Source: Peptococcaceae bacterium (GTDB lineage: Bacteria; Bacillota; Peptococcia; DRI-13; UBA5745). From it: a DNA stretch of 64,000 bases. The notes under the pieces are model-generated. The model saw nothing but the letters and a program-made list of their open reading frames with translations. It ran no database searches and had not been told where the DNA came from. Of the stretch, positions 1 through 64,000 are shown piece after piece. The stretch spans positions 9,421-73,420 of the forward strand of contig JAYFQF010000024.1 in assembly GCA_034927285.1 (NCBI GenBank), given 5' to 3'. Numbering within the stretch: the first letter of the stretch is position 1; every line of letters starts with the position of its first letter. Position numbers and translations under genes: made by a program.

Positions 1-581
1 CCAAACTTGCTTATGTCGTCATATGTGGCGCTTTCACCGTTTACCATTTCTATCAGAAGTGTTCTCACCACCTGATCGAAATTGGGCGTCGGCAATTTAC
101 AAAGTGCCGACAGAATGCCAACGTCAATTTTTTCTTCGGTATATGACGGGCCAAGGATGTAGCTCTCAAATCGCTTAAACCGTTCACTGCTACGGAAGAA
201 CAGCTTATATTCTTCCATCACATGGCGAAGCGCACCCTCAACACCTAATATCAGCATATTGTTGGACGTTTCGTCGGCTGAAAAGGTCTGGCCGTACTTG
301 ATAGCGTCGGTAAGCCAATTTTCCCGGTCGAGCGGACGGGGCAACGGCGAATAAACCAGCAGATTACTCTCCTGATCCGTTTCTTCTATGTACAGCTTGA
401 CGGCAAACATATTGTTGTCGTACAGCTTGATAATTTTTACATTTGGGAGCGTCAAGCTGTCGATGTCATCGGCAAACACACCATCTTCGTCATACCAAAA
501 TATGATGTTGCGTTTTGCACCCTGCGAAAGTTCGCGGGAAAACTGCCGCTCCAATGATTTTTTTACTTCGGTTAGGTTCAT
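1..581 (-). CDS. pglZ: BREX-1 PglZ alkaline-phosphatase-like protein, N-terminal part (runs off left edge; not in ORF track)
   Basis: Manual translation from ATG at 581: MNLTEVKKSLERQFSRELSQGAKRNIIFWYDEDGVFADDIDSL...NLLVYSPLPRPLDRENWLTD, typical of the PglZ N-terminus; GGGGG RBS; lies downstream of pglX. Confidence 0.85.
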   Translation of the reverse strand, partial: MNLTEVKKSLERQFSRELSQGAKRNIIFWYDEDGVFADDIDSLTLPNVKIIKLYDNNMFAVKLYIEETDQESNLLVYSPLPRPLDRENWLTDAIKYGQTFSADETSNNMLILGVEGALRHVMEEYKLFFRSSERFKRFESYILGPSYTEEKIDVGILSALCKLPTPNFDQVVRTLLIEMVNGESATYDDISKF

Positions 582-593
582 TCAACGTTCCCC

Positions 594-983
594 CTAATGA
601 TTAGGGAATATTCTAAAATAGGTCGTACTTCCTATGTCGCGCCCATTCACCTGGTACTTTCCCAATGACCAATCTTCGGAACGATTCATTATCACCTCGA
701 ACACAAGCGCCCCAAAGACCATCCCCGCACGGGTAAAGTCGTTTCCTGATGCGGTATAAATTGGAGACCAAACCATACCTGTCCAATTGCTACCGGGAAT
801 CCATCCTGCGGTAATCAATTCATCGTGTGAATCCACAATTTCATCTACCCGCCGATTGAGTTCATCAATAATTGCGTCCAATTCTATCTTTGGAATACGA
901 TTGATAATGGGGCGGTTTACATTGTCATGGGGGATCTTGGTTATTTGTTTTATTCTATCTCCTGTGATTGAGAATAGTGCCAT
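594..983 (-). CDS. Hypothetical protein (129 aa) inserted in BREX operon
   Basis: ORF with GAGG RBS, 9 nt after the upstream ORF and 12 nt before pglZ; globular-looking sequence with W/G motif TAGWIPGSNWTG. Confidence 0.75.
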   Translation of the reverse strand: MALFSITGDRIKQITKIPHDNVNRPIINRIPKIELDAIIDELNRRVDEIVDSHDELITAGWIPGSNWTGMVWSPIYTASGNDFTRAGMVFGALVFEVIMNRSEDWSLGKYQVNGRDIGSTTYFRIFPNH

Positions 984-992
984 AATAACACC

Positions 993-1667
993 TCAAATTC
1001 CTAATGTTAGTTTAAGAGCAACACTTCCAAGAAGCCCCACAATTTCACCGTAAAACCAGCTATGCTTTTCTAGATGTCTACTGAGTCGCTCACGCAAAGA
1101 AGGTTTTGTCTCAATTTTTCCCGTGGCAGAGATTTGTTCGGCTATGGCCTTCACTTCTTCCAAAACAGTTAAGAGTTCAGCCTTATCCTCGCCACCTTTT
1201 TCCTCAATCATTTCTTCTATTTTAGTAACAGAATTATCAATGCTAAAGGTCGAATTGACAACATCACCGAAAACAACATTACCACCTTGGGCATTTATCG
1301 TGCCAATATTATATACATGACCAGTGGACATGCTTGCCATCGCCTCTCCTTTCTCGCATTTTTCTTGGTAGGCAACCTTACTCATAAAATGCAGTTCTTT
1401 AAACCAACCGGACTTTGTAGGCAAGTCGATTTCTTCATCAAAATAAATCTCATATGTTTCAAAGATAGCCGCTAATTCACTCTTGACCTTCTCATAAGCA
1501 GAGTACCCGCTTCTGTCAGGTATGTAAATCTGTACGCCAAGCGTATCTCCGCTTAACTGCTTATGATCAATACTGCCATTTGGAAGATGGCTTCCCCAAA
1601 AATAAAAGCTTAAATGATTTGATTGTGCGCACTTGACTACTTTCTGCTTCAATTCTTCCGTAAGTAT
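993..1667 (-). CDS. Hypothetical protein (~224 aa) inserted in BREX operon; probable ATA start at 1667 (ORF track uses TTG 1652); possible internal ATG start at 1340
   Basis: Frame is open from ATA 1667 (MLTEELKQKVV...), 8 nt after the GGAGG overlapping the pglX stop; an internal AAAGGAG-N5-ATG sits at 1340. Confidence 0.7.
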   Translation of the reverse strand: MLTEELKQKVVKCAQSNHLSFYFWGSHLPNGSIDHKQLSGDTLGVQIYIPDRSGYSAYEKVKSELAAIFETYEIYFDEEIDLPTKSGWFKELHFMSKVAYQEKCEKGEAMASMSTGHVYNIGTINAQGGNVVFGDVVNSTFSIDNSVTKIEEMIEEKGGEDKAELLTVLEEVKAIAEQISATGKIETKPSLRERLSRHLEKHSWFYGEIVGLLGSVALKLTLGI

Positions 1668-1679
1668 AGATCATCCCTC

Positions 1680-4600
1680 CTAACCAATCTTCGCTAATAA
1701 ATCCATCGGCACTGTCTTACCGTTATCCATTGGCACTTTCACGCCCTGGAATTTGGTATAGTTGACTTTCACGCCATCATCAAGATCAAGTTCAATCTGC
1801 TGGTGAGCAATGTGGGCTACTACCTGATCATAGGTACGGCATTCCTCAATCTTCCTTTGCAGGGCCTCAATTTCCTTACGGTAAGTGGCTTTCTCTCGGG
1901 TATCGTTGGTGGCACCAGACAGCATTTCCAACCGGCCGATTTCTGCCTCATATTTGCGCTGAAGTGGATGGAGATAATCAGTACGTGCTTGTGCAATCGT
2001 ATTTTTGTCATAGCGATGTAGGTAGAAAAGCGCTTTAAAACCGTCCTCCTTACCGCTGTCTAGCAGCCAGTAAATAGGACGCTTCTGATACACTTTGCAG
2101 TGATCCTTGTAAAAATCGTTCAAAAAATAGCGCCGTATTTTGTCTTTGGCCGAACCGTTCACATTGGGGTATAAGGCGCTGGCAATAAAGTTCAGGTTTT
2201 CACCCAGTGTGGAATCGCCGTATACGACGCGGACAAACTCAGTGAAACGCACCACAATATCGTCGTTAAAATAGTCAGCAGAACCAATCGGAACAATATT
2301 GTCTTCATCTGGCTCAAATGAGCAAGCAGTCCATTTATCGTGATCCTTAAACTCAGGATAATGATATGGAGCCGATGAAATCCCAGCATATCCTGACCCA
2401 GAGGGTAATTCACCATTCTCGTCACAGGGAGCTTGCCCTTTATAGCGATGATATATTGAGTTGAAATTACCGCCGGCAAATACAAGCCCCGGCTTACCCA
2501 GACTATAGCGCCCAAACATACAGCCAACAGCATAGGATAGAAAACTGCGGATGTCGCGGCCAAGATCGGCGTGACGTATAGTAACGTCCTTGTCCTCAAC
2601 TTCCGAGGTTAATTCGTCCTTCAATCCGTATATATCGATGAAAATACGGTTGAGATATTCTTCGTTGGCTTTGAGTTTGGCAAACTGTTCGTCAGTAAAG
2701 CGTTCCCAAGTGTTAAAAGCCTGTGCTATTGGCGCAGCGCCCTCACTCCACTCAATAACATTGGGGCCTTCAACGATGTCATCCGCATACATCAATGGGA
2801 CAGCTTCGTAATTAACTTTAAAGGCGACCAGCGGATGGGTTTTGAAGTCCCATGAGGTTTCAAAAGCATCCCAATCAATTTTAGCTATGTTAATGTTTTG
2901 TTCAATCAATATATTCATCTGATTTTCCAAGTCACCATAGGATAGTAGTGGGATTTTTGCCAAATCACCAATATTAAAATGCAGTGAGGGACAGAGAACA
3001 TCAAGTATAAGTTTACTTACAGTACTGTTCAAAAAACCTACAACATAATTGATGTGTTGCTCTCCAAACAAACATAGGCCAGCAGTCGAAAAAATAAACC
3101 CATAATCAAAGTGTCGTAAACCAATCTGTCCAGTTGATATATCTGTCCATGTAAACCCGGAGCGAAAATAGTAGCTCTTATTTCTGATTGATGCGCGACC
3201 TGTTACTTGTATTTCATTGCCATCATTTTCCCAATTGATAACAAGAAAGTTATTCCCGTACCATTTTCTTGTTTGTCCACCATTATTAAATGGAAACCAT
3301 TTTTTTTCACGCATAACATGCTGCATATCTTTGGTAGGATACGCAAATTTTGAAATATCAATTTCGAACCAATTCCGCAAAAATCTATCATTATTTGCAG
3401 TGGAAATTCCTACGCAAAAATCAACTACATCACCAAATTTATATTGCGAGTCGAATGCCTTTAAAATTGCGTTCTTAGTCCAATACGCAACAGGTTTTCC
3501 GGGTATTGTTTCAAAATCTGAATTTTTTCTAGCGTAGCGATTTTTCCCATGAATAAATGCTTTTTCCTTGGAAGACTGACAATTATAATCGACAAGGCGA
3601 AAATAAGTTCCAAGGTATTGAGGAATATGACTATTCTGTATGACAAACGCTGTGGTTTGTACAACCTCGCCGCTTATTTCATCAAAGGCCTTTGCACCTA
3701 AATGAACCATGTTGACGATATTGCGTTGAAGCAGTTCTTTTCGTAATTTATCGTAACTTGAAAAGAACATCCAAGCATGTTGTGTAATCATTGCTTGATA
3801 GGCGTTTGGCTTCAGTAACTCGTGGCATTTTTCAATAAATACGGCAAACATATCTGCTTTTCCGTCAGGATAGTTCTTTTTGACATACTCTGATAGTTTT
3901 GCTCCCATACCGCCGCCACCCATATACGGCGGATTTGTCACAACCACATCGTATTTCTGGGTCAAAATCTCGGCGATATCCAATATTTCTAGCAATACTT
4001 CCTGTGCATGAGAAATATCTTGGGCATCCATATGAATCTGGACGGGGCATATAGCCTTCATAAACTGGCGCAGCTTGTCATAATTCAACTTTCGCTCAAT
4101 TTTCAGGATAGAACCGTATTCCCGCGCATCGGCGAACAAATCAATCAGATAGCCAAGGCCCTCTTTACACTCGTTTTGATCGGTTTCGCTCATACCTTCA
4201 CCCATGTAGTCCAGAGGATACCGCTGTACTCCGTCGGATTCAATCACAGCGTAGACATGCGGCTGGGGAATGCTCTCGCCATCCTTCGGTCGGAAGAAAC
4301 GGCGGTTATAACTACGGGCTTTCATCATCAAGGCAAAATAGGCAAGCTGAGCTGCGCGCCCGTCAATGTCCAGACCGTAGATATTGTTCCGCAATATCAG
4401 CCCCGGGATTTCGCGCTCCGCATAGCCCTGGCTGAAATATATCTGAAACAACACATCAAAAGCGTACACCAAAATATGCCCGCTCCCCATACAAGGGTCG
4501 ATAATTTTTATTTGTGCGGGGTTTTCAATTCTGTATTGCTGTTCAAGTTCCTTTAATTGGCGCTCAACCTCAGGTTCCTGTCCGGCTTCGTCAACATAGT

Positions 4601-5483
4601 AAGTCCACAGTTCGCGCAGAGCATCTTCCGCGTTGCCACATGCCAAACCCAGGGGGCAATAAGTAAGCCACAACCGCCCAAGGCTGTTTTCCACCATATA
4701 TTTTACAATCCATTCCGGCGTGAAAAGCTGAGTGGCGGCGGGGATGGTTTCCTTGTTAATTTTTACGTTCTTTTTCAATGCAGCGAAAACTTCATCTTTT
4801 TTCTCGGAGATATAATACTGGTATAGCCAGCCGATAATCTGCACCTGATCCTTGAAATCGTCCTCCTTGATGGCATTGACCAGATCATGGACAATGCCGC
4901 CTCTTTGATATAAAGAATCCGGGAGCAGCAACTCGGTATAGTCATTGATTTTCTGGAACATACCCGGCAGAATTTCATGCAGGGCATTGCACTGAGAAAT
5001 CAGGATGTACTTGTACAGCTTTTCAGAAGCACCGGGGGCGGTGTCGGCGCGAAGTCGAGCGATTTCATCCTGATTTACATAGGGTAGCCGCTCGGCCTCA
5101 CGCATGGCGTCCGGTTCTGCTCTCCCCGGTTCGGCGCTGGAGAGGATACGGATGCCAGAGGGCAAATATTCGTTGATTTCCATATAGCGTAGTGCAATCA
5201 GGCGGTTAAACCATGTGTAAGCAACTTCCTCCAGTACATGGCTGAACGCCTTTTCATTGTCCATTTCGCCGCCGAGGTGGGCAAGGTAAGCAATCAATTT
5301 TAAACGGGCTTCCATTTGTTTGTCAGTCAGAAAAATGCCATCCGCGCGCAGTTTCGTTGCCGCAACTTTAGGTAGCTCCGCGCCTTCCTCATAGATATAC
5401 AAGGATGCCATTTTTGTTCTGACCACATCTATCAACTTCCGGCGCGTCGCTACCGCATAGTTTTTGATTGCTGTTTTATCCAT
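1680..5483 (-). CDS. pglX: BREX-1 adenine-specific DNA methyltransferase PglX (BrxX)
   Basis: 1267 aa; motif I DPCMGSGHIL, motif IV NPPY, TQLFTPEWIVKYMVENSLG, WDAFETSWDF, C-terminal IELDLDDGVKVNY; follows brxC. Confidence 0.95.
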   Translation of the reverse strand: MDKTAIKNYAVATRRKLIDVVRTKMASLYIYEEGAELPKVAATKLRADGIFLTDKQMEARLKLIAYLAHLGGEMDNEKAFSHVLEEVAYTWFNRLIALRYMEINEYLPSGIRILSSAEPGRAEPDAMREAERLPYVNQDEIARLRADTAPGASEKLYKYILISQCNALHEILPGMFQKINDYTELLLPDSLYQRGGIVHDLVNAIKEDDFKDQVQIIGWLYQYYISEKKDEVFAALKKNVKINKETIPAATQLFTPEWIVKYMVENSLGRLWLTYCPLGLACGNAEDALRELWTYYVDEAGQEPEVERQLKELEQQYRIENPAQIKIIDPCMGSGHILVYAFDVLFQIYFSQGYAEREIPGLILRNNIYGLDIDGRAAQLAYFALMMKARSYNRRFFRPKDGESIPQPHVYAVIESDGVQRYPLDYMGEGMSETDQNECKEGLGYLIDLFADAREYGSILKIERKLNYDKLRQFMKAICPVQIHMDAQDISHAQEVLLEILDIAEILTQKYDVVVTNPPYMGGGGMGAKLSEYVKKNYPDGKADMFAVFIEKCHELLKPNAYQAMITQHAWMFFSSYDKLRKELLQRNIVNMVHLGAKAFDEISGEVVQTTAFVIQNSHIPQYLGTYFRLVDYNCQSSKEKAFIHGKNRYARKNSDFETIPGKPVAYWTKNAILKAFDSQYKFGDVVDFCVGISTANNDRFLRNWFEIDISKFAYPTKDMQHVMREKKWFPFNNGGQTRKWYGNNFLVINWENDGNEIQVTGRASIRNKSYYFRSGFTWTDISTGQIGLRHFDYGFIFSTAGLCLFGEQHINYVVGFLNSTVSKLILDVLCPSLHFNIGDLAKIPLLSYGDLENQMNILIEQNINIAKIDWDAFETSWDFKTHPLVAFKVNYEAVPLMYADDIVEGPNVIEWSEGAAPIAQAFNTWERFTDEQFAKLKANEEYLNRIFIDIYGLKDELTSEVEDKDVTIRHADLGRDIRSFLSYAVGCMFGRYSLGKPGLVFAGGNFNSIYHRYKGQAPCDENGELPSGSGYAGISSAPYHYPEFKDHDKWTACSFEPDEDNIVPIGSADYFNDDIVVRFTEFVRVVYGDSTLGENLNFIASALYPNVNGSAKDKIRRYFLNDFYKDHCKVYQKRPIYWLLDSGKEDGFKALFYLHRYDKNTIAQARTDYLHPLQRKYEAEIGRLEMLSGATNDTREKATYRKEIEALQRKIEECRTYDQVVAHIAHQQIELDLDDGVKVNYTKFQGVKVPMDNGKTVPMDLLAKIG

Positions 5484-5503
5484 CTTGCTCCAACCTCCAG
5501 GTG

Positions 5504-8500
5504 CTAAATAATTCTTATCGTGGTATCTTCCGTAAGCTCCGATTCCAGCTTTATACGAAGTTCATCCAGCAGCTTATCAATGTCCTGCCTGTTGGAAATA
5601 TGGTTTGTGCCGGAAATCAGCGTTTTCAGGCTGATATTTTTTGTTTTACGCACGGGCTTTGGTGGTGTTTCTCCGGAACAGCCAGACTGTGTTGCGGCAA
5701 TGCGAGCCTCCTCGTCATCAAAGCTCTGGATGAAACGTTGCTTCATCCGGTCGCTTTCGGTGCGCATGGCAATGGCCTCATAAATGTTGTTGGCATGGGA
5801 AAGCCTGTCAAGCAGTGCCCTGTAGTCTTCATCCACCTTATCAGATAACTTATCGGCAAAAGCCCGTCGTTTTAAATCTTCAAGCGTGGCCGCACGATCG
5901 GCCTCAATATCCACACAAATCGGCTTACACTCTGCAGCCATCAGGTTGCTAAATCGCTTGATAAATTGATCCACCAGTTCAGGCAGTTTATGAATTTCCG
6001 AATACGGGGACTGAAGCCGTGTGATTCTCTCCATTTCATTTATGACTCGGATGGTTTCCGGGTCAAGCACGTAGGAACGGTTGCCTTCGTAAATAGAGAG
6101 CATCTTCAGTGCCTTATCAAAAATCTCGCGCTGGTTCCGGAAGAACTTTTTGACATCCTGCATATCTTCCTCATAGTCCAGCAGATCGTCCTTTTCGTTT
6201 TGCAGATAATCGAAAAATGCCTTGATATCCTTAATTCTGACGAGCTGTTCCAGCAGATTCTTCCCGTTCTCCAGCACGGTTTCCCCCGGATAACGTATCT
6301 TGCTGTATTCGTCTAGAAGCTGCCTGACGCCAGGATTTAGGTCATCATGGCGATCAAGCTCCTTTAACGCAAAATCCCGCATACGGGCCATCAGACCGTC
6401 TTCATCTCCCGGAACATCGCTTTTGCCGAACACGTCCCTCGCAATGTTCTTCGCGTTGGTTAAAAGGGCAGGGGGGATTTTAACCCGTGTTTTTACCACC
6501 ACACGGTCAAGATAGTCCCGCTTGGTGACATAGGTAATCACATTCATATCGCCGGTGGAAATGGTTTCGCCGCTTAAATCCAGACGAACTTCCTGCTTTT
6601 TGAACAGGGTGAGAAGGATGCCGGCAATGTCATTTTCTTTCCAGCCATAAGGGATCTTACTGAATTGCTCGATTAGTCCCCGCATGGTAAGGGGGATATT
6701 TTTGAAAGAACTTCGGCTGATCACTTCGGACATTTCTATAATTGCAAGATGGTTCGGCTCTACAGATTCCATTCCGTCCAAAGTAACCTGCGTATCCCGT
6801 GAAGTCAGGATCTCGCGAAGGTTGTCAGTGGTAAAGAAGGGGTCTGTGATATAGCTTTGCTTGGTGTATATGCTCTCCACCAAAACCTTAAATGCATCAT
6901 TGATGCGTTCAGACGGCTGTTTTTCCTTAATATCCAGGCGATTGCCGTTTACATAGATGTCAGCCCTTTTCAGCGCTTCAATAATCAGTTCCCGTGAGCG
7001 TTCCGCTCGCTGTTTGCCTTCGCGGATTTTTGTGGTCTTGATGTCCTCCACGGTATCTGTAGTAGATTTGCCCGCCGTGCGGCGTATGTAGGTATCGATT
7101 TGCAGGGACTGTTCCATTTCCTCAAAGAATGACATATCATCCGGCAAGGATATAATCACATTACGCTCCCGTATGGAGAGCGACTTCATTTCCATGTCGG
7201 ATGCGCCGCCGTGGGCATACATAGGGGTCAAGATGCGAATCCCGATTTCCTCTTTTTGCGCGCCGCGCGGTCTGTCATCGATGATGGTGTTAAACGCGAA
7301 ATCATAGCGGTCGTTGTAACGGTATTTCTTATTCAGGCCGAACAGGGCGGAGAAAATATCGTCGCCTACCTTGTCGATGATCTCGCTGGCATCAATCTTG
7401 ATCTCCCGGATTTCACGATTGACGTCCTGTTCCTCATTGGTCAGAAAGATAAACTGATCTCCGTTTTTAATAATCAGCTTTTGTTTTTCCAGTCGGCGTA
7501 GAGAAGCGTCAACCTTCTTTTTCGCTTCAATTTTATCCTGATCGATGTTGTCGAGCATGATGGTAGTGATATTCTCCAAGTTTGCCGGCAGCACATTGGA
7601 GATGTATTTCAACATGAACAGCACTTTCAGTACTTCCACGTCATAAAGCTGAAGATCTCCATCCGACCGCTCCGCGCTGTCTTCGGCATCAAAGATCACC
7701 TTGCGGATATTGTGATCAAGAAAGGTTTCAACTGTTTTATAGAAAGCATCAAATGGAATCAGTATCCCATCCTCGGAATTGGCATACTGAATCGCCGCCT
7801 CCTGAAAGGCATTGAGCAGGGAACGCTCGCCTTCGGACAGGTGCTTGCCTGACGCACCGTGGGTACGGATGCCGTTGAATACCGCCTGCAGCAGGTTGAA
7901 TTGATAAGGGATAAACGGATACACATCCACAAAATCATCTTCGTCGGAGTACAAACGCTTTTCCGGCGTGTCTGGAGAGAAAGTAATCAGATTCTTCAAG
8001 ATGGCAGCTTTGTCAGCATACAAAAGCCGCAATTTTTCAGTGGCAGTCTCGGTTTTAGAAAGAAGCCTTTTCTTGATTACTTCATCCACATTCGCCGAGG
8101 AAAGTGAGAGGCGTGTATCAAAACGACCCATGATTTTAGAAAATTCATTGCGGTCAAATTTCGCAATAGAGTCAATATCTTCCTGACCTGTAGCAATTAC
8201 CCATGCTCGACCCCTGCATTCTGTGCCCAGACTTTCAACGACGCTTTGTAAGTTAAGCAGTAATCCCTTATTGGTGTCGCTGGTGATATACTGACCCATC
8301 TCATCGATCATAAAAATCACAAAATGATTTTTACCGCTACTCTCAGATTTCGCTTCTATATATTCCCGCACTTTACGGGCAAAAGCATTGATATCGATGG
8401 AATAATCTTTTTCAGCCTTGTCGTACCAGCTGCGGGCGGCGGCTTGGCTCATTTTTGTTGTGTCGGCTAACGCCTGCACAATATTATCTTCCTCAAAATA

Positions 8501-9124
8501 AAAATCCTCACGAGCATTCTCCCAATCATTGCTGGCCAGTTCTTTGAAGCGGGCACGAAAAGCATCATACACACCATTTTCGGTCATTTGACGTTCCAGA
8601 TCGGCAATCCATGGCATGCTTCCGCAGAAGCCCCGCATCTTGTTAAACACCTTCATGAAGACCTTAACGATAGCATCCTTGTTGACTTTAGAATCTGCGT
8701 CAGCCTCCGCATCGATATTGAAAAGTATCACATCTGCGTTTGTATCAGCGGCTACCTGCATGTCGGCCATAATGCGGCTGTCGGCAATCTTTCCCTCAAA
8801 AAAGCCGATGGCTTTCCTACCTCCATACTCTTTACCAGACAACAGGTAGGACAGGATTTTCAGGAAGTGCGATTTACCGCTTCCAAAGAAGCCGCTGATC
8901 CAAACGCCTATTTTATCGGTATGTTGTTGGGTGCCTTTACGGTAATTCCCAAAGAATTTATCGAAGTGCCGGTTCAACTCTCTGGTAACGACGTATTCGT
9001 CCAGCTCCTGCGTGATGATTTCGGTAGAATCCTGACCGATTTTCACAACGCCTTGAATCGATCTGCCGATCTTTTTCTGGAACATATCATTGATTTTCAC
9101 GATTGCCGCACTCCTATCTTTCAA
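5504..9124 (-). CDS. brxC: BREX system P-loop ATPase BrxC
   Basis: 1206 aa; Walker A WISGFFGSGKSHFLK, Walker B IDEMGQY, YPFIPYQF, HLSEGERSLL; between brxB and pglX. Confidence 0.95.
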   Translation of the reverse strand: MKDRSAAIVKINDMFQKKIGRSIQGVVKIGQDSTEIITQELDEYVVTRELNRHFDKFFGNYRKGTQQHTDKIGVWISGFFGSGKSHFLKILSYLLSGKEYGGRKAIGFFEGKIADSRIMADMQVAADTNADVILFNIDAEADADSKVNKDAIVKVFMKVFNKMRGFCGSMPWIADLERQMTENGVYDAFRARFKELASNDWENAREDFYFEEDNIVQALADTTKMSQAAARSWYDKAEKDYSIDINAFARKVREYIEAKSESSGKNHFVIFMIDEMGQYITSDTNKGLLLNLQSVVESLGTECRGRAWVIATGQEDIDSIAKFDRNEFSKIMGRFDTRLSLSSANVDEVIKKRLLSKTETATEKLRLLYADKAAILKNLITFSPDTPEKRLYSDEDDFVDVYPFIPYQFNLLQAVFNGIRTHGASGKHLSEGERSLLNAFQEAAIQYANSEDGILIPFDAFYKTVETFLDHNIRKVIFDAEDSAERSDGDLQLYDVEVLKVLFMLKYISNVLPANLENITTIMLDNIDQDKIEAKKKVDASLRRLEKQKLIIKNGDQFIFLTNEEQDVNREIREIKIDASEIIDKVGDDIFSALFGLNKKYRYNDRYDFAFNTIIDDRPRGAQKEEIGIRILTPMYAHGGASDMEMKSLSIRERNVIISLPDDMSFFEEMEQSLQIDTYIRRTAGKSTTDTVEDIKTTKIREGKQRAERSRELIIEALKRADIYVNGNRLDIKEKQPSERINDAFKVLVESIYTKQSYITDPFFTTDNLREILTSRDTQVTLDGMESVEPNHLAIIEMSEVISRSSFKNIPLTMRGLIEQFSKIPYGWKENDIAGILLTLFKKQEVRLDLSGETISTGDMNVITYVTKRDYLDRVVVKTRVKIPPALLTNAKNIARDVFGKSDVPGDEDGLMARMRDFALKELDRHDDLNPGVRQLLDEYSKIRYPGETVLENGKNLLEQLVRIKDIKAFFDYLQNEKDDLLDYEEDMQDVKKFFRNQREIFDKALKMLSIYEGNRSYVLDPETIRVINEMERITRLQSPYSEIHKLPELVDQFIKRFSNLMAAECKPICVDIEADRAATLEDLKRRAFADKLSDKVDEDYRALLDRLSHANNIYEAIAMRTESDRMKQRFIQSFDDEEARIAATQSGCSGETPPKPVRKTKNISLKTLISGTNHISNRQDIDKLLDELRIKLESELTEDTTIRII

Positions 9125-9695
9125 TCAGTTTAAACGCCCGATAATAATTGTCATCGGTGATCTCACCAAACAAGCGAAGCTCATTTGTATATTCTCCAGG
9201 AAAAAACATCACGAGTGCATTCTTGTTCACACGACTGTGCAAGTTGTTCAAGATGGTGTGGGAGCGAATGATCGGCCATGCCTTTCCGATACCGGTGAGA
9301 AAAACCACATCCCGTTCCGGCACAAGGTTCCGCGTGATTTTATTAATAATCAAGTCTCCTTCGAGCGTAAGGCGCAGAGTCCTCTTGATAGGGTTGATAA
9401 TTGCCTCGCTTCCTTTGGCTTTCTCCATCGCAATTACCCTATCAAGGTAATTCTTCTCTCTGAGGACTTCCAACATAAGATCGTACAGGTCAAAGCGAAC
9501 GATACGCACATCATCATACAAACCGTTGACCCGTCCAAGCAGATAATCCACATGGGCACGCACCGCCATTTCATCTTCGGCATCATAATCAAATATCCAG
9601 AAATTAATCTCGTTGGCCGTGCCCCGGCCCGTGCGAAAAGTCGGCTCTAGAATTTTCTTCTCAATGAGATCGAGCCGTTTATTCAATGTCATCAT
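9114..9695 (-). CDS. brxB: BREX protein BrxB (DUF1788)
   Basis: Start moved to ATG 9695 just after the brxA stop (MMTLNKRLDLIEKKI); FWIFDY, VFLTGIGKAWPIIRSHTILNNLH, VMFFPGEY motifs. Confidence 0.9.
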   Translation of the reverse strand: MMTLNKRLDLIEKKILEPTFRTGRGTANEINFWIFDYDAEDEMAVRAHVDYLLGRVNGLYDDVRIVRFDLYDLMLEVLREKNYLDRVIAMEKAKGSEAIINPIKRTLRLTLEGDLIINKITRNLVPERDVVFLTGIGKAWPIIRSHTILNNLHSRVNKNALVMFFPGEYTNELRLFGEITDDNYYRAFKLIER

Positions 9696-9702
9696 ACAAC
9701 CC

Positions 9703-10305
9703 CTAAGCCTCCAATAACATGGCTTTTGCGTACAGCACATCGTCCCTGTCCAACAAACCCAGCAAAGCATGATCAATAAGAGGTTTTTGGATGAGTAACA
9801 CATCTCCGTTTCTTTTCGCAAGACCGGCCTCACACAAGATATTTTTATATGTGTTGCGAATGCGGACTAGATTATTGCTTGTCCATTTAGCAACCACATC
9901 ACTGCTCTGCGCTTTTCGCTCAATGAAGCCAATAAAATCTTTATCTGAAATTTCAAACCTACCAGCCTCGTATCGGTCAAGGTAAACCTCTCGCATGTAT
10001 TCAAAAAACAAGCGGTCTGCTTTAATCAAAGCAAGGAAAGCAATCACCTTGGCATCCCTTTCGCTGCCAGTGGCAATAACGGATATGAGCGAATCATCGA
10101 GAGTGGAAAGGCGTTTTATCATACGCAGCGGGACATCCCGGCGGCGCTTTTCTCGCTCCAACTGGTAAATATTGCTTTGGATAGACATTGCAACGATTTC
10201 ATCGCTGTTTTTGCCTTCACATAAAAGCTGAGCCGTTCTGCACATTTCAGAAAACATGAACGGCATGTCTTTGATGGAGGATGTATATTGCAATTCTCTT
10301 GCCAA
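9703..10305 (-). CDS. brxA: BREX protein BrxA (DUF1819)
   Basis: 200 aa; TTG start with GGAGG; DRLFFEYMREV, KWTSNNLVRIRNTYKNILCEAGL motifs; first of brxABC. Confidence 0.9.
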   Translation of the reverse strand: MARELQYTSSIKDMPFMFSEMCRTAQLLCEGKNSDEIVAMSIQSNIYQLEREKRRRDVPLRMIKRLSTLDDSLISVIATGSERDAKVIAFLALIKADRLFFEYMREVYLDRYEAGRFEISDKDFIGFIERKAQSSDVVAKWTSNNLVRIRNTYKNILCEAGLAKRNGDVLLIQKPLIDHALLGLLDRDDVLYAKAMLLEA

Positions 10306-10308
10306 GAC

Positions 10309-10536
10309 CTACACCTCCTGATCGTCTGACGATCTATCTGGTAGCATTTCCATCACGTCACCAATATCGCAAGACAGTGCATTACAAATGCGCGCCATTA
10401 CATCCATGCTGACAGGCTGATCTTTGGAAAGCTTTGCAAGAGTTGTAGTACTTATGCCAGCAAGTTGAAGCAAATCTGTCTTCTTTAATTTTTTATCTAA
10501 CAGGATTTTCCAAAGCTTAATATATCTTACCGACAT
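10309..10536 (-). CDS. Cro/C1-type (XRE, HTH_26-like) transcriptional regulator heading the BREX operon
   Basis: 75 aa, KLWKILLDKKLKKTDLLQLAGISTTTLAKL...ICNALSCDIGDVME; GGAGG RBS; stop 3 nt before the brxA start. Confidence 0.85.
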   Translation of the reverse strand: MSVRYIKLWKILLDKKLKKTDLLQLAGISTTTLAKLSKDQPVSMDVMARICNALSCDIGDVMEMLPDRSSDDQEV

Positions 10537-10572
10537 AAATAAACCTCCAATGGCGCATAAATAGTATAATTA

Positions 10573-10601
10573 ATAGTATCATGTATGTATTTTAAATGCA
10601 A
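10573..10601 (-). promoter_or_regulatory. sigma70-type promoter for HTH-brxABC-pglX operon
   Basis: TTGCAT-N17-TACTAT with TG extension on the minus strand. Confidence 0.65.
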
Positions 10602-10637
10602 TTAATATCTGAAAACGCTTAATTTTATTCTGCATAC

Positions 10638-12257
10638 TTAAACCCTATTCATATTCCATTTCCGTGCGGCTGTTGCTATATTTAGGAACTGATATTCCTG
10701 CTCATGGATAAACTCCACCAGCACCTCTTTGTCCTGCCCCACTGTAATCCGATTAACCAAGTAGGCGAGGAGCGGACGGGTCACACTTATAAATCCGAAA
10801 TATGGTTTGTATCGTTCAAGCCATCCAAAGAATTCTTCCGCATTAGGAGGGGCCTGCATATTCGCTTCAGTTTTTTTTATAGAGACCTCAAGGCGATTGC
10901 ATTCCTGCATATAATGCTTTCGCATAGCTTCCAGTTCCTGCAGGGTATGCGATTGTATGATGATTTCATCCTGTAGGCCGTCAAGACAACGATGGCGTAA
11001 TTTCAATTCTTTAGTTAATGCTCCGATTTTTTTGACGGCCATCTGATTTTTCAAGGAGCGGAGTTGGGACATATCCATGGATGGCGCTAACTTATAAATC
11101 CGCAGGACGTCATCCATACGCAACTGTATTTGTCGGAATACTTCATTCTCCAAGTCCGTTTTTGAAATTCGATGTGACGGGCAAGGTATGTTAGCCACAT
11201 TCCTACCGTTGCATACATAATAGTGATATGTCTTTTTTGAAGAGCAATTTTGCTTTTGTATCATGTTTCTGCCACAGCGTTTACAACGCACAAAACCCGA
11301 CAAAGGTGACACTGATTTTTCTCCCGGCGAGCTTCTGGAATCCATCAAGAGGAGTCTTTGCACGGCCTCGAATTGGTGAAGTGGAATGATTGCTTCATGA
11401 GCATTTTCAATGCATACCCATTGACTCCGTAACGTTTGTACTCTACGCCGCGCTTTGAAATAAGGTTTCTGGCTTTTTCCCTGTTCCAGCCGACCTGTGT
11501 AGACTCTGTTTGACAAGATGCGTATAACCGCTATCGGCGTCCATTTTGCTGAGTCATTTTTCTGAAAGCCGGTGCAGTATGCGCCGGAAAATGACTTTTT
11601 ATGTTCGGCTGGCGAGGGGATGCCTAAGCTCTCCAATCGTTCCGCCATAGCTGCCGCACTCATACCGTCAAGCTTCCATTGATAAATACTATGTACGGTT
11701 TCAGCTGCCTGTGGATCCGGTTTGAGACGGTATTTGTCCGTTTGTGATTTTCGGTAGCCATACGGCGAAAAAGCATTCAAATATTTGCCTTCCCTATATC
11801 CCTGCTGAAGAGAGCTCTTTATATTCTGTGATAAATTGCGTAAATACGCTTCATTAACGACATTGCGAACGCTTAACATAAAAGAATCATTATGATCAGG
11901 GGCCTTCATAAAATCAATTCGCTCAAAAACAGAAATAAACCGAACTCCAAGAGATGGGAAGATTTTCTGGATGTAACGTCCCGCATCAATATAATTTCGG
12001 CTGAACCGAGAAAGATCGCGCACTGCCACGCAGTCAATTCTTCCTTGTTCTATATCACGCAACATTTCTCGAAAAGCTGGACGATCGCAGTGTAATCCGC
12101 TGTATCCATCATCAATTTTTACAGTGCAAATCCGTACATTCCCAAGTGCATTCAGATGTTTCGTTACAATAAATTCTTGGCTTTCAAGCGTATCCTCTCC
12201 GTTATCTTTGGAAATTCGGATATAAATGGCGGCTTTCCATATTTTCAATTCGCTCAT
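10638..12257 (-). CDS. Large serine recombinase (resolvase + recombinase + Zn-ribbon/coiled-coil)
   Basis: 539 aa; AAIYIRIS catalytic motif, DDGYSG, RPAFREML, DLSRFSRN, CKRCG...YYVC zinc ribbon. Confidence 0.92.
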   Translation of the reverse strand: MSELKIWKAAIYIRISKDNGEDTLESQEFIVTKHLNALGNVRICTVKIDDGYSGLHCDRPAFREMLRDIEQGRIDCVAVRDLSRFSRNYIDAGRYIQKIFPSLGVRFISVFERIDFMKAPDHNDSFMLSVRNVVNEAYLRNLSQNIKSSLQQGYREGKYLNAFSPYGYRKSQTDKYRLKPDPQAAETVHSIYQWKLDGMSAAAMAERLESLGIPSPAEHKKSFSGAYCTGFQKNDSAKWTPIAVIRILSNRVYTGRLEQGKSQKPYFKARRRVQTLRSQWVCIENAHEAIIPLHQFEAVQRLLLMDSRSSPGEKSVSPLSGFVRCKRCGRNMIQKQNCSSKKTYHYYVCNGRNVANIPCPSHRISKTDLENEVFRQIQLRMDDVLRIYKLAPSMDMSQLRSLKNQMAVKKIGALTKELKLRHRCLDGLQDEIIIQSHTLQELEAMRKHYMQECNRLEVSIKKTEANMQAPPNAEEFFGWLERYKPYFGFISVTRPLLAYLVNRITVGQDKEVLVEFIHEQEYQFLNIATAARKWNMNRV

Positions 12258-13468
12258 ATACTCTTATCATTCCTTAAAATTTCGCTGTGCTCCATCAAAG
12301 GCAGCATATCCTCGCCAATGAAACAGCGTAGAAAATCCATGCAAGCATAATCACGGTTTCTTTCCATCTGGTTGATTTGCTGCACGATCCCCAAGCTGGA
12401 CAAAAGGTTAATTGCAGATGCCCCTGTGTTGTAAGAGATTCCGACCTTCTGTGCAACGGTATAGATGTCAAATATGGGATGCCGCTCAACACTATCATAA
12501 AAGGGATTGATTGCTTTTATAGATTTACCGCTTTTCCCAATCTTGGCAAGATTCTTTTCTCTAGTATGCAGCCACTTTTTAATCCCTTCCAAAGAATCAT
12601 TGGCAGCAAAGCTGATGGCTCTAATGTAGAACTTGATCCACTGTTCGTAGTCGCATTGGCGTCGAAGTGCGCTCATCCGATCAATGTATTCTACTTTATG
12701 CAAATTCAGATAATGAGACAAGCACAGGAGAGGGCTTGTTAATATTTTTTTATCCGCCAGAATCAGATATGGAAGAATTCTTCCTACAAGTCCGTTACCC
12801 GACATAAAGGGGTGTATCGTTTCGAACTGATAATGTGCGAGAGCCACCTTGATCAATACATCAATATCGTCATCTCGACGTATGAATTTTTCCAAGTCTC
12901 GCAGAGCACTCGGAAGCTGAGCTGGTGCGGTGGGATTATAAGTTAAAGGATAATTCGTTATAACTCTGATTTTTCCAATAAACATCTGTTCTGTTCTGAA
13001 TTTTCCCTGTTCTTCACTGTCGCCCTTCAAGATTAACTTCTTATGAATATCACATAGTAGCGCATTCTTGTATTGCGCTGTTTTTATTTTTTCCAGCCCA
13101 AGGCACATGGCTGAAACACAGCTTTTTATCGGGGCGGTTGTTCGATCCGTTTTGAGAGAGGTATCCAAAACATCATAAAGAGGCGCATTGGTCCCGTCAA
13201 TCTGGCAGGACAATATCGCCTCTTTTTGCAATATGATAGAGTTTACCGCAGCGATATTGGGAAGAAAACCGGACATGCCCTCAAGCTGTCCTAATAATCT
13301 ATGAGCCGTAGACAGAAGGCTTGCCAGTTCTGCGTCCATCTTTATTTTTAAATCCGTTGAAAGGGGATTCGGCGTAAATGTGTAATAATCTACGTCATCT
13401 TTTCCAGGCATACCCGGACAATACTGGCCGGATGTCCTATAAGACACCCATTCATCCATATTCATCAC
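12254..13468 (-). CDS. Fic family protein with degenerate catalytic motif
   Basis: 404 aa; AHYQFETIHPFMSGNGLVGR (canonical HPFxDGNGRxxR), N-terminal EAILSCQIDG; stop overlaps the recombinase start (ATGA). Confidence 0.88.
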   Translation of the reverse strand: MMNMDEWVSYRTSGQYCPGMPGKDDVDYYTFTPNPLSTDLKIKMDAELASLLSTAHRLLGQLEGMSGFLPNIAAVNSIILQKEAILSCQIDGTNAPLYDVLDTSLKTDRTTAPIKSCVSAMCLGLEKIKTAQYKNALLCDIHKKLILKGDSEEQGKFRTEQMFIGKIRVITNYPLTYNPTAPAQLPSALRDLEKFIRRDDDIDVLIKVALAHYQFETIHPFMSGNGLVGRILPYLILADKKILTSPLLCLSHYLNLHKVEYIDRMSALRRQCDYEQWIKFYIRAISFAANDSLEGIKKWLHTREKNLAKIGKSGKSIKAINPFYDSVERHPIFDIYTVAQKVGISYNTGASAINLLSSLGIVQQINQMERNRDYACMDFLRCFIGEDMLPLMEHSEILRNDKSI

Positions 13469-13489
13469 CCAAAATCTGATAATAAATAT

Positions 13490-13518
13490 AGAATAAAGTG
13501 ATTATTTCAAAAAGTCAA
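13490..13518 (-). promoter_or_regulatory. sigma70-type promoter for fic-recombinase
   Basis: TTGACT-N17-TATTCT on the minus strand in an AT-rich spacer. Confidence 0.65.
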
Positions 13519-13550
13519 CCATTTTTAAATTAATTATTATAATCGTATAT

Positions 13551-14693
13551 TTATTTCAAAACACCTAGTGAATTTGAGCTTATTGGATTAAGTCCTCCTG
13601 TTACACCATTGTCGAAATATTTACCATCCGTCATCACAAGCCGTACAGAAACATTTTTGCCGTCAGAAAGCGCCGCAGAATTTTCCGCTATCACGAAATC
13701 ACTGAGGCTAACAGGCTGTTTTTGATTTTTATATGCGCCGTCCTGTGTTTTACTTCCTTTATCTGCTTTTGGATTGGCTATAAGTCCGATGCCGACAAAT
13801 AGAACGGCGATCACGGCGACGACAACAATCCCAAAAGCGGGTTTTTGGTAATTCAGCACATTTTTGATCCGGCCCCGGACATTGCCCTCCCCAAAGGCAA
13901 GGGGGCCGCCATTTATCACGCGCCTTTCCGTTGCCAAAGACAAAAGCGAAGCGGAATAGGCCCTTTTGCCCTCGCCGCCCATATCCTTTATCACCCGCTC
14001 GTCGCAGGAAAGCTCCATATCCGTACTCATCAGGACGAAAGCGATCCAAACCATGGGATTGAACCAATGGATACACAGAATCAAAAAGCTAAAGGGCTTT
14101 ATAATATGATCGAAACGCCGGATATGCGTCTGCTCATGCCGAAGGATATAACTCTTTTCCTCCGCAGATAATCCCGCGGGAATAAAAACCCGCGGCCTGG
14201 AGAGGCCCAGCACGAAGGGCGTTTTTAGATTGTCGGCTTCGTAAATGCCGTTCTCCGTATACCGCGCGCTTTTCAGGCGGTCTTTCAGGATCAGCACTGA
14301 AACGGCACTGTAAATCAGCATAACGGCAATACCCAGGAGCCAGATATCCGTGCCGATCCGGGTATAGATTTGCAGGGGATTTACACTTGCCCCCACAATC
14401 GGCGCCGGCAGAGAGCTGTTCACATAGGTATCAACGGCGGTGATTCCGCTGTTGATTTGCGGCGTCTGCCGGTACACAATATCCTGGGGAATCGGCCAGG
14501 CGTTCATGGGCACCAGGCTCAGAATGCTTTCAAATGAAAAGGGGCATAAGAGCCTGAACGCCGCCACACTCCAGAGCATATAAGAGACAGCCCTGGGAGC
14601 CTTTTTCAGCGGCAGCCGGACGAGAATAATAAAAAGAATTACATAGCTTGCGGTCAGACTCATATTCAAAACGCTAAGGAATACAGCGGTCAA
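13551..14693 (-). CDS. M56 (BlaR1-like) metallopeptidase/sensor, C-terminal sensor domain short or truncated
   Basis: N-terminal TM helices, HEQTH zinc motif, HWFNP, DMELSCDE, PLAFGE; only ~70 aa after the last TM helix. Confidence 0.85.
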   Translation of the reverse strand: MTAVFLSVLNMSLTASYVILFIILVRLPLKKAPRAVSYMLWSVAAFRLLCPFSFESILSLVPMNAWPIPQDIVYRQTPQINSGITAVDTYVNSSLPAPIVGASVNPLQIYTRIGTDIWLLGIAVMLIYSAVSVLILKDRLKSARYTENGIYEADNLKTPFVLGLSRPRVFIPAGLSAEEKSYILRHEQTHIRRFDHIIKPFSFLILCIHWFNPMVWIAFVLMSTDMELSCDERVIKDMGGEGKRAYSASLLSLATERRVINGGPLAFGEGNVRGRIKNVLNYQKPAFGIVVVAVIAVLFVGIGLIANPKADKGSKTQDGAYKNQKQPVSLSDFVIAENSAALSDGKNVSVRLVMTDGKYFDNGVTGGLNPISSNSLGVLK

Positions 14694-14695
14694 GC

Positions 14696-15058
14696 CTATC
14701 CCTCCTTATGCCGGTCAATCAGCTTTTTCAGTTCCTCGGCCTGACGATCGGTGAGCTTTTTGCCTCCGATAAAAGCGGCCAGGAATTTAGGCAGGGATCC
14801 TCCGAAGGTATCTTCAACAAAGCGCCTGCTTTGCCCTGCAAAATACTCCGCTCTTTTTATCCGGGAAGACACAACCGCGTTTTCATTTTGAAAAAGGCCT
14901 TTATCACACAGCTTTTTCAGAACTGTGTATGTGGTGGACTTTTTCCAGCCTATTTCACTTTCACATAACTTCACCAGTTCGCCTGAACCAATCGGCTCAT
15001 ATCGCCAGATTAAATCAGCGAATTTGGCTTCCCCCCGTGCAAGCTTGTCCGTACTCAT
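14696..15058 (-). CDS. BlaI/MecI/CopY family repressor
   Basis: 120 aa; WKKSTTYTVLKKLCDKG, FVEDTFGGSLPKFLAAF; coupled to the M56 gene. Confidence 0.92.
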   Translation of the reverse strand: MSTDKLARGEAKFADLIWRYEPIGSGELVKLCESEIGWKKSTTYTVLKKLCDKGLFQNENAVVSSRIKRAEYFAGQSRRFVEDTFGGSLPKFLAAFIGGKKLTDRQAEELKKLIDRHKEG

Positions 15059-15079
15059 TTATCGGCTCTCCTCTCTTCG

Positions 15080-15136
15080 GTCTATACGGTATCGACTCAA
15101 CACTTTTAGTCTATACCAAATAGACTAAAAGTTCAA
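15080..15136 (-). promoter_or_regulatory. blaI promoter with two palindromic operators (GTCTA-N7-TAGAC)
   Basis: Perfect 12-bp IR ACTTTTAGTCTA-N7-TAGACTAAAAGT (15102-15132) overlapping TTGAAC-N17-TAGACT; second near-copy GTCTA-N7-TCGAC at 15080-15096. Confidence 0.7.
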
Positions 15137-15255
15137 TGCCCTGATCATCAATATTGCTCCGAAATAATCGTCACCGCCACCGGCTTTATCATTACAGCGC
15201 GGGGCCGCTAGCGAAAAGCGCGGAAAATACAGTACAGGCAAATATCTCATAGAAA

Positions 15256-15295
15256 GAGTAAGAGGAGGACGGCTTTCGCCGTCCTCCTCTTACTC
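15256..15295 (-). terminator. Intrinsic terminator downstream of xdh
   Basis: Perfect 18-bp stem with a 4-nt loop, followed by TTTCT on the minus strand. Confidence 0.7.
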
Positions 15296-15396
15296 CGCCT
15301 CTCATTCCGTCTCTCACTTGCAAAACCGGTTAAATTATGTCCCTGTCCCCCGTTAACAGAAGAAGGTTTCGCGGCCTTTTTAGAACCGGCCCCGCT

Positions 15397-18333
15397 TTAT
15401 CTCCCCTTTTTTTGATATGGCGTATCCGCCAGCGGCAGCCTGTTCCGGAAGATTCCGTCCCGGTTATAGTAAGCCAGCTGTACCGCCGGCGCTGTGGGAA
15501 TAGAACAGATCTCCCCCACGCCCTTGGCACCGAAGGCCGTTTCCTCCCAGCTCTTCCCCAGGGTGATGGCCTTCACTTCCGGAGCATCGGTGGCACGGAA
15601 AAGCCCCAGAGTACCAAATTTGGCGTTTGGCCGGCAGTTTTCCAGCGGATAATCCTCCGTAAGGGCATAGCCCAGGCTCATCACCACGCCGCCTTCAATC
15701 TGGCCTTCCAGGCTTTTCGGATTTACCACCCGGCCCACGTCATGGGCCGCCACCACTCGTTTCACCCGGCCTTCAGGCGTTAATTCCGCCAAATGAGTGG
15801 CGTAGCCATAGGTCACGTGACTAACCGGATTAGGCTTGTCGCAGCCTAACGGGTCGGAGTCAAAGGAAAACTCGCCGCTGAATTCGCATCCCTCCAGCCT
15901 GGCCAGGGCCGCTTCCACATCGGCAGCGGCGGCAGCGGAAATAGCTTCTGCTTCCGCTTCGGCGGTGGAGGCAGCGGCAGCGGAAATAGCTTCTGCTTCC
16001 GCTTGGCCGGCCTGCCCCCTTTCGGCGGCGCGGCTCTCGGCAGTTCCGCCGCCTAATTCCCGGATCAGGGCGGCTCTTAATTTTTCCGCCGCCCGCTTCA
16101 CCGCTTCACCGGTAAACACCGTTTGCCGGGAAGCGGTGGTATTGCCGGCATTGGGGGCCAGGGCGGTGTCCGGCGTCTCATAGCGCAGCCAGGCCGGGCC
16201 AAGGCCGGTAGCCTGGCTGACCATCTGAAGCTGCACGGTGCCCATACCCTGGCCGATGCAGGCGGCGCTGCTGTAAAGCAGAACTTTGCCGCCCTTTACC
16301 AAAAGCCGGGCCCGGCCCACATCCGGTACGCCCACCCCCAGGCCGCTGTTTTTCATGGCGCAGGCGATCCCCGCCCCGGGATTGGCGTCATAATAAGGCT
16401 TAATCGCCTCTAAAGTCTCCACTAAAGCGGTGGATTCGTCGGCCACCTGACCGTTGGGCAGCACCTGGCCGGGAAGGACAGCGTTACGGCGGCGGATTTC
16501 CCAGGGACTGATCCCCACCAGTTCCGCCAGCTGATTTAAATTACACTCCATGGCAAAGCAGCTCTGGGGTACGCCAAAGCCCCGGAAGGCTCCGGCCGGC
16601 GGATTATTCGTGTATACCGCCAGGCCCAGAATATCAATATCCTGATAATTATACGGTCCCGCCGCATGGGTGCAAGCCCTTTGCAGCACCGGCCCCCCTA
16701 AAGAAGCGTAAGCCCCGGTATCCGCGATGAGCACCGCCTTCATGGCCAGAAGCCGGCCCTCTTCATCGCAGGCCGTAGTGAAATCCATTTCCATGGCATG
16801 GCGTTTGGGATGGATCAGAATGCTTTCCTGGCGGCTGAGGGAAACCTTCACCGGCTTTTGAACATACCAGGCCAATAGAGCGGCGTGATGCTGGACACTC
16901 ATGTCCTCTTTGCCGCCGAAGCCTCCTCCTACCATGGCCGCGGTGACCCGCACTTTATCCTCGGCCAGGCCCAGCATGGCGGCGCACTCGCGCCGGGTCT
17001 GATAGATTCCCTGATCGCCGCTGTAGATGCGGATACCGCCGGGGTTTTCCGGGTCCGGCAAAGCCACCGCCGTTTCCGGCTCCAAAAAGGCATGCTCGGT
17101 AAAGGGCGTACTATAATGATTGGTCACCACATATTTGGCGCCGCTGATTTTTCCCTGGGCATCTCCCCGCACCAGATGCTCCCGGCGCAGGATATTGGAA
17201 TCCCCCATTTCCTCATGCAAAACAGGAGCCCCCTTCGCCAGGGCTTCCCGGGGATTTCGCAGACAGGGCAGCTCCTGATATTCGGCTTTGACCAACTCTT
17301 TTGCTTTTGCCAGGATTTCCTTTGTCTCTGCGGCAATCAGCGCCACCGGATCCCCCAGGCAATGGGTGATGCTTCCCAAAGGGATCATCACGTCCCAATC
17401 CTGCTTCAGATGGCCGATCTTTTGGGCGCCTGGAATATCCGCCGACGTCAGGACGGCGATTACTCCAGGCAAAGCCCGGGCCCGGGAAACATCCAGGCCC
17501 AGCAGCCTGGCCCGGGGATAAAGCATGCTGCGGACAGCCCCGCCGTACAGCATGCCGGGGAGCCGGATATCGTCGGCGTAGACAGCCTGCCCCAAGGTCT
17601 TGGCCGCGGCGTCCACCCGGTGCAGGTCCCGGCCCAGACCAGCCATGTGGCGGCTGTCCAGAGTAAGGCCACCGGAAAAGCCGCCGGCAGAATCTCCGGC
17701 AACGCCGGCGACAATACTGCCGGGAAGACTGTTCGCAAGATCACCAGCAGGGCCGCCGGCAGGATCTCCGGCTACGCCGGCGCCGGCCAGAGTGATACGG
17801 AAATCTTCACCGCCGTTGCTGTTTTCAGCGGCTTTTTCTTGATCTGGGGGCACCGGCAAGTTTTCCCGCAGGATTTTTGCCGCCAGCAGGACGGCCTCTC
17901 TGATCTTCTTGTAACCGGTACAGCGGCAGAGATTTCCCCGCAGAGCCGCCTTGACCTGCTGAGGGCTGGGGTCCGGCGTCTCATCCAGCAAAGCCTTGGC
18001 GCTGATCACCATGCCGGGGGTGCAAAAACCGCACTGCACCGCCCCCGCTTCCGCAAAGGCGTAGCTGTAAACCTGTTTTTCCCGGGGGGACAGGCCCTCT
18101 ATGGTAACGATATGCTTGCCTGCCAGCCTGGCCGTTTCCAAAAGACAGGCCCGCATAGCCCTGCCTTCCACGATCACCATACAGGCCCCGCAAGCGCCTT
18201 CGGAACAGCCGTCCTTTGCCCCGGTAAGCCTCAGTTCTTCCCGAAGAAAGGGTAAGAGCTTCCGGTTTTCAGGAGCGCTGACATATTGGTCATTTACGTA
18301 AAATCCGGTCACGGTATGGCATAATCCGCTCAT
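15397..18333 (-). CDS. xdh: Selenium-dependent xanthine dehydrogenase-type molybdenum hydroxylase (2x[2Fe-2S] fused to Moco subunit, no FAD domain)
   Basis: GCSEGACGAC, QCGFCTPG, GNLCRCTGY, GGGFGGKE, GAFRGFG, EGQIEGG, GAKGVGE; context with hydA/ygfK/ssnA. Confidence 0.88.
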   Translation of the reverse strand: MSGLCHTVTGFYVNDQYVSAPENRKLLPFLREELRLTGAKDGCSEGACGACMVIVEGRAMRACLLETARLAGKHIVTIEGLSPREKQVYSYAFAEAGAVQCGFCTPGMVISAKALLDETPDPSPQQVKAALRGNLCRCTGYKKIREAVLLAAKILRENLPVPPDQEKAAENSNGGEDFRITLAGAGVAGDPAGGPAGDLANSLPGSIVAGVAGDSAGGFSGGLTLDSRHMAGLGRDLHRVDAAAKTLGQAVYADDIRLPGMLYGGAVRSMLYPRARLLGLDVSRARALPGVIAVLTSADIPGAQKIGHLKQDWDVMIPLGSITHCLGDPVALIAAETKEILAKAKELVKAEYQELPCLRNPREALAKGAPVLHEEMGDSNILRREHLVRGDAQGKISGAKYVVTNHYSTPFTEHAFLEPETAVALPDPENPGGIRIYSGDQGIYQTRRECAAMLGLAEDKVRVTAAMVGGGFGGKEDMSVQHHAALLAWYVQKPVKVSLSRQESILIHPKRHAMEMDFTTACDEEGRLLAMKAVLIADTGAYASLGGPVLQRACTHAAGPYNYQDIDILGLAVYTNNPPAGAFRGFGVPQSCFAMECNLNQLAELVGISPWEIRRRNAVLPGQVLPNGQVADESTALVETLEAIKPYYDANPGAGIACAMKNSGLGVGVPDVGRARLLVKGGKVLLYSSAACIGQGMGTVQLQMVSQATGLGPAWLRYETPDTALAPNAGNTTASRQTVFTGEAVKRAAEKLRAALIRELGGGTAESRAAERGQAGQAEAEAISAAAASTAEAEAEAISAAAAADVEAALARLEGCEFSGEFSFDSDPLGCDKPNPVSHVTYGYATHLAELTPEGRVKRVVAAHDVGRVVNPKSLEGQIEGGVVMSLGYALTEDYPLENCRPNAKFGTLGLFRATDAPEVKAITLGKSWEETAFGAKGVGEICSIPTAPAVQLAYYNRDGIFRNRLPLADTPYQKKGR

Positions 18334-18351
18334 GGTATCACTCCCGTTTGC

Positions 18352-19875
18352 TTACTGGCGGAATCGTAAACCGGGGCCCCGGAAAAGATATTGTCCGCCA
18401 TGGGCTATTACCAGCCGTCCCTCAGCCGCCGCCAAGCGTCCCCGCAGATAAACCTGACGTGGGCCGCCGATTACCGCCAGTCCTTCGTAAGGGGTGTTAT
18501 CAACGTTATGATTTTGGTTTTCCGCCGTAATTACCTTTCTGATCCTGGTATTCCAGATGACCAGATCCGCGTCGCTGCCCGGAGCCAGCACTCCTTTGCG
18601 GGGATACAGGCCGAAAAGCTTAGCCGGGTTTTCCGCCAAAAGCTTTGCCATCTGCAAGGCGCTGATCCTGCCTTGCATTACCCCATAGGTATAGATCAGC
18701 TCCGGCCGGTGTTCCACGCCGGGGATACCGTTGGGTATCCGGCTGAAGTCCTCCCGGCCCAGAGCCTTTTGGTTCAGGCTGAAGCTGCAGTGATCCGTCC
18801 CTACCGTATCCACTTCCCCCTCGGCCAGCGCCTGCCACAAAGCCTGCCGGTCCTCTTCTTTCCGAAGCGGGGGCGACATAACATACTTGGCCCCTGCAAA
18901 GTCCGGCAGACTGTACCGCTCATCGGTAAACAACAAGTACTGAGGGCAGGTTTCCACATAGACCTCCTGGCCTTCCGCCCTGGCTGCCGCCACCGTCTCC
19001 AGAGCCCGCCGGGTGCTGGTATGGACGATATTTACCGGGCATCCGGCCATTTTGGCAATGGTCAGGTAGCGGTACACCGCTTCCGCTTCCACTTCCGGCG
19101 GCCGGGAAAGAGGATGGCCCTCCGGCCCGGTAATGCCGGCGGCCAGAGTCTGACGCACCAGCACATTAACCAAATCCCCATTTTCACAATGGCAGCCCAG
19201 GATGCCGCCCACCTGTGCGATCTTTTGCAGGATTTCAAAAATCTCAGCATCACTGACCCGCAGGTTATCATAAGCCATATACACTTTAAAAGAGGTCACC
19301 CCGGCGTCGGCCATTTCCTGTACCGCCGCTTCCGCAGCACGGTCCCACCGGCTGATGGCCATATGAAATCCATAGTCGCAATTGGCCCTGCCGCCGGCCA
19401 TGGCATGCCAGTTGGCTAAACCCTGTCCAAGAGTTTCGCCCCGGTTTTGGGTGGCAAAATCCAGGATGGTGGTGGTTCCTCCCAGCAAAGCGGCCTTAGT
19501 GCCGGTATCGAAATCGTCGGGGGAGATCACATAGCCGTTGTTCAGTTGAAAATGGGTGTGGGTATCGATAAAACCGGGGAAGACCAGACAGCCCTCGGCG
19601 TCCACGATCTCCAGACCGGCTGCCGTATCAGCGCCGCCGGCTGCGGCAGTACCGCGGGCAAGACCAGAGCCGCCGGCTGTGGCAGTGCCGTCAGTTTTGG
19701 CAGTGCCGCCGGCAAAACCAGCGCCACCGGCTATGGCAGCCCCGGCGGCGGGAAGTCCGGCCAGCCGGTCGGCAGCTTCTCCTAAAGCAGCGATTTTTTC
19801 TCCCTGGATCAAAAGGCTGCCCTTCACCATTCCTCTTGGTGTTACCAGTGTTCCGCCCTTTATCAGTTTGTCCAT
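18352..19875 (-). CDS. hydA: Dihydropyrimidinase / D-hydantoinase (HyuA/HydA)
   Basis: PGFIDTHTH, SFKVYMAY, HCENG, ETCPQYL, KYVMSPPLR, TDHCSF, IPNGIPGVE; Ala/Gly-rich insertion near the N-terminus. Confidence 0.92.
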   Translation of the reverse strand: MDKLIKGGTLVTPRGMVKGSLLIQGEKIAALGEAADRLAGLPAAGAAIAGGAGFAGGTAKTDGTATAGGSGLARGTAAAGGADTAAGLEIVDAEGCLVFPGFIDTHTHFQLNNGYVISPDDFDTGTKAALLGGTTTILDFATQNRGETLGQGLANWHAMAGGRANCDYGFHMAISRWDRAAEAAVQEMADAGVTSFKVYMAYDNLRVSDAEIFEILQKIAQVGGILGCHCENGDLVNVLVRQTLAAGITGPEGHPLSRPPEVEAEAVYRYLTIAKMAGCPVNIVHTSTRRALETVAAARAEGQEVYVETCPQYLLFTDERYSLPDFAGAKYVMSPPLRKEEDRQALWQALAEGEVDTVGTDHCSFSLNQKALGREDFSRIPNGIPGVEHRPELIYTYGVMQGRISALQMAKLLAENPAKLFGLYPRKGVLAPGSDADLVIWNTRIRKVITAENQNHNVDNTPYEGLAVIGGPRQVYLRGRLAAAEGRLVIAHGGQYLFRGPGLRFRQ

Positions 19876-19959
19876 ACCCTCACCTTCTCATGTGCGGTGA
19901 ACGCAGCTTCGGCCTTTTTGCCTATAATCCGAAACCCCCGGCACCGCGTCTCCCATTTT

Positions 19960-19968
19960 TATTATATC
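19960..19968 (-). promoter_or_regulatory. Extended -10 promoter (TGATATAAT) for hydA-xdh
   Basis: TGn-TATAAT about 85 nt upstream of the hydA ATG; -35 weak. Confidence 0.5.
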
Positions 19969-20845
19969 ATGAATTTTTTGTTCAACGAAACCAGCTCTTT
20001 ACTTCCCGCCAGTCGCACGTCACGCTCTTTCCTTCTGATCATCGCGCCTCGGCTGAAGAAGGTAAGGCTGCTCAGTTATGTTTACCGGGATTTTCCCGTG
20101 TTTTTTCTGCTGATCCCGGTAAATTTTCTCGGCAGTCCTCAAGGAGAGGACACCTCTTTACTTTGCGCTCCCGCAAAAGACGAATTTCCGAAATTCCCAC
20201 TAAAAACTCCGGCCCTATCGCTAAGATTATGACAACACCGGACCTTTGGGAGGATTTTACCGGGATTGGCTTTAAAAACAAAGCGATTTCCCGGTAAACA
20301 TAGGTCATCAGCCTTGATGAGTGAGGAAATAGAGCTTTGCCCTTAATCATAGCAAAACCACCGATTAATTGAACCGCTCTGTCCGGCATACCGGAAAACT
20401 TCTTAGGACTCGCAAGGTGCTTGATCAGTTTTTTATGAGCATTCGATATAAGCATTCAATATAAGCATTCATATGAAAATTTAATATGAGAAATTCGAGG
20501 GATAAAACTATTCGAGGATCAACAGTCTGTTTTTATTTTCCAATCTGTCCAGTTAACTTTTCAATTCGACCACTTAACCTTCCAGTCTGGCCATTTTATT
20601 TCAGCAAATCGAGGATAAAAAAAGAGATTTTTGCTGAAAACATAGCTGTTCATCATCCGCTCATCAGTAGTATCAGTAGTCCATCAGCAGTATCAGCAGT
20701 ATCAGCAGTTCATCGGCTGTGGCTGGTCCGCCTGCCCCCCTTTTAGCCGGGAACATCCCTTTCGGCTAAGGTTTTCCTCCCTGTCAGTCCCACGGCACGC
20801 CACAAGGGATAAATAATGGTGAAATCCGCGTGGCCCCATTATCCT

Positions 20846-23800
20846 TTATTGAAAAAGATAATCGTAGTCCGATAAAAGCGCAGCCAGCAGGGGAGAAAAG
20901 CCGCCGGGCAGGTTCTTTATCTCCTCATCCGCCGCCCCGATACCCGGCTCTGTCTCCGCCCCGGCGTTCAGCTCTGCTTCCTGAAGGCGCCACTTGAAGA
21001 CCCGCCCTCCCAGGCGCACTAGGAAGTCGCCCCGGTCCTTGTCCGTCAATAAAAATCCCTGGTTTTCACTGTTTTCAAAGTCCTCCTGGCTGCCGAAGAG
21101 CGTCAGCTTATCTCTGTAGGGAGCGCTGTCATAGGGACAGAAGGCAGCACAGTTGCCGCATTCGTTACACATGCCGTCAATATGGACAATCTGGACAGCC
21201 CGGCCTTCCACATCCACCGCTACATTTGCCCGGTTGGGACACACCTGGACGCAGCTTTCGCAGAACGTACCGCAGTCGAGGCAGCGCTGGCCTTCATTTT
21301 CCGCCCCGGCGGCGGTGCGGAGTGTCCCCCTCTTGGCCGCTGCGACAGCAGGTCCTTGGCTATAGCCGGGCCCGGGTTCGCGACGGTCAAGGCCCAGGGC
21401 TGCCAAAATTGCCTTGGCAGCCCTGGCGCTGTCGGCTATAGCTTCCACTACCGTGGCAGGCCCTTTGCGTCCGTCTCCCACCACATAGATCCTGCCGCTG
21501 AATTTTCTTTCTCCTTCCGGAGTTTTATCAGCTTTTTCCGCCGCTGCCACAGAAGCACAGCATGATCCGGCAAAGGGCTCGCCAGCCTGTTCGCCAGACA
21601 GTGACTCACTTTCGTTGGTCTTACCGTCAACAGGTGTTTTGCCGTTTTCTTTACCGGCTATACACTCCCCGCCGGTATCGGTAAATACCGCCGCCAGCGA
21701 ATCCTCAGCCAGGACAGGCCGGCCCTGGTCGTCTGTCTTTAAACCGAAGACTTCATAGAAATGCCCGTCTGTCCTTTCGCCTACGGCGCTGATCAGGCTG
21801 TGGCAGGGCACCCGTAAAATGTCTGCCGTAGGCTCCGGCCGCCGGCGGCCGTCAGTCCCCGGGGCGCCAAGAACCATTTTGCGGCAGGTCAGGATTCCGT
21901 CCTTTAAGGATTCCGGCGTCAACAGTTCCAGAAATTCCACGCCGTCTTCTTCGGCCAGGCGCAGTTCCTCCCCGTCGGCCGGCATATAGCGGCGGGTGCG
22001 CCGGTAAACTAAAGACGCCGTCTCCACCCCCGGCCAGCGCTTAGCCGCCCGGGCGGCGTCCATGGCGGTATTGCCGCCGCCGGTCACCACCACGTGCCGG
22101 CCCAGGCTCAGGGCCGGATCATCGGCCTTGAACCTTTGCAGGAACTCCAAAACATTCAGAGCCTTTCCTTCCTTCAATTCCAGATGTCCCGGCTGCCAGG
22201 CGCCTACGGCCAGGATCACATGGGTAAAGCCTGCCGCCGCCAGCTCAGCCGCCGATTTCACTTGGCAGCCTGTACGGATTTCTGCGCCCAGGGCCGTCAG
22301 CAAAGCCACATCCTTGTCGATGGCGTCGTCGCTGATGCGAAACTCCGGAATGACCTGGCGGACAATGCCCCCCAGCTGCCGGGCCTTTTCAAAAACAGTC
22401 ACCGGCACGCCCTGCCGGGCCAGGAAATACGCTGCCGCCATACCGGCAGGCCCGCCGCCCACTACGGCTGCCCGGGCAAGGGTTCTTACCTCAACACCCT
22501 TTTTCACCGGCAGCTCGCCCTGGATCCGGCCGCCGACCTCTTTAACGACCTTCTCCCCGGCTTCTTCAGCGGCTTTTTCCCGTGTCTCCTCAGCAGCCTT
22601 ACTCTCGCCCTCTTCGGCAGCCTCTCCCGGGACTCTGCCGCCGGCTCCTTCAGCGGCCTTTTCCCGAGCCTCTTCGGCAGCCTTTCCCAGGTATCTCTCT
22701 TCCGGCACGTCTTCCGCTTTTCCTTCCTGTTCCCGTAACTCCGTCAACAGCTGCTCAAAGGCTTTTTCCGCCGCCAAAAGCTTGGTATCCCGGATCCTCA
22801 CCGGTTCCTCGTAAAAATTCCGGGTACATTTCTCCATACAGCGGTGATTGCAGATGGTGCCGGTGATAAAAGGCAGCGGATTCTTCTCCGTAATCACCTT
22901 CAGAGCTTCCAGATAGCGCCCTTCTCCGGCCAAAGCCACGTAAGAGGGGATATCCTGATGAATGGGGCAGCCTTTCTGACAGGGGTTGGTAAAGCAATCG
23001 AACAACGGCACCTTTTCCGCCAGCTTGCGGGAGGGCAGGGGTTTAACGCTTTTACGGCTTCCGGGCGCGTCCTTCAGCCCGGCGGCAATACGGTCCAAAG
23101 CCGCCAGGTCCACGCCCTCAAACTCCCGGTAAGGATATTCAGCCAGCCTTTCGGCGATCTGGGTCAGCCGTTGGTAACCGCCGGGCTTCAGCAAGGTGGT
23201 GGCCAGGGTAATGGGCCAGATGCCGGCGGCAAAAAGCGCGCCGATATTAAAATAATCGGCGCCGCCGGAATAGGAGATGCGCAAAGCCCCCCCAAACTCC
23301 CGGGAGAGTTTCCTGGCCAAAGACACCGTCAGAGGATAAAGGGCCCGGCCGGACATATACATTTCCTCTCCCGGCAAAACCCCTTCCCGGTTATCTACGG
23401 GGCAGGTATTGGTCAGCTTCAGGCCGAAGGAAAGGCCCCTGACCCGCGCCTTATCCAAAAGGCGTTTAACCATCGGCACCGCATCTTCGTACTGCAGATC
23501 CCCCTTGAAATGGTGGTCGTCAAACTCCACGCAGTCAAAGCCCAGCTCATCCAGGGTCTGCCGGACATCATCATAACCCAGCATAGTAGGGTTGCATTTG
23601 ACAAACGTATTCAGTCCCTTTTCCTCCAGGAGGTAAGCGGCGATACGCTCGATCTCCTGGGGCGGACAGCCATGGAGGGTGGACAAAGTGATGGAATTGC
23701 ATATCCTGGGGGAAATGCCCTCCACATAAGCCTGGTCCACATGGGCAAAGCGGTCCGTATTTTCCAGGGCCCACCGGCGGCACTCCTGCCAGACCGGGGT

Positions 23801-24325
23801 TTGGGAGGCGTCCTTCAGGCCTTCGATAAAATTGTCGATCTTAGGCGATTTGATCCCTTCCAGATCATAACCTACGCTCATATTAAAGATGAAGCCGTCT
23901 TCCCGGCCCAGCCGAAATTCCCGGCTGATCAGCTTGATGGCATACCAGGCCCGGACATATTCCTCTAAAGCCTGAGACACCCGAAGTTCCGTAGACCATT
24001 CGCAGTTATAGCATTCGTCCCGGGCGTCGATACAGGGTTTGGCCACCGGCAGGTCCCGGCCGTCCAGGGTCTGCACCGTCTTTAGTTCGAAGAAACGGCT
24101 GCCGGCGTAATAGGCCGCGACGATGTTCTGGGAAAGCTGGGTGTGGGGGCCTGCCGCGGGTCCAAAAGGAGTTTCCAGCTTTTCCCCGAAAAGGGACAGC
24201 AGCTTGCCGTCGGCGACTTTTTGAAAAGGCCTGGCCACGCCGAAAATCGCGCCTTTTTGCCTATGCTCGGTTAAAATCCAATTCATCAGGGTTCCAAAAG
24301 GAAGGGGCCGCATGACGTCGCTCAT
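20846..24325 (-). CDS. ygfK: YgfK (putative selenate reductase subunit; DHODH-like + GltD-like FAD/NADPH + 4Fe-4S)
   Basis: MSDVMRP, GPAAGPHTQLSQN, YNCEWSTEL, CPIHQDIP, VVGGGPAG, GGGNTAMD, CLDC..CESCVQVCPNRAN. Confidence 0.93.
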   Translation of the reverse strand: MSDVMRPLPFGTLMNWILTEHRQKGAIFGVARPFQKVADGKLLSLFGEKLETPFGPAAGPHTQLSQNIVAAYYAGSRFFELKTVQTLDGRDLPVAKPCIDARDECYNCEWSTELRVSQALEEYVRAWYAIKLISREFRLGREDGFIFNMSVGYDLEGIKSPKIDNFIEGLKDASQTPVWQECRRWALENTDRFAHVDQAYVEGISPRICNSITLSTLHGCPPQEIERIAAYLLEEKGLNTFVKCNPTMLGYDDVRQTLDELGFDCVEFDDHHFKGDLQYEDAVPMVKRLLDKARVRGLSFGLKLTNTCPVDNREGVLPGEEMYMSGRALYPLTVSLARKLSREFGGALRISYSGGADYFNIGALFAAGIWPITLATTLLKPGGYQRLTQIAERLAEYPYREFEGVDLAALDRIAAGLKDAPGSRKSVKPLPSRKLAEKVPLFDCFTNPCQKGCPIHQDIPSYVALAGEGRYLEALKVITEKNPLPFITGTICNHRCMEKCTRNFYEEPVRIRDTKLLAAEKAFEQLLTELREQEGKAEDVPEERYLGKAAEEAREKAAEGAGGRVPGEAAEEGESKAAEETREKAAEEAGEKVVKEVGGRIQGELPVKKGVEVRTLARAAVVGGGPAGMAAAYFLARQGVPVTVFEKARQLGGIVRQVIPEFRISDDAIDKDVALLTALGAEIRTGCQVKSAAELAAAGFTHVILAVGAWQPGHLELKEGKALNVLEFLQRFKADDPALSLGRHVVVTGGGNTAMDAARAAKRWPGVETASLVYRRTRRYMPADGEELRLAEEDGVEFLELLTPESLKDGILTCRKMVLGAPGTDGRRRPEPTADILRVPCHSLISAVGERTDGHFYEVFGLKTDDQGRPVLAEDSLAAVFTDTGGECIAGKENGKTPVDGKTNESESLSGEQAGEPFAGSCCASVAAAEKADKTPEGERKFSGRIYVVGDGRKGPATVVEAIADSARAAKAILAALGLDRREPGPGYSQGPAVAAAKRGTLRTAAGAENEGQRCLDCGTFCESCVQVCPNRANVAVDVEGRAVQIVHIDGMCNECGNCAAFCPYDSAPYRDKLTLFGSQEDFENSENQGFLLTDKDRGDFLVRLGGRVFKWRLQEAELNAGAETEPGIGAADEEIKNLPGGFSPLLAALLSDYDYLFQ

Positions 24326-24326
24326 C

Positions 24327-25664
24327 TTAACACCCTCCGTTGATCCGCCGCCAGAGAGCCGCGGCGGCCTTTCTCGATTCTTTCATGATCTCTTTTTCAT
24401 CCACTCCCAAAATCACCCGGTTTTCCATCAGCACCCGGCCGTCGATGACGGTGGCGGTGACGGACAAACCGTTCATTCCAAAAAGGATATGGCCGTTGGC
24501 GTTTGACGCGTCCATGGGGGTCAGGGGATCGTATTCACAGACGATGACATCCCCTGCGGCCCCTTCCTTCAGTACGCCCAGAGGCTTCTGGAAATAGCGG
24601 TTGGCAATTTTGGCATTGTTTTCAAACAACATCACCGGCACCTCGTTCCAGGCCACGGTGGGATCGCCCAGGTTGTGCTTGTGCAGGATGTTGGCTACCT
24701 TATAGGATTCCAGCATATCGTTGGTATACCCGTCGGTGCCCAGCCCCAAAAGGATGCCTTCACCAAATATCTGCAGCATGGGTTCGCAGCCGATGGCGTT
24801 GCCCATATTGGATTCGGGATTATGGACTACCATGGTGCCGGTATCCCGGAGAAGCCCCATTTCTTCCTTGTTTATATGGACGCAGTGTACGGCAATGGTC
24901 CTGGGCCCCAGGATATCCAGGTCATAAAGGCGGTTTATCACCCTTTTGCCGTATTTGGCCAAAGAATCCTGAACATCGGACAACCCCTCCGCCACATGGA
25001 TGTGATAGCCGGCCTCACCCCGGTGCCGGGCACAGTAATTCAAGGTGGCGTCCGACAATGTAAAGGAGGCGTGAAGCCCCATCATGCCGTACTGCATATC
25101 GGTGCCTTCGGCGGCGCAGGCCTGGATAAAGGCCCGATTCTCCTGCACGGCCTCTTCCATCTTGGCGGCGCCGTCCCGGTCGGAGACCTCATAGCAAAGG
25201 CAGGTCCGCACGCCCAGCTCCCGGGCGACTTTGGCGATTTCAAAAAGGCTGCCGGAAATCTGGCCGTAACTGGCATGATGGTCAAAAACGGTGGTGACCC
25301 CGCAGCGGATACAGTTCAGATAGGTGGCGTAGGCGCTGTAACGGTCATCCTCCAGGGTCAGCAGCCGGTCCAGTTTCCACCACTGGCCTTCCAAAATATC
25401 GTTGAAGCTTTTCGGGTTATACCCCCTGATGGAAAGGCCCCGGGCAAAGGCACTGTAAATATGGTTATGGGTATTGATCAGGCCGGGCATGATCACGCCG
25501 CCGCCGGCGTCCACGAAGCGGGCCTGGGGATACCGGGACCGCAGCCGGGCCGTGTCGCCCACCTGCCGGATCAACCCTTCCTCGATATACAGGCAGCCGT
25601 CCTCCAAAAATGGGTTTTCCTTATCCCTGGTGATCATTCTGCCGTTTCCTATCAAAATACTCAT
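24327..25664 (-). CDS. ssnA: Amidohydrolase SsnA
   Basis: PGLINTHNHIYS, GLHASFT, HIHVAEG, VHNPESNMGN, GTDG; immediately upstream of ygfK. Confidence 0.92.
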   Translation of the reverse strand: MSILIGNGRMITRDKENPFLEDGCLYIEEGLIRQVGDTARLRSRYPQARFVDAGGGVIMPGLINTHNHIYSAFARGLSIRGYNPKSFNDILEGQWWKLDRLLTLEDDRYSAYATYLNCIRCGVTTVFDHHASYGQISGSLFEIAKVARELGVRTCLCYEVSDRDGAAKMEEAVQENRAFIQACAAEGTDMQYGMMGLHASFTLSDATLNYCARHRGEAGYHIHVAEGLSDVQDSLAKYGKRVINRLYDLDILGPRTIAVHCVHINKEEMGLLRDTGTMVVHNPESNMGNAIGCEPMLQIFGEGILLGLGTDGYTNDMLESYKVANILHKHNLGDPTVAWNEVPVMLFENNAKIANRYFQKPLGVLKEGAAGDVIVCEYDPLTPMDASNANGHILFGMNGLSVTATVIDGRVLMENRVILGVDEKEIMKESRKAAAALWRRINGGC

Positions 25665-25789
25665 TTCCCATACCCTCCCGTTTTCAATTTTCCGATTTTT
25701 TACTGTGCCGGTTAATGCGCCGGATTCCCCCCGGGCCCCTTCTGCCGGTAATCCTTTACGGCAGCAGAAGCCGCTCCTATGCCCTGGTT

Positions 25790-25860
25790 CTAACGGGGCC
25801 CACTACGGTCCTAACGAGACCCACTACAGTCCTAACGCGGGCCTAACGCGCTCCTAACGC
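25790..25860. repeat. Degenerate tandem repeats (CTAACG-containing 21- and 11-bp units) in ssnA leader
   Basis: ctaacggggcccactacggtc / ctaacgagacccactacagtc / ctaacgcgggc / ctaacgcgctc / ctaacg. Confidence 0.7.
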
Positions 25861-25873
25861 CGATCTCTTCCGA

Positions 25874-25924
25874 TAACAAAAATGAGCGCCTCCCCTTCCG
25901 GACCCGGAGAGGGAAAACACTCAT
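25874..25924 (-). terminator. Intrinsic terminator inside the ssnA-ygfK leader (attenuator candidate)
   Basis: Minus-strand hairpin ATGAGTG...CGCTCAT followed by TTTTGTT, between the promoter and ssnA. Confidence 0.6.
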
Positions 25925-26033
25925 ACACGAATCCGCCCAAAAGCCGGAACTCGCATGAGTGATAGGCAGCCCGTGCGCGAAGCACTTCCTTGCAGCTATC
26001 ATTCTCTATGCATTTCATCAATTTTCTGAACTT

Positions 26034-26062
26034 ATCATAACAAATTCCTTCATTGAATGCAA
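26034..26062 (-). promoter_or_regulatory. sigma70-type promoter for ssnA-ygfK
   Basis: TTGCAT-N17-TATGAT with TG extension; about 360 nt upstream of ssnA. Confidence 0.7.
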
Positions 26063-26257
26063 TATTGAATGCATACCACCATTATTTTTTTTAGATCAGA
26101 AAAAATTTTTTCAGGAAGCGCCTTGTATTCCCCGGGGAATGTGTTATAGTGAGGGTGCAAAGAGTCTGAAAAATCCAAAACCGGCATAGGCTTCGTTACT
26201 CAGCTTCCTTAAGTAAGAGGCTAAAAAAGGGAGAAAGAGGCCAAAAAAGGGAGAAAT

Positions 26258-26932
26258 ATGAAAGAGCTGAACAACTTCACTTTAGATCTGCTGAGCCGGC
26301 TGGCCAAAGGCCTGGCCATACAATTTGGCCCCGACTGCGAAGTGCTGGTCCACGACCTGACGGCGCAAAACATGGATAGCACCATCATGGCTATCGAAAA
26401 CGGCCACGTAACCAACCGCAAGCTGGGGGACGGCCCCTCCCACATCGTCCTGGAGGCCCTGAAGGAGGATCCGGCCCGGCTGGAGGATCAGCTGGGGTAT
26501 CTTTCCCGGACTCACGACGGCCGTATTCTGCGTTCCAGCACCATCTATATCCGGGACGAACAGGGCAAAGCGGTAGGTATCCTGTCCATTAATTACGATA
26601 TCACCCATCTGATGATGGCGGAAAAAGCCCTTCAATCCCTGATTGGTTCCCTGCCGGGAACAGAGGCCAAAGAGCCGGAATGGATCCCCCAAAATGTCAA
26701 TGAGCTTTTGGATGAACTGATCAATCAGTCCGTGAACCTGGCAGGAAAGCCGGTGGCTTTGATGACCAAGGAAGATAAGATCCAGGCCATCCGGTTTCTG
26801 AATAAATCCGGCGCCTTTCTGATCACCAAGTCCGGCGACAAGATCGCCAGGCACTTTAACATCTCCAAATACACGCTCTACAGCTACATTGACGCCGCCC
26901 AGGAGGCGGAACAGCAACCATCCAAGCCATGA
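26258..26932 (+). CDS. YheO/DauR-like regulator (PAS + HTH)
   Basis: FGPDCEVLVHDL, IMAIENGHVTNRKLG, LRSSTIYIR, GILSINYD, LNKSGAFLITKSGDKIA..FNISKYTLYSY. Confidence 0.88.
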   Translation: MKELNNFTLDLLSRLAKGLAIQFGPDCEVLVHDLTAQNMDSTIMAIENGHVTNRKLGDGPSHIVLEALKEDPARLEDQLGYLSRTHDGRILRSSTIYIRDEQGKAVGILSINYDITHLMMAEKALQSLIGSLPGTEAKEPEWIPQNVNELLDELINQSVNLAGKPVALMTKEDKIQAIRFLNKSGAFLITKSGDKIARHFNISKYTLYSYIDAAQEAEQQPSKP

Positions 26933-27088
26933 AGCTTGGCCATAAACCTCAGGCCGGCAAACCAGGCCATAAATCCCAGGCCGGAAACCACCCCATTGCT
27001 AAAAAGGCCCGCGCTTTTTGGGCCCTACAGCAAAAATTGGGGAAACACAGCAATAAATACAGCAAAAAGAAAAACGGAGGAATGGAAG

Positions 27089-28405
27089 ATGGAATTTGCA
27101 AAGATCAAAGCGGCGGCGGAAAATTATGAAGCTCAGATGACCAGATTTTTAAGGGAGCTGGTGGCTATCCCCGGCGAAAGCTCCGGCGAAGAGGGCCATG
27201 CCCGCCGGATCGAACAGGAGATGAAGGATTTAGGCTTTGATCGGGTGGAAGTGGACGGACAGGGCAATGTCCTGGGATACATGGGCAGCGGCAAGACTCT
27301 GATCGCCTTTGACGGCCATATTGATACCGTGGGCCTGGGGGAGCTGTCCAACTGGAGCTTTGATCCCTACAAAGGCTATGAAAACGACCGGGAAATCGGC
27401 GGACGGGGCACTTCGGATCAGCTGGGCGGCGTGGTCTCGGCGGTCTACGGCGCCAAGATCATGAAAGACCTGGGCCTCCTGAATGAAAAGTACACCGTTT
27501 TGGTTACCGGCACCGTGCAGGAGGAAGACTGCGACGGCCTCTGCTGGCAGTACATCGTCAATCAGGGCAAGATCCGGCCGGAATTCGTGGTTTCCACCGA
27601 ACCCACCGACGGCGGCATCTACCGGGGCCACCGGGGCCGTATGGAGATCCGGGTTGACGTCAAAGGGATCTCCTGCCATGGTTCGGCGCCGGAACGGGGA
27701 GACAACGCTATCTATAAAATGGCCGATATCCTGCGGGACGTCCGTTCCCTCAATGAAAACGACGCCGCCGATACCACGGAAATCAAGGGCCTGGTAAAGA
27801 TGCTGGAAGAAAAGTACAATCCCCAATGGAAGGAAGCCGGCTTTTTAGGCCGGGGCACGATCACCGTCTCCGAGATCTTTTTCTCCTCCCCTTCCCGCTG
27901 CGCCGTGGCCGACGGCTGCTCCGTCTCCCTGGACCGCCGCATGACCGCCGGCGAGACCTGGGAAAGCTGCCTGGAGGAAATCCGCTCCCTGCCGGCGGTA
28001 AAAAAGTACGGCGGCGACGTCAAGGTAAGCATGTACAGCTATGAGCGCCCCTCCTGGACCGGCTGCGTCTATCCCACGGAATGCTTTTTCCCTACCTGGG
28101 TGATTTCCGAGGATCATCGGGTGACCCGCTCCCTGCTGGCCGCATATAAAGGACTCTACGGCGATGCCCGTACCGGCGCTCCCGAAACCCTGGCCATGCG
28201 CGCCGCCCGCCCCCTGGTGGATAAATGGACCTTCTCCACCAACGGCGTGGCCATTATGGGCCGCTCCGGCATTCCCTGCATCGGTTTCGGCCCCGGCGCC
28301 GAGGCCCAGGCCCACGCCCCTAACGAAAAGACCTGGAAGGAAGACCTGGTGCGCTGCGCCGCCGTCTATGCCGCCCTGCCCTCCATTTATTGCGAGGAAA
28401 AATAA
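27089..28405 (+). CDS. ygeY: YgeY family M20 hydrolase (selenium metabolism-linked)
   Basis: Start moved to ATG 27089 (GGAGG-N8); [43 protein letters not shown]. Confidence 0.92.
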
Positions 28406-28410
28406 AAAAG

Positions 28411-28575
28411 CTGCCGCAAAGGAATGAAAGACCGCGGCAGAGCGAAGGAATAAGAAACTTTGGCAGGAAGGAATAAGAGAATGCGGCACAGCAAAGAGAT
28501 AAGGAGCTTCGGTACGGCAAAGGAATAAAAAACGACAGGGAAAGCGATGCTAAAATACACTACAGCAAAGGAGTC
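28411..28575 (+). repeat. Degenerate ~25-bp repeats with GC(A)AAGGAATAAG core between ygeY and ygeW
   Basis: AAGGAAT at about 28419, 28445, 28468 and 28520, plus variants at 28491 and 28565. Confidence 0.55.
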
Positions 28576-28580
28576 CTCTA

Positions 28581-29774
28581 ATGACCAACATCAAGCCTTT
28601 CATTGACAAATTGAACAGCCTTAAATTTGACCGCATGTATAATAACGACTTTTTCCTGACCTGGGAAAAAACCGACGACGAACTGGCCGCCGTCTTTACC
28701 GTAGCCGACGCCCTCCGTCATCTGCGGCAAAACAACGTCTCCGCCAAAATCTTTGACAGCGGCCTGGGCATCTCCCTTTTCCGGGACAACTCCACCCGTA
28801 CCCGCTTCAGCTTTGCTTCCGCCTGCAACCTTTTGGGGCTGGAGGTTCAGGACCTGGATGAAGGAAAATCCCAGATCGCTCATGGCGAAACGGTCCGGGA
28901 AACCGCCAACATGGTCTCTTTCATGGCCGACGTCATCGGCATCCGGGACGACATGTACATCGGTAAAGGCAACACCTATATGCACGCTGTGGCCGACGCG
29001 GTGAAAGAAGGTCATTCTGAGGGCGTGCTGGAACAGCGGCCCGCCTTGGTAAACCTGCAGTGCGATATCGACCATCCCACCCAGATCATGGCCGACACGG
29101 CCCACATCATCCATCACTTCGGCGGCGCAGAAAATCTGAAGGGCAAAAAGATCGCCATGACCTGGGCATACTCTCCTTCCTATGGCAAACCTCTTTCCGT
29201 CCCCCAGGGCGTAGTGGGACTGATGACCCGGATGGGCATGGATGTGGTGCTGGCCCATCCCCAGGGTTATGAGATCATGGCGGAGGTGGAGGAAGTAGGC
29301 CGGCAAAACGCTGAAAAAAGCGGCGGCTCCTTTACCAAGACCAACAGCATGGCCGAAGCCTTCAGGGACGCCGATATCGTCTATCCCAAAAGCTGGGCCC
29401 CCTTTTCCGCCATGGAAAAGCGTACGGATCTTTACGGCAAAGGGGATTTTGATGGCATCAAGGCCCTGGAAAAAGAGCTTTTGACCCAAAACGCCCGGCA
29501 TAAGGACTGGGACTGCACCGAGGAAATGATGAGCCTCACCAGGGAAGGCAAGGCTCTCTACCTTCATTGTCTGCCTGCCGATATCACCGGCGTCAGCTGC
29601 GAAGCCGGCGAGGTGGCCGCCTCCGTTTTTGATCGCTATCGGACCTCCTTATATAAAGAGGCCAGCTATAAGCCCTACATCATCGCGGCCATGATCTTTT
29701 TAAGCAAGATCCAAAACCCTCAGGCCACTTTGCAGGCTCTGACGGAAAAAAACACGGCACGGAAGACCCTGTAA
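28581..29774 (+). CDS. ygeW: Knotted carbamoyltransferase YgeW
   Basis: FRDNSTRTRFSF, NLQCDIDHPTQ, WAYSPSYGKPLSVPQG, YPKSW, YLHCLPAD. Confidence 0.95.
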   Translation: MTNIKPFIDKLNSLKFDRMYNNDFFLTWEKTDDELAAVFTVADALRHLRQNNVSAKIFDSGLGISLFRDNSTRTRFSFASACNLLGLEVQDLDEGKSQIAHGETVRETANMVSFMADVIGIRDDMYIGKGNTYMHAVADAVKEGHSEGVLEQRPALVNLQCDIDHPTQIMADTAHIIHHFGGAENLKGKKIAMTWAYSPSYGKPLSVPQGVVGLMTRMGMDVVLAHPQGYEIMAEVEEVGRQNAEKSGGSFTKTNSMAEAFRDADIVYPKSWAPFSAMEKRTDLYGKGDFDGIKALEKELLTQNARHKDWDCTEEMMSLTREGKALYLHCLPADITGVSCEAGEVAASVFDRYRTSLYKEASYKPYIIAAMIFLSKIQNPQATLQALTEKNTARKTL

Positions 29775-29791
29775 ACGCAAGGGAGAACGTT

Positions 29792-30727
29792 ATGGCAAAA
29801 CGAATCGTCATCGCCCTGGGCGGCAACGCCCTGGGCAATACCCTCCATGAGCAGTTTGGCGCCGCTCAAAATACGGCCAGGGCCATCGCCGATCTGATCC
29901 AGGAAGGCCACCAGGTGGTGGTGGCCCACGGCAACGGTCCCCAGGTAGGCATGATTAATCTGGCCATGTCCCAGCTGACCAGCCGCTGGCCGGAGAAATA
30001 TCCCCCTACGCCCCTGACGGTCTGCGGCGCCATGAGCCAGGGCTATATCGGCTATGACCTGCAGAACACCTTGCGGGAAGAGCTCTTATCCCGGGGCATC
30101 CATAAAGAAATAGCCACCCTGATCACCCAGGTGGCCGTAGATCCCGAAGACCCGGCGTTCCGGCAGCCCACCAAGCCCATCGGCCGTTTCATGAGCCATG
30201 AGGAAGCCAAACAATTTGAACGCCAGGGTTATGCCATTATGGAGGACTCCGGCCGGGGCTGGCGCCGGGTGGTAGCCTCGCCCCGCCCCCAGGAAATTAT
30301 TGAAATGGGGGCCATCCGGGCCATGGTGGAAGACGGTCACGTGGTCATCGCCTGCGGCGGCGGCGGTATTCCCGTAATTCATCAGGGCAACCGGCTGAAG
30401 GGGGTGCCGGCGGTCATCGACAAGGATTTTGCCAGCTGCTGTATGGCCAAGGCCCTGGACGCCGACTATCTGATCATCCTTACCGCCGTGGAAAAGGTGG
30501 CCATTTACTTTGGCAAGCCCAATCAGGAATGGCTTTCCCAATTGTCCACGGAAAAAGCCCGGGAACTGATGGCCCAGGGGCATTTTGCCCCTGGTTCCAT
30601 GCTGCCCAAGGTCCAGGCCGCCGTTGAATTTGCCCAGTCCAAGCCCGGCCGCAGCGCCTTGATTACTCTGCTGGAGAAAGCCAGGGAAGGCATCCTGGGG
30701 CTGACCGGCACCTTGATCCGCGACTGA
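29792..30727 (+). CDS. arcC: Carbamate kinase (ArcC/YqeA)
   Basis: VIALGGNAL, HGNGPQVG, PTKPIG, RRVVASP, GGGGIPV, AVIDKD, GSMLPKV. Confidence 0.95.
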   Translation: MAKRIVIALGGNALGNTLHEQFGAAQNTARAIADLIQEGHQVVVAHGNGPQVGMINLAMSQLTSRWPEKYPPTPLTVCGAMSQGYIGYDLQNTLREELLSRGIHKEIATLITQVAVDPEDPAFRQPTKPIGRFMSHEEAKQFERQGYAIMEDSGRGWRRVVASPRPQEIIEMGAIRAMVEDGHVVIACGGGGIPVIHQGNRLKGVPAVIDKDFASCCMAKALDADYLIILTAVEKVAIYFGKPNQEWLSQLSTEKARELMAQGHFAPGSMLPKVQAAVEFAQSKPGRSALITLLEKAREGILGLTGTLIRD

Positions 30728-30762
30728 AATCACTTTCGGCCGGCTGCTTTTCTTCCGCTCCC

Positions 30763-30793
30763 AGTCCCGGGCCCTTTGCCCGGGACTTTTGCT
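30763..30793 (+). terminator. Intrinsic terminator after arcC
   Basis: 10-bp stem AGTCCCGGGC/GCCCGGGACT followed by a T-rich tract. Confidence 0.7.
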
Positions 30794-30806
30794 TTATTTC
30801 GGCGGA

Positions 30807-31520
30807 TTATTCCTGCTCCGAGTCCAGATTCACTTCCAGGGAACGGCCCGCCCCGAAGTTAAAAAGATAGCTGGTGCTTATGCCGCCGGCCTGATAGACC
30901 GCCGCGGTACTGTCCTTATCCCGGATCGTCATCTCTTCCAGCTGCAGTCCCAGATAATCCCCCAGGCCCTGAATGACCTTCTCCTGCTCATACTCCAGCA
31001 CCAGCTTCCCCGATCCCAGATAATACTGATAGATCTGGTGGCTTTCGGCATCCATCCAGAGATAAGCGTTAAAAGAATCGGTATAAAGAGGCAGCTCCCA
31101 GACCTGTGTGCTGACGGCCGGCCGTGCCATATCCATATAGGTGTTCAGTCGGTATTCCACCCGCTGATAGCCTACCTCCAGATTAATCGGCGGAAAGGCG
31201 CCGTGATCCTGGAGTTTTTTCAGCTGCTCCAGGGCAAAGACAAAAGGCTCGCTGCTGTACTGGCTTTTTTCCGGACTTTGCTTTTGGCTGGCCATGATCA
31301 CGCTTTCCGTCTTGTTGCCGTGATAAGCGGCGATCAGGTTCAGCTTGTCGATCAGGCTGACGGGAGCCTGCTCCGCCGACAGATCGCTCAACGGCTCCGT
31401 CACCACCCGCCCAAAAAGGCTCTGATCCCGCAGGGCGGAAAAGCAGGGCGGCAAAAGGATAGACAGCAGCAAAACGAGGCCGAACAAAAAATAAGGCCAA
31501 AACCTATCGTTATTTTTCAT
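30807..31520 (-). CDS. Membrane-anchored hypothetical protein co-transcribed with TCS (possible auxiliary protein)
   Basis: N-terminal TM/signal helix, 237 aa, ATGA overlap with the kinase stop. Confidence 0.7.
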   Translation of the reverse strand: MKNNDRFWPYFLFGLVLLLSILLPPCFSALRDQSLFGRVVTEPLSDLSAEQAPVSLIDKLNLIAAYHGNKTESVIMASQKQSPEKSQYSSEPFVFALEQLKKLQDHGAFPPINLEVGYQRVEYRLNTYMDMARPAVSTQVWELPLYTDSFNAYLWMDAESHQIYQYYLGSGKLVLEYEQEKVIQGLGDYLGLQLEEMTIRDKDSTAAVYQAGGISTSYLFNFGAGRSLEVNLDSEQE

Positions 31521-33184
31521 TGGGCCTCCTTTCCGGGCCCGGACTCCGCCGCCGACTCGGCCTCCGGCTCGGGTTTTGCTGCCGAACCGGCTTCCCGGAG
31601 AAAAGCGCCCTCTTTAAGCCGGAGAGAATCCTCCTCATTGGCCTGGCCGGAAAGGCTCTGCCCTGATGGAGCCTCCGCAAAAGACGGGCCCGCATACTCT
31701 CCCGGAAGCAAAAAGCTGACCCTGGTGCCCAGCCCCTGCCGGCTGTCAAACTCCAGCCTGGTATTATGCAGCCTGAGGATCTCGGCGCAGATAGCCAGCC
31801 CCAGCCCGGCGCCGCCCTGGGCCCGGGCCCGGGATTTGTCCACCATATAAAAAGCTTCGGTGATCCTGCCAATTTCTTCTTTTTCCATCCCCTTGCCGTC
31901 GTCCTCCACCTGTATCCGATATCCTTCCCGGGTAAGCAGTCCGGTGAATAGAATATGGCCGCCCTGGCCGTCCAAAGACTTGCGGGCGTTGTCCAAAAGA
32001 TTTAAGCAGACGGTTTTTAAAAGGTCCGGTTCAATTTGCAGCGGGGCCTGATCGGCCTTTACCGTGAAGCGGATCCCTTCTTTTACCAAAGCCGGCAGCA
32101 TCAGGCCCTGGATGGCGGCGAAAAAAGACCGGGCATTGACGGTTTTCAGCGGGAAATCCTGCCGGCCCAAAACGATCAGGTCCAGAAGCTTCATGGAAAG
32201 GGCCTCCAGCCTTTTGCCCTCCCGGAAAATATAGTTGGCCGACAGCACCACCTGCTCCTGATCCAGCTTTTTGGACCGCAGCATGTCTGCGTAGCCGATG
32301 ATGGAGGTCAGCGGGGTTTTCAGCTCATGGGCAAAGCTGCCGATAAAGTCCTCCTGGCGGCGGGAGGTGTCCTTCAATTCCTCTACCATGGCCTCAAGCC
32401 GGTCGGCCATCGCGTTATAATCCCGGGCCAGCATACTGATCTCATCGGAGCCCTGCACCGCAAGACGCTGGCCGAAATCCCCGTCGGCAAGCCTTTTGGT
32501 GGCTCTGGAAAGCCGCCGCAAGGGCTTGGTCAGCCATTGGGTAATGGCAAAAATCACCCCGCCGCTGATCAGGATCATGGCGATCATCAGCCGGGAAAAA
32601 TCCTGGTAGCGGTCGCTGCGATTTTCAAAGAGAAAACCAACGTCCCGGAAATTCTCCAGATAAAGGCGTTCCCCCTGCACCAGCAAAGGGCTGGCGGCAT
32701 GCAGATAATAGCTGCCGCCGGCCATGACCAGCCGGTAACCCCGGGCATTGGGCGGCAGCTTGCGCAGCATGGAATTATCGATGTCCAGATCACTGCTGAG
32801 GTAGATCGTCTCCAGAGAACTGTCGCTTAAGCGGAAAGGCACCGTTCCCCTGCTGGTATTGATGGTCACCGACCGGGCCGTCTGGCGCAGAAGCTCCCGC
32901 TGATCGTCGGCCAGTCCCCGGGCCTGTTCCGAGGTTATGGTTTTTTCCCCGGGATTCAGGTTGAAAAACTGGTTTATATTGTCTTGGTAGGCCGAAATGA
33001 TCTCCTGGAACTGTTTATTTGCTGTGAAGGTGTAGCACAGGATATCGTTCTCCTCATAAGCGGAGGCGATCTCCCGATCCAGGGCAGTACGGAACTGAGC
33101 GTCGATCAGATAATAACTGCCGAAGCTGAAGGTAGCCGCCGCAATCAGGATCGTGCTGAAGAACACCTTCCAGAAAAATTTCAC
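31517..33184 (-). CDS. Sensor histidine kinase (HAMP-HisKA-HATPase)
   Basis: FAHELKTPLTSI, NLLDNA, DDGKG, F-box FYMVDKSR, GAGLGL; two TM helices. Confidence 0.93.
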   Translation of the reverse strand: MKFFWKVFFSTILIAAATFSFGSYYLIDAQFRTALDREIASAYEENDILCYTFTANKQFQEIISAYQDNINQFFNLNPGEKTITSEQARGLADDQRELLRQTARSVTINTSRGTVPFRLSDSSLETIYLSSDLDIDNSMLRKLPPNARGYRLVMAGGSYYLHAASPLLVQGERLYLENFRDVGFLFENRSDRYQDFSRLMIAMILISGGVIFAITQWLTKPLRRLSRATKRLADGDFGQRLAVQGSDEISMLARDYNAMADRLEAMVEELKDTSRRQEDFIGSFAHELKTPLTSIIGYADMLRSKKLDQEQVVLSANYIFREGKRLEALSMKLLDLIVLGRQDFPLKTVNARSFFAAIQGLMLPALVKEGIRFTVKADQAPLQIEPDLLKTVCLNLLDNARKSLDGQGGHILFTGLLTREGYRIQVEDDGKGMEKEEIGRITEAFYMVDKSRARAQGGAGLGLAICAEILRLHNTRLEFDSRQGLGTRVSFLLPGEYAGPSFAEAPSGQSLSGQANEEDSLRLKEGAFLREAGSAAKPEPEAESAAESGPGKEAQ

Positions 33185-33840
33185 TGAGGCACCTCCAGGC
33201 GATAGCCGACTTTATATACGGCCACGATTTTTTCTTCCCAGCCGATTTTTTTGCGCAGACGCTGGACATGCAGGTCCACCGTACGGCTGTCCCCCATGTC
33301 TTCCTCGCCCCAGATCTTTTCGTAGATACGGTCCCGGAACAAGGCGATATTTTTATTCTGGATAAAAAGCAGCAAAAGCTCGTATTCCTTATTGGTAAGA
33401 TTGATGATCCTGCCCTGCTTTTTTACGATGCGGGAAAGGGTGTTGATCTCCAGATCAAAAACCTGCTGCCGGCAAGCGTTTTTATTATATCGCCTCAGCA
33501 CCGTTTCTACCCGGGCCAAAAGCTCGATGATCTCGAAAGGCTTGGGCAGGTAGTCTTCGGCCCCCAGCCGCAGCCCCTTTACCCGGTCTTTCACATCGGA
33601 CTTGGCGGTGAGAAAAATCACCGGGATATCCAGAGGCCGGATATACTCGATCAGCTGGTAGCCGTTGATCTTGGGCAGCATAATATCCAAAAGGATCAAG
33701 TCAAAGTTCTCTTTTTCCAGGAGATCCGCCGCTTCCATCCCGTCAAAGGCGCAGACGCAGCGGTAGCCTGCGTCGGTGAGGTTGATTTTGATCAGCGTGG
33801 AAATGGCTTCCTCATCCTCCACAATCAAAATCCTGTTCAT
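33181..33840 (-). CDS. OmpR-family response regulator
   Basis: Start moved to ATG 33840 (MNRILIVEDEE); LDIMLP, FLTAK, YLPKPF, SRTVDLHVQRLRKK. Confidence 0.93.
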   Translation of the reverse strand: MNRILIVEDEEAISTLIKINLTDAGYRCVCAFDGMEAADLLEKENFDLILLDIMLPKINGYQLIEYIRPLDIPVIFLTAKSDVKDRVKGLRLGAEDYLPKPFEIIELLARVETVLRRYNKNACRQQVFDLEINTLSRIVKKQGRIINLTNKEYELLLLFIQNKNIALFRDRIYEKIWGEEDMGDSRTVDLHVQRLRKKIGWEEKIVAVYKVGYRLEVPQ

Positions 33841-34137
33841 TTGGCCCGCCTCCTTTTTCGGCCGCCGGTCATCGGGCAATGTCAACCCCGTAAATTATGG
33901 TTCCGGCAGGTCGGGCCGGGTTATCCGGCCTGGCTGCCGCCGGCGGAAAATCATGATGAAATTCACTGGGTTCATTTTATCATAAATTTATGAGTTGAAC
34001 GCAAAGGACTGAAAAAAACGTCGCCTTACCGCGAAAAAGGTTCCAACAGAAAGGGCGCCGTCCTTTTGGGGATCATTTCGTCACATTTATTCCGATTCAT
34101 TCCGAAAAGGCGGAGGAATGGGTTTTTTATCAAAAAC

Positions 34138-34611
34138 TCAGGCCAGACCCCGCAGCAGATTCACCATCTCAATGGCGGAAAGGGCGCAGTCGTAGCCTTT
34201 GTTTCCCGCCTTGGCGCCCGCCCGCTGGATGGCCTGTTCCAGGGTATCGGCGGTCACCAGGCCGAAAAGCACCGGCAGCCCGCGTTTTAAACCCACCTGG
34301 GCAATCCCTTTGGAAACCTCGTTGCAGACGTAATCGTAATGGGAAGTTTCCCCCCGGATCACCGCGCCCAGGCAGATCACGGCGTCATATCTGCCGGAAG
34401 CCGCCATTTTATCGGCAGCCAGCGGAATCTCGAAAGCGCCGGGCACCCAGGCGGCGGTGACCGCTTCTTCGGCCACGCCATGACGGACCAGACCGTCCAC
34501 CGCGCCGTCAAGAAGCTTTGCCACAATAAATTCATTGAACCGGGAGGCCACGATAGCGATCCGGATATCCTGTCCCAGCACTTTGCCTTCGATCCGATTG
34601 ATGTTGTACAT
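34138..34611 (-). CDS. ribH: 6,7-dimethyl-8-ribityllumazine synthase
   Basis: [33 protein letters not shown]. Confidence 0.96.
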
Positions 34612-34713
34612 TTTTCTTTCCTCCTGTCAAGTCCTATGGCCAGACCTGTTCGAGGCCTGTTTCCAATTCTGTTTCAAGTTCTGTTTCCAAACCTGTTTTC
34701 AGCCCCTATCCGG

Positions 34714-35928
34714 TCAGACTGCCGGCTGGCTGTGGCTGAAGAGGTGCCCCATTTTTTCTTCTTTGGTTTTCAGATACAGCGCGTCGTCTTTTTGGGGCGG
34801 TATCTCGATGGGTACCCGCTCCCTGATGATAAGGCCAAAGCCCTCCAGGCCGTAGACCTTGTCCGGATTATTGGTTAAAAGCCTGAGTTCCTTAGCGCCC
34901 AAGTCTCTGAGGATCTGGGCACCGATCCAATATTCCCGCAGGTCCGGGGCGAAGCCCAGCTTCAGATTGGCCTCCACGGTGTCCAGCCCTTTTTCCTGCA
35001 GCTCATAGGCCTTCAGCTTATTGATCAGACCGATGCCCCGACCCTCCTGGCGCATATAAAGGACGATGCCCCGGCCTTCCCCTTGGATCATTTTCAGGGC
35101 CCTGGCCAGCTGCCGGCCGCAATCGCAGCGCCGGGAACCGAAAACATCGCCGGTCAGGCATTCGGAATGCACCCGGCAAAGCAGGTCTTTGCCGTCGCCG
35201 ATTTCGCCTTTCACCAAAGCCACATGGTGTTCGCCGTTTAAGTCGTTGATATAGCCGTAGATCTTAAAATCGCCGAAATCCGTGGGCAGGCCGGCGCAGG
35301 CCTCCCGGACCACATGCTTGTCATAGCGGCGGCAATAGTCCTGAATATCCCGGATCGTGATGAACTTCATGCCATATTGCCGGGCCAATCCCCAAAGCTC
35401 CGTTGTGCGCATCATGCTGCCGTCCTCGGCCATGACCTCGCAGCAAAGGCCGCATTCCTTCAGTCCCGCCAGCCGCAGCAGATCCACAGTGGCTTCCGTG
35501 TGCCCGTTTCTGGTCAGAACGCCGCCCCGCCGGGCCACCAAAGGGAACATATGCCCCGGCCGGCGGAAATCTTCGGGCCGGGCATCGCCGGCGGCGCATT
35601 TCTGAGCCGTAAGGGAGCGCTCCACGGCGGAGATGCCGGTGGCGGTGTCTTTGTGGTCGATGGAAACGGTAAAGGCGGTGCTGTGGTTATCGGTATTTTC
35701 CTCCACCATCTGGGGCAGGCGAAGCCGGCGGGCCCAGGCCTCGCTCATGGGCATGCAGATCAGCCCCTTGCCCTGCCGGGCCATGAAATTTACATTCTCC
35801 GGCGTGGCAAACTGGGCGGCGCAGATAAAATCCCCCTCGTTTTCTCTGTCCGGATCGTCGGTAACCAGGATCAGCCGCCCCGCCCGCAGCTCCGCCAGGG
35901 CTTCCGGCACAGAATCAAATTCGCTCAT
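34714..35928 (-). CDS. ribBA: Bifunctional DHBP synthase / GTP cyclohydrolase II
   Basis: [51 protein letters not shown]. Confidence 0.96.
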
Positions 35929-35975
35929 TTTTCCTCTCCTTTTGGCAATATCTTATTTCTTGGGATAGTAGCAGA

Positions 35976-36680
35976 TCAAAACCCATTCTGGTGCAAAAAC
36001 TCCAGGGTGAGGCCGCTTCCGCCGAAAGCCGCCTTTCCCCCGGAGGCGGTTCCGGCAGCCCCCCCGCCTTTGCCTTGCCGGGGCGCCTCCATGAGCAGAA
36101 GCTTTTGTATGTACTTTCCGACCATATCGTTTTCCAGGTTCAACAGATCTCCCGGTTTTTTTGCCGGCAGCGTGGTCTCCCGGGCGGTGTGGGGGATCAG
36201 GGAAACCTGAAAAACTGCCGCGGCCTCATCCACCGCCGCCACCGTCAGACTGACGCCGTCAACGGCCACGGAGCCTTTCTCCACCATCAGAGCCAGAATC
36301 GGCGGCGGCCCGCCGATAGTAAGCCAGAGGGCGTTGCCCTCTTTTCTTTGCTCTTGCAGCCGTCCGGCCCCGTCGATATGGCCGCTGACCAGATGGCCGC
36401 CGAAACGGCCGCCGAATGCCATAGCCCGCTCCAGATTCACTTCATCCCCGGGGCTCAGATTCCCCAGGTTTGTTCGCTCCATAGTTTCCGGCATAACATC
36501 GGCGGCAAAGCCGCCGGGAAAAAGCCCGGTGACCGTAAGGCAGGCGCCGTTTACCGCGATGCTGTCTCCCACCCGGGTACCTTCCGTGACCTGATGAGCG
36601 GCGATTTCCAGGCTGCCCCACCGGCTGCCCGCCGTCCGCCGCCGCAGAGAGCCTTTTTCCTCAATGATTCCCGTAAACAT
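35976..36680 (-). CDS. ribE: Riboflavin synthase alpha chain
   Basis: True start MFTGIIEE at ATG 36680; SIAVNGACLTV, VNLERA, GGHLVSGHIDG, DGVSLTV, IPHT. Confidence 0.95.
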   Translation of the reverse strand: MFTGIIEEKGSLRRRTAGSRWGSLEIAAHQVTEGTRVGDSIAVNGACLTVTGLFPGGFAADVMPETMERTNLGNLSPGDEVNLERAMAFGGRFGGHLVSGHIDGAGRLQEQRKEGNALWLTIGGPPPILALMVEKGSVAVDGVSLTVAAVDEAAAVFQVSLIPHTARETTLPAKKPGDLLNLENDMVGKYIQKLLLMEAPRQGKGGGAAGTASGGKAAFGGSGLTLEFLHQNGF

Positions 36681-38007
36681 AACTATTGCCTCCGCTCCTT
36701 TCACCGTCGTCTGCCACCGGCTCCAATTCGTATTCCAGCAGCACATCCCGGCCAAAGGTCCGTACCCGGGGCGCTGTCAGCGTCACTCCCCGCAGTCCGG
36801 GACCCAGGCTGCCGTCCACCGGCGTTTTTGCGCCGCCGCCAAAGAGCCTGGCCCCGACAAAGGCATAGACCTTTTGCACCAGACCGGCGGCCAATAAGCC
36901 GGCGTTCAGCTCGCCGCCCCCTTCCACCAAAATGCCGCTGATTTCCCGCTTTGCCAAAATCTCCAAAAGCTTTTTCAGGTCCACCCGGCCGCCGGGGCCG
37001 GAAACCCGGATCACGGTAACGCCCAGGGCTTCCAGCGCCGTCTGCTTTGCCGGCGGCGGCGCGGCGGCGGCCACGATGGTCGGCGCCGCCCGGGCAGTCT
37101 GGCAGATCCGGCTGTCAAGAGGGATCGTCAGCCGGCTGTCGCAGATAATCCGCAGAGGGTTTCGTCCCCCGGGCAGGCGGCAGGTCAGCAGGGGGTCGTC
37201 GGCCAGTACCGTACCGATCCCCGCCATAACGGCAGGATAAAAGTTCCGCAAAAGGTGTACCTCCCGGCGGGCCTCCTCTCCGGTGATCCACCGGCAGGGC
37301 CCGCCGGTGATTTTGCCGTCGGCCGTCATGGCGTATTTCAGCGCCACATAAGGCAGTCCCCGGGTGATGTAATGGAAAAACACCGGATTCAGCTCATCGC
37401 ACTCCCGCCGCATAAAATCCCGCTTCACAAAAAGCCCCGCGTCCTCCAAAAGCCCCGCCCCCCTGCCGTTGACCCGGGGGTTTGGGTCCCGGGAGCCGAT
37501 CACTACCCGCCGGAGGCCCGAGGCCAGGATAGCCTCGGTGCAGGGCGGAGTCCGGCCCCGATGGCAGCAGGGTTCCAAAGTAACATAAAGAGTGGCTCCC
37601 GCCGGGCTTTCGCCGCAGTCGGCCAATGCCTCCCGTTCGGCATGGGGGCCGCCGCACATCCGGTGAAAGCCCTGGCCAATAATCCGGTCCCCCCTGGCGA
37701 TCACCGCCCCTACCAGGGGATTGGGCCCGGTCCGGCCCCGGCCTTTTTTTGCCAGCTCTATGGCTATTCCCATCATCAGGCGATCCATTTTGGCGGTTTC
37801 GCCGGTTTCCGCGGCGTTACTTCTTTCAACTGCTTTGCCGCTTTCCGCCGCCTCACTTCTTTCAACCGCTTTGCCCGTTTCCGCCTCCCCGCCCCCCTCA
37901 GCTTTGCTCACCTCTGCCTTACTGCCTTCAAGTGCTATGCCTGTTTCCTCAGCTTTGCTCTTCTCTGCCGCTTTGCTCTTCTCTGCCGCTTTGCTCTTTT
38001 CGGCCAT
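36661..38007 (-). CDS. ribD: Bifunctional deaminase/reductase RibD with repetitive N-terminal extension
   Basis: PNPLVGAV, HAE, TLEPCCH..RTPPC, GIGTVLADDPLLT, VEGG; ~70-aa E/K/A-rich N-terminus. Confidence 0.94.
   Translation of the reverse strand: MAEKSKAAEKSKAAEKSKAEETGIALEGSKAEVSKAEGGGEAETGKAVERSEAAESGKAVERSNAAETGETAKMDRLMMGIAIELAKKGRGRTGPNPLVGAVIARGDRIIGQGFHRMCGGPHAEREALADCGESPAGATLYVTLEPCCHRGRTPPCTEAILASGLRRVVIGSRDPNPRVNGRGAGLLEDAGLFVKRDFMRRECDELNPVFFHYITRGLPYVALKYAMTADGKITGGPCRWITGEEARREVHLLRNFYPAVMAGIGTVLADDPLLTCRLPGGRNPLRIICDSRLTIPLDSRICQTARAAPTIVAAAAPPPAKQTALEALGVTVIRVSGPGGRVDLKKLLEILAKREISGILVEGGGELNAGLLAAGLVQKVYAFVGARLFGGGAKTPVDGSLGPGLRGVTLTAPRVRTFGRDVLLEYELEPVADDGERSGGNSYVYGNH
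37952..38005. repeat. 18-bp tandem repeat x3 encoding AAEKSK
   Basis: GCTTTGCTCTTCTCTGCC repeated, third copy imperfect. Confidence 0.85.
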
Positions 38008-38055
38008 GTCTTCTTCCCTTCCTTTTTCCGCCTGCCTTCATTTGCTTGTCTCTAT

Positions 38056-38099
38056 AAAGAAAAAGCCCGGACAAACGAAAGCGTTCATCCAGGGCGGGA
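38056..38099 (-). terminator. Expression-platform terminator of FMN riboswitch
   Basis: Minus-strand GCCCTGGATGAACG...CGTTTGTCCGGGC followed by TTTTTCTTT. Confidence 0.7.
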
Positions 38100-38171
38100 A
38101 TCCATATCCCACAAAAAAAGCTCTGAAATGGAAATCCATCTCAGAGCAACAGCTGCGATCTATGATAGCGT

Positions 38172-38284
38172 AGCTTCTTCTTTCATCCAGACTTTACTGT
38201 CGGCCTCGGAATCTCACCGAATCCTGCCTTACGGCTCGCGGGCTTTACCGCCGGTAGGGACTTGCACCCTGCCCTGAAGAAACG
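38172..38284 (-). ncRNA. FMN riboswitch (RFN element)
   Basis: TCTTCAGGGCAGGGTGCAAGTCCCTACCGGCGGTAAAGCCCGCGAG...GATTCGGTGAGATTCCGAGGCCGACAGTAAAGTCTGGATGAAAGAAG upstream of ribD. Confidence 0.96.
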
Positions 38285-38302
38285 TTTATTTAATTTGGTA
38301 TT

Positions 38303-38331
38303 ATCATACTCTTTTTAATGCCCCTTGTAAA
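38303..38331 (-). promoter_or_regulatory. sigma70 promoter of rib operon
   Basis: TTTACA-N17-TATGAT. Confidence 0.7.
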
Positions 38332-38341
38332 GCTGTTTTTC

Positions 38342-40015
38342 TTACTTCAGCGCGGCCCGGCCCACCAGCCGGTAGAAAAACGCCGTCAAAGCCAAAGACA
38401 CCGCCGCAAAGCCGAAGCCCACCAAAGAAGCGTCCAGACCCGCCGCCATGATCAACATGATCGGCGCCCACCCCACCAGCATGCCGCCCAGGGTGCCCAG
38501 CATGGCGGCCAGGCTCTGTTTTACCACTGCCGCTTCCGTCTCCCAGCCATAGTTGGGCAGCTTGATATTTACATACATGCCCCAGACCGGGATAAAAAGG
38601 CTGTAGGAAAGAGGGACCAGAAAAAGCAGCAGCGTGTCCGCCGGACCGGAAGCAAAACGCAGGGCCAGCAAAGCGGAGGAGATCAGGCTGGCCGGCAGCA
38701 CCAGGGTCAGGTTGACCAGGATTTTGCTGTCGAACACCGTTTTGGGCCGGAGGGGTAAGCTCTGCAAAATCCAGAGGTTTTTTCCCTCCAGGGAAAGGGC
38801 GGAGCAAGTGCTGCAGCTGCTGCCTAAAAGGCCGGCCAGGCCAAAGGGCAAAAGCCCCATTGCCAAACGGGCCGCCTTCGGGGACGCCATCAGTCCCTTC
38901 AGCAGAAGGATCGCCTGGGAATCGCCTTCAGCCGGCTCCAGGCCTTGACCCGCCAGAAAAAACAGCGCCAGGCTGGCCCCCAGGGCCATGATTACGCCCA
39001 TCCCCACATTAAGGACATAAATGTTGGTGCTGAAAAAACGCTTCAGCTCCTTTTGGTATAAAGCGGCCAGCGGACTTTGGCGGCGCAGGCGGCCCAGCCT
39101 GAAATTCCCCGCCCGCCGCCGGGAGGCCAGAGCGGTGTTCAGCTCCTGATATTTCAGTGACAAAAGACTCACAAAGGCCAGGAACCAGCCCAGGGAAATC
39201 AAGGCAAACCAAAGCAAAGACAAAAGCCGGCCTTCTGCCGCGGCTTCGGTAAACAAAGCAGCCGGCGGATAGAGCCGGCGGATCTGGGCCGAAAGAGCCG
39301 CACCCAGGGAAGCCATGCCCTGGGCGTCCATAGAATCAAACATAGCCTGGCCGCCGAAGGAAAATTTCATCACAAAGTAGAGATAGACGAACATGGCCCC
39401 AAAAGACAGCACCAGCGCCGCCGGCCTGGTATAGCGGAAACGTACGGCCGCCGCGGTGATCAGCGCCCCCAATACCGCGGCGAGGGTCGTGGGAATCAGC
39501 GGCGCCAGCAGCATGCCGGCAAGCCAGACCAGATAAAAACCCGGGCCGGGCCGGCTAAAAACAGCGCAAGCCGTACCCATCGGCAGCATCACCAGAAGGC
39601 AGCCGGCCAGGTTCATCAGGTACATCTGAAAAAATCGGCTGGCGATCACCGCGCCGTGGCTGACCGGCAGAGACATCACCAGGTCGTAGTCCCGGAAGGC
39701 AAAAAGAAAGCCGTTGGATTTCAAAATCGTAAAAAATAAGGTCATCAGGGAGGCGGCGGTCAACGCATACCCCGGCACCGCCCGGGCCAGTCCTACTTTC
39801 AGCATGCCCCAGGCCAGCAGATAGGCATAAACGGCCACCATAACGGCCAGCATGGCAAAACTGGCCAGCAGAAGCAACCGCCGGCCCTGGCCTTTGCCGG
39901 CGTTTTTTCCCCAAAGCTCGTTCAGGCGGAACTGATTGCGCAACTGGGCTTTACTTAAAATCAGGCAGCCGGCCAGGCTGCCCGGGCCGTTTTGCCCGGC
40001 GGCTTTATTTCTCAT
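38342..40015 (-). CDS. ABC transporter permease (multi-TM, ABC-2-like exporter)
   Basis: About 12-14 hydrophobic helices, RDYDLVMSLPV, SLEGKNLWILQSLP; coupled to the ATPase gene. Confidence 0.85.
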   Translation of the reverse strand: MRNKAAGQNGPGSLAGCLILSKAQLRNQFRLNELWGKNAGKGQGRRLLLLASFAMLAVMVAVYAYLLAWGMLKVGLARAVPGYALTAASLMTLFFTILKSNGFLFAFRDYDLVMSLPVSHGAVIASRFFQMYLMNLAGCLLVMLPMGTACAVFSRPGPGFYLVWLAGMLLAPLIPTTLAAVLGALITAAAVRFRYTRPAALVLSFGAMFVYLYFVMKFSFGGQAMFDSMDAQGMASLGAALSAQIRRLYPPAALFTEAAAEGRLLSLLWFALISLGWFLAFVSLLSLKYQELNTALASRRRAGNFRLGRLRRQSPLAALYQKELKRFFSTNIYVLNVGMGVIMALGASLALFFLAGQGLEPAEGDSQAILLLKGLMASPKAARLAMGLLPFGLAGLLGSSCSTCSALSLEGKNLWILQSLPLRPKTVFDSKILVNLTLVLPASLISSALLALRFASGPADTLLLFLVPLSYSLFIPVWGMYVNIKLPNYGWETEAAVVKQSLAAMLGTLGGMLVGWAPIMLIMAAGLDASLVGFGFAAVSLALTAFFYRLVGRAALK

Positions 40016-40847
40016 TATCCTTCACCCCGCTTAAGGGCCTCTCCGGCAAGCCCTCCGGGGCAGGGCTGTGCCAGGCGGCACCGCTGCCGTCCCCGGCTTT
40101 CCCCTGGTCCGCCCCGTCCTTGCCGGCTCCTTGGCCTTCGGTTTCGGCTACCTCCATAAACAGTTCCTCCAGGGAACGTTCCCGGATCAGCTCTTCCATG
40201 GGACCGGAAACCACCAGGCGGCCCTTTTGAATAATCGCGATTTTATTGCAGAGCTTCTCCGCCACATCCAGCACATGGGTGGAAAAAAAGATGGCGCTGC
40301 CCTGGGAGCAGATCTCCCGCATGATGTTTTTCAGCAAAAGGCTGGCCCGGGGGTCCAGCCCAACGAAGGGTTCGTCCAGCACCATCAGCCTGGGCCGGTG
40401 AAGCAGTGCGGAAAGAATCGCCAGCTTTTGCTTCATGCCGTGAGAATAAGCGGAAATCACATCTCCCAGGGCGCCGGTGATCTCAAAGGCGTCGCCGTAA
40501 CGCCGGATCCGCTCCTGCCGTTCCTCCCGGCCCACCTGAAAAATATCGGCGATGAAGTTCAGATACTGTATCCCGGTAAGATGGTCGTATAAATCCGGAT
40601 TGTCCGGGATATAAGCGGTGACCTTTTTGCATTCCAAAGGCTGCCGGCGGATAGACTTGCCGTCGATGAGGATCTCTCCCTCCTCAAAGTCCAGCACCCC
40701 CACCACAGCCTTGATGGTGGTGCTTTTGCCGGCTCCGTTGGGGCCGATGAAACCGCAGATATCGCCGGCCTGAATGGTCAGGCTTAAGTCCTCCACGGCC
40801 TTTTTGCCGCCTTTGTAGCTTTTGCTGAAGTGTCTGATTTCCAGCAT
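40005..40847 (-). CDS. ABC transporter ATP-binding protein
   Basis: GPNGAGKST, YSHGMKQK, VLDEP, FFSTH. Confidence 0.95.
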   Translation of the reverse strand: MLEIRHFSKSYKGGKKAVEDLSLTIQAGDICGFIGPNGAGKSTTIKAVVGVLDFEEGEILIDGKSIRRQPLECKKVTAYIPDNPDLYDHLTGIQYLNFIADIFQVGREERQERIRRYGDAFEITGALGDVISAYSHGMKQKLAILSALLHRPRLMVLDEPFVGLDPRASLLLKNIMREICSQGSAIFFSTHVLDVAEKLCNKIAIIQKGRLVVSGPMEELIRERSLEELFMEVAETEGQGAGKDGADQGKAGDGSGAAWHSPAPEGLPERPLSGVKDNEK

Positions 40848-40958
40848 ATTTCCTGCTCCTCTTCCTGGCCCGGCAGGCCGATCCAGGTAAACTGGCGGGG
40901 CCTGCGCCCGGGCCGGGGCTCATTTTGAATAACTTCGTTAAACGCTGGCTCCAGTATA

Positions 40959-41228
40959 TCATGAATTTCGAGCTGAACGCGGCGGCTCTTTTTTTTTCAT
41001 CATCGCGCCGCCCGGCCGTTTCATCTGGTTCAGGCAAAGATTTCTTGCCACAAGGTACAGCCAGGCCCGCATATTGCCATGGCTTTCACTTAAAGAAAGC
41101 AACGCCTTCAAAAACACTTCCTGCAGCAGGTCTTCCGCCATGGCATGGCTGCGGCAAAGAGAATACAGATAAAGGTACAGCTCCCGGGCATAGCGGCAAT
41201 ATAGATTTTTCAGTAAATCCCGCTCCAT
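40959..41228 (-). pseudogene. Truncated ECF sigma factor (region 2 only)
   Basis: LYCRYARELYLYLYSLC..AEDLLQEVFLKAL..MRAWLYLVARNLCLN is sigma region 2; it ends at 89 aa with no region 4 visible in any frame before the ABC gene. Confidence 0.7.
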
Positions 41229-41282
41229 GCCGGCTCTCCGCTCCCTTCTGCCTATATAACAATCCGCCGGTTAAAATGTTAC

Positions 41283-41324
41283 AAAAACGCTGCCCGGGCA
41301 GGATCTCCCGGACAGCGTTTTTTT
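41283..41324. terminator. Probable bidirectional terminator hairpin
   Basis: AAAAACGCTG...CAGCGTTTTT stem with A/T tails. Confidence 0.6.
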
Positions 41325-41367
41325 CTGATCCGCGGACCGATAAGCTGTCTTTTCAATCAGTCCCGGT

Positions 41368-41859
41368 TTATTTTTTGGTTTTGATGGGATTTTCCTTTCG
41401 GGACGCCGCCGCCACGAACTCCACCGGATGCTGGATCAACCCGGCCGTCTCCTCTATGCTGTGTCCCAGATCCATAAAACGCCGGGCCACCGTGTCCATG
41501 GCCTCGCCGATTTCAATCATATGCCCGTCCGGATCGTAAATACGCACCACCTGCTGATGCCAATCATGGGTCATTGGCGGATGCACCAGCTCTACGCCGG
41601 GACAGGAAGCCAGCTTTTTCAGGAAGCCATCAAAATCGTCCGTCTCAAAATACAGCTCCATATTATGGGATCTACTGATCCCGGAGCCGGCCTCAAGACC
41701 GGTCAGCCAGGCAAAATCCTCCTGGAGGGCAAAGCCCCCGCTTAAGGTCACATTTTTGCCCAGATCCAACACCACATTTTGATCAAACAGCCGGCTATAA
41801 AAGCTTTTGGAAACCTCTATGTCCCGTACCGCCAAAAGTGGCAGTTGAAATCGCAGCAT
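41368..41859 (-). CDS. Glyoxalase/bleomycin-resistance (VOC) family protein
   Basis: LAVRDIEVSKSFY, ELYFETDD, HDWHQQVVRIYDPDGHMIEIGE. Confidence 0.85.
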   Translation of the reverse strand: MLRFQLPLLAVRDIEVSKSFYSRLFDQNVVLDLGKNVTLSGGFALQEDFAWLTGLEAGSGISRSHNMELYFETDDFDGFLKKLASCPGVELVHPPMTHDWHQQVVRIYDPDGHMIEIGEAMDTVARRFMDLGHSIEETAGLIQHPVEFVAAASRKENPIKTKK

Positions 41860-42081
41860 TTGCTATTCCCCTCTTTTTTGTTTCCGCCATTATTACACCT
41901 CTTCAGCCGGCGCCGCAGGGCGTTTTGTTCAGGCTGGATTTATCGGCTCATTCCTGGATTTTCTTAGGTCCTTTGCGTCCTCAGGTCCATTGGGGGCCTT
42001 AAGTCCTTTGATTCCTCCGGTCCCTTAGGATACCTAAGCTTCTTAGACTACTTAAGTTCCTAAAATTACTTAGTCCCTTAT

Positions 42082-42474
42082 TTACTTCTGCCCCTTCGGT
42101 CCCTTCGGCTGCTTAGACCCTCTGGTTTCCTTTTCCGGCTTGGGTTCCCTGGGCTTCTTAGTCTGGGGGAAAGGCAACTCCTCCCAGCTTTCCCGCAAAA
42201 GCCGGCACAAAAAATCCCGGTCGTCCAGGGAATCCACAAGATAAAAGGGATTGGCGCCCTGATAAGGCGGCGCTTCCTCCAGTCTCTCTTCCTCGGCCAA
42301 AAGCCGCCGGGCAGCCGCCGTGGGTTTCAGGAAAAACATGTTGTCGCATACCAAAGCGACGATCTTGCCGTCAAGATACACGCCGTATTCGCCGAACATT
42401 TTGCGATAAGACACCTGTCCGGCAGCGGCAGCCTGTTCATAAACGTACTCGATGAATTCCTTCGACGTAGCCAT
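42082..42474 (-). CDS. TfoX/Sxy N-terminal-domain protein
   Basis: MATSKEFIEYV, YRKMFGEYGVYLDGKIVALVCDNMFFLKPT, PPYQGA. Confidence 0.85.
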   Translation of the reverse strand: MATSKEFIEYVYEQAAAAGQVSYRKMFGEYGVYLDGKIVALVCDNMFFLKPTAAARRLLAEEERLEEAPPYQGANPFYLVDSLDDRDFLCRLLRESWEELPFPQTKKPREPKPEKETRGSKQPKGPKGQK

Positions 42475-42531
42475 AGTCCGCTTCCTCCCTCCGGATCCTT
42501 CCGAACGGCAAATGCAAAAAGGCCCAGATAT

Positions 42532-42867
42532 TTACTCCGCCGCCGCTTCTTTTTCAAAACGCAGCCAGCGTCCGGAATAGACGTACAGGGTTTGGTCGTT
42601 CTCACCGCAAATGTAGATTCCCTCGCCTTCGGCGATCTCCACATTGGTCTGACCGTTTTCATTGGGCGTCCGGTCGGCGTCCAACCGCTCTTTTACGGTG
42701 CCCACCTTGGTGAAGCCGTCGGTGCTTTCAGGGACTGCCTCATCGGACTGATCATAAAGGGTATTCTCAAACATTAACGCCGGCTGCACTCTTTCTTCTT
42801 TGCCGCAGCCGCCTAAAAGCAGCAGGCCAGTCAAAACCAATAGAGCAGCCAATATCATTCTTTTCAT
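42532..42867 (-). CDS. Putative lipoprotein, unknown function
   Basis: Signal peptide with lipobox LLGGC; GGAGG RBS. Confidence 0.7.
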   Translation of the reverse strand: MKRMILAALLVLTGLLLLGGCGKEERVQPALMFENTLYDQSDEAVPESTDGFTKVGTVKERLDADRTPNENGQTNVEIAEGEGIYICGENDQTLYVYSGRWLRFEKEAAAE

Positions 42868-43000
42868 GGTCTTCCTCCGCCAAGATTCTGTTTATAAACG
42901 AATTATGCCGTAATTCGCTCCGCTCATTATATCATAAAAAAACCGTAAGTCGGAAATTCGTCACAGTATTTTCACATTTGCCCATGCAAAGGCCTTTACA

Positions 43001-43097
43001 AAAAGGACGGCTCCGGCCGCCGAATACGAACTCCAAAGCAGGCGGCGTAAAATCGTCTGCTTCGGAGAGGCACACCGACAACCCGGCGCCGTCTTTT
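43001..43097 (-). other. ~97-nt long hairpin with G-U pairs ending in U-tract (3' of tfoX-C gene)
   Basis: Manual pairing gives a near-continuous stem on the minus strand; terminator-like end. Confidence 0.5.
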
Positions 43098-43131
43098 ATT
43101 CTTTTTCCGGACTGGGAAAGGCCAAGTCTTT

Positions 43132-43386
43132 CTATTTCGCCGATTGATAAAAGGCCTTCAACTCAACTTTGACCTCCGGAGGCAGGTTATGCCAACGCAT
43201 GTTGCGGATAGCCCCCTCCAAAGCCATCAGCCGATTGATACAGGCTGAATCGTCGATGGCCCGGATTTTCAGCCAGGCTTCCTGGCTGCCGCTTTGCCGC
43301 AGCTGGTCTGCCGTATAAATTCCCACCTGCTCCAATTGAGCCTCCAATGCCTTTCCGATATTCTGAAGGCTTGACAATTCGCCCAT
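43132..43386 (-). CDS. TfoX/Sxy C-terminal-domain protein (helix-hairpin-helix)
   Basis: LSSLQNIGKALEAQLEQVGI..LRQSGSQEAWLKI..LMALEGAI. Confidence 0.85.
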   Translation of the reverse strand: MGELSSLQNIGKALEAQLEQVGIYTADQLRQSGSQEAWLKIRAIDDSACINRLMALEGAIRNMRWHNLPPEVKVELKAFYQSAK

Positions 43387-43806
43387 ATTTCTCCCGCCTT
43401 AATTTAAAATTTTATTATCGGGCCATTTTTTCCGATTCCCAGTATACGGCTTCCATACAAAAAAATCAACGGCTCAGGCCTGGGCGGCGGACTGCCAAAC
43501 CCGTGGGGCATTGTCCCGGGTAAAAGCACCGGGATAAGTCCAGGCAAGGCCCCTCCCGTTGCCGCCGCCGGGGTCTTTCCGGTCGGATAACACTGCCGGA
43601 ACAAAGAGCAGCCGTTTCCGGTCTATAAAGGCGGAGAAAACTGCCTGTGCATATCTCAGGAAAAGATGTCATAATAGGTTGAGACAATCCCGAAGCCGTG
43701 ATGAGCGGGACGACAGGGCGAAAGGCCGTTTCCCTTTTTATAAAATATTTTTGCGGTTGCTGCAATATACGGCGCTCTTTACGCATTAGTCAAGTAACAG
43801 GGAGAA

Positions 43807-44391
43807 ATGGAAATGCTATTTTGTGCGACGTCTGCCATGAAAAAAAACCAAATAACCTCCCCAAGCTCCGCCCCTGACGAAGGCCTCATCGCCCAAATCG
43901 CGGCGGGCAGTACGGAAGCATTGGCCAGCCTTTACCGGCAGACTAATTCCTCCGTCTACGGCTTTGCCCTGTCTATAGTAAAGAACAGCGCCGATGCGGA
44001 AGACATCATGCAGGAAACCTATCTCCGGATCTGCTCCTGTGCCGGCGGCTACAGCCCCCAGGGAAAACCCATGGCCTGGATTTTAACCATTGTAAAAAAC
44101 CTGGCCCTGATGAAGCTGCGCAGCCAAAAGCCGGTTTCCTCCCTTGAGGATTGGGACCCGCCCGACGGCAGGGACCATTTCCGGGCAAGCGAGGACCGGA
44201 TCGTGCTGGCGGCAGCCCTGCGGTATTTATCCGACGATGAGCGCCAGATCCTGATCCTTCACGCCGTCTCCGGCCTGAAGCAACGGGAAATCGCTTCCCT
44301 TTTGGAACTGAAGCTGACCACTGTTCTTTCAAAATACCGCAGGGCCTTGAAAAAACTGAAATCGCATTTGATGGAGGGTGAACGATGTTAA
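43807..44391 (+). CDS. ECF RNA polymerase sigma factor
   Basis: Region 2 AEDIMQETYL/AWILTIVKN and region 4 GLKQREIASLL..TVLSKYRRALKKL. Confidence 0.92.
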   Translation: MEMLFCATSAMKKNQITSPSSAPDEGLIAQIAAGSTEALASLYRQTNSSVYGFALSIVKNSADAEDIMQETYLRICSCAGGYSPQGKPMAWILTIVKNLALMKLRSQKPVSSLEDWDPPDGRDHFRASEDRIVLAAALRYLSDDERQILILHAVSGLKQREIASLLELKLTTVLSKYRRALKKLKSHLMEGERC

Positions 44392-46454
44392 AAGACCGGG
44401 AAATCGAGGGGAAACTCGCTAATGCCATCAGGGAAACAACTCCCGACATCCTGGATGACATCCTTGACAAATGCTACAAGCAGAAAGGATTGATTCCGGC
44501 GATGATAAACGCAGAAATAAACAATGTCAGCGTCCTTCAGGCCAAAAGCAGCGCCTTGCAGATCGGAAAAAGCGTCTTATGGAAAGGCTTATCCGCCGTT
44601 GCGGCCGCGGCCCTGCTTTTTGCAGGCGGCCTGACCTATATGAATAACTTCGCGGTGGATTCCATTATCGGCATCGACGTAAATCCCAGCATCCAGCTGA
44701 AGGCCAGCCGCTCCCAAAGGGTTCTGGACGTCAAGGCCCTGAACAGGGATGCCAGGATCATTCTGGCGGACATGGACTTAAAAGGCGTGGATCTGGACGT
44801 GGCGGTAAACGCCGTCATCGGCTCTATGCTGAAAAACGGCTACGTGGACGATCTGCGGAATTCCATTTTAATTTCTGTTGAAAACACCAACGAAGCCAAG
44901 GGCGCCGTCTTACAGGATAAGCTGGCGTCGGAAGTAAACGCTATCTTAGAGGCCAGCTCGGTGGAAGGAGCGGTGTTAAGCCAGACCATCTGCCAGGACG
45001 ACGCATTAAAGAAGCTGGCTGCCGAATACGATATCTCCACCGGTAAGGCCGCCCTGATCCGCAACCTGTTGAAACAGGACTCTACTCTGAAATTTTCCGA
45101 TCTGACCAAGCTCAGTATTACGGAGCTGGGCCTTTTGGCGGAGAACCGGAAAACGGAACTGGAGGACATAAAATCCATCGGAGCCGTTGCCAACATTTAT
45201 ATCGGTGAGGCCAAGGCCCGGGAAACTGCTCTGAATCACGTGGGACTTAAGGAGGCGGAGGTCAAGTTTATCCGCACCGCCCTGAATTACAAGACCCGGC
45301 AGGTGGTCTACGATGTGGAATTCTACAAAGGCTATACCGAATATGACTTCGAGATCGACGCTAAAACCGGCGTGATCGCCAAATATGATAACGATGTGGA
45401 AGATTTCGAGGCAGCAGCCGCCGATCTGATCAGCGAGGCAAAAGCCAAGGAGGCGGCCCTGGCTCACGTGATTTTAGCGGAAACCGACGTTAAGATTATC
45501 CGAAATCAGCTGACCAAAGAAAACGGCGCTTACGTTTACCATGTGGAATTCTGGAAAGATTACACGGAATACGACTTCATCATCGACGCCAAAACCGGCT
45601 CCATATTAAGCTATGATAACGATATCGAAGGCTTTGACGCCACCCAGCATCTGCTGAGCGATAGCCAGGCCCGCCAAATCGCCCTGAACCATGCCGGCCT
45701 GAAAGCCGAAGACGCTACCTTTACCAAGGCCAAGCTGAATTTCGACGAGGGAAAATACCTTTACGACCTGGAATTCACCGCCGGCAAAGTTGAATACCGG
45801 TATGAGATCGACGCCAGGACCGGCGTCGTCCTGAAATATGAAAAAGATCAAAGCAACGATAATCCGCAGCCGGAAGTAAACGCCAAAGATTACATCAGCA
45901 AAGCCAAAGCCAAGGAAATCGCCTTTAAACATGCCGGCATCAGCCAGGCCGACGCCAAATTTACCAAGGTCAAGCTGGATTACGATAACGGCCGCTACGT
46001 TTACGATGTGGAATTCGTTTACGGCAAGGCCAAATATGATTATGAGCTTGAAGCAAAAACCGGAGAAATCCTGAAATATGACAAAGAGACCTGGGACAAA
46101 GACCAGGATGACGACCGGGACGACGATTGCGCCGGCTGGAACGGCGGCTGGCAGGACGACAACTGGAACAATAAGGACCAGGACGGCAAAAGCCCGAAGG
46201 ACAACAACTGGAACAACAAGAACCAAAAGGACAACGGTTGGAACAACAAAGACCAACACGATAAAAACCAAAAAAACGACGAACGTAACAATAAAGATCA
46301 AAACAATAAAACTCAAAAGGACAACGCCTGGAACAATAAAAACCAGAACAGCAAAATCCAAAGTGTCAGCGCCTGGAACAATACCGGTAAGATTAAAGAC
46401 GCTTGCACGGGCCGCAAATCAGGCTTTGGCGGCAACCAAATCACAAAGAGCTGA
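44385..46454 (+). CDS. RsgI-like anti-sigma membrane protein with four PepSY domains and N/K/D-rich repeat tail
   Basis: Single TM, IDVNPSI motif, four repeats ending EIDAKTG.I..Y, WNNK[DN]Q repeats; overlaps the sigma gene. Confidence 0.8.
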   Translation: MLKDREIEGKLANAIRETTPDILDDILDKCYKQKGLIPAMINAEINNVSVLQAKSSALQIGKSVLWKGLSAVAAAALLFAGGLTYMNNFAVDSIIGIDVNPSIQLKASRSQRVLDVKALNRDARIILADMDLKGVDLDVAVNAVIGSMLKNGYVDDLRNSILISVENTNEAKGAVLQDKLASEVNAILEASSVEGAVLSQTICQDDALKKLAAEYDISTGKAALIRNLLKQDSTLKFSDLTKLSITELGLLAENRKTELEDIKSIGAVANIYIGEAKARETALNHVGLKEAEVKFIRTALNYKTRQVVYDVEFYKGYTEYDFEIDAKTGVIAKYDNDVEDFEAAAADLISEAKAKEAALAHVILAETDVKIIRNQLTKENGAYVYHVEFWKDYTEYDFIIDAKTGSILSYDNDIEGFDATQHLLSDSQARQIALNHAGLKAEDATFTKAKLNFDEGKYLYDLEFTAGKVEYRYEIDARTGVVLKYEKDQSNDNPQPEVNAKDYISKAKAKEIAFKHAGISQADAKFTKVKLDYDNGRYVYDVEFVYGKAKYDYELEAKTGEILKYDKETWDKDQDDDRDDDCAGWNGGWQDDNWNNKDQDGKSPKDNNWNNKNQKDNGWNNKDQHDKNQKNDERNNKDQNNKTQKDNAWNNKNQNSKIQSVSAWNNTGKIKDACTGRKSGFGGNQITKS

Positions 46455-46493
46455 GCCGCTTCGGCGGCTTGGAAAACACCCCTGCTTCGGCAG

Positions 46494-46537
46494 CAAAAAC
46501 AAAAGGCGACCGGATGATCCGGCCGCCTTTTGTTTTT
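46494..46537. terminator. Bidirectional terminator between convergent genes
   Basis: AAAAACAAAAGGCG-ACCGG/CCGG-CCGCCTTTTGTTTTT. Confidence 0.75.
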
Positions 46538-46590
46538 CTCCGGCTTTTTCATCCGGCCCCAAAAACGGTCCCAGAGCAAATCCATCCTTT

Positions 46591-47349
46591 CTATTTTACG
46601 GCGATGAGGCGGCCTAAAATCCTGCAACCCGGAACAATATAGCGGCCCTCCTCCTTCTCGGCAAAGAGATCCCCGCTTTTTTCCGCAGCCTTAAGGCTGT
46701 GATGGACCAGCGCCAGGCGTCCTTTCCCCGTCTGCAGCAGAGCGATCTCTCCTATCCCCACGGCGTCTGCGGGCCGGAAAAAAACCAGCTGGCCCACCCT
46801 TGCCGCGGAAAAAAGGTATGGGGTCTGCCGGCTGCAGCGGATGGCAAAATCCACCGCGCCTTCCTGGATTTCCCCGCCGGCAGCGCTGACCCTGGCGCAG
46901 GCATCCTCCAGGCTGAGCCAGGGCAGCTCTTCCGGCTCCCGAATTAATATGGCCGGTCCCGCCGCCTCTTCCTGCGGCAGATCCTCAGGTCCGGGCTGGG
47001 GAAAAGCCGGCTCTTCCGGATTCTCTTCCTTCTTCTGACTCCGCACAGTATAGAAGGCTTTGGCAGATTCCAAAATATAGCCTCTCCCGTAGTCGTCGTT
47101 GCCCCGGTAATACTGCAGCAGCCGCTTTTCCCCGGCGCCGCTCTCCCGGACCGGAGCCGTTTCGAAAAGTTCCTCCACCTCGATATCCATGGCCCGGCAC
47201 AGCTTGGTCAGCGTATCAAAAGTAGGGGATTTCTTCCCGCTTAAAATGTTGGTCAGACCGCTGCGGGAAATCCCCGCCCTTTCCGCCAGCTTGTTTTTGC
47301 TGATTCCCTTTTTATTCAGATGATACAAAATCTGTTCTTCTATCCTCAT
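46591..47349 (-). CDS. CI/LexA-like repressor: XRE HTH plus degenerate S24-like C-terminal domain
   Basis: Start ATG 47349 (GAGG-N6); ISKNKLAERAGISRSGLTNILSGKKSPTFDTL; the C-terminus DFAIRC...GQLVFFR..GEIALL lacks GDSM. Confidence 0.75.
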   Translation of the reverse strand: MRIEEQILYHLNKKGISKNKLAERAGISRSGLTNILSGKKSPTFDTLTKLCRAMDIEVEELFETAPVRESGAGEKRLLQYYRGNDDYGRGYILESAKAFYTVRSQKKEENPEEPAFPQPGPEDLPQEEAAGPAILIREPEELPWLSLEDACARVSAAGGEIQEGAVDFAIRCSRQTPYLFSAARVGQLVFFRPADAVGIGEIALLQTGKGRLALVHHSLKAAEKSGDLFAEKEEGRYIVPGCRILGRLIAVK

Positions 47350-47362
47350 CGGCATCCTCGAA

Positions 47363-47453
47363 ACTATAGTTTGAACTGGTTTATTTGATGATATCATGCC
47401 ACTAAAGTGTTTACAATATCTCTCTAAAGTGTTATATTATTGTCGACTATAGT
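47363..47453. promoter_or_regulatory. Back-to-back promoters with four ACTAWAGT-like operators
   Basis: Rightward TTTACA(47410)-N17-TATATT, leftward TTGTAA(47416)-N17-TATCAT, both TG-extended; motif at 47363, 47401, 47423 (1 mismatch), 47446; fifth copy at 47702. Confidence 0.7.
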
Positions 47454-47472
47454 TGCATGGGGGGTGATTATC

Positions 47473-47700
47473 ATGAGGCTTCGGGAATTGCGCTTAAAAA
47501 AGGGGCTCAGTAAAAACCGGCTGGCCAAGTTGGCCGGACTGTCCCAGACCGCCGTCACCTTCATTGAGGAGGGGCAGCGTTCACCCACCCTCAGCACCCT
47601 CCGACGTCTGGCCAGGGCGCTGGAGGTCCCGGTAGCCAGCCTGATCGGGGACGATCCGGAGCCGGAACTTAAGAAGGAAGCCGGAGGACAATGTCCCTAG
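47473..47700 (+). CDS. Cro-like XRE HTH regulator
   Basis: MRLRELRLKKGLSKNRLAKLAGLSQTAVTFIEEGQRSPTLSTLRRLARAL. Confidence 0.9.
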   Translation: MRLRELRLKKGLSKNRLAKLAGLSQTAVTFIEEGQRSPTLSTLRRLARALEVPVASLIGDDPEPELKKEAGGQCP

Positions 47701-47826
47701 CACTATAGTATACTTTTCAGGGCGATTTGGAATCACGGGGGGTGAGGCACAGGTCATTACTTTCGGCTTATCCCGGGGACCCTTTGGGGATAATATCTAC
47801 AGAAGATTCGAAAGGGAGGAACAATC

Positions 47827-48882
47827 ATGAAAAAAAACTCGACGTCTCTCATCGCTTTACTCCTCAGCCTGATGATGTTCTGCATCCCGGCTTTGGCCGG
47901 CTGCTCCGATGACGCCCCCCCGGCCTCGCAAAACGCCGGAACTCAGGAAAAACAGGAAAGCCAGGAAAGCGTGCCTGAAGAAGAGGACCTGACCGACTAT
48001 CCTCAGGGGCCGATTTCCGCCATTTGCCCCTGGTCCGCCGGCGGCGCCTCGGATATCGCCTTCCGGACTTATCTGAACTATATTGCCGAAGAACTGGGCG
48101 CCGATATTAACGTACAAAACGTCACCGGCGGCGACGGCTCTATCGGTATCGCCCAGGCCCTGGCGGCTCCGGCCGACGGCTACATGATCGCCATGTTGAA
48201 CTACGACCTGCTTTCCAACGAAATCAAAGGCATCACCGAAGACTCTTATCAGGACTTTGCTTTAATTGATATTTTTACCCTTCAAGGCGTCAATCTGATC
48301 GTCCGCTCCGATTCCGGCTGGGATACCTTCGATGACTTCATTCAGGCGGCCAAAGCCGCCAAAGCCGCGGGCAAGACCCTGCAAATCGGCATCAACGGTT
48401 TCTGGCTCCACGCCGCAGGCATGATGGCCGACGCCGCCGGCATTACCGACTGCGTCACCTTCGTCCCCTCCGACGGCAGCTCGGTTTTGATGACCGAGCT
48501 TTTGGGCGGCCATGTGGATGCCGTCACTTCCTCCGTCAGCGTGGCCATCCCCCATCTGGAATCCGGTGACATGAAGATCCTGGGCACCATGTCGGAAACC
48601 CGTATGGAAAAATACCCCGACGTCCCCACTTTCAAGGAAATGGGGTATGACGTGGTCATCGCCGGGTTCCGGGCACTGGGTGTCCATCAGGATACGCCGC
48701 AGCCCATTGTGGACCGCCTGCGGGAAGCGGCAAAGGTCGCCTACGATAATCCGGACTTCCAGAAATGGGCCACCGAATCCAGCATCGACCAGGTATACAT
48801 GGACGCTGAGGAAAGCCGGATATACCTGGAATCTCTTTATCCCTCCGTGGAAAGCACCATGAAAAAGCTGGGCCTGATCTGA
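47827..48882 (+). CDS. tctC: Tripartite tricarboxylate transporter solute-binding lipoprotein (TctC/Bug)
   Basis: Lipobox LAGC; ICPWSAGGASD, VQNVTGGDG, PDVPTFKEMG, GVHQDTP. Confidence 0.88.
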   Translation: MKKNSTSLIALLLSLMMFCIPALAGCSDDAPPASQNAGTQEKQESQESVPEEEDLTDYPQGPISAICPWSAGGASDIAFRTYLNYIAEELGADINVQNVTGGDGSIGIAQALAAPADGYMIAMLNYDLLSNEIKGITEDSYQDFALIDIFTLQGVNLIVRSDSGWDTFDDFIQAAKAAKAAGKTLQIGINGFWLHAAGMMADAAGITDCVTFVPSDGSSVLMTELLGGHVDAVTSSVSVAIPHLESGDMKILGTMSETRMEKYPDVPTFKEMGYDVVIAGFRALGVHQDTPQPIVDRLREAAKVAYDNPDFQKWATESSIDQVYMDAEESRIYLESLYPSVESTMKKLGLI

Positions 48883-48975
48883 GCGGAAAACAGGGCTGCC
48901 AGCGGAGACAGGCAGGCGGGGAGCGGCCGCTTCCCCGCCGCCTCCTTATCGAGCTATTGAAAAGAGGTGACTCCC

Positions 48976-49530
48976 ATGAAAAAAGCAGATATCGGAATAG
49001 GAGTATTCCTGCTAATCCTCAGTTGCTTTCTCTTTTATGTGACTTTCGATTTCTATCATCCCCCGACCCAGATCGCCGGACCGGCCCTGTGGCCCAGGAT
49101 CCTGCTGATCTGCCTGGCCCTGCTTTCCCTGGGGCTGATCCGGCAAGGGAGCCTGGCCGGCCGGGCCCAAAAAGAGCCGGCCCAAAGGCAGACGGCCCAA
49201 AGGGAGCCGGCTGCGGAAGTCCAGACCTCCCAAAGCTTTTTTCAGGGTCTAAAAGCTTATCTGGCCAATCCCGGTGAGAGGCGGGTGCTTTTTGCGGTGC
49301 TGGCAGTTCTTCTGTTTAACTTTCTTTTTAAGCCCCTGGGCTTTATTCTCAGCGTACCCTTGTTTTTTCTCAGTTTGACCTATATTCTGGAACCGTCGAA
49401 AAGGCCCCGGGACTTTTTCCTCCGTCTGCTGCAGGGTCTGGCGGTAACCGCCGTAGTCTACCTGGTCTTTTACCGGCTGCTTTCGGTACGTCTGCCCCTT
49501 GGCTTTCTGCCGAAAAAATGGTTTTATTAA
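48976..49530 (+). CDS. tctB: TTT small membrane subunit TctB
   Basis: Four TM helices, GPALWP, VFYRLLSVRLPLG. Confidence 0.82.
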   Translation: MKKADIGIGVFLLILSCFLFYVTFDFYHPPTQIAGPALWPRILLICLALLSLGLIRQGSLAGRAQKEPAQRQTAQREPAAEVQTSQSFFQGLKAYLANPGERRVLFAVLAVLLFNFLFKPLGFILSVPLFFLSLTYILEPSKRPRDFFLRLLQGLAVTAVVYLVFYRLLSVRLPLGFLPKKWFY

Positions 49531-49547
49531 TAAGGAGGGATCTGTTC

Positions 49548-51044
49548 ATGGACTTTTTTTCCGGTCTGACTACGGTTTTCCAGGCGGCAAACCTGCTGCT
49601 TTTAATCCTGGGCGTGATCCTGGGCATCATCGTAGGCGCTATTCCCGGTCTGACCGCCACTTTGGCGATTTCCCTTCTGCTGCCCTTCACCTTCAGCCTG
49701 GAAGCCAGCAGCGCCCTGATTATGCTGGTGGGCATTTATGTGGGCGGTATTTACGGCGGTTCCATCACCGCCATTCTTTTGCGGACTCCCGGCACCCCCG
49801 GCGCTGCTGCCACCGCTTTGGACGGCTATCCCCTGATGCAAAAAGGCCAGGGCGGCAGAGCCCTGGGCATTGCCACCACCGCCTCCTTCACCGGCGGTAT
49901 CATCAGCGCCGCTTTCATGATCTTTTTATCTCCCGCCATCTCCAGCTTTGCCCTGAAATTCAGCTCGGCGGAATTTTTTGCTTTAGCCTTCTTTGGGCTG
50001 ACCATTATCTTTTCCGTCTCCGGCGGTTCCCTGCTGAAAGGGGCCATGGCCGGCTGCATCGGTCTGGTGATAAACACCGTGGGCCTGGATCGTATCGTGG
50101 CCTATCCCCGTTTTACTTTCGGCAGCCGGAGCCTTTTGGTGGGCTTCCCCCTTTTGCCTTCCATCATCGGCCTCTTTGCCCTTTCCGAAGTGCTGCGTCT
50201 TTTTTTAGCGGATCCGAAAAATAAGGATGAAGCTCCCTTGAAAGTAGGCCGGATCCTGCCCCGCTGGCAGGACCTGGTTCACTTAAAGTGGATTTTCCTG
50301 AAATCCAGCATCATCGGCACCCTGATCGGCGCTTTGCCTGGGGCCGGCGCAAATATTGCTTCCTTTGTGGCGTATAATGAGGCTAAACGCAGCTCCAAAA
50401 CCCCGGAGGAGTTTGGCAAGGGTATTATTGACGGCGTAGCCGCTCCGGAAGCGTCAAATAACGCCGTGACCGGCGGCGCTCTGATTCCCATGCTGACCCT
50501 GGGCGTGCCCGGAGACTCGGTGACCGCCGTGCTGCTGGGGGCCCTCACCATTCAGGGATTGCAGCCGGGGCCTCTGCTCTTTCGTGATCATCCCGGCGTG
50601 ATAAACGCCATCTTTGCCGGCATTATCGTGGCCAATGTTCTGATGCTGATTTTCGGCCTCACCCTGTCCACGATTTTTGCCCGTATCGCTACCATCAAAA
50701 GGACTACCCTGGCGCCGATCATCGCCATCTTTTCCCTGATCGGGGCCTTTGCTGGCGAAGGCTCTTTCTGGCACATGATCATTGCCGCCGGCTTCGGCAT
50801 CTGCGGCTATTTCCTGGAGAAAAATCAATTTCCCCTGGCTCCCATTGCCCTGGCTATCGTTTTGGGACCCCTGGCGGAAAGTAATTTCCGTACGGCGCTG
50901 ATCCGTTCCAATGGGAATCCCCTGATTTTTCTTTCCAGTCCCATCAGCGTCTTTTTCCTGGCCGTAGCTATCGGTTCCATTTTCTTCAGCCTGCGCAAAC
51001 AGCGTAAGGCAGGCTCTGCAAAAGCAAGATCGGAGGCGGCGTGA
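49548..51044 (+). CDS. tctA: TTT large membrane subunit TctA
   Basis: GAIPGLTAT, YGGSITAIL..PGTP, TALDGYP, APEASNNA, LGVPGD, PGPLLF. Confidence 0.93.
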   Translation: MDFFSGLTTVFQAANLLLLILGVILGIIVGAIPGLTATLAISLLLPFTFSLEASSALIMLVGIYVGGIYGGSITAILLRTPGTPGAAATALDGYPLMQKGQGGRALGIATTASFTGGIISAAFMIFLSPAISSFALKFSSAEFFALAFFGLTIIFSVSGGSLLKGAMAGCIGLVINTVGLDRIVAYPRFTFGSRSLLVGFPLLPSIIGLFALSEVLRLFLADPKNKDEAPLKVGRILPRWQDLVHLKWIFLKSSIIGTLIGALPGAGANIASFVAYNEAKRSSKTPEEFGKGIIDGVAAPEASNNAVTGGALIPMLTLGVPGDSVTAVLLGALTIQGLQPGPLLFRDHPGVINAIFAGIIVANVLMLIFGLTLSTIFARIATIKRTTLAPIIAIFSLIGAFAGEGSFWHMIIAAGFGICGYFLEKNQFPLAPIALAIVLGPLAESNFRTALIRSNGNPLIFLSSPISVFFLAVAIGSIFFSLRKQRKAGSAKARSEAA

Positions 51045-51415
51045 GTATGAATGAGTTCAGCATGAATCCCTTGAAACTGGATAAGGAAGAAGTTATCGCC
51101 GTGACGGTGGGTTACCCGAAAACCCGTCTCATGTCTCTCACCGTTCCCAAGGTGGGCTATCTGATGTGCGGTATGCTGAACGTGGAAATGCTGGATAAGC
51201 TCCATGCCGAGCGGAAGATCATCGCCGCACAGTTTACCGGCATCGACAAAGTCGATGACCTTCTGACGGCGCAGGCCCGGCAAGTGACCAAAGAAGCGGA
51301 GCGGGCAGGCATCCATCCTGGAATGACCGGCCGGCAAATTATCGACATCATGCTTAAAATCAAAAAGGACATGGAGGTCAGGGAAGCCGCCGGAGATTCG
51401 GGCCGGGAAGGGTAG
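51041..51415 (+). CDS. yunC: YunC family protein (DUF1805)
   Basis: VTVGYPKTRLM..GYLMCGMLNVEML..IIAAQFTG..DDLL..A..AGIHPGMTG resembles B. subtilis YunC. Confidence 0.78.
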   Translation: MSMNEFSMNPLKLDKEEVIAVTVGYPKTRLMSLTVPKVGYLMCGMLNVEMLDKLHAERKIIAAQFTGIDKVDDLLTAQARQVTKEAERAGIHPGMTGRQIIDIMLKIKKDMEVREAAGDSGREG

Positions 51416-51542
51416 GGCCGGAAGCTTCCTTCGAAAAAGCACTGTTTTGCCGAAAGAATCCCCTCCCTTTGACAAACGGACGGCCCAAAATGTTTTCCCT
51501 GCATTTTGTACCGTCCGTTTTCTTTGGTCTTCTGTTTTCCGT

Positions 51543-52343
51543 TTACCTCAGCCTGATTTCTACAGGACGGCCAAGGGCGAGGCTGTCCGGAGTCACCCGG
51601 CAATCGTAGGCCAAAACCGTCACCCCGGCGGCGTCGGCTTCCCGTAAAGCCCTGGTAAAAGCCGGGTCCCGTTCCGTATGGGGGGTAAAATAAATCATCT
51701 CCCCCATCTGGACAATAAAAACCACATATGCGGCATAACCGGCTGCCTTGGCCCGGACCAGCTCCCGCAGGTGTCTGGTCCCCCGTTCCGTGGGAGCGTC
51801 GGGAAAGCGGCAGATCCCCTTTTCCTCCAGCGTAACACCTTTTACTTCGATAAAAGCCCGCCAGAGCCTCCCCGGTTCTTCCTGCTCCGGCCCGCCGTCC
51901 CCGCTTTCTTCCGCGGCCAGGCCGGCCCCTGCCCCGGCTTCATCCCTTTGAGCAGCTTCCGCATAAAGGTCGAAGCGGGAATCGCCAAAAGCGACTTCCC
52001 GCCGCAGCAGCGTCAAGGGACCTGGCTGGCCCGGCAGCCGGAAGCCCCCGGCCATTGCTTCATACAGCACTTGATTGGGCGCCTGAGAGTCCATATTGAC
52101 CAGCAGCGGGTTCCCCGGCGGTTTTCCTCTGAGCTTTTCCACGGCGATCAGATCCCAGGCCGTTTTACGGGCCGGATTGGCTCCCGCCGTCAAATAGACG
52201 GCGGCGCCGGGAATCAGCAATTCCCGGCAGCGGCCGGTGTTTTTTACATGCACCGTCTCTTCCCGGCCCTCCAGGCTGCAATAAGCGATAAACCGGTTGG
52301 GCCGCCGCAGGAACTCAGCGGAAATTACCCGGTCATATCTCAT
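51543..52343 (-). CDS. sfsA: SfsA family nuclease with acidic insertion
   Basis: RRPNRFIA, HVKNTGRCRELL, SRFDL, IEVKGVTL, FPDAPTERG. Confidence 0.92.
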   Translation of the reverse strand: MRYDRVISAEFLRRPNRFIAYCSLEGREETVHVKNTGRCRELLIPGAAVYLTAGANPARKTAWDLIAVEKLRGKPPGNPLLVNMDSQAPNQVLYEAMAGGFRLPGQPGPLTLLRREVAFGDSRFDLYAEAAQRDEAGAGAGLAAEESGDGGPEQEEPGRLWRAFIEVKGVTLEEKGICRFPDAPTERGTRHLRELVRAKAAGYAAYVVFIVQMGEMIYFTPHTERDPAFTRALREADAAGVTVLAYDCRVTPDSLALGRPVEIRLR

Positions 52344-54949
52344 TTTCCCTTTTTGTATCCTTTCCCTTTGCCATTACTGCCGCCTTTATCGTTGCGGGCA
52401 TTGACCGGCGCCCCGGGGCGCCCTTTTGAGGCACCCTGACCTTTTGTGGCCTTTTCCGTCCTTTTCCTCTGAGCCGTACCCGCTTTGGCCGGCGGCTTGG
52501 CTTTGCCGGCAGAGAAGCCGCTTTTTCCCTGATCGAAAACATTATAAAAAAGCTGGGGAGCCGGTTCCTTTTTCCCGGCGGTACGTCCGGGGACGGCGGC
52601 ATGTTCGGGACCACCGGTACGTCCGGGGCCGGCGGCTTTCCTGCCGTGGGCGGTTTTGCGATCTCCAGGCCCGGCGGCGGTATTCCTTCCGGCAGACGCT
52701 TTCTTTCCGGGAGCCGCTTCTTTTCCGGCGGCGGCATTCCTTCCGGCAGCGGTTCTCTTTCCGGCGGCGGTTTTCCTGCCCCGGATATGCCGGTTCGCCG
52801 TCTCGGCTTCCGCCAGTAAAGCCTCAAACACTTCTTCGGCTTCCGGGAAGGGCTGTAATTTTCTCTCCGCCTTTTGGTCTCCCATCACGACGCCGCGATC
52901 CTCCCCCTTGCCGCGGGCTCCTCTGCCCTCTGCTTTTTCCCGCCGGGGGGTGTTGCTCCCGCCGCGCCGTTTTCCCACTGTTTTATCCGGCTGCTTATTA
53001 TCGGCGGCGCTTGGTTTCTGTGGTTTTTCCTTACTTTCGCCTTTTTCTGCCAGCTCAAAATCCACGTAGCCGGCCCCCACGTCCACCGCGGTCAGCCGCA
53101 CACGGACCTGGTCGCCCATCCGGTAGCTTTTGTGGCGGCGCCAGGAAGACAAGGTCTGCGTTTTCTCGTCGAACTCATAATAATCTTCCATAGTGGAAAC
53201 GTGGACAAGTCCTTCCACGGTATTGGGCAGCGCCACATAAAAGCCGTAGCCGGTGACTCCGCTGACTATGGCGTCGAATTCCTGTCCGATAAATCGGCTC
53301 ATATAGGCCGCTTTCCACAGGTTATCGGCCTTGCGTTCCGCATCCTCCGCCGCTCTTTCGCAAAGGGAGGCCTGGCCGCACTGTTCTTCCAGGCGTTCCC
53401 GCTGCCGTTCCGCCGATGCCTTATCCGGGCGGCCTTTCATTCCATATTCCTTGATGATGCGATGAACCATCAGATCCGGATAACGGCGGATCGGTGAAGT
53501 AAAATGACAATAACAATCGGACGCCAGGCCAAAATGGCCTTCTTCCACAGGACTGTAGCTGGCATGAGTCAGGGAGCGCAGCAGCATCGTGGATACCATA
53601 GACTCCTCCGGCCGTCCTTTGATCTGTTGGATCAGGCGCTGGTAAGACCTGGGGGTTACGCCAAATCCCATCACCTCGGTTTTAGCGCGGCTGCCCCGGG
53701 CTCCTTCCCCCTCTTTGTTTCCCCCCGGCCTGCCCTGAGCGCCGTAAGTCCGGGCGCCGCCTTCGGGCTGCCGCTCAGCCTTGACGAAAAGGCCCAGGGG
53801 CTGCAAAAACTGATTCAGGGCAAACAAGGACTCCCGGGTAGGATAAGAATGGATACGATAAGGGAAGGGCACCGCTTTATTTCGGTAATGCTCCGCCACG
53901 GTTTCATTGGCCATGATCATAAATTCCTCGATGACCATTTCCGACAGCATCCGGTGCTTGCGCCGGATCTCCTCCGGTCCTCCGTCTTCGTTCAGGATGA
54001 TTTTGCACTCCGGCAGCTCAAAATCCAAAGCCCCCCGTTCCAGCCGGTTTTTCCGCAAAATCAGGCAAAGCCCGGCCATATCCAGCAGCATATCGCCCAC
54101 GGCTTCCCGGCTGAAATAATCTGCGGCCTTTACGGCGGCCTCCACCGGGCTTTGCCGGCCCTCCAGGACATCCCTGGTCCGGAAGCCCCGGCGGTTATAA
54201 AAAGCCTGGACCTGAGGATAGCTGAGCTTTTCCTGGGAGCGAATAACCGTGGGAAAGATCTGATAACCCGTCAGCCGCCCTCCTTCGTTTAACTCCATCA
54301 GGCAGCTGACCGCCAGACGGTCTTCGCCGGGATTCAAACTGCAGATCCCGTTGGAAAGAGCCGGCGGCAGCATAGGCAACACGGCGTCGGGAAAATACAC
54401 GCTGGTTCCCCGCAGATATGCTTCTTTATCCAGAACCGAGCCGGAACCCACATAATGGGATACGTCGGCGATATGGACGCCCAGCCTCCAGCCGCCGTCA
54501 GCTTTTTTCGTCAGGCTGATGGCGTCGTCGATGTCCCGGGTGTCTTCACCGTCGATGGTGACGATCAGCTCCTGCCGCAGATCCAGCCGGTCCTTCAGGT
54601 CTCTCTCGACCAGGGTCTGGCCGACCCGTCCGGCAGCTTCCATTACCTTGGGGGGGAAGATTTCCCGCAGCCCCAGGCGGCGGATCAGCGCTTTTTCCGC
54701 GGCCGCCACATCATTTCGCCTGCCCAGCACCTCCACGACTTTGCCGATCTCCGATATGCCGGCCCTCTGCTTAATGTTGCGGTAGCTGGCCTGGGGCAAA
54801 AGCTCCACGACTACCTGGTCCCCCGGCCTGGCCTCCAGTTCGCTGCCCTGGAGAATCAGCACCTCCCGGATTTCCCGGCGGTCATGGGGAATCACCCGGC
54901 CGAAGGCCCCGACAGTTTCATATGTTCCTGTAATTGGCGGTTTTTTCAT
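52340..54949 (-). CDS. rnr: Ribonuclease R, lacking N-terminal HTH/CSD1, long basic low-complexity tail
   Basis: DGEDTRDIDDA, HIADVS, LSNGICSL, HFTSPIRRYPDL, S1 domain; starts at a CSD2-like segment. Confidence 0.9.
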   Translation of the reverse strand: MKKPPITGTYETVGAFGRVIPHDRREIREVLILQGSELEARPGDQVVVELLPQASYRNIKQRAGISEIGKVVEVLGRRNDVAAAEKALIRRLGLREIFPPKVMEAAGRVGQTLVERDLKDRLDLRQELIVTIDGEDTRDIDDAISLTKKADGGWRLGVHIADVSHYVGSGSVLDKEAYLRGTSVYFPDAVLPMLPPALSNGICSLNPGEDRLAVSCLMELNEGGRLTGYQIFPTVIRSQEKLSYPQVQAFYNRRGFRTRDVLEGRQSPVEAAVKAADYFSREAVGDMLLDMAGLCLILRKNRLERGALDFELPECKIILNEDGGPEEIRRKHRMLSEMVIEEFMIMANETVAEHYRNKAVPFPYRIHSYPTRESLFALNQFLQPLGLFVKAERQPEGGARTYGAQGRPGGNKEGEGARGSRAKTEVMGFGVTPRSYQRLIQQIKGRPEESMVSTMLLRSLTHASYSPVEEGHFGLASDCYCHFTSPIRRYPDLMVHRIIKEYGMKGRPDKASAERQRERLEEQCGQASLCERAAEDAERKADNLWKAAYMSRFIGQEFDAIVSGVTGYGFYVALPNTVEGLVHVSTMEDYYEFDEKTQTLSSWRRHKSYRMGDQVRVRLTAVDVGAGYVDFELAEKGESKEKPQKPSAADNKQPDKTVGKRRGGSNTPRREKAEGRGARGKGEDRGVVMGDQKAERKLQPFPEAEEVFEALLAEAETANRHIRGRKTAAGKRTAAGRNAAAGKEAAPGKKASAGRNTAAGPGDRKTAHGRKAAGPGRTGGPEHAAVPGRTAGKKEPAPQLFYNVFDQGKSGFSAGKAKPPAKAGTAQRKRTEKATKGQGASKGRPGAPVNARNDKGGSNGKGKGYKKGK

Positions 54950-55971
54950 TGGATTTTCCTGTATCCTTCCATATCGCTTTTAACTTCTTTCAACATCCTG
55001 CGGATAGGCAGCTCATAGGGGCAGCGGCTTTCGCACCGGCCGCACTCCACGCAGGCTTCCGGCTTGATCCCGCAGGCGGCATAGCGGGCCCAGGCCCAAT
55101 CCTTCATGTCGTACCTGCGGAAATAGGCCTGGAAGATAAACATCCCGGAAATGTCGATCCCCTGGGGGCAAGGCTGGCAATAATCGCAGCGGCGGCAATA
55201 GCTTTTGCCCAACCGGCGGCAAAATTCTTCCGCTTCCTTCTGTTCTTCCCCGTTTAAGGCCTGTCCATTCGTGACGGTATAAAGGTTTTGCCGCATCTGT
55301 TCCGGACTTTCCACTCCGGGAATAAAGCTGGAAACCTCCTTATCCAGAAAAAAGCGCAGGGCCAGATCCGGCGGCAGGGCGCCGCCGCCCAAGGGCTTCA
55401 TGCACAGGATCCCCAGATCCTTTTGGCGTGCCAGAGGCAGCAGCTCTTTTTCCGGCGCCGGTTCGTTAACGTTATAAGGTACCTGTACCGTTTCAAACAG
55501 GTCGGTTTTCAAAAGCCTGGTCAGCCGCTCCACCTGATGGCCGGTAATGCCGATATGCCGGATCTTGCCGGCCTTTTTGGCGGCAAACAAGGCTTCCAGG
55601 CCGCCGCCGGGGGCAAAGAGCTCTTCCTCGTCTTTATCGAAACGGACATTATGACACTGGTAGAGATCAATGTAATCGGTATTTAAATACTTCAGACTCA
55701 GATCGATATCTCTTTGCATGGCTTCGCCGGTTCTGACCAGAGTTTTGCTGGCCAGAATATAGCTGTCCCTGGGCACCCCGCCAAGGGCCCGGCCGATTTT
55801 TTCCTCGCTGTCGGTGTAAGCCCGGGCGGTGTCGATAAAGTTTACCCCCAGTTCCAGACCGGTGCGGATAGTTGCCGCCGCGGCCTCGGCAGAGACTCTC
55901 TGAACAGGGATGCCCCCAAAGCCTAAAAAAGAAACCTTTAGCTCTGTTTTGCCCAATCGACGGTATTCCAA
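54946..55971 (-). CDS. Aldo/keto reductase with C-terminal 4Fe-4S domain
   Basis: LGFGGIP, FIDTARAY, DLYQCH, GITGH, MKPLGGG, CRRCDYCQPC, CVECGRCESRC. Confidence 0.9.
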   Translation of the reverse strand: MEYRRLGKTELKVSFLGFGGIPVQRVSAEAAAATIRTGLELGVNFIDTARAYTDSEEKIGRALGGVPRDSYILASKTLVRTGEAMQRDIDLSLKYLNTDYIDLYQCHNVRFDKDEEELFAPGGGLEALFAAKKAGKIRHIGITGHQVERLTRLLKTDLFETVQVPYNVNEPAPEKELLPLARQKDLGILCMKPLGGGALPPDLALRFFLDKEVSSFIPGVESPEQMRQNLYTVTNGQALNGEEQKEAEEFCRRLGKSYCRRCDYCQPCPQGIDISGMFIFQAYFRRYDMKDWAWARYAACGIKPEACVECGRCESRCPYELPIRRMLKEVKSDMEGYRKIQ

Positions 55972-56055
55972 GGATATGCCTCCTTTGCGCTATAAATGGC
56001 ACAGGTTTTCTTAAGGGAAAAAAGGCAGCCGCTGCCGGCTGCCTCCTGGCCTCTT

Positions 56056-56739
56056 TTATTCGCCCAGCTCCTGACGAATCTTTTCTGCCAGTTCCGCGGC
56101 AAAATGGCCCAGGATATTATCCACATAAGCCATAATGGTGCCGGTGCAGACGCAGCCCACCACCATATCGGCCCACTCCTTGGGTATGTCGTACTGTTCC
56201 AGTTCTTTTTGGATGATGACCGCGGCCCGGATGCCCTCCTTGGAACCGATGGAATTAATCTTCGGCACTAAGTCGGCGTCTCCCTGCACTACGTCTTTAA
56301 AGCCCGGCAGGATCTTTTTAACCATCTCGTAAATCCCCTGCTCCTGGGTTTTCACTACCATGAAGCCGGGCAGGCCCCGCTGAATGCCTACGGCAGATCC
56401 GATGATCTTTCCGTCGGCAAAACGCAGCCGGGGATATTTTTCGATCAGTTCCCGGTCCACCACGCCTTTGGTGGCCACATTCAGCATCACCGCGCCGGCC
56501 TTGGCGGCGGCGGCGGCTTCGGCCATGACGGGATTCAGCATATGGGCGTCCAGAATAAAGAGAATGATGTCGGCGTCTTTTACATCTTTGATGTCCAGGG
56601 AGTATGGCCAGCCCATTTCTTCAGCCAGGGCTTTAGCCCGCTCTTCCCCCCGGCCGATAATGAGAACTTCTTCCTCCCGGGTAAGGTTCAGGGATACGGC
56701 CCGTCCCATTTTGCCGGGGCCTACCAAGGCGATTTTCAT
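56056..56739 (-). CDS. NAD(P)-binding Rossmann-fold protein, unknown function (paralogue 2)
   Basis: IALVGPGKMG, LNVATKG, helical C-terminal domain. Confidence 0.8.
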   Translation of the reverse strand: MKIALVGPGKMGRAVSLNLTREEEVLIIGRGEERAKALAEEMGWPYSLDIKDVKDADIILFILDAHMLNPVMAEAAAAAKAGAVMLNVATKGVVDRELIEKYPRLRFADGKIIGSAVGIQRGLPGFMVVKTQEQGIYEMVKKILPGFKDVVQGDADLVPKINSIGSKEGIRAAVIIQKELEQYDIPKEWADMVVGCVCTGTIMAYVDNILGHFAAELAEKIRQELGE

Positions 56740-56955
56740 TTGATTTCCTCCGTTTTCTGATACCGAAAGGCGGCTTTCCGTCTTTAACCGAAGCCTCCCG
56801 TGCCGGTTCGTTTATGTAGTTTTTGTCAGTGTGCCGTTTTCTCTTTTCAATCGTCAGGCCTTTGCCTCTCCGTGCTGTAATGCGCAGGGCCTGGCTGTTG
56901 TTTTAATCATGACGCTTTGGGGCCTTCCGGGTATTAGTGGTCAGCCCTTTGGTCT

Positions 56956-57648
56956 TCAGATTTCCGCCTCCAGCCGGTCGGCCAGAGCCCGGCCAAAGCC
57001 CCCCAGGTCGTCGTCCACGTAAGCCCGCATAGTGCCGGCGCAGACGGTATAGATAACGATGTCCTCCCAGTCCTTGGGAATATTGTATTTTTTCAGCTGC
57101 TTGCGCACCTCCACTGCGGCCCGGATGCCTTCCGTGGAGCCGATGGTATTAATCTCCGGCACCAGATCGGAATCCCCCATAACCACCTTGGTATATCCCG
57201 GCAGGATATAGGAAATTTTTTCGTAGACCTCCTGATCCCCGGTATTTACCACCACATAGCTGGGGGCCCCGGCGCTCATGGCGCCGGCATGGCCGATGAT
57301 CTTGGCGTCCACAAAATGCAGATCGGGCCGGGCGGCCTTGACTTCTTCCTCCACCTTGCCATTGGTGGCCATATTAATAATAACCGCGCCTTTCTTGGCA
57401 TGCTTCAACAGGCCGCGGCTGATCTCCGGGATAGCCGGCGCCGGCAGCACGATGGCGATGATATCCGCTTCCCCCACTCCCTCCAGGCCAAGGAAATAGC
57501 GTCCGCCTACTTCTTCCGCCAGCTTCTTTGCTTTCGGCTCATCGGTATCCACAATGACTTTCTTAACCTCCCGGGGCAACTGCAGTCCGACAAAGGAACC
57601 CATTCTTCCGGCGCCCAATACTGCCGCGGTCAAATTCATTTTCATCAC
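56956..57648 (-). CDS. NAD(P)-binding Rossmann-fold protein, unknown function (paralogue 1)
   Basis: AVLGAGRMG, INMATNG; C-terminal half aligns by eye with 56056..56739. Confidence 0.8.
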   Translation of the reverse strand: MMKMNLTAAVLGAGRMGSFVGLQLPREVKKVIVDTDEPKAKKLAEEVGGRYFLGLEGVGEADIIAIVLPAPAIPEISRGLLKHAKKGAVIINMATNGKVEEEVKAARPDLHFVDAKIIGHAGAMSAGAPSYVVVNTGDQEVYEKISYILPGYTKVVMGDSDLVPEINTIGSTEGIRAAVEVRKQLKKYNIPKDWEDIVIYTVCAGTMRAYVDDDLGGFGRALADRLEAEI

Positions 57649-57815
57649 TCCTGTTAAGAAAATAAAAAATACTTACCTCTATTATAGTTGGTTTATGGCA
57701 AAACTGGCAACACATGATATAATAATATTAACAGATTTTTTATGGCGATACTCCGGTTACCCAAGAATATACAGGAAAAAGCAGGGATCCTGTGAATTCC
57801 GCAGGAGGGTCATTG

Positions 57816-59189
57816 ATGGACAGAGATAAACTGTTGCGCATCTGTGTATTTTTTTATGCTCTTTTGAACGTGATTTACTATTTCTTTCCCTGGGAGCCCC
57901 TGTTTTACCTGGCATTAGCCAATTTGTTTTACGTTCTGGCGGCGGCGGTGTTCAGCCTGCCCAAAATCAGCCTGCGGGTGGTTTCAGGGCTTTTTGCCAT
58001 CGCCGTAGCCTTGATGCTCTACGGTGGGGCAACTCCCCTGCAATGGCTCAAAGGGCTGAATAAAAACGGCCTTTTGATCGCCCTTTTCACTTTTGGCCCG
58101 ATGCTGAACCTGCCTTTTACCTACAAGGACTACCAGTCGGAATTAAAGAATGTGGCCAAGCTTTATATGCGCACCATGATCCCCTTTAATCTCCTGATCG
58201 CTGTCCCCACCCATATTTTCGGGGCCCTGACCGGGTTTGCCGCCTTTGCCATCATGTATAATCTGTTTTTGGATACCAGCAAGCTTTATGACTCCGAGGA
58301 CATTTTTATCGCCACTTTGGGACGCAGCTACTCCACCGGCGGTTTCTGGGGCACCTCCTGGGCCGGTGTGGTCTTAGTGGTTTCTGAGCTGGGCATTCCC
58401 TGGTACCGGGTCATTTTGGTAGGCATGATCTTTACCGCGGTTTCCATTGGAATAAATCTGATCAGCATCAAGCTGAAGATGCTGAAAAACCCCGGCCGCT
58501 ATCCTACCCTGGCTCCGGAAGCGGATACCGTGGTGCAGTGGAGTAACATTTTTATGATGCTGGCGCTGTCCCTGGTCATCGTCCTGACCACCCTGGTCGT
58601 TAACCAGACTACAGGCTGGGAGCTGTTGGCCATCGTGCCTTTGGTATCGGTGTTTTTCCCGCCGCTGGTGGCCCTGATCCAGGGAAAGGTCCCGGAATAT
58701 AAGGAAGGCCTGAAAAAATACTTCGATAAGTCTTTGTATAAATGCCGTACGGAAACCTGCCTTTTCTGCGCGGCGGGTTTTCTGGCCGCCGCCCTGAATA
58801 TTTCCGGCGTAGGCGCCATGATCCCCAGGCTGATCCCCACCTTTTTGATCCGCTATCCCCTGCTTTTAGTTATCTCCCTGATGCTGCTTTTGATTATCCC
58901 CGGTCAGCTGGGCGTCCATCCTGTGGCCACCGGCACCACCATGGTAGCCACCATCGTCCCCGCCGCCATCGGCCTGACTGTACCGGTCTTTGCCCAAACC
59001 ATCATCTGCGCCTGGCTTTTGTCCAATATGATGTCGCCTTTTTCCGCCCTGAACCTGACTTTATCCGGGTTGTCGGGCAAAAGCTCATTTTATACCGGCC
59101 TGAAGCTGAACTGGCGTTACGGCGTGGTCTGCATCCTGGTTTACAGCGTGATGATCCTGGTCTTCGGCCCGCTTTTAGGCGGGCTATAA
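57816..59189 (+). CDS. Multi-TM secondary transporter (ion-transporter superfamily-like), substrate unknown
   Basis: ATG 57816 with AGGAGG-N7; about 12 hydrophobic helices. Confidence 0.75.
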   Translation: MDRDKLLRICVFFYALLNVIYYFFPWEPLFYLALANLFYVLAAAVFSLPKISLRVVSGLFAIAVALMLYGGATPLQWLKGLNKNGLLIALFTFGPMLNLPFTYKDYQSELKNVAKLYMRTMIPFNLLIAVPTHIFGALTGFAAFAIMYNLFLDTSKLYDSEDIFIATLGRSYSTGGFWGTSWAGVVLVVSELGIPWYRVILVGMIFTAVSIGINLISIKLKMLKNPGRYPTLAPEADTVVQWSNIFMMLALSLVIVLTTLVVNQTTGWELLAIVPLVSVFFPPLVALIQGKVPEYKEGLKKYFDKSLYKCRTETCLFCAAGFLAAALNISGVGAMIPRLIPTFLIRYPLLLVISLMLLLIIPGQLGVHPVATGTTMVATIVPAAIGLTVPVFAQTIICAWLLSNMMSPFSALNLTLSGLSGKSSFYTGLKLNWRYGVVCILVYSVMILVFGPLLGGL

Positions 59190-59290
59190 AAAAAGCGGCC
59201 GTTTCCGTCAGGTCAAAGGACCCCGGTTTCCGGCCGAATGATTTTTCCCTGATTTCTCAGGGATAGAAATGACACAAAGGTTTGCTTTGA

Positions 59291-60421
59291 TCAAGAGGTC
59301 TTCTTTCCCGGGGTCCATGACGCCGCCGGGCAGCCAAGAAGGCCTTTTTCTTTTTTCGGCTGCGGATATTGGGAAACCCGGGCTTCCAAAGCCCGTCTTC
59401 TCTGCGGAAGCTTCAGGCTGCCTGCGGAAACCAGACCGCCCAGGATCAGCCAGAAATAATAGTTCAGCCCTCTGGTTAAAAGCATCGCCGGCAGCACCAG
59501 GTTTTCGCCGAACACCCCGGCATAAAACAGGACAAAGGCCCCTTCCATCACGCCGGCGGCGCCGGGGATCGGCAGGGATTCCATGGACAGCGCCAGCATT
59601 GCCTGCATACCGATGAGCTTAAAAGGTCCCGTCCCGGCAAGGCCAAAGGCCCGGTATACCCAATAGGCCACGGAATAATAAGCTGCCAGGTGCAGCAGGG
59701 CAACGGCCAGAAGCGGCAGCAGGATCCCGGGATTCTCTTTAAGGAAGGCGGCTCCCCGCCGGTATTCCCTGACCTGTTCTTCCAGCTTTGCCCCGGCGGC
59801 GGCTTTATCCCTTACCAGTCCGTACCGGGCCAGAAGGCCCAGGACGCCGCCGGCCAGCCGGGGCAGCAGATTCCGGGAAAAGACCACCGTCATAAAAGCA
59901 ACGATTAAAAACAATTGGGCCGCCGCGCCATACAGCAGGAAATACTTGATCACGCCCATTTCCGCCGGCAATCCGCCGCCGAAAATCAGCACCGCGGCAA
60001 TGATCACCAGCGCCGCCAGATGATAAGCCAGATTAAACAGCAGAAGCACCAGGGAGGATGCGCCCATGGGAATACCGTCCCGGTTCATGAAATAGATCTG
60101 GGAAGGCTGGCCGCCGCAGCAGCCCGGCGTGATGGAACTGAAATAAAAGTCGATCAGGGAATAAGCATAGCAGCGGCCAAAACCCAGCCGGTAATTCAAT
60201 TTTCTCATCAAAAGCCAAAGGGCGAAAGCCTCCAGCCCAAAGAAACCGGCCATCACCGCCAGCCCCGCCAAAAGATACTCTCCCCGGGCTTGTCCCGCCA
60301 AGGCCAGCAGATCGGACAGCTCATTTTCCTTCAGCAGAAAGTGCAGGGTGAGGCCAAAGAGCAGAAAAATCAGGCCCAGACTCATGAGATTTTTTTTGTA
60401 ATCTTCTACCAGGCTACCCAT
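59291..60421 (-). CDS. MprF-flippase-like / lysyl-PG synthase TM-domain protein (HexF-like)
   Basis: YFSSITPGCCGGQP, LPIPGAAGVMEG, LLTRGLNYY. Confidence 0.85.
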   Translation of the reverse strand: MGSLVEDYKKNLMSLGLIFLLFGLTLHFLLKENELSDLLALAGQARGEYLLAGLAVMAGFFGLEAFALWLLMRKLNYRLGFGRCYAYSLIDFYFSSITPGCCGGQPSQIYFMNRDGIPMGASSLVLLLFNLAYHLAALVIIAAVLIFGGGLPAEMGVIKYFLLYGAAAQLFLIVAFMTVVFSRNLLPRLAGGVLGLLARYGLVRDKAAAGAKLEEQVREYRRGAAFLKENPGILLPLLAVALLHLAAYYSVAYWVYRAFGLAGTGPFKLIGMQAMLALSMESLPIPGAAGVMEGAFVLFYAGVFGENLVLPAMLLTRGLNYYFWLILGGLVSAGSLKLPQRRRALEARVSQYPQPKKEKGLLGCPAASWTPGKKTS

Positions 60422-60445
60422 GGCCGCCCTCCGCTTCCTTGACTT

Positions 60446-61207
60446 TCATTGTTTTTCTTCCGCCTTTTTTCCGCTTTCCGCCGCCTTTTCCCTTCCGGGG
60501 GAGAAAAGCGTTTTTTCATCCGGCAACGCAAACCGGTATCCGCGTTTTTTCATCTCCGGCAAAAAACGGCCCAAGGCCTCAATCATCTTAAGGGGCGCTC
60601 CTGCGGCAGCCGAACCTTCGCCGGAATCATGGAGACAGATCACCGCGCCGTTTCGGCTGCGGGCAAAAAGCTTTTTCAGCAAAAGCTCCGGCTCCGCGTC
60701 TTGCCGCCAGTCCTGGACCATCACGTCCCAAAGCAGCAGTTTCATTCCGGATCTTCTCAGACAATACAGGGCGCAGAGATTTAAATTCCCATATGGCGGC
60801 CGGCAGCGGCAAAGGCCGGTACAGCCGGCTTCCTTAAGCATCTCCGGTCCCACAAAAAAATCTTTGGCTGTGGCCGCCGGGCCTTTAAACCACAGATTGC
60901 CATGGTTTACGCCGTGGAAGCCCACGCCGTGGCCTTCCGCCAGAATCCGCCTCACCAGCTCCGGATGAGCCTTGGCTTTTTCCGCCAACAAAAAAAAGGT
61001 GCAGCAAACCTTTTCTTTCGCCAGTAAATCCAGAAGCTGTGGCGTATAGCGGGGATCCGGGCCGTCGTCAAAGGTCAGGATCAGTTTTTTTTCTATGGCT
61101 GCCGATTTTTTTCTGTATTTAAAATAAAAGGTGGGCAAAGGGCCGTAGCAAGCCCAAAGCCCGGCGAAGCCCGCCGCCGTTCCGGCGGCGGTTGAAAACC
61201 AACTCAT
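60446..61207 (-). CDS. Polysaccharide deacetylase (HexD-like)
   Basis: LTFDDGPDPRYT, GFHGVNH, RPPYG, ICLHD. Confidence 0.9.
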   Translation of the reverse strand: MSWFSTAAGTAAGFAGLWACYGPLPTFYFKYRKKSAAIEKKLILTFDDGPDPRYTPQLLDLLAKEKVCCTFFLLAEKAKAHPELVRRILAEGHGVGFHGVNHGNLWFKGPAATAKDFFVGPEMLKEAGCTGLCRCRPPYGNLNLCALYCLRRSGMKLLLWDVMVQDWRQDAEPELLLKKLFARSRNGAVICLHDSGEGSAAAGAPLKMIEALGRFLPEMKKRGYRFALPDEKTLFSPGREKAAESGKKAEEKQ

Positions 61208-62337
61208 CAGGCCACCTTCATTTCCCTGTTTACGCAGGCCGACAAAAAGCGCGGCAGCGCCTCTTGATCCAGTCCCGCCTTGACCCGCCGCATATTTTCG
61301 CGGATCACCTCCAACAGGTAGGGGTTATCCAGCAGGCAGGCGATTTCTCCCAAAGCCTGTTCCGGTTTTTTTGCCAGTACCATCCCCAGGCCTTCCTGAT
61401 CCACAAACCGGCCGTTTTTCACTTCCTGGGCCAGGAAAGGCCGGAATAATAACAGCGGCAGTTCGGCGTGGATAGCCTCAAATAAGGTGATGCCGCCGGG
61501 CTTGGTGATCAGGAGATCCGCCCGGGCCATCAACCGGTCCACTTCCTGGCTGTAGCCCAACACCGTAATATTGGCGAATTTCCCCTGGAGCTTGTCATAG
61601 AGCTTCCGGTTTCCCGCCGTCACCACCGTGGTATGCACCCCCGGCAGCCGGTTCAGCTTCTGATAAAATTCCGGCTTTTCCGGCAGGAGCCCCAAACCGC
61701 CCCCCATGATCAAAAGCTCCCGGCAGGGAGACTTGTCCCCGGAGGGAAGCCCGCCGCCGGCAGACTTTGCAAAAGCTCTGCCTACGGGTATGCCGCTGAC
61801 GGCAATTTTTTCCGGCTCCACTCCACGGCGCACCAGTTCTTCCTTAGTGCTTTGGGCCGCTACCAAATAGAGATCGGTTGTATCATTAATCCAGACGTTG
61901 TGGCTGGTGACATCGGTGATACAGGTCACTAAAGGCACCCGGCTGCCACAGGCTCTTTTATACTCATCCATCAGCTTGGCGCATAAGGAGTAGGTGGCTA
62001 CCACCGCGTCGGGCCGGAAGCTCTCCACCTGCCGGGCCAAGGCCTTCAGCATATGGTTGTGGACAGGATTCTGGACCTCAGGCCCGGACATGGCCAGCCC
62101 GGCCCTGGGGGGCTTGAGAGCGCTTTTGTAGGCCAGATTATAAAGAAGGCAGCCCCGTTCCACCAAAGAGGAATATACGTGGTAGATCATCTGGCAGCAG
62201 CCGGGAAAGGCGCCTTCGTAGATGTCGAAAATCTTTACTTCCGCTGCGGGATGAGTCTTTTGGATCTCCTCTGCCAAAGTTGAGGCGGCAGAATAATGCC
62301 CCATCCCGAATTTTCCTGTAATTAGCAATACCTTCAT
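61207..62337 (-). CDS. MGDG synthase/UgtP-like GT28 glycosyltransferase (HexS-like)
   Basis: GKFGMGHYSAA, SGIPV, MGGGLG, ITKPGGITLFEA, QEVKNG. Confidence 0.9.
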   Translation of the reverse strand: MKVLLITGKFGMGHYSAASTLAEEIQKTHPAAEVKIFDIYEGAFPGCCQMIYHVYSSLVERGCLLYNLAYKSALKPPRAGLAMSGPEVQNPVHNHMLKALARQVESFRPDAVVATYSLCAKLMDEYKRACGSRVPLVTCITDVTSHNVWINDTTDLYLVAAQSTKEELVRRGVEPEKIAVSGIPVGRAFAKSAGGGLPSGDKSPCRELLIMGGGLGLLPEKPEFYQKLNRLPGVHTTVVTAGNRKLYDKLQGKFANITVLGYSQEVDRLMARADLLITKPGGITLFEAIHAELPLLLFRPFLAQEVKNGRFVDQEGLGMVLAKKPEQALGEIACLLDNPYLLEVIRENMRRVKAGLDQEALPRFLSACVNREMKVA

Positions 62338-62390
62338 TCCATTCTCACCTGCCGTTGGTTTCTTCCTGACGCTCTTTTCTTCACATCTTC

Positions 62391-62456
62391 AGTATATCCC
62401 GAAAATCTTACAATTCCAGTCCCCTAATGCTTAAAATATTCTTAAAAAGAAATTAA
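62391..62456 (-). promoter_or_regulatory. Activator-dependent promoter with TTAAG-N6-TTAAG direct repeats
   Basis: -10 TATACT (62391-62396), poor -35, CTTAA at 62430 and 62441 and ATTAA at 62452 (11-bp period). Confidence 0.5.
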
Positions 62457-62611
62457 AAGTGTCGGGCCAGCTGCCGCCGGCAGCCGGGGCCTTCCCTCAC
62501 GCGGAGTTGGCTGGATCTGTCAAAGAGAGGCACTATCCTTTGCGGATACCGCCTCTCCTTCTTTTCCGTATCGGTTTTTGCCAGGGTTCGGCAAGAAGCT
62601 GCTATTTTTGT

Positions 62612-63376
62612 TTACAGCCCCAGATATAAAATGTTGAGACGGTCCGTTTCCGTGTCCCGGGTCACTTTTGCCCGCACTGAAAAGACCCGGTGAAGCAAGT
62701 CTTCGGTCAGCACTTCCGCCGGCTTTCCGGAGGCGACGATCCGCCCGCCGGACATAACATAAAGCCGGTGGCAATAACAAGCGGCCAGATTCAGGTCGTG
62801 CATTGCGGCAAAGACCTCGATTCCCAGCCCTTTTACCGTCTCCAAAAGCTGGATCTGATACTGAATATCCAGATGGTTGGTGGGCTCGTCCAGGATCAGC
62901 GCGTCAGGCTGCTGGGTCAGGGCCCGGGCAATCAGCACCCGCTGCCGTTCCCCTCCGGACAGGGTATTGAATTTCCGCCTGGCAAACTCAAGCATTCCTA
63001 CCTTTGCCAAAGAACCGTAAGCCAATTCATAGTCCGCCTGGCTGTCGCCTTCCAGCATCTTTTTATGAGGGGTCCGCCCCATCAGCACCACTTCCTCCAC
63101 CGTGAAATCAAAATTCAGCGTACTGATCTGGGTCATTACCCCCAGTTTTTTGGCCGATTCCTTAAGGGTGATCCCGGATAAAGGCTTGCCGTCAAGCATC
63201 ACCGCGCCGCAGCAGGGCTTGAGCACCCGGTAGATCGTTTTAAGAAAGGTGGATTTCCCGCTGCCGTTTGGCCCGACGATGCCGACAAATTCCCGGTTGT
63301 CCACCTTTGCGGTGAGATCCTGGATAATCGTTGCGTCCCCTATGCGAACCGATACTTTTTCCGTCCTGATTTCCAT
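62612..63376 (-). CDS. FepC/FecE-like ABC ATP-binding protein (iron-siderophore/cobalamin)
   Basis: [33 protein letters not shown]. Confidence 0.93.
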
Positions 63377-63399
63377 TCAGGTCCTCCTTTCCCCTCACT

Positions 63400-64000
63400 T
63401 CATTCCTCGCCAAAGCCATAGGTTTTGGTCAACATCAGCCAGATAAAGAAGGGGCCGCCGATCATCGAAGTGACGATGCCGATGGGCAGCTCGGTATTGC
63501 CCAGGAACATCCGGGCGAAAACGTCGCACCAGATCAGAAAAATAGCGCCGCTGATGATGGAAATCGGCACCACCCGCCGGTGATCGGAACCCACCAGCAT
63601 CCGGACCACATGAGGGACGATAAGCCCTACAAAACCGATGGTTCCCGACGCCGCCACCACCACTCCGGTGATGGCCGAGGCGCAGATCAGATAGACCTTC
63701 CGGATAGAGGTAACATTGATCCCCAGGGTCAGGGCCGCTTCGTCTCCGATCAAAAGGGTATTGAGTGTCCGGAATTGGGTCAGAAAAAAGATCACCCCGG
63801 CGCCTACCACCACACTGGGGATGCCCAAAAGCGTCCAGGAGGAAGCGGTCAATCCTCCCATCATCCAAAAGGTCACCGAGCGGATGCCTTCGGCATCCTT
63901 GGCGGTATAAATAACAAAATTCGTGAACGCCGAACAGATGGCGTTGACCGCCATGCCGGCCAGCAGCAGCTTGATGGCGCCGGCCGGAGATCTGCCGGAA
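63400..64000 (-). CDS. FecCD family ABC permease (5' part outside window)
   Basis: Frame open to the edge (...AIKLLLAGMAVNA); GDEAALTLG, IGFVGLIVPH, ELPIGIVTSMIGGPFF. Confidence 0.9.
   Translation of the reverse strand, partial: SGRSPAGAIKLLLAGMAVNAICSAFTNFVIYTAKDAEGIRSVTFWMMGGLTASSWTLLGIPSVVVGAGVIFFLTQFRTLNTLLIGDEAALTLGINVTSIRKVYLICASAITGVVVAASGTIGFVGLIVPHVVRMLVGSDHRRVVPISIISGAIFLIWCDVFARMFLGNTELPIGIVTSMIGGPFFIWLMLTKTYGFGEE

Follow-up and report, generated by a model that had tools for sequence, protein, structure and literature searches.

The window, a stretch of 64,000 nucleotides from a Peptococcaceae bacterium, opens within a minus-strand BREX operon of the order HTH-brxA-brxB-brxC-pglX-orfA-orfB-pglZ-brxL (Table 1). 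The operon is part of a low-GC island with ~45% GC, compared with 55.6% in the remainder of the window. In the genome (L042), pglZ is a full-length ORF of 849 aa, and its remainder and the brxL ORF (691 aa) follow downstream, just beyond the window. Their products are 71% (PglZ) and 86% (BrxL) identical to counterparts in another BREX locus (L004) that carry the Pfam domains. The type 1 BREX set of brxA, brxB, brxC, pglX, pglZ and brxL is complete in one operon.

Table 1. Features of the BREX locus and parts of orfA, in window coordinates
Feature	Coordinates	Strand	Basis or remark
pglZ, first 193 codons	3..581	minus	PADLOC PglZ 1.5e-59 and TIGR02687; runs past the window edge
orfB, 129 aa, directly upstream of pglZ	594..983	minus	ORF and translation
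orfA, N-terminal alpha/beta domain and conserved C-terminal module	993..1667	minus	ORF, homologues, AF2 model
orfA C-terminal module, residues 114-219 and stop	993..1313	minus	HMM boundaries, 106-aa consensus
orfA terminal helix WFYGEIVGLLGSVALKLTLGI, candidate membrane-inserting segment	996..1058	minus	hydrophobicity, near-invariant sequence
in-frame ATG of orfA (Met105, 1338-1340) with AAGGAG ahead (1346-1351)	1338..1351	minus	would give the C-terminal module alone
orfA N-terminal domain, ~105-110 aa, ferredoxin-like alpha/beta in the model	1338..1667	minus	AF2 model
pglX, 1267 aa	1680..5483	minus	Pfam Eco57I/N6_Mtase; PADLOC PglX E=0
brxC, brxB, brxA and Cro/C1-type HTH gene, the operon head	5504..10536	minus	Pfam BrxC domains, BrxB, BrxA, HTH_26
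large serine recombinase, at the border of the low-GC island	10638..12257	minus	Pfam Resolvase/Recombinase/Zn_ribbon_recom

An earlier note, made from the sequence alone, had described two uncharacterised ORFs in the gap between pglX and pglZ of a BREX-1 operon. Both are exactly there on the minus strand (594-983 and 993-1667), and the flanking genes are those of BREX-1 by their PADLOC, NCBIfam and Pfam matches. The described AT-richness relative to brxC is real. The GC and GC3 contents are 39.9 and 35.6% in orfA and 43.3 and 43.8% in orfB, against 46.5 and 54.6% in brxC and 45.8 and 54.9% in pglZ, and orfA has the lowest GC of the island.

The 9-12 nt spacings and the ribosome-binding sites given in that note are likewise found. 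The gaps are 12 nt from pglX to orfA if the latter starts at ATA, 9 nt from orfA to orfB and 12 nt from orfB to pglZ. The ATG of orfB at 983 has GAGGTG 5 nt upstream, overlapping the orfA stop codon, and GGAGGG for orfA comes immediately downstream of the pglX stop (1680-1682). A scan whose promoter and terminator counts do not exceed those of shuffled sequence gives no minus-strand terminator-like site between 594 and 1680. Judged by this and by the spacing, orfA and orfB are probably co-transcribed with the BREX genes. Words of the locus occur in DNA metagenomes only, and in none of the metatranscriptomes of the same study.

From its first TTG, orfA spans 993-1652 and encodes 219 aa, as in the recorded gene model P0004. 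The alternative start is an ATA at 1667, 7 nt after the ribosome-binding site, for 224 aa. A frameshift at the start was considered and rejected. The 1674 ATG lies in another frame, with an ORF of only 34 codons behind it, and an identical contig in the run X1, possibly from the same sample, covers 1631-1852. Therefore, either the TTG or the ATA is kept as the orfA start.

Neither gene finds a family. orfA has nothing significant and orfB no family match in Pfam, PADLOC, NCBIfam and PHROGs, as the earlier note's word uncharacterised had it, and a sequence-profile search of the PDB returns no match for either, and neither matches BFVD. The sole PADLOC match of orfA is weak (PDC-M14B, E=0.021). 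Structurally, its AF2 model has a pTM of 0.44 with low confidence in an N/G-rich stretch, and a fold search against the PDB gives weak generic ferredoxin/S6-like matches for the N-terminal domain only.

The earlier note had treated the two genes as a pair. Indeed, L013 to L015 resemble this window in having them side by side, 9 nt apart, as a two-gene module such as a toxin-antitoxin or sensor-effector pair would be. However, orfB occurs without orfA in the BREX loci L004, L113 and L115 and in the DISARM-like locus L001, and about 60 orfA-family loci are without orfB, so the two do not co-occur obligately and each is mostly met without the other. Their divergence is also discordant, as identity between the two loci having both is 45% for orfA but 71% for orfB. 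Hence, we regard the two-gene module as very improbable indeed.

The place between pglX and orfB holds variable cargo, either orfA or a TIR-like gene with a membrane-protein gene. Across the pglX-pglZ gap, L013 has an orfA homologue with a ScoMcrA_N gene, and L113 has a TIR-like gene with a three-transmembrane-helix gene, in keeping with the earlier view of this gap as a cargo hotspot. Insertion of cargo at one fixed site, between pglX and orfB, explains why orfA and orfB are adjacent. The reading we prefer, at a little less than an even chance, is that the gap holds two independent elements, where orfA is mobile suicide-effector cargo and orfB is a stable seventh BREX gene and a partner of the methylase or of BREX.

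The C-terminal module of orfA is laid out as an N/G-rich stretch, helices with the IEEKGGEDK and HLEKHxWFYGE motifs and a terminal hydrophobic glycine-zipper helix. The N/G-rich stretch was assigned to this module rather than to the N-terminal domain because it is absent from the TIR fusions described below. The terminal helix has a Kyte-Doolittle 19-residue mean of 1.39 in orfA, and the family median is 1.44 over the best 17-residue window. Since the helix is moderately hydrophobic (~1.4) and has a conserved Glu, its membrane insertion is not assured. An ATG stands at most 12 codons upstream of the module in 25 of 49 orfA homologues, as Met105 does in orfA, and the ribosome-binding signal is confounded by the purine-rich E/K linker.

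The module defines the orfA family of ~370 clusters (371 representatives in 1.84 billion proteins). It ends at most five residues from the C-terminus in 124 of 135 proteins, and the N-terminal domains ahead of it belong to at least 12 unrelated clusters. orfA's own is a minor type with a cluster of 12 members, and its homology to the major, commonest type is ruled out by an hhalign probability of 1.6%. Elsewhere, the major type is fused to TIR_2 or a CAP12-type TIR. One such TIR-fused protein has a full-length match to the PADLOC candidate PDC-S35 (3e-67), and relatives such as P0154 match the PDC-S35 models.

The family is sporadic: of the 88 genomes of the class, 2 have it, and its module is found in none of the PLSDB plasmids. 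Two members have weak C-terminal matches to the AbiTi profile (E about 1e-3 and 3e-3), and orfA has none.

Genomically, restriction-modification or BREX operons enclose at least 22 of the 37 non-redundant members. Type I operons host 18 of the 37, and 16 of these 18 are strictly between hsdM/S and hsdR. Two further clusters come after an Eco57I-type methylase and a BsuBI/PstI endonuclease, one comes after a type ISP-like enzyme, and one member besides this window has the BREX context. The other 15 members are without a restriction-modification neighbour, many on contigs shorter than 5.5 kb. Further neighbours in the family are mixed defence cargo such as YhcG, RhuM, AbiEii and GmrSD with no constant partner. 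As orfA's N-terminal domain type occurs also outside BREX, beside relaxase genes on conjugative elements (L006/7 and L044/45), a strictly PglX-specific docking domain is disfavoured.

The plug-in module proposed in the earlier note survives for orfA, which has the hallmarks of a plug-in effector in its embedding and in the TIR swap, but not as a two-gene unit. The best reading of orfA, we infer, is a single-gene plug-in suicide effector with a probable coupling to the methyltransferase complex.

PrrC is a latent suicide effector that is checked by the EcoprrI type Ic proteins and freed by a phage anti-restriction peptide. The orfA family is also a single gene embedded in type I operons, mostly between hsdS and hsdR, a placement reported for PrrC too, and this likeness is one of behaviour, not of membership. 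PrrC consists of an ABC-ATPase and an RNase, whereas the predicted effector of orfA is a helical module with a hydrophobic tail. orfA is not a PrrC-type anticodon nuclease, as it has no ABC-type NTPase or nuclease match in Pfam, NCBIfam and PADLOC. In a survey of BREX and restriction-modification operons, more than half of the embedded genes are without an assigned function, and PrrC is almost exclusively embedded, unlike the autonomous systems (Payne et al. 2024, bioRxiv 10.1101/2024.01.29.577857).

The mechanistic template for the orfA family is Ronin, where the membrane-helix toxin RonA has a genetic link to the type I genes for methylase and specificity. By itself RonA kills, HsdMS keeps it in check, and ArdA, Ocr or Aop1 sets it off (Silas et al., bioRxiv 10.1101/2023.04.06.535777). 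As compared by description, RonA has 61 aa, no N-terminal domain and loci without hsdR, whereas the family has 200-330 aa, the 106-aa module and complete operons (hsdS-hsdR) or BREX. So orfA, with 219-224 aa and an extra domain in a family whose operons include hsdR, does not fit the description of a RonA.

On these models, the orfA family would be mobile single-gene cargo in the operons of adenine-methylase-based defence, namely type I, type II PstI-like, type ISP and BREX. The N-terminal domain would serve as an exchangeable sensor or adaptor and the 106-aa module as the fixed effector, formed by a beta-prone N/G-rich stretch and then a helical bundle ending in the glycine-zipper helix. orfA would be made together with BREX and most likely held inactive by contact with the methyltransferase complex, in the way EcoprrI cages PrrC and HsdMS cages RonA. 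Once the complex is disturbed, by infection or by an anti-restriction protein of a phage, the module may oligomerise, put its terminal helix into the membrane and arrest or kill the cell.

Alternatively, orfA may be an autonomous single-gene abortive-infection system whose N-terminal domain senses a phage cue directly, with the operons as mere landing pads and shared promoters and no methylase coupling. Both the hsdS-hsdR and pglX-pglZ sites are general hotspots with unrelated cargo, its N-terminal domain type is on conjugative elements without BREX and PDC-S35 is listed as a single-gene candidate. However, the embedded fraction of at least 22/37 is far above that of the autonomous systems of Payne et al. 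and resembles that of their PrrC, and in the representative P0163 a C-terminal fragment of HsdM and the major N-terminal domain form one continuous ORF. We consider such autonomy unlikely.

A non-toxic role is quite improbable, although the C-terminal helix could be a plain tail anchor and members of the family keep tightly to the orientation of their restriction-modification operons, as might befit a membrane tether or an assembly factor for methyltransferase or restriction complexes. Known defence systems use TIR as an effector, and the same N-terminal domain carries TIR in place of the C-terminal module. The sporadic and AT-rich character of the family is also cargo-like.

The candidates PDC-S35 and PDC-S66 come from a 'guilt-by-embedding' search for genes inside BREX, DISARM or type I systems (Payne et al. 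2024, bioRxiv 10.1101/2024.01.29.577857). Both have the N-terminal domain of the major type in the orfA family, with TIR at the effector position. orfA itself is not PDC-S35, a combination of that domain and a CAP12/Pycsar-type TIR, as it has a different N-terminal domain, no TIR and no match to the PDC-S35 models.

The suicide effector may also have a likeness among the amyloid-controlled membrane effectors Bab/Bell and HET-S/HeLo (bioRxiv 10.1101/2024.11.07.622273). These have a small helical domain sheltering a hydrophobic Gly-containing helix and a short N/G-rich beta-prone motif, and take the positions held by TIR in related proteins, as the orfA module does. By contrast, the order is reversed in orfA, whose hydrophobic helix comes at the end, after the motif. 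A partner protein carrying a matching motif is not seen, and the TIR-fused relatives of orfA are without the N/G-rich stretch. Speculatively, by this analogy, the stretch could be an amyloid-like switch for a Bell-like membrane helix, making orfA an amyloid-gated guard in restriction-modification operons.

orfB differs in its conservation. Its AF2 model has a pLDDT of 85 and a pTM of 0.80, and a fold search finds no match in the PDB (best E 0.7) or BFVD (best E 0.16). Trp, Gly, Pro, Phe and Tyr make up its invariant residues and do not form a catalytic set. With a pI of 5.5 from 16 acidic and 13 basic residues, it is not strongly acidic, and having no fold match either, it was rejected as a DNA-mimic anti-restriction protein like Ocr or ArdA. 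Nor is it a known BREX accessory or regulator (BrxR/WYL, BrxU or another Brx) by profile or fold matches.

Positionally, orfB is directly upstream of pglZ in this window, L004, L113, L115 and L114, and one gene intervenes in L013. Identities across six related BREX loci are 63-72% for orfB, 51-74% for PglZ and 49-59% for PglX, and the conservation of orfB equals or exceeds that of the BREX core. In L001, orfB comes after a DISARM-like methylase. We propose that orfB is a small, non-enzymatic-looking protein and the stable seventh gene of its BREX lineage, outside the orfA cargo, most likely acting as a binding or regulatory partner of a PglX-type methylase or of the BREX complex.

Beyond BREX, the homologues of orfB make up 34 close and at least 933 wider clusters, and the wider family is mostly found away from methylases, in unrelated or prophage contexts. 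Distant homologues are on nine prophage-like IMG/VR contigs, most of them in the slot flanked by the genes for the large terminase subunit and the portal. No homologue is among the INPHARED isolated phages, and PLSDB has only three distant ones, all in unannotated accessory regions. The 23 genome loci of orfB homologues have no conserved neighbours and no BREX or restriction-modification genes, and none of them resembles the IMG/VR prophages by tblastn.

Hence, orfB could also be an autonomous mobile gene of phage origin, for superinfection exclusion or defence or as domesticated anti-defence, that hitch-hikes in defence operons without being a BREX subunit or regulator. The terminase-portal slot of its phage homologues agrees with this, as do the orphan copies, which are spread over many phyla and which megaplasmids carry near pAgo or UvrD/PD-(D/E)XK genes, its presence in a single one of the 88 genomes in the class and an identity that stays flat at 61-72% in every context. 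The orphan copies are equally well conserved (61-66%), so an autonomous function fits as well as a BREX-bound one. Nevertheless, the position upstream of pglZ is fixed in six loci down to ~51% PglZ identity while the cargo turns over, and orfB is linked to a second methylase-based system, the DISARM-like one. We hold the hitch-hiker reading to be rather unlikely and retain the BREX partner.

The known BREX-embedded accessories include BrxU/GmrSD, PARIS and nuclease back-ups, and a small core-linked gene like orfB is not mentioned in their survey (NAR 2026 PMC12839542). They share the operon position and the second-layer logic with orfA and orfB. However, BrxU/GmrSD, PARIS and the like are nucleases or ATPase-nuclease pairs, and orfA and orfB are without a nuclease or ATPase signature.

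BREX and restriction-modification operons were known before to have accessory defence genes embedded in them. What is new here is two testable families, a candidate effector module in orfA and a small conserved protein in orfB. The orfA module, with its ~370 clusters and its trading places with TIR, could extend the methylase guarding of PrrC and Ronin to a widespread membrane-type effector. Within a BREX lineage, orfB shows higher conservation than PglZ, yet the published BREX gene lists are without it. Its homologues in prophage head-gene modules make it a handle on BREX regulation or counter-defence.

A further and improbable extension is that orfB is a modulatory subunit of the PglX/DrmMI-type adenine methylases of BREX and DISARM, and that its prophage homologues are the phage-side version, manipulating the methylation-based immunity of the host in a Ral-like manner. 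If so, one small protein family would serve both sides of the phage-host conflict.

The two minus-strand ORFs, orfA and orfB, belong to a minus-strand gene cluster in the first 12.3 kb of the window, ordered recombinase, HTH, brxA, brxB, brxC, pglX, orfA, orfB and pglZ (table). On the genome contig beyond the window, pglZ is complete (849 aa) and a 691-aa brxL follows, so this is a full BREX-1 operon, with every core gene that the earlier note lists for BREX-1. The island is probably a mobile acquisition, given its bounding serine recombinase and its low GC of ~45% (window 1-12300) against 55.6% in the remainder (12300-64000).

Features of the BREX island (window coordinates)
Feature	Position	Strand	Basis or remark
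pglZ start	581 down to 3	-	PADLOC + NCBIfam; rest outside window
orfB	594-983	-	ORF, 129 aa
orfA	993-1652	-	ORF from first TTG, the model on record (protein record P0004); alternative start ATA 1667
orfA in-frame ATG (Met105)	1338-1351	-	canonical AAGGAG 5 nt upstream
pglX	1680-5483	-	Pfam + PADLOC
brxA, brxB, brxC	between HTH gene and pglX, in that order	-	Pfam
Cro/C1-type HTH gene	between serine recombinase and brxA	-	Pfam
large serine recombinase	10638-12257	-	539 aa; bounds BREX island

The earlier note's observation is confirmed: the tight packing and ribosome-binding sites reported for both ORFs hold, with gaps of 12 nt (pglX-orfA with the ATA start), 9 nt (orfA-orfB) and 12 nt (orfB-pglZ). 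A GGAGGG site abutting the pglX stop precedes the ATA by 7 nt, and orfB's ribosome-binding site shares bases with the stop codon of orfA. Both genes are indeed more AT-rich than brxC, with GC/GC3 of 39.9/35.6% for orfA and 43.3/43.8% for orfB versus 46.5/54.6%. No terminator-like site was found on the minus strand at 594-1680 by a scan that is itself no better than chance. Judged from the sequence, orfA and orfB would be co-transcribed with the BREX genes. Neither has an assignable family, as the earlier note held; Pfam, PADLOC, NCBIfam, PHROGs and PDB sequences gave no match.

The proposal that the two form an abortive-infection pair is rejected; they are better read as two independent elements, since orfB occurs without orfA in loci L004, L115, L114, L113 and L001-3 and the cargo between pglX and orfB varies. 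Among 34 clusters of close orfB homologues (60-72% identity), the related BREX operons L004, L115 and L114 carry orfB directly upstream of pglZ. It is preceded by a TIR-like gene and a three-transmembrane-helix gene in L113. In L013-15 an orfA homologue lies before it and a ScoMcrA_N gene after it, and in L001-3 it closes a DISARM-like operon downstream of the methylase. Compared with the window's proteins, those of related BREX loci are identical at 63-72% for orfB, 51-74% for PglZ, 49-59% for PglX, 76-86% for BrxL and 45% for orfA. By these values, orfB is a stable component under constraint at least equal to that of the core. The site between pglX and orfB is, by these gene orders, one occupied by variable cargo, which accounts for the adjacency of orfA and orfB without functional pairing.

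The AlphaFold2 model of orfB is confident (pLDDT 85, pTM 0.80) and runs from a beta-hairpin through two helices, a conserved Trp/Gly/Pro loop and two more helices to a second beta-hairpin; no structural match was found in PDB or BFVD. Its invariant residues (T58, W61, P63, G64, W67, F90, G91, W105, G108, T121 and Y122) suggest a scaffold for binding, not a set of catalytic residues. An Ocr-like DNA mimic was rejected by the pI of 5.5. A recent BREX survey (PMC12839542) does not mention orfB, and orfB matches no model.

The wider orfB family comprises at least 933 clusters, all of ~120-125 aa, all annotated hypothetical and devoid of Pfam domains. orfB may serve PglX/DrmMI-type methylase systems as an accessory or regulator specific to this lineage, or it may be an autonomous phage-derived mobile gene fixed in the window's BREX clade, and we regard the two as about equally likely. 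Genome copies from many phyla have neither conserved neighbours nor a methylase close by, and only the window's own genome among 88 of the host's class has the gene. Nine IMG/VR contigs have homologues; on most of them the homologue comes after the large terminase subunit gene and a 119-143-aa gene, and genes for portal, protease and major capsid protein follow it. Homologues also lie in accessory regions of three megaplasmids; none was found in INPHARED isolated phages. The 119-143-aa gene (L103-L110), with 39-45% identity among three contigs, is a possible prophage partner of orfB; nothing in the BREX loci matches it.

In the orfA model (pLDDT 75, pTM 0.44), residues 1-91 form an alpha/beta N-domain, followed by a linker helix, an N/G-rich stretch modelled at low confidence (109-135) and a helical C-terminal part (138-217); in the fold search, the N-domain gave only generic S6/ferredoxin-like matches. 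Similarity to the 22 homologues of the first search was confined to the C-terminal half, and an exhaustive profile search of 1.84 billion proteins gave 371 representatives. Their conserved unit is a 106-aa module (consensus INIGTINANGSNVVFGDVINSTLSIDNS…IEEKGGEDKEEL…HLEKHGWFYGEIVGLLGTAALQLL). In 124/135 proteins it stops no more than 5 residues short of the C-terminus, and the N-terminal domains ahead of it fall into at least 12 unrelated clusters. The orfA N-domain falls in a minor cluster (n=12), and its relationship to the major one was undetectable (hhalign probability 1.6%).

In known defence systems, TIR domains act as effectors. Some major-N-domain proteins lack the module and have TIR_2 or a CAP12/Pycsar-type TIR in its place; the full length of one matches PADLOC candidate PDC-S35 (3e-67), and a second matches PDC-S66. 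By this substitution, we infer that the module acts as an effector. Its best-conserved part is the terminal helix WFYGEIVGLLGSVALKLTLGI, with a GxxxGxxG pattern and moderate hydrophobicity (family median 1.44, Kyte-Doolittle scale), a plausible candidate for membrane insertion. Two orfA relatives match AbiTi weakly.

Look-ups and a metagenome scan yielded 60 orfA-family loci in 37 clusters at 90% identity, 22 of them in restriction-modification or BREX operons. Eighteen are in type I operons (16 strictly between hsdM/S and hsdR), two follow an Eco57I-type methylase, a BsuBI/PstI endonuclease and a DUF1883-TIR gene, one follows a 1324-aa helicase-methylase (type ISP-like) and one is in BREX (L013-15, plus the window's orfA). 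The other 15 show no restriction-modification neighbour, many being on contigs <5.5 kb. Two clusters, including relatives of orfA's N-domain type, adjoin relaxase genes on conjugative elements, and further neighbours are mixed cargo (YhcG, RhuM, AbiEii, GmrSD and DUF4411). The surveyed loci have no constant partner gene, 2/88 genomes of the host's class have the family, and PLSDB plasmids have none.

Payne et al. (bioRxiv 10.1101/2024.01.29.577857) showed that cargo concentrates in BREX, DISARM and type I operons, and that autonomous systems are seldom embedded whereas PrrC nearly always is. In Ronin, a small membrane toxin is caged by HsdMS and freed by anti-restriction proteins (bioRxiv 10.1101/2023.04.06.535777). 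The orfA family resembles PrrC in being mostly embedded, and this together with the Ronin precedent leads us to favour, tentatively, a guard-type mechanism over an autonomous abortive-infection gene merely hitch-hiking, which seems rather unlikely. As a guard, orfA would be caged within the operon's methylase system until disturbed, then triggered to damage the membrane. Although alike in operon position to PrrC and Ronin and in architecture to PDC-S35, orfA came out negative in the membership tests for all three. Second-layer genes within BREX or restriction-modification operons are already established (PrrC, Ronin, BrxU, PARIS and nuclease back-ups).

Translation from Met105 of orfA would give the C-terminal module alone, and this dual-start arrangement could resemble holin/antiholin. 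In 25/49 homologues an ATG occurs 12 codons or fewer before the module, with an RBS-like motif at 19/25 of them versus 48/312 other internal ATGs, a count biased by the E/K-rich linker. In P0163, a protein record from the homology searches, part of the HsdM C-terminus (N6_Mtase) and the major N-domain share one uninterrupted 385-aa reading frame. This is either a Rosetta-stone sign of contact with HsdM or the product of a gene call that was truncated or merged.

The L061-L064 operon (e.g. L064:2145-6372), with an HTH gene, Eco57I-type methylase, BsuBI/PstI endonuclease, DUF1883-TIR gene and orfA-family member, is by its gene content a type II restriction-modification system with two adjacent candidate suicide effectors. 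In orfA's slot, L113 (2545-4111) encodes a 389-aa protein that ends in a TIR-like domain and one of 139 aa for which three membrane helices are predicted; the two look like a further pair of uncharacterised cargo genes. In L004, the closest complete BREX relative, pglX (5835-9569) is called as two ORFs of 632 and 583 aa, and brxL is followed by ABC-3C-like genes (CTD2, MComp1 and AAA_15; 15014-19989).

Follow-up and report, generated by a model that had tools for sequence, protein, structure and literature searches.

Between pglX and pglZ of a type 1 BREX operon lies a 224-codon gene, ORF-A, whose last ~110 residues form a strongly conserved module and which, judging from sequence comparisons, represents an undescribed protein family. 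It is most likely, at about an even chance, a passenger defence gene in the pglX-pglZ cargo slot that encodes a single-chain sensor-effector protein of abortive infection. In this scheme the N-terminal domain would perceive a phage-derived cue, a conserved strand motif would drive self-association of the module, and the hydrophobic tail would engage the cytoplasmic membrane, arresting or killing the infected cell and backing up BREX. Defence function, sensing, self-association and membrane action are what we infer from the features described below. The window is the whole 64,000-nucleotide stretch of Peptococcaceae DNA analysed here, and on reading its minus strand and the list of open reading frames we found every sequence feature named in a preliminary description of this DNA at the place given there.

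ORF-A in the BREX operon

The operon has the order brxA-brxB-brxC-pglX-[A]-[B]-pglZ and lies on the minus strand, as do all features located below. PADLOC matches to PglX (1469 bits) and PglZ (200 bits), together with BrxC domains in Pfam, confirm the BREX context and bear out the earlier view of ORF-A as an insert in such an operon. The methyltransferase gene pglX (1680-5483, stop TAG 1682-1680) is upstream of ORF-A (993-1667 from an ATA codon, or 1652-993 from a TTG; stop codon 995-993). ORF-B (594-983, 129 aa), a second and independent accessory gene in the same slot, begins 9 nt past ORF-A and is followed by the 5' part of pglZ (3-581), which runs off the window. The gaps at the pglX/ORF-A, ORF-A/ORF-B and ORF-B/pglZ junctions are 12, 9 and 12 nt; a search for minus-strand terminators in this operon found none, and promoter signals at ORF-A did not exceed chance. 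The G+C content of ORF-A is 40%, against 54% for the genome.

ORF-A is not a core type 1 BREX component. It matches none of the PADLOC models of BREX components, BREX loci make up 3 of the ~40 loci of its family, and another BREX locus (L045) has no ORF-A. At that locus a homologue of ORF-B sits between PglX and PglZ, and at a further one (L046) ORF-B follows a type IIG methyltransferase, again with no ORF-A present. Since ORF-B, which has 34 homologues at 39-72% identity (mostly 60-72%), occurs without ORF-A, a role as its antitoxin was ruled out.

The start region

The ORF-A frame opens past an in-frame TGA (1673-1671), so that its first possible starts are an ATA (1667-1665) and a TTG (1652-1650), the latter being the first canonical in-frame start and the one used by the protein-database gene call (219 aa). 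A Shine-Dalgarno sequence, GGAGG (1676-1680), overlaps the pglX stop codon; the ATA lies 8 nt past it and 12 nt past the pglX stop, the TTG 23 nt past it. An ATG at 1674, a single nucleotide past GGAGG, opens an out-of-frame ORF of 35 codons (1567-1674), which may have arisen by chance, may serve as a decoy to which coupled ribosomes are drawn, or may be what is left of an original start that was frameshifted. Genome-wide, ATG is enriched 6-9 nt past GGAGG, where it opens 16-22% of open frames against a background of 2-3%, and by this measure the ATA is at optimal spacing whereas ATG 1674 and TTG 1652 are not. The same genome-wide count showed no enrichment of ATA as a start anywhere.

The ATA start proposed in the preliminary description, which had suggested looking at the codon used by homologues, aligns with the starts of relatives: ATG at L018, L001, L027 and L038 and TTG at L004, each 5-7 nt past a Shine-Dalgarno sequence. 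At L004 the start is 12 nt past the pglX stop, exactly as in ORF-A, and in the family as a whole the gaps after a restriction-modification (R-M) or BREX gene are mostly 2-12 nt. Because relatives have ATG or TTG at this position, which combines the best Shine-Dalgarno spacing with a family-typical 12-nt gap, the ATA is either a very weak start or a crippled one. In E. coli, AUA initiates at ~1-2% of the AUG level (10.1101/063800). With ATA as the start codon, either the output of ORF-A is at most a few percent of normal or the allele has recently been crippled. It may be that this strain makes no ORF-A product at all, a possibility that weighs against the effector reading, and the ATA flags the possibility that the strain holds a nearly silent, putatively toxic gene.

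It is possible, though doubtful, that we are dealing with a silenced or broken allele, in which an ATG became ATA or a 1-nt insertion past ATG 1674 shifted the frame, whether as a real mutation relieving toxicity or as an assembly error. ORF-A has no canonical start at the position specified by the Shine-Dalgarno sequence, while ORF-B and pglZ have normal SD-ATG starts, and ATA starts, as noted, are not enriched in this genome. Without its lone A, the string ATG-A-TCT-ATA would read MSILTEELK, close to the MSINLHAELK of L004. In addition, the ribosome-binding region of L018, GGAGTGATAGTCTATG, differs from that of the window, GGAGGGATGATCTATA, in little beyond the final G/A; this likeness, however, spans 16 nt only, between proteins that are ~36% identical. 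Against a broken allele, the frame shows no other damage over its 224 codons and retains all the residues that are invariant in the family, an indel error is not favoured by any homopolymer at the site, and ATG 1674 would sit just 1 nt from the Shine-Dalgarno sequence. A family-level search of 10 related genomes gave no other copy, which fits a silenced allele, and a metagenome scan gave none either; the search thus left no near relative with which to compare the start codon, the nearest full-length relative being about 45-48% identical. A programmed frameshift from ATG 1674 was discarded, as reading the sequence revealed no slippery site leading into the ORF-A frame.

Domain architecture

Counting the 224 residues from the ATA, AF2 models an N-terminal domain at residues 1-96 (1380-1667; pLDDT >90) with the order alpha-beta-beta-alpha-beta-beta, which is swappable within the family and presumably acts in sensing or docking. 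It is followed by a Lys/Glu-rich linker helix (residues 97-115, 1323-1379; AF2), by the conserved N/G/S-rich strand motif YNIGTINAQGGNVVFGDVVNSTFSIDNSV (residues 119-147, 1227-1313), by a conserved helical part that includes IEEKGGEDK and HLEKH (residues 148-203, 1059-1226), and by a hydrophobic, tail-anchor-like C-terminal helix, WFYGEIVGLLGSVALKLTLGI (residues 204-224, 996-1058). The N/G-rich motif that had been picked out from the single sequence proved to be strongly conserved in the family, with G134 invariant and S139 and N145 nearly so. The helical region and hydrophobic C-terminal helix described with it are likewise conserved and predicted with high confidence: AF2 places helices at residues 143-157, 159-182 and 189-199 at pLDDT ~90, and L165, H198 and H202 of the helical part and W204, Y206 and G214 of the tail are invariant.

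The tail is moderately hydrophobic and ~20 residues long in 115 members, with a terminal helix of 20-21 residues. Its best 17-residue hydropathy window scores 1.65 in ORF-A and 1.39 on average in the family, with about one charged residue, values that are marginal for a transmembrane (TM) helix, and the tail could instead be a buried helix of the bundle. The marginal tail hydropathy and the generic fold of the N-terminal domain both count against the effector reading.

Foldseek comparison of the N-terminal domain with the PDB returned generic or weak permuted ferredoxin-like matches, including S6 circular permutants and GspM/PulM. Against BFVD it returned many phage tail terminator and tail completion proteins at a probability of ~1.0, matches that are nonetheless weak in their other measures (E 1e-3 to 1e-2, TM-score ≤0.56, ~10% identity); the domain matched no PHROG sequence. 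Homologous N-terminal domains are present at L004, L001, L018, L024, L027 and L038.

A modular protein family

The C-terminal module, made of the N/G-rich strand motif, three helices and the ~20-residue hydrophobic tail, was found in 217 representative protein clusters (E≤1e-3) and is C-terminal in essentially all matches listed. Its N-terminal fusion partners are of at least six kinds: ferredoxin-like, winged helix-turn-helix-like (wHTH-like), as the commonest kind looks to be, double wHTH, a putatively helical-repeat-like region of 498 aa, an N-terminal TM segment and a long coiled coil. Members are spread over gut Bacillota, Treponema and others; their distribution is patchy, and most BREX and R-M operons have none.

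Neither the module nor ORF-A matched Pfam, NCBIfam or PHROGs, PADLOC models gave only weak and non-significant matches to the family, a tblastn search of plasmids found no module, and its profile found nothing below E=0.15 among PDB sequences. These searches linked the ORF-A family by homology to no characterised effector. One candidate was the lactococcal two-gene AbiT system, since 13 of 52 family members match AbiTi (PADLOC PDLC02333) weakly, with a best E of ~1e-3, in the helical part and to positions 40-96. Homology to AbiTi was rejected: a 400-genome search and a profile comparison were both negative, the latter (hhalign) giving a probability of 0.4% for the module against an AbiTi-like protein, and no protein of the window's own genome, ORF-A included, matched AbiTi at E≤0.01. 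An AbiTi-like protein of 294 aa (L053) has a double wHTH, an N/G/S-rich stretch, helices and a hydrophobic tail, and through it AbiTi offers an analogy of layout with ORF-A and nothing beyond.

Association with restriction and BREX operons

The family gene directly follows a gene for HsdS, a type ISP/IIG enzyme, PglX, a type III Mod or a DUF499-HEPN protein in at least 18 of ~36 loci, a linkage of the kind seen for RonA (below), although such counts overstate the support because related loci are not independent. Among 60 co-directional genes within two positions upstream in the ~36 loci, Pfam domains include Methylase_S (10), Eco57I (9) and N6_Mtase (6), as well as TIR, Abi_C, GmrSD_N and OLD-type ATPases; many of these loci were annotated with crude in-house gene calls alone. 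Several loci have no methyltransferase nearby and are exceptions to the R-M linkage. A prophage copy lies between tail-fibre and lysis genes (L038), two copies are on conjugative elements (L001 and L018), and others are beside Gabija-like genes (L020/21 and L024). The prophage context raised the possibility of a holin, which was rejected because a distinct holin-like ORF (155 aa, multi-TM) comes after the amidase there; ORF-A also matched no holin family in Pfam or PHROGs. The effector role suggested in the preliminary description fits this combination of a variable N-terminal domain, a constant C-terminal module and a defence-island context.

Suicide effectors kept within R-M operons are known. 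PrrC and RloC are anticodon nucleases embedded in type I R-M operons, and PrrC combines an ABC-type NTPase with a nuclease. They share with ORF-A, a putative effector, the genomic logic of a suicide effector placed between hsdS and hsdR and co-expressed with them. However, ORF-A has no ABC-type NTPase or anticodon nuclease domain in Pfam or NCBIfam, which excludes it from the PrrC/RloC group, and it is predicted to act at the membrane.

A closer parallel is RonA, of the Ronin system in E. coli ECOR55 (Silas et al.), a 61-aa TM protein that brings about cell death as a backup to restriction. On its own it is toxic; HsdMS keeps it in check, Ocr, ArdA and Aop1 set it off, and some Ronin loci are BREX-linked (10.1101/2023.04.06.535777). 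RonA and the members of the ORF-A family are small proteins often encoded tightly beside hsdS or hsdM; RonA has one predicted membrane helix, for which the tail of ORF-A is a marginal candidate. RonA has no extra domains, whereas the 224 residues of ORF-A comprise an N-terminal domain, a strand motif and a helical bundle, and the ORF-A family also occurs away from methyltransferases; the comparison is one of size, architecture and genomic context.

The main rival to the sensor-effector reading, which we rate as rather unlikely, is a guard of this type: ORF-A would be held inactive by the PglX (or HsdMS) complex, as RonA of Ronin or PrrC of EcoprrI is by its own, and would be freed to kill once that complex is put out of action by a phage protein directed against restriction or BREX. 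In these operons the family gene always comes straight after the gene for the methyltransferase or specificity subunit, irrespective of the position of the nuclease gene, both hsdM-hsdS-X-hsdR and hsdR-hsdM-hsdS-X orders being found (X, family gene), and the gaps of 2-12 nt suggest translational coupling. The type of N-terminal domain also tracks the host system, being ferredoxin-like at all three BREX loci and of the wHTH type at all Type I, ISP and III loci, and RonA itself provides a precedent. Against this, the ferredoxin-like type occurs without a nearby methyltransferase as well (L001, L018, L038 and L024), a single insertion may be the ancestor of all three BREX loci, and the argument is one of genomic association rather than protein interaction.

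The tight linkage to methyltransferase and specificity genes, the wHTH-like appearance of the commonest N-terminal domain and the tail-anchor-like helix would also suit a role outside defence, such as tethering methyltransferase complexes to the membrane, helping them to assemble or regulating them. We hold this to be very unlikely, given the copies without any methyltransferase in prophages, integrative and conjugative elements and Gabija neighbourhoods, the pairing of a variable N-terminal domain with a constant C-terminal module, which is the usual pattern of conflict-system effectors, and the absence of this patchy family from most BREX and R-M operons.

The strand motif

The motif had also been taken as a possible sign of amyloid signalling of the BASS/RHIM type, an assignment that did not survive comparison, as the motif is internal, no second gene carries it and it has no Pfam amyloid match. 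Across the genome a motif-only HMM matched ORF-A alone, the next best match having E=0.58, and in all the fetched neighbourhoods (40+) the motif was carried by module genes alone. RHIM, HET-s and related amyloid-motif families gave no match at E≤1 to ORF-A or to 14 module sequences, in a comparison that covered Pfam families, BASS profiles lying outside it. The pairing of motifs that defines the BASS/RHIM type is absent here. What ORF-A shares with BASS, RHIM and HET-s proteins is a segment that is short, conserved and N/G-rich and that, by prediction, lacks structure in the monomer; it differs in the internal position of this segment and in its lack of a paired motif in a neighbouring gene.

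Amyloid-like behaviour, in which activation would spread through a fibril built by the motif as a beta-arch or beta-solenoid, in the manner of RHIM, HET-s and BASS, is accordingly improbable. Over its 29 residues the motif shows very strong conservation, an abundance of N, G and S and an alternation of hydrophobic residues, and AF2 gives pLDDT <50 for residues 115-140, most of the motif, between two confident domains and despite an alignment of 52 sequences. This low confidence is compatible with fibril formation, not diagnostic of it; a partner-binding or membrane-inserting hairpin would fit it too. The position of the motif at residues 119-147 of 224 rather than at a terminus and the want of a partner gene or Pfam family argue against a fibril. 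A more speculative version, which we regard as a long shot, is a one-protein, prion-like abortive-infection switch with a self-templating beta-arch motif. The activated module would polymerise in an amyloid-like or beta-solenoid form, pushing the tail helices into the membrane, while the N-terminal domain, perhaps a mimic of phage tail terminators, might sense tail assembly; if true, the restriction and BREX operons of gut anaerobes would harbour such a switch.

The possible internal start at Met110

An AAAGGAG (1352-1346) followed after 5 nt by an in-frame ATG (1340-1338) forms a possible internal start in the linker (1338-1352), from which a predicted 115-aa product would begin MASMSTGHVYNIG. 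That initiation at Met110 yields a free C-terminal module beside the full-length protein, as the preliminary description had proposed, appears quite unlikely. The site is well spaced, lies exactly at the domain boundary and is of a rare kind, since, genome-wide, AGGAG or GGAGG stands 4-10 nt upstream of just 1.35% of the in-frame ATGs internal to long ORFs; SD-like strings also precede a linker Met or Val at L009, L035, L001 and L018. With about five internal Met codons, however, the chance of such a site is ~5-7% per gene, which makes it unusual but not extreme, and AAG-GAG and other SD-like strings are expected by composition in a Lys/Glu-rich, purine-rich linker. The site is not conserved: L004, the nearest BREX-embedded homologue, has no Met at this position, and the positions before the motif show no excess of Met in 117 family representatives (1-7% at each). 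A conserved Met that was apparent in the first set of loci vanished in a broader, less redundant one. As to stand-alone genes starting at the internal Met, the sole apparent case among the representatives looked up (L026/P0093) is a double-wHTH fusion frameshifted in an A-rich run of a long-read MAG. The lack of a promoter signal above chance also argues against a second isoform.

Implications for BREX backup

There is growing recognition that operons for restriction and BREX include a suicidal second line of defence, which comes into play once the first has been evaded. The effectors known for this line are RonA, a tiny protein of the membrane, and nucleases, namely PrrC and those that back up BREX. 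If the sensor-effector reading is true, the ORF-A family would bring to this set an effector of the membrane type that is modular, has exchangeable sensor domains and is found in type I, ISP, III and BREX operons as well as on prophages and conjugative elements. In the passages searched, a survey of auxiliary effectors in BREX loci (Nucleic Acids Res. 2026, PMC12839542) describes nuclease effectors, and the ORF-A family was not found there; the words 'transmembrane' and 'amyloid' are absent from its text. The survey shares with our proposal the idea of extra effectors in core BREX operons as a second and possibly abortive layer. ORF-A is a concrete candidate for BREX backup, and its conserved 29-residue motif has self-assembly, partner binding and membrane insertion as candidate roles.

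Two accessory genes in a type 1 BREX operon

ORF-A (minus strand, from 1667 or 1652 to 993) and a second accessory gene, ORF-B (594-983, minus strand, 129 aa), lie between pglX and pglZ of a type 1 BREX operon. The pglX gene (5483..1680, minus strand; PADLOC PglX, 1469 bits) ends in a TAG at 1682-1680, and the N-terminal part of pglZ, on the same strand, matched PADLOC PglZ with 200 bits. Pfam places BrxC domains at 9124..5504 (minus strand), beyond which lie candidates for brxB and brxA with the expected ORF size and position. Just past brxA, within 10638-13468 (minus strand), are a candidate large serine recombinase of 539 aa, recognized by its sequence features, and a possibly Fic-like ORF of 404 aa, read from the sequence. 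Since the intergenic gaps are 12 nt (pglX/ORF-A), 9 nt (ORF-A/ORF-B) and 12 nt (ORF-B/pglZ), no minus-strand terminator was found, and promoter-like sites show no excess over chance, both genes are inserts in the operon. G+C content is 40% in ORF-A and 44-46% in the BREX genes but 54% genome-wide; the BREX region was thus probably acquired horizontally as a whole island. In L004, the locus with the closest BREX-embedded relative of ORF-A, homologues of ORF-A and ORF-B are followed by a third passenger, a 353-aa protein with a ScoMcrA_N domain (2886-3947); the pglX-pglZ slot thus acts as a variable cargo site.

ORF-B represents a separate, highly conserved family of 125-aa proteins, with 34 homologues (39-72% identity, most 60-72%) ranging from Bacillota to a deltaproteobacterial MAG. 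Its AlphaFold2 model (pLDDT 84) had no fold match in the PDB, and no Pfam family was found for it. One relative stands without ORF-A between PglX and PglZ (L045), and another follows an SNF2 and type IIG methyltransferase pair (L046); because both loci carry ORF-B alone, it was ruled out as a dedicated partner of ORF-A. ORF-B appears to be an accessory linked to methyltransferases, undescribed so far and independent of ORF-A.

A conserved C-terminal module

Searches of Pfam, NCBIfam, PHROGs and PADLOC gave ORF-A no significant match; weak PADLOC matches of family members to AbiTi and PDC-M14B were lost on follow-up. Homology searches revealed that its last ~110 residues form a strongly conserved module common to proteins with unrelated N-terminal parts. 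The module carries the motifs NIGxINAxGxNxVxGDVxNSxxSIDNS, IEEKGGEDKxEL and HLEKHGWFYG, then a hydrophobic end, and G134, S139, N145, L165, H198, H202, W204, Y206 and G214 are invariant or nearly so. A search of 1.84 billion proteins with its profile retrieved 217 representative clusters at E<=1e-3, the module being C-terminal in essentially all matches listed. The alpha/beta N-terminal domain of ORF-A recurs in L004, L001, L018, L024, L027 and L038. The commonest partner is a charged helix with a wHTH-like domain; others are a double wHTH, a helical-repeat-like part (in a 498-aa protein, judged by eye), N-terminal transmembrane segments and long coiled coils. Hosts include Lachnospiraceae, Oscillospiraceae, Christensenellaceae, Treponema, Muribaculaceae and Acidaminococcales. 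The module defines a new family, inserted here in the pglX-pglZ slot.

Predicted structure and possible mode of action

The AlphaFold2 model of ORF-A, built from a 52-sequence alignment, has a mean pLDDT of 86. Residues 1-96 are confidently predicted as an N-domain of alpha-beta-beta-alpha-beta-beta topology, and residues 97-115 as a linker helix. The conserved motif is modelled as two short strands, with pLDDT <50 at residues 115-140, and is followed by four confident helices (143-222), the last of which is the hydrophobic tail. The PDB hits found with Foldseek, all at E>=1e-3, were generic permuted ferredoxin-like folds (S6 circular permutants, GspM/PulM domains). Against viral models, the N-domain (1380-1667, minus strand) matched many tail terminator and tail completion proteins of phages, with head-tail joining proteins also among its best hits; the matches were weak (probability ~1.0, E 1e-3 to 1e-2, TM-score <=0.56), and PHROG profiles gave no sequence support for a likeness to tail terminator or completion proteins. 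We treat this fold likeness as a weak lead only; if real, it would point to a sensor mimicking a phage tail part. In 115 family members the tail past the invariant Trp is ~20 residues long, of which about one is charged; the mean hydropathy of its best 17-residue window is 1.39 (ORF-A, 1.65), which makes it marginally tail-anchor-like.

The preliminary description had likened the conserved strand motif to amyloid signalling motifs. The motif is indeed conserved across the family. The architecture that defines BASS/RHIM/HET-s signalling is absent: the ORF-A motif is internal, and a motif-only HMM, run on the genome and on all neighbourhoods examined, found no partner gene that carries it. Pfam amyloid-motif families did not match ORF-A or module sequences. 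The conservation of the motif, its richness in N, G and S and its poor prediction in the monomer would fit an element that takes up its fold on assembly. Self-assembly is possible; equally, the motif may bind a partner as a strand or insert into the membrane as a hairpin.

We give about an even chance to ORF-A being a single-chain sensor-effector protein of abortive infection, in which the N-domain would sense a phage cue, the strand motif would drive self-association and the tail would act on the membrane.

Genomic neighbourhoods of the family

Same-strand upstream partners were surveyed in 36 genome loci and in metagenome loci. HsdS lies upstream in L011, L012, L015, L022, L031, L043 and L039, and with one gene between in L009, L025 and L028; both the hsdM-hsdS-X-hsdR and hsdR-hsdM-hsdS-X orders are present. 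The upstream gene encodes a type ISP/IIG enzyme (ResIII and Eco57I) in L023, L036, L037 and L042, and PglX, with PglZ downstream, in the window, L004 and L027; type III mod precedes and res follows in L026. Among 60 co-directional genes at most two positions upstream, Pfam counts were Methylase_S 10, Eco57I 9, N6_Mtase 6, HsdM_N 4 and ResIII 4, with TIR, Abi_C, GmrSD_N and OLD-type AAA_15/21 also found. The ferredoxin-like N-domain occurs in 3/3 BREX loci and wHTH-type domains in all Type I, ISP and III loci, a pattern in which related loci are not independent and the ferredoxin-like domain also occurs outside BREX.

The main alternative, which we consider unlikely, is that ORF-A would act as a guard which the methyltransferase complex keeps caged. 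The constant position of the family gene after a methyltransferase or specificity gene, with gaps from the R-M or BREX gene of mostly 2-12 nt, favours such caging, for which RonA of Ronin and PrrC are precedents (10.1101/2023.04.06.535777); copies with no methyltransferase nearby weaken it. In concept, ORF-A comes closest to RonA, to PrrC/RloC and to the backup nucleases of BREX loci surveyed in PMC12839542, where the passages searched mention neither the ORF-A family nor a membrane-type effector.

Other copies of the family gene lie in mobile elements or beside other defence genes. In L038 (3694-9578) a prophage copy stands between tail-fibre genes (BppU_N, DUF4376) and a lysis cassette of Amidase_2 and a 155-aa multi-TM holin-like ORF; this interval is the usual site of prophage-borne exclusion genes. 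Copies in L001 and L018 adjoin relaxase genes of conjugative elements, and that in L024 is beside an OLD-type ATPase. In L020, L021 and L052, a stretch listed as a viral contig in IMG/VR, the gene lies between an upstream DUF499 and HEPN_Swt1 protein and a downstream Gabija-like pair (AAA_15/AAA_21 and UvrD helicase).

Start codon of ORF-A

The features listed in the preliminary description are all in place in the sequence and the ORF list. On the minus strand, a GGAGG SD (1680-1676) overlaps the pglX TAG, and an in-frame TGA (1673-1671) precedes the ORF-A frame. The first possible start is an ATA at 1667, 8 nt past GGAGG and 12 nt past the pglX stop; the next is a TTG at 1652, 23 nt past GGAGG, from which the database annotates the protein (P0001, 219 aa). 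An out-of-frame ATG, 1 nt past the SD and 6 nt past the pglX stop, opens a 35-codon ORF (1674-1567) that overlaps the ORF-A start region, and ribosomes reinitiating after pglX would enter this frame most easily. Genome-wide, ATG is overrepresented 6-9 nt past GGAGG but not at 1 nt or >12 nt, so the ATA is at optimal spacing and ATG 1674 and TTG 1652 are not.

The ATA sits at the homologues' start, which is ATG in L018, L001, L027 and L038 and TTG in L004. In these homologues, which share the N-domain, the start lies 5-7 nt past the SD, and the L004 start is 12 nt past the pglX stop, as is the ATA; this gap fits the family norm, whereas the 27 nt of the TTG does not. The ribosome-binding regions of L018 (GGAGTGATAGTCTATG) and the window (GGAGGGATGATCTATA) are alike over only 16 nt, suggestive at best of an ATG-to-ATA transition. 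ATA shows no enrichment as a start elsewhere in the genome, and in E. coli AUA initiates at ~1-2% of AUG (range 0.02-3%; 10.1101/063800). We put the chance that the ATA is the physical start site, functional-weak or recently mutated, a little short of even, and use of the TTG is improbable. An indel, real or artefactual, is less probable still: one extra base after ATG 1674 would have shifted the frame, and dropping the A gives a product beginning MSILTEELK, close to MSINLHAELK of L004, but this ATG is only 1 nt from the SD. Whichever mode of action ORF-A has, it is possible, though rather doubtful, that the allele in this genome is nearly silent or broken.

Internal start site

An in-frame AAAGGAG-N5-ATG (1352-1338, minus strand) would yield a 115-aa product, from which two isoforms had been proposed. 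A strong SD ahead of an internal in-frame ATG is rare (1.35% genome-wide), but this one falls within a linker rich in Lys and Glu, a composition that gives rise to AAG-GAG strings. L004 has no Met at this position, and the Met that seemed conserved in the first set of loci was gone among 117 non-redundant representatives. The sole apparent stand-alone module gene, in L026, is a frameshifted fusion, and a functional short isoform is very unlikely.

In L026 (7463-8324, a long-read MAG) the gene flanked by mod and res has its double-wHTH part and module out of frame across an A-rich run, aaaaggaaacacaaaaagaaATG; the break reflects a homopolymer error in the assembly or else a genuine frameshift, and the 111-aa 'stand-alone' product appears in databases as P0093.

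Follow-up and report, generated by a model that had tools for sequence, protein, structure and literature searches.

The ssnA motif was reportedly one of 224 candidate structured RNAs described by Weinberg et al. in 2017. It is catalogued in Rfam as RF03031 ("ssnA RNA"), an orphan family of the Cis-reg class, with hosts that are presumably Firmicutes/Clostridia. Among other leader RNAs, the pbuE (ydhL) adenine riboswitch is a transcriptional ON switch with a three-way-junction aptamer, and trp-type attenuators run through successive alternative helices, with a leader peptide and a stalled ribosome as the first element. Protein-dependent antiterminators use sequence-specific hairpins that overlap terminators. 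The xanthine riboswitch (NMT1) senses oxidised purines (xanthine and urate; Yu and Breaker 2020, PMC7373994) and acts in Proteobacteria as a translational OFF switch without terminators (PMC7373994). The xanthine riboswitch and the ssnA motif are both short hairpins with conserved bulge or internal-loop nucleotides, and both accompany purine-degradation genes, but the ssnA motif matches the xanthine riboswitch neither in sequence nor in structure, and it differs further in having terminators, in its lineage and in its probable direction. Moreover, the genes of the xanthine riboswitch act before xanthine and urate, whereas those of the ssnA motif act after urate: two 2025 preprints assign YgfK as the NADPH:2,8-dioxopurine reductase of a reductive urate pathway and put SsnA at the ring-opening step after YgfK (bioRxiv 10.1101/2025.04.24.650524, 10.1101/2025.05.19.654654).

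The leader studied here lies in a window of 64,000 nucleotides (the whole stretch of DNA that was analysed), in which the motif and the genes behind it are placed as follows.

Positions 25958..26005, minus strand: match to RF03031, the hairpin core (covariance model, full length).
Positions 24327-25664, minus strand: ssnA (NCBIfam equivalog SsnA, 664.5 bits).
Positions 20846-24325, minus strand: ygfK (NCBIfam equivalog YgfK, 1335.7 bits).

The leader core (26005-25958, minus strand) matches RF03031 with 62.3 bits (E = 7e-17), against a gathering score of 37.3 bits that is the cut-off for membership, and it covers the full model (positions 1-48 of 48) with zero non-standard pairs in its alignment to the consensus. 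The features of the family hairpin are all present, namely P1 and P2, the conserved asymmetric internal loop and the YNYGC apical loop, and the loop nucleotides agree with those of the copies collected from other genomes. The placement is also that of the family, since the motif lies on the coding strand and its end is some 290 nt before the start of ssnA. The leader therefore shares with RF03031 the hairpin, its conserved loop nucleotides and the coding-strand site upstream of ssnA, and the core shows no difference; the model, however, ends at position 48, and the outer helix, the antiterminator helix and the terminator described below are all unannotated in it. A covariance-model search found this to be the single ssnA RNA copy in the whole genome. 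The purine (RF00167), NMT1/xanthine and other families gave no match at E up to 1 between 25600 and 26300, nor did the RF00167 and xanthine (NMT1) models anywhere between 13000 and 33000. The sequence-only reading had taken the leader for a candidate undescribed riboswitch or attenuator; the Rfam covariance-model check, for which a match to a known family had been set beforehand as a refuting outcome, returned exactly such a match, so the element is one already described. It is a canonical copy of a catalogued orphan motif and not a new class.

The genes predicted to be under leader control are ssnA and ygfK (20846..25664, minus strand), which encode steps 2-3 of the 2,8-dioxopurine pathway, a reductive route of urate breakdown, and the link to purine-ring catabolism proposed from the sequence fits them well. 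YgeY, YgeW and carbamate kinase are encoded on the opposite strand. The divergent neighbour of the leader is a gene for a YheO-like PAS and HTH regulator (26258-26932, plus strand), homologues of which occur in 27 of 106 motif-bearing loci and are thus recurrent, not universal. Just upstream of this gene, a 20-nt tandem repeat, AAGAGGCCAAAAAAGGGAGA, is present in 2.1 copies (26215-26256) and duplicates its Shine-Dalgarno-like region. The window also holds a full-length FMN riboswitch (RF00050, 38171-38285, minus strand, 116.8 bits).

Two further elements delimit the leader.

Positions 26034..26062, minus strand: putative sigma-70-type promoter (sequence reading; layout recurring at other copies).
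Positions 25877..25924, minus strand: intrinsic terminator, a stem-loop and U-tract (folds and comparison with relatives).

The promoter that had been noted for ssnA was borne out as a putative one, composed of a -35 box TTGCAT (26062-26057), a 17-nt spacer and an extended -10 element, TG-n-TATGAT, whose -10 box lies at 26039-26034; the layout TTGCAT-17-TGnTATGAT has its like before most other copies, as TTGCA(T/A)-17/18-TAnAAT. From the predicted transcription start near 26027 the leader measures about 363 nt, in agreement with the earlier estimate of about 360 nt. In most other copies, the spacing of this promoter places the motif right at the predicted 5' end of the transcript. On the minus strand, the 10-nt sequence TGCATTCAAT is directly repeated (26073-26064 and 26061-26052), its second copy overlapping the ssnA -35 box; the repeat may be an operator, in which case a protein would act at the promoter besides the RNA attenuator.

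The terminator stem-loop (25924-25882) reads AUGAGUGUUUUCCCUCUCCGG-GUCC-CCGGAAGGGGAGGCGCUCAU and is followed by UUUUU (25881-25877). By calculation the hairpin alone folds at -27.3 kcal/mol and is contained in the minimum-energy fold of the full leader, and it is kept with compensating changes in three family relatives (L002-L004). Because the minus strand has no upstream gene that the hairpin could terminate, it is the terminator of the leader itself. Neither the ssnA promoter nor this terminator was listed by a consensus promoter/terminator scan, the former because its -35 box matches at only three of six positions, and the latter presumably because of a bulged C in the stem; both were judged from the sequence, the folds and comparison with other copies. 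The 189-nt stretch holding these elements folds at -69.6 kcal/mol, compared with a shuffle mean of -52.8 kcal/mol (z = -4.4; 0 of 200 shuffles as stable). Between the terminator and the start codon, the ssnA leader carries tandem repeats with periods of 21 and 11 (25786-25860), and unrelated tandem repeats (GCCTGAGTGGCTGAGTT) occupy the same place in the leaders of L003 and L004.

About 105 unique copies of the motif were gathered by covariance-model searches of genomes and by DNA pattern scans of genome and metagenome contigs. The first genome-wide DNA pattern was too loose, and chance accounted for most of its matches; both patterns fix many core positions, so part of the invariance seen there follows from how the copies were selected. 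The covariance-model matches, which are free of this bias, show the same core. Within the class of the source genome the motif was found in four of 88 genomes, all of its own family, and in the phylum sample of the source genome it is otherwise rare (1 of 401 genomes). The order of an Oscillospiraceae carrier yielded 12 of 401 genomes, and the named carriers are mostly Oscillospiraceae and other Clostridia.

Downstream sequence could be read for 100 copies, and in 96 of them the first gene encodes an SsnA homologue. Of the 66 loci that are 6 kb or longer, 52 contain YgfK, and an intrinsic terminator follows nearly every copy. In some genomes, extra copies of the motif precede other genes of the pathway: ygfK at L139, hyuA-like hydantoinase genes at L138 and L152, and, at L137, an operon of NuoE-like, guanine-deaminase-like and NCS2 permease-like genes (the names at L137, L138 and L152 were assigned by reading the sequences). 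Degenerate half-copies (e.g. GAUAGCUGCAAGGAAGUGCGAAUGCACCGCAGCC) were seen about 70-100 nt upstream of the intact motif in the relatives L002 and L004, and none in the leader of the window.

A hairpin of about 32 nt is the one structure that every layout shares. In the window, its P1 stem pairs 25998-25994 with 25971-25967 (UAGCU:GGCUG), its P2 stem pairs GTGC (25985-25982) with GCAC (25976-25973), the apical loop is UUCGC, and the conserved internal loop (G13, A15, A16, G18 and A20 opposite G34) is strongly asymmetric, with 8 nt against 1 nt. Across 67 distinct cores, P2 (GUGC/GCAC) hardly varies, with compensatory changes of two types, from C-G to U-A at 24-30 and from U-A to C-G at 22-32. 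The outer P1 pair, 8-39, is variable in the same cores (UG in 36, CG in eight, UA in three, AU in two and GU in one, with a mismatch in 17). In the 40 distinct copies that are built like the leader of the window, here called type A, P1 is 96% paired with zero pairs changed on both sides, and pair 8-39 is absent from eight of them. The sensor is most likely this hairpin, that is, P1 and P2 with their asymmetric, sequence-invariant internal loop.

Such a hairpin could be recognised by a protein instead of a small molecule. The same RNA would then still act as an attenuator, with an RNA-binding antiterminator protein on the hairpin when purines are present, a possibility that we regard as the main alternative, less probable but to be taken seriously. 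The hairpin is short (about 32 nt), and the sequence of P2 is near-invariant rather than covarying, a degree of conservation that would suit a protein site; protein-dependent antiterminators use comparable hairpins, and in the literature searched no ligand has been reported for ssnA RNA since its description in 2017. However, no conserved gene for an RNA-binding protein was found adjoining the motif in the loci examined, where the only recurrent non-enzyme neighbour is the YheO-like PAS/HTH protein (27 of 106 loci), and an HTH usually binds DNA. Hairpin aptamers of similar size are also known, for example that of the xanthine riboswitch (PMC7373994).

In the leader of the window the hairpin is enclosed by one helix and followed by another.

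Positions 25957..26004, minus strand: outer helix, P0 (covariation across type-A copies).
Positions 25918..25961, minus strand: helix X, the putative antiterminator (truncated-transcript folds and recurrence in type-A copies).

P0 joins the 5' strand GAAUGAUAG (26004-25996) to the 3' strand CUAUCACUC (25965-25957); a single mismatch, that of A26002 and C25959, is conserved. In the 40 distinct type-A copies it takes the form GA.UGRUAG with CUAUCA.UC and 96.3% of its cells are paired, whereas slid controls pair at no more than 50%; three pairs have changed on both sides, and none of 500 shuffles reaches this covariation score. Since P0 and P1 both use U8-A9-G10 (25998-25996), the two cannot fully coexist. 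An alternative for the P0 state, in which the internal loop would pair with C37-G39 and the linker, was tried and set aside, as pair 14-39 gave no convincing covariation.

The stems listed in the sequence-only reading can now be sorted. GATAG/CTATC (26000-25996 and 25965-25961) proved to be part of P0 and GTGC/GCAC is P2, both of which are conserved, but GGAA/TTCC (25989-25986 and 25949-25946) is not. The multi-stem junction that had been proposed gave way to a simpler conserved unit, the hairpin of about 32 nt with its asymmetric internal loop, here inside the outer helix. The hairpin ACTC-ATGC-GAGT (25960-25949), which had been proposed to sequester CACTCAT, is present but not conserved across the copies; what is conserved is the pairing of CACUC with GA.UG, the 5' flank of P0. 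The insert carrying ACTC-ATGC-GAGT and GGAA/TTCC differs in relatives, and both were therefore treated as chance and rejected as functional stems.

Helix X would pair CACUCAUGC (25961-25953) with GUGUAUGAGUG (25928-25918; paired bases 25926-25918) and close a variable hairpin insert (25952-25927). The exact complementarity of CACTCAT (25961-25955) and ATGAGTG (25924-25918) on the minus strand, noted at the outset, was confirmed, and the first 7 nt of the terminator are the 3' strand of helix X. A CACUC:GAGUG pairing adjoining the terminator recurs in most type-A copies. X overlaps the terminator by 7 nt in the window and in the three family relatives, by about 3 nt in the typical copies from Oscillospiraceae and by 5 nt in one subclass. 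Compensatory variants of X were also found: L242 has CACUG:CAGUG, and in the subclass with the 5-nt overlap X is shifted to ACACCUAUCAU:AUGGUAGGUGU. The terminator/antiterminator layout proposed for the ssnA strand thus stands, with a pairing of the CACTCAT/ATGAGTG type that is conserved and covaries in other genomes.

A further complementarity is seen at the 5' side of many copies. An ACAAUC box, 3 nt upstream of the motif and complementary to GAUUG at motif positions 2-6, occurs in 28 of 52 type-A leaders (for example L017, L041 and L154), compared with 18% in shuffles; it is absent from the window. By pairing, ACAAUC and GAUUG could make one more alternative hairpin where the transcript begins.

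The conserved inverted repeats might instead constitute a DNA operator, for example for the divergent YheO-like regulator, with incidental RNA folds. GTGC-N5-GCAC and TGATAG...CTATCA are indeed palindromic in DNA, the regulator gene adjoins, and the 10-nt repeat TGCATTCAAT overlaps the -35 box. We consider this explanation very improbable, however, because three of the pairs, U12-G35 (invariant), U8-G39 and G7-U (both frequent), can exist only in RNA of this strand, because the internal loop, with its 8 nt against 1 nt, is strongly asymmetric, and because the element is always downstream of a promoter and upstream of a terminator with an arm that pairs to the element.

Two of the features expected of a riboswitch are present as judged by computation: a conserved, structured sensor in the 5' leader, and mutually exclusive structures coupled to it. 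The coupling of the terminator to the sensor is direct in more than 20 copies and goes via P0 and X in the window. In each of these unique copies the hairpin 3' half has 10 nt, of which 7-10 form the 5' arm of the terminator, and forcing the hairpin in the folding calculation leads to loss of the terminator. When the 3' half of the hairpin is itself the terminator arm, a stabilised hairpin can give only read-through, so these simpler layouts would be ON switches. They resemble pbuE in that the 3' part of the sensor likewise serves as the terminator 5' arm, and an occupied sensor therefore prevents termination; the ssnA aptamer is, however, unrelated to that of pbuE, and the coupling in the window is indirect, by way of two additional alternative helices, P0 and X. 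For one gene and one sensor, opposite logic is unlikely, and the layout of the window is accordingly read as an ON relay; its direction is inferred from the simpler layouts controlling the same gene. Given that the leader is an attenuator at all, we think that it probably works in the ON direction.

The overall reading that we prefer, with a probability of roughly one half, is that the ssnA RNA leader is an attenuator that turns on ssnA-ygfK in response to an effector linked to the purine pathway, by means of a relay of alternative helices. Without effector, U8-A9-G10 would pair with the distal CUA, and P0 (GAAUGAUAG:CUAUCACUC) would form and hold CACUC. With P0 closed, the 5' arm of the terminator (AUGAGUG...) would be free, the terminator would form, and transcription would stop about 215 nt before ssnA. 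A bound effector would lock P1 (UAGCU:GGCUG) and so prevent the closure of P0; with P0 open, CACUCAUGC would pair with GUAUGAGUG as helix X, and the base of the terminator would be blocked, allowing read-through. Such a chain resembles trp-type attenuators in that P1, P0, X and the terminator overlap in succession, each excluding the next, but the leader of the window has no leader peptide, and its first element is a conserved structured sensor.

The folding calculations bear on this relay as follows. In truncated transcripts ending before the 3' arm of the terminator, X forms in the minimum-energy folds with or without a lock on P1, and in full-length folds of the window layout the terminator forms in both states, P1 locked or not. 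As the folds are the same with or without the P1 lock, the thermodynamic model gives the relay no support; folding supports the ON direction only for the direct-overlap layouts and for two GGAUGGAC-type leaders (L143 and L144). In a small subclass, formed by L019, L141 and L225, hairpin and terminator (GGUGUUCAUUC...) adjoin and overlap by only 1-2 nt, and P0 and X are lacking. The layouts of this subclass and of the GGAUGGAC-type leaders lie outside what the relay and the direct-overlap scheme explain.

The same helices could also be arranged as a classical OFF switch, in which the effector would close the aptamer including P0, so that CACUC would be held, X blocked and the terminator formed; without effector, X would form and ssnA-ygfK would be expressed. 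The order of closing helix, antiterminator and terminator is that of a standard OFF switch, P0 has the strongest support of the helices in the type-A copies, X is the default in the truncated-transcript folds, and the xanthine riboswitch is itself an OFF switch (PMC7373994). Nevertheless, the more than 20 copies that precede the same gene with a terminator made from the 3' half of the hairpin are compatible with ON only, and it would be unexpected for a purine to repress a catabolic operon whose enzymes act after urate. On these grounds we hold an OFF switch to be unlikely and retain the ON attenuator as the preferred reading. Induction of a catabolic operon by its own substrate is the expected logic.

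As for the effector of the ON attenuator, the controlled genes act in purine breakdown and thereby point to 2,8-dioxopurine or urate; a small purine-pathway metabolite of this kind is the most likely effector, to which we would give slightly less than an even chance. Ligand, binding, transcript or reporter results for the ssnA motif were not found in the literature searched. Taken in its most specific form, the reading is that the ssnA motif is a metabolite riboswitch of the ON type, with an aptamer of about 32 nt for 2,8-dioxopurine (isoxanthine) or urate and, in leaders such as that of the window, a four-helix relay; this we put forward only tentatively. If it is true, the reductive urate-degradation pathway of gut anaerobes would gain in this motif its first described regulator, and the riboswitches a new ligand class.

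In 2025 the downstream enzymes were assigned to the 2,8-dioxopurine pathway, the route of urate removal in gut bacteria, and this now provides a short list of directly testable ligand candidates for the ssnA motif. If one of these candidates proves to bind, microbial urate disposal would have in the motif the sensor that turns it on, which would be relevant to research on gout and hyperuricaemia, and the motif may find use as a compact biosensor for urate or isoxanthine.
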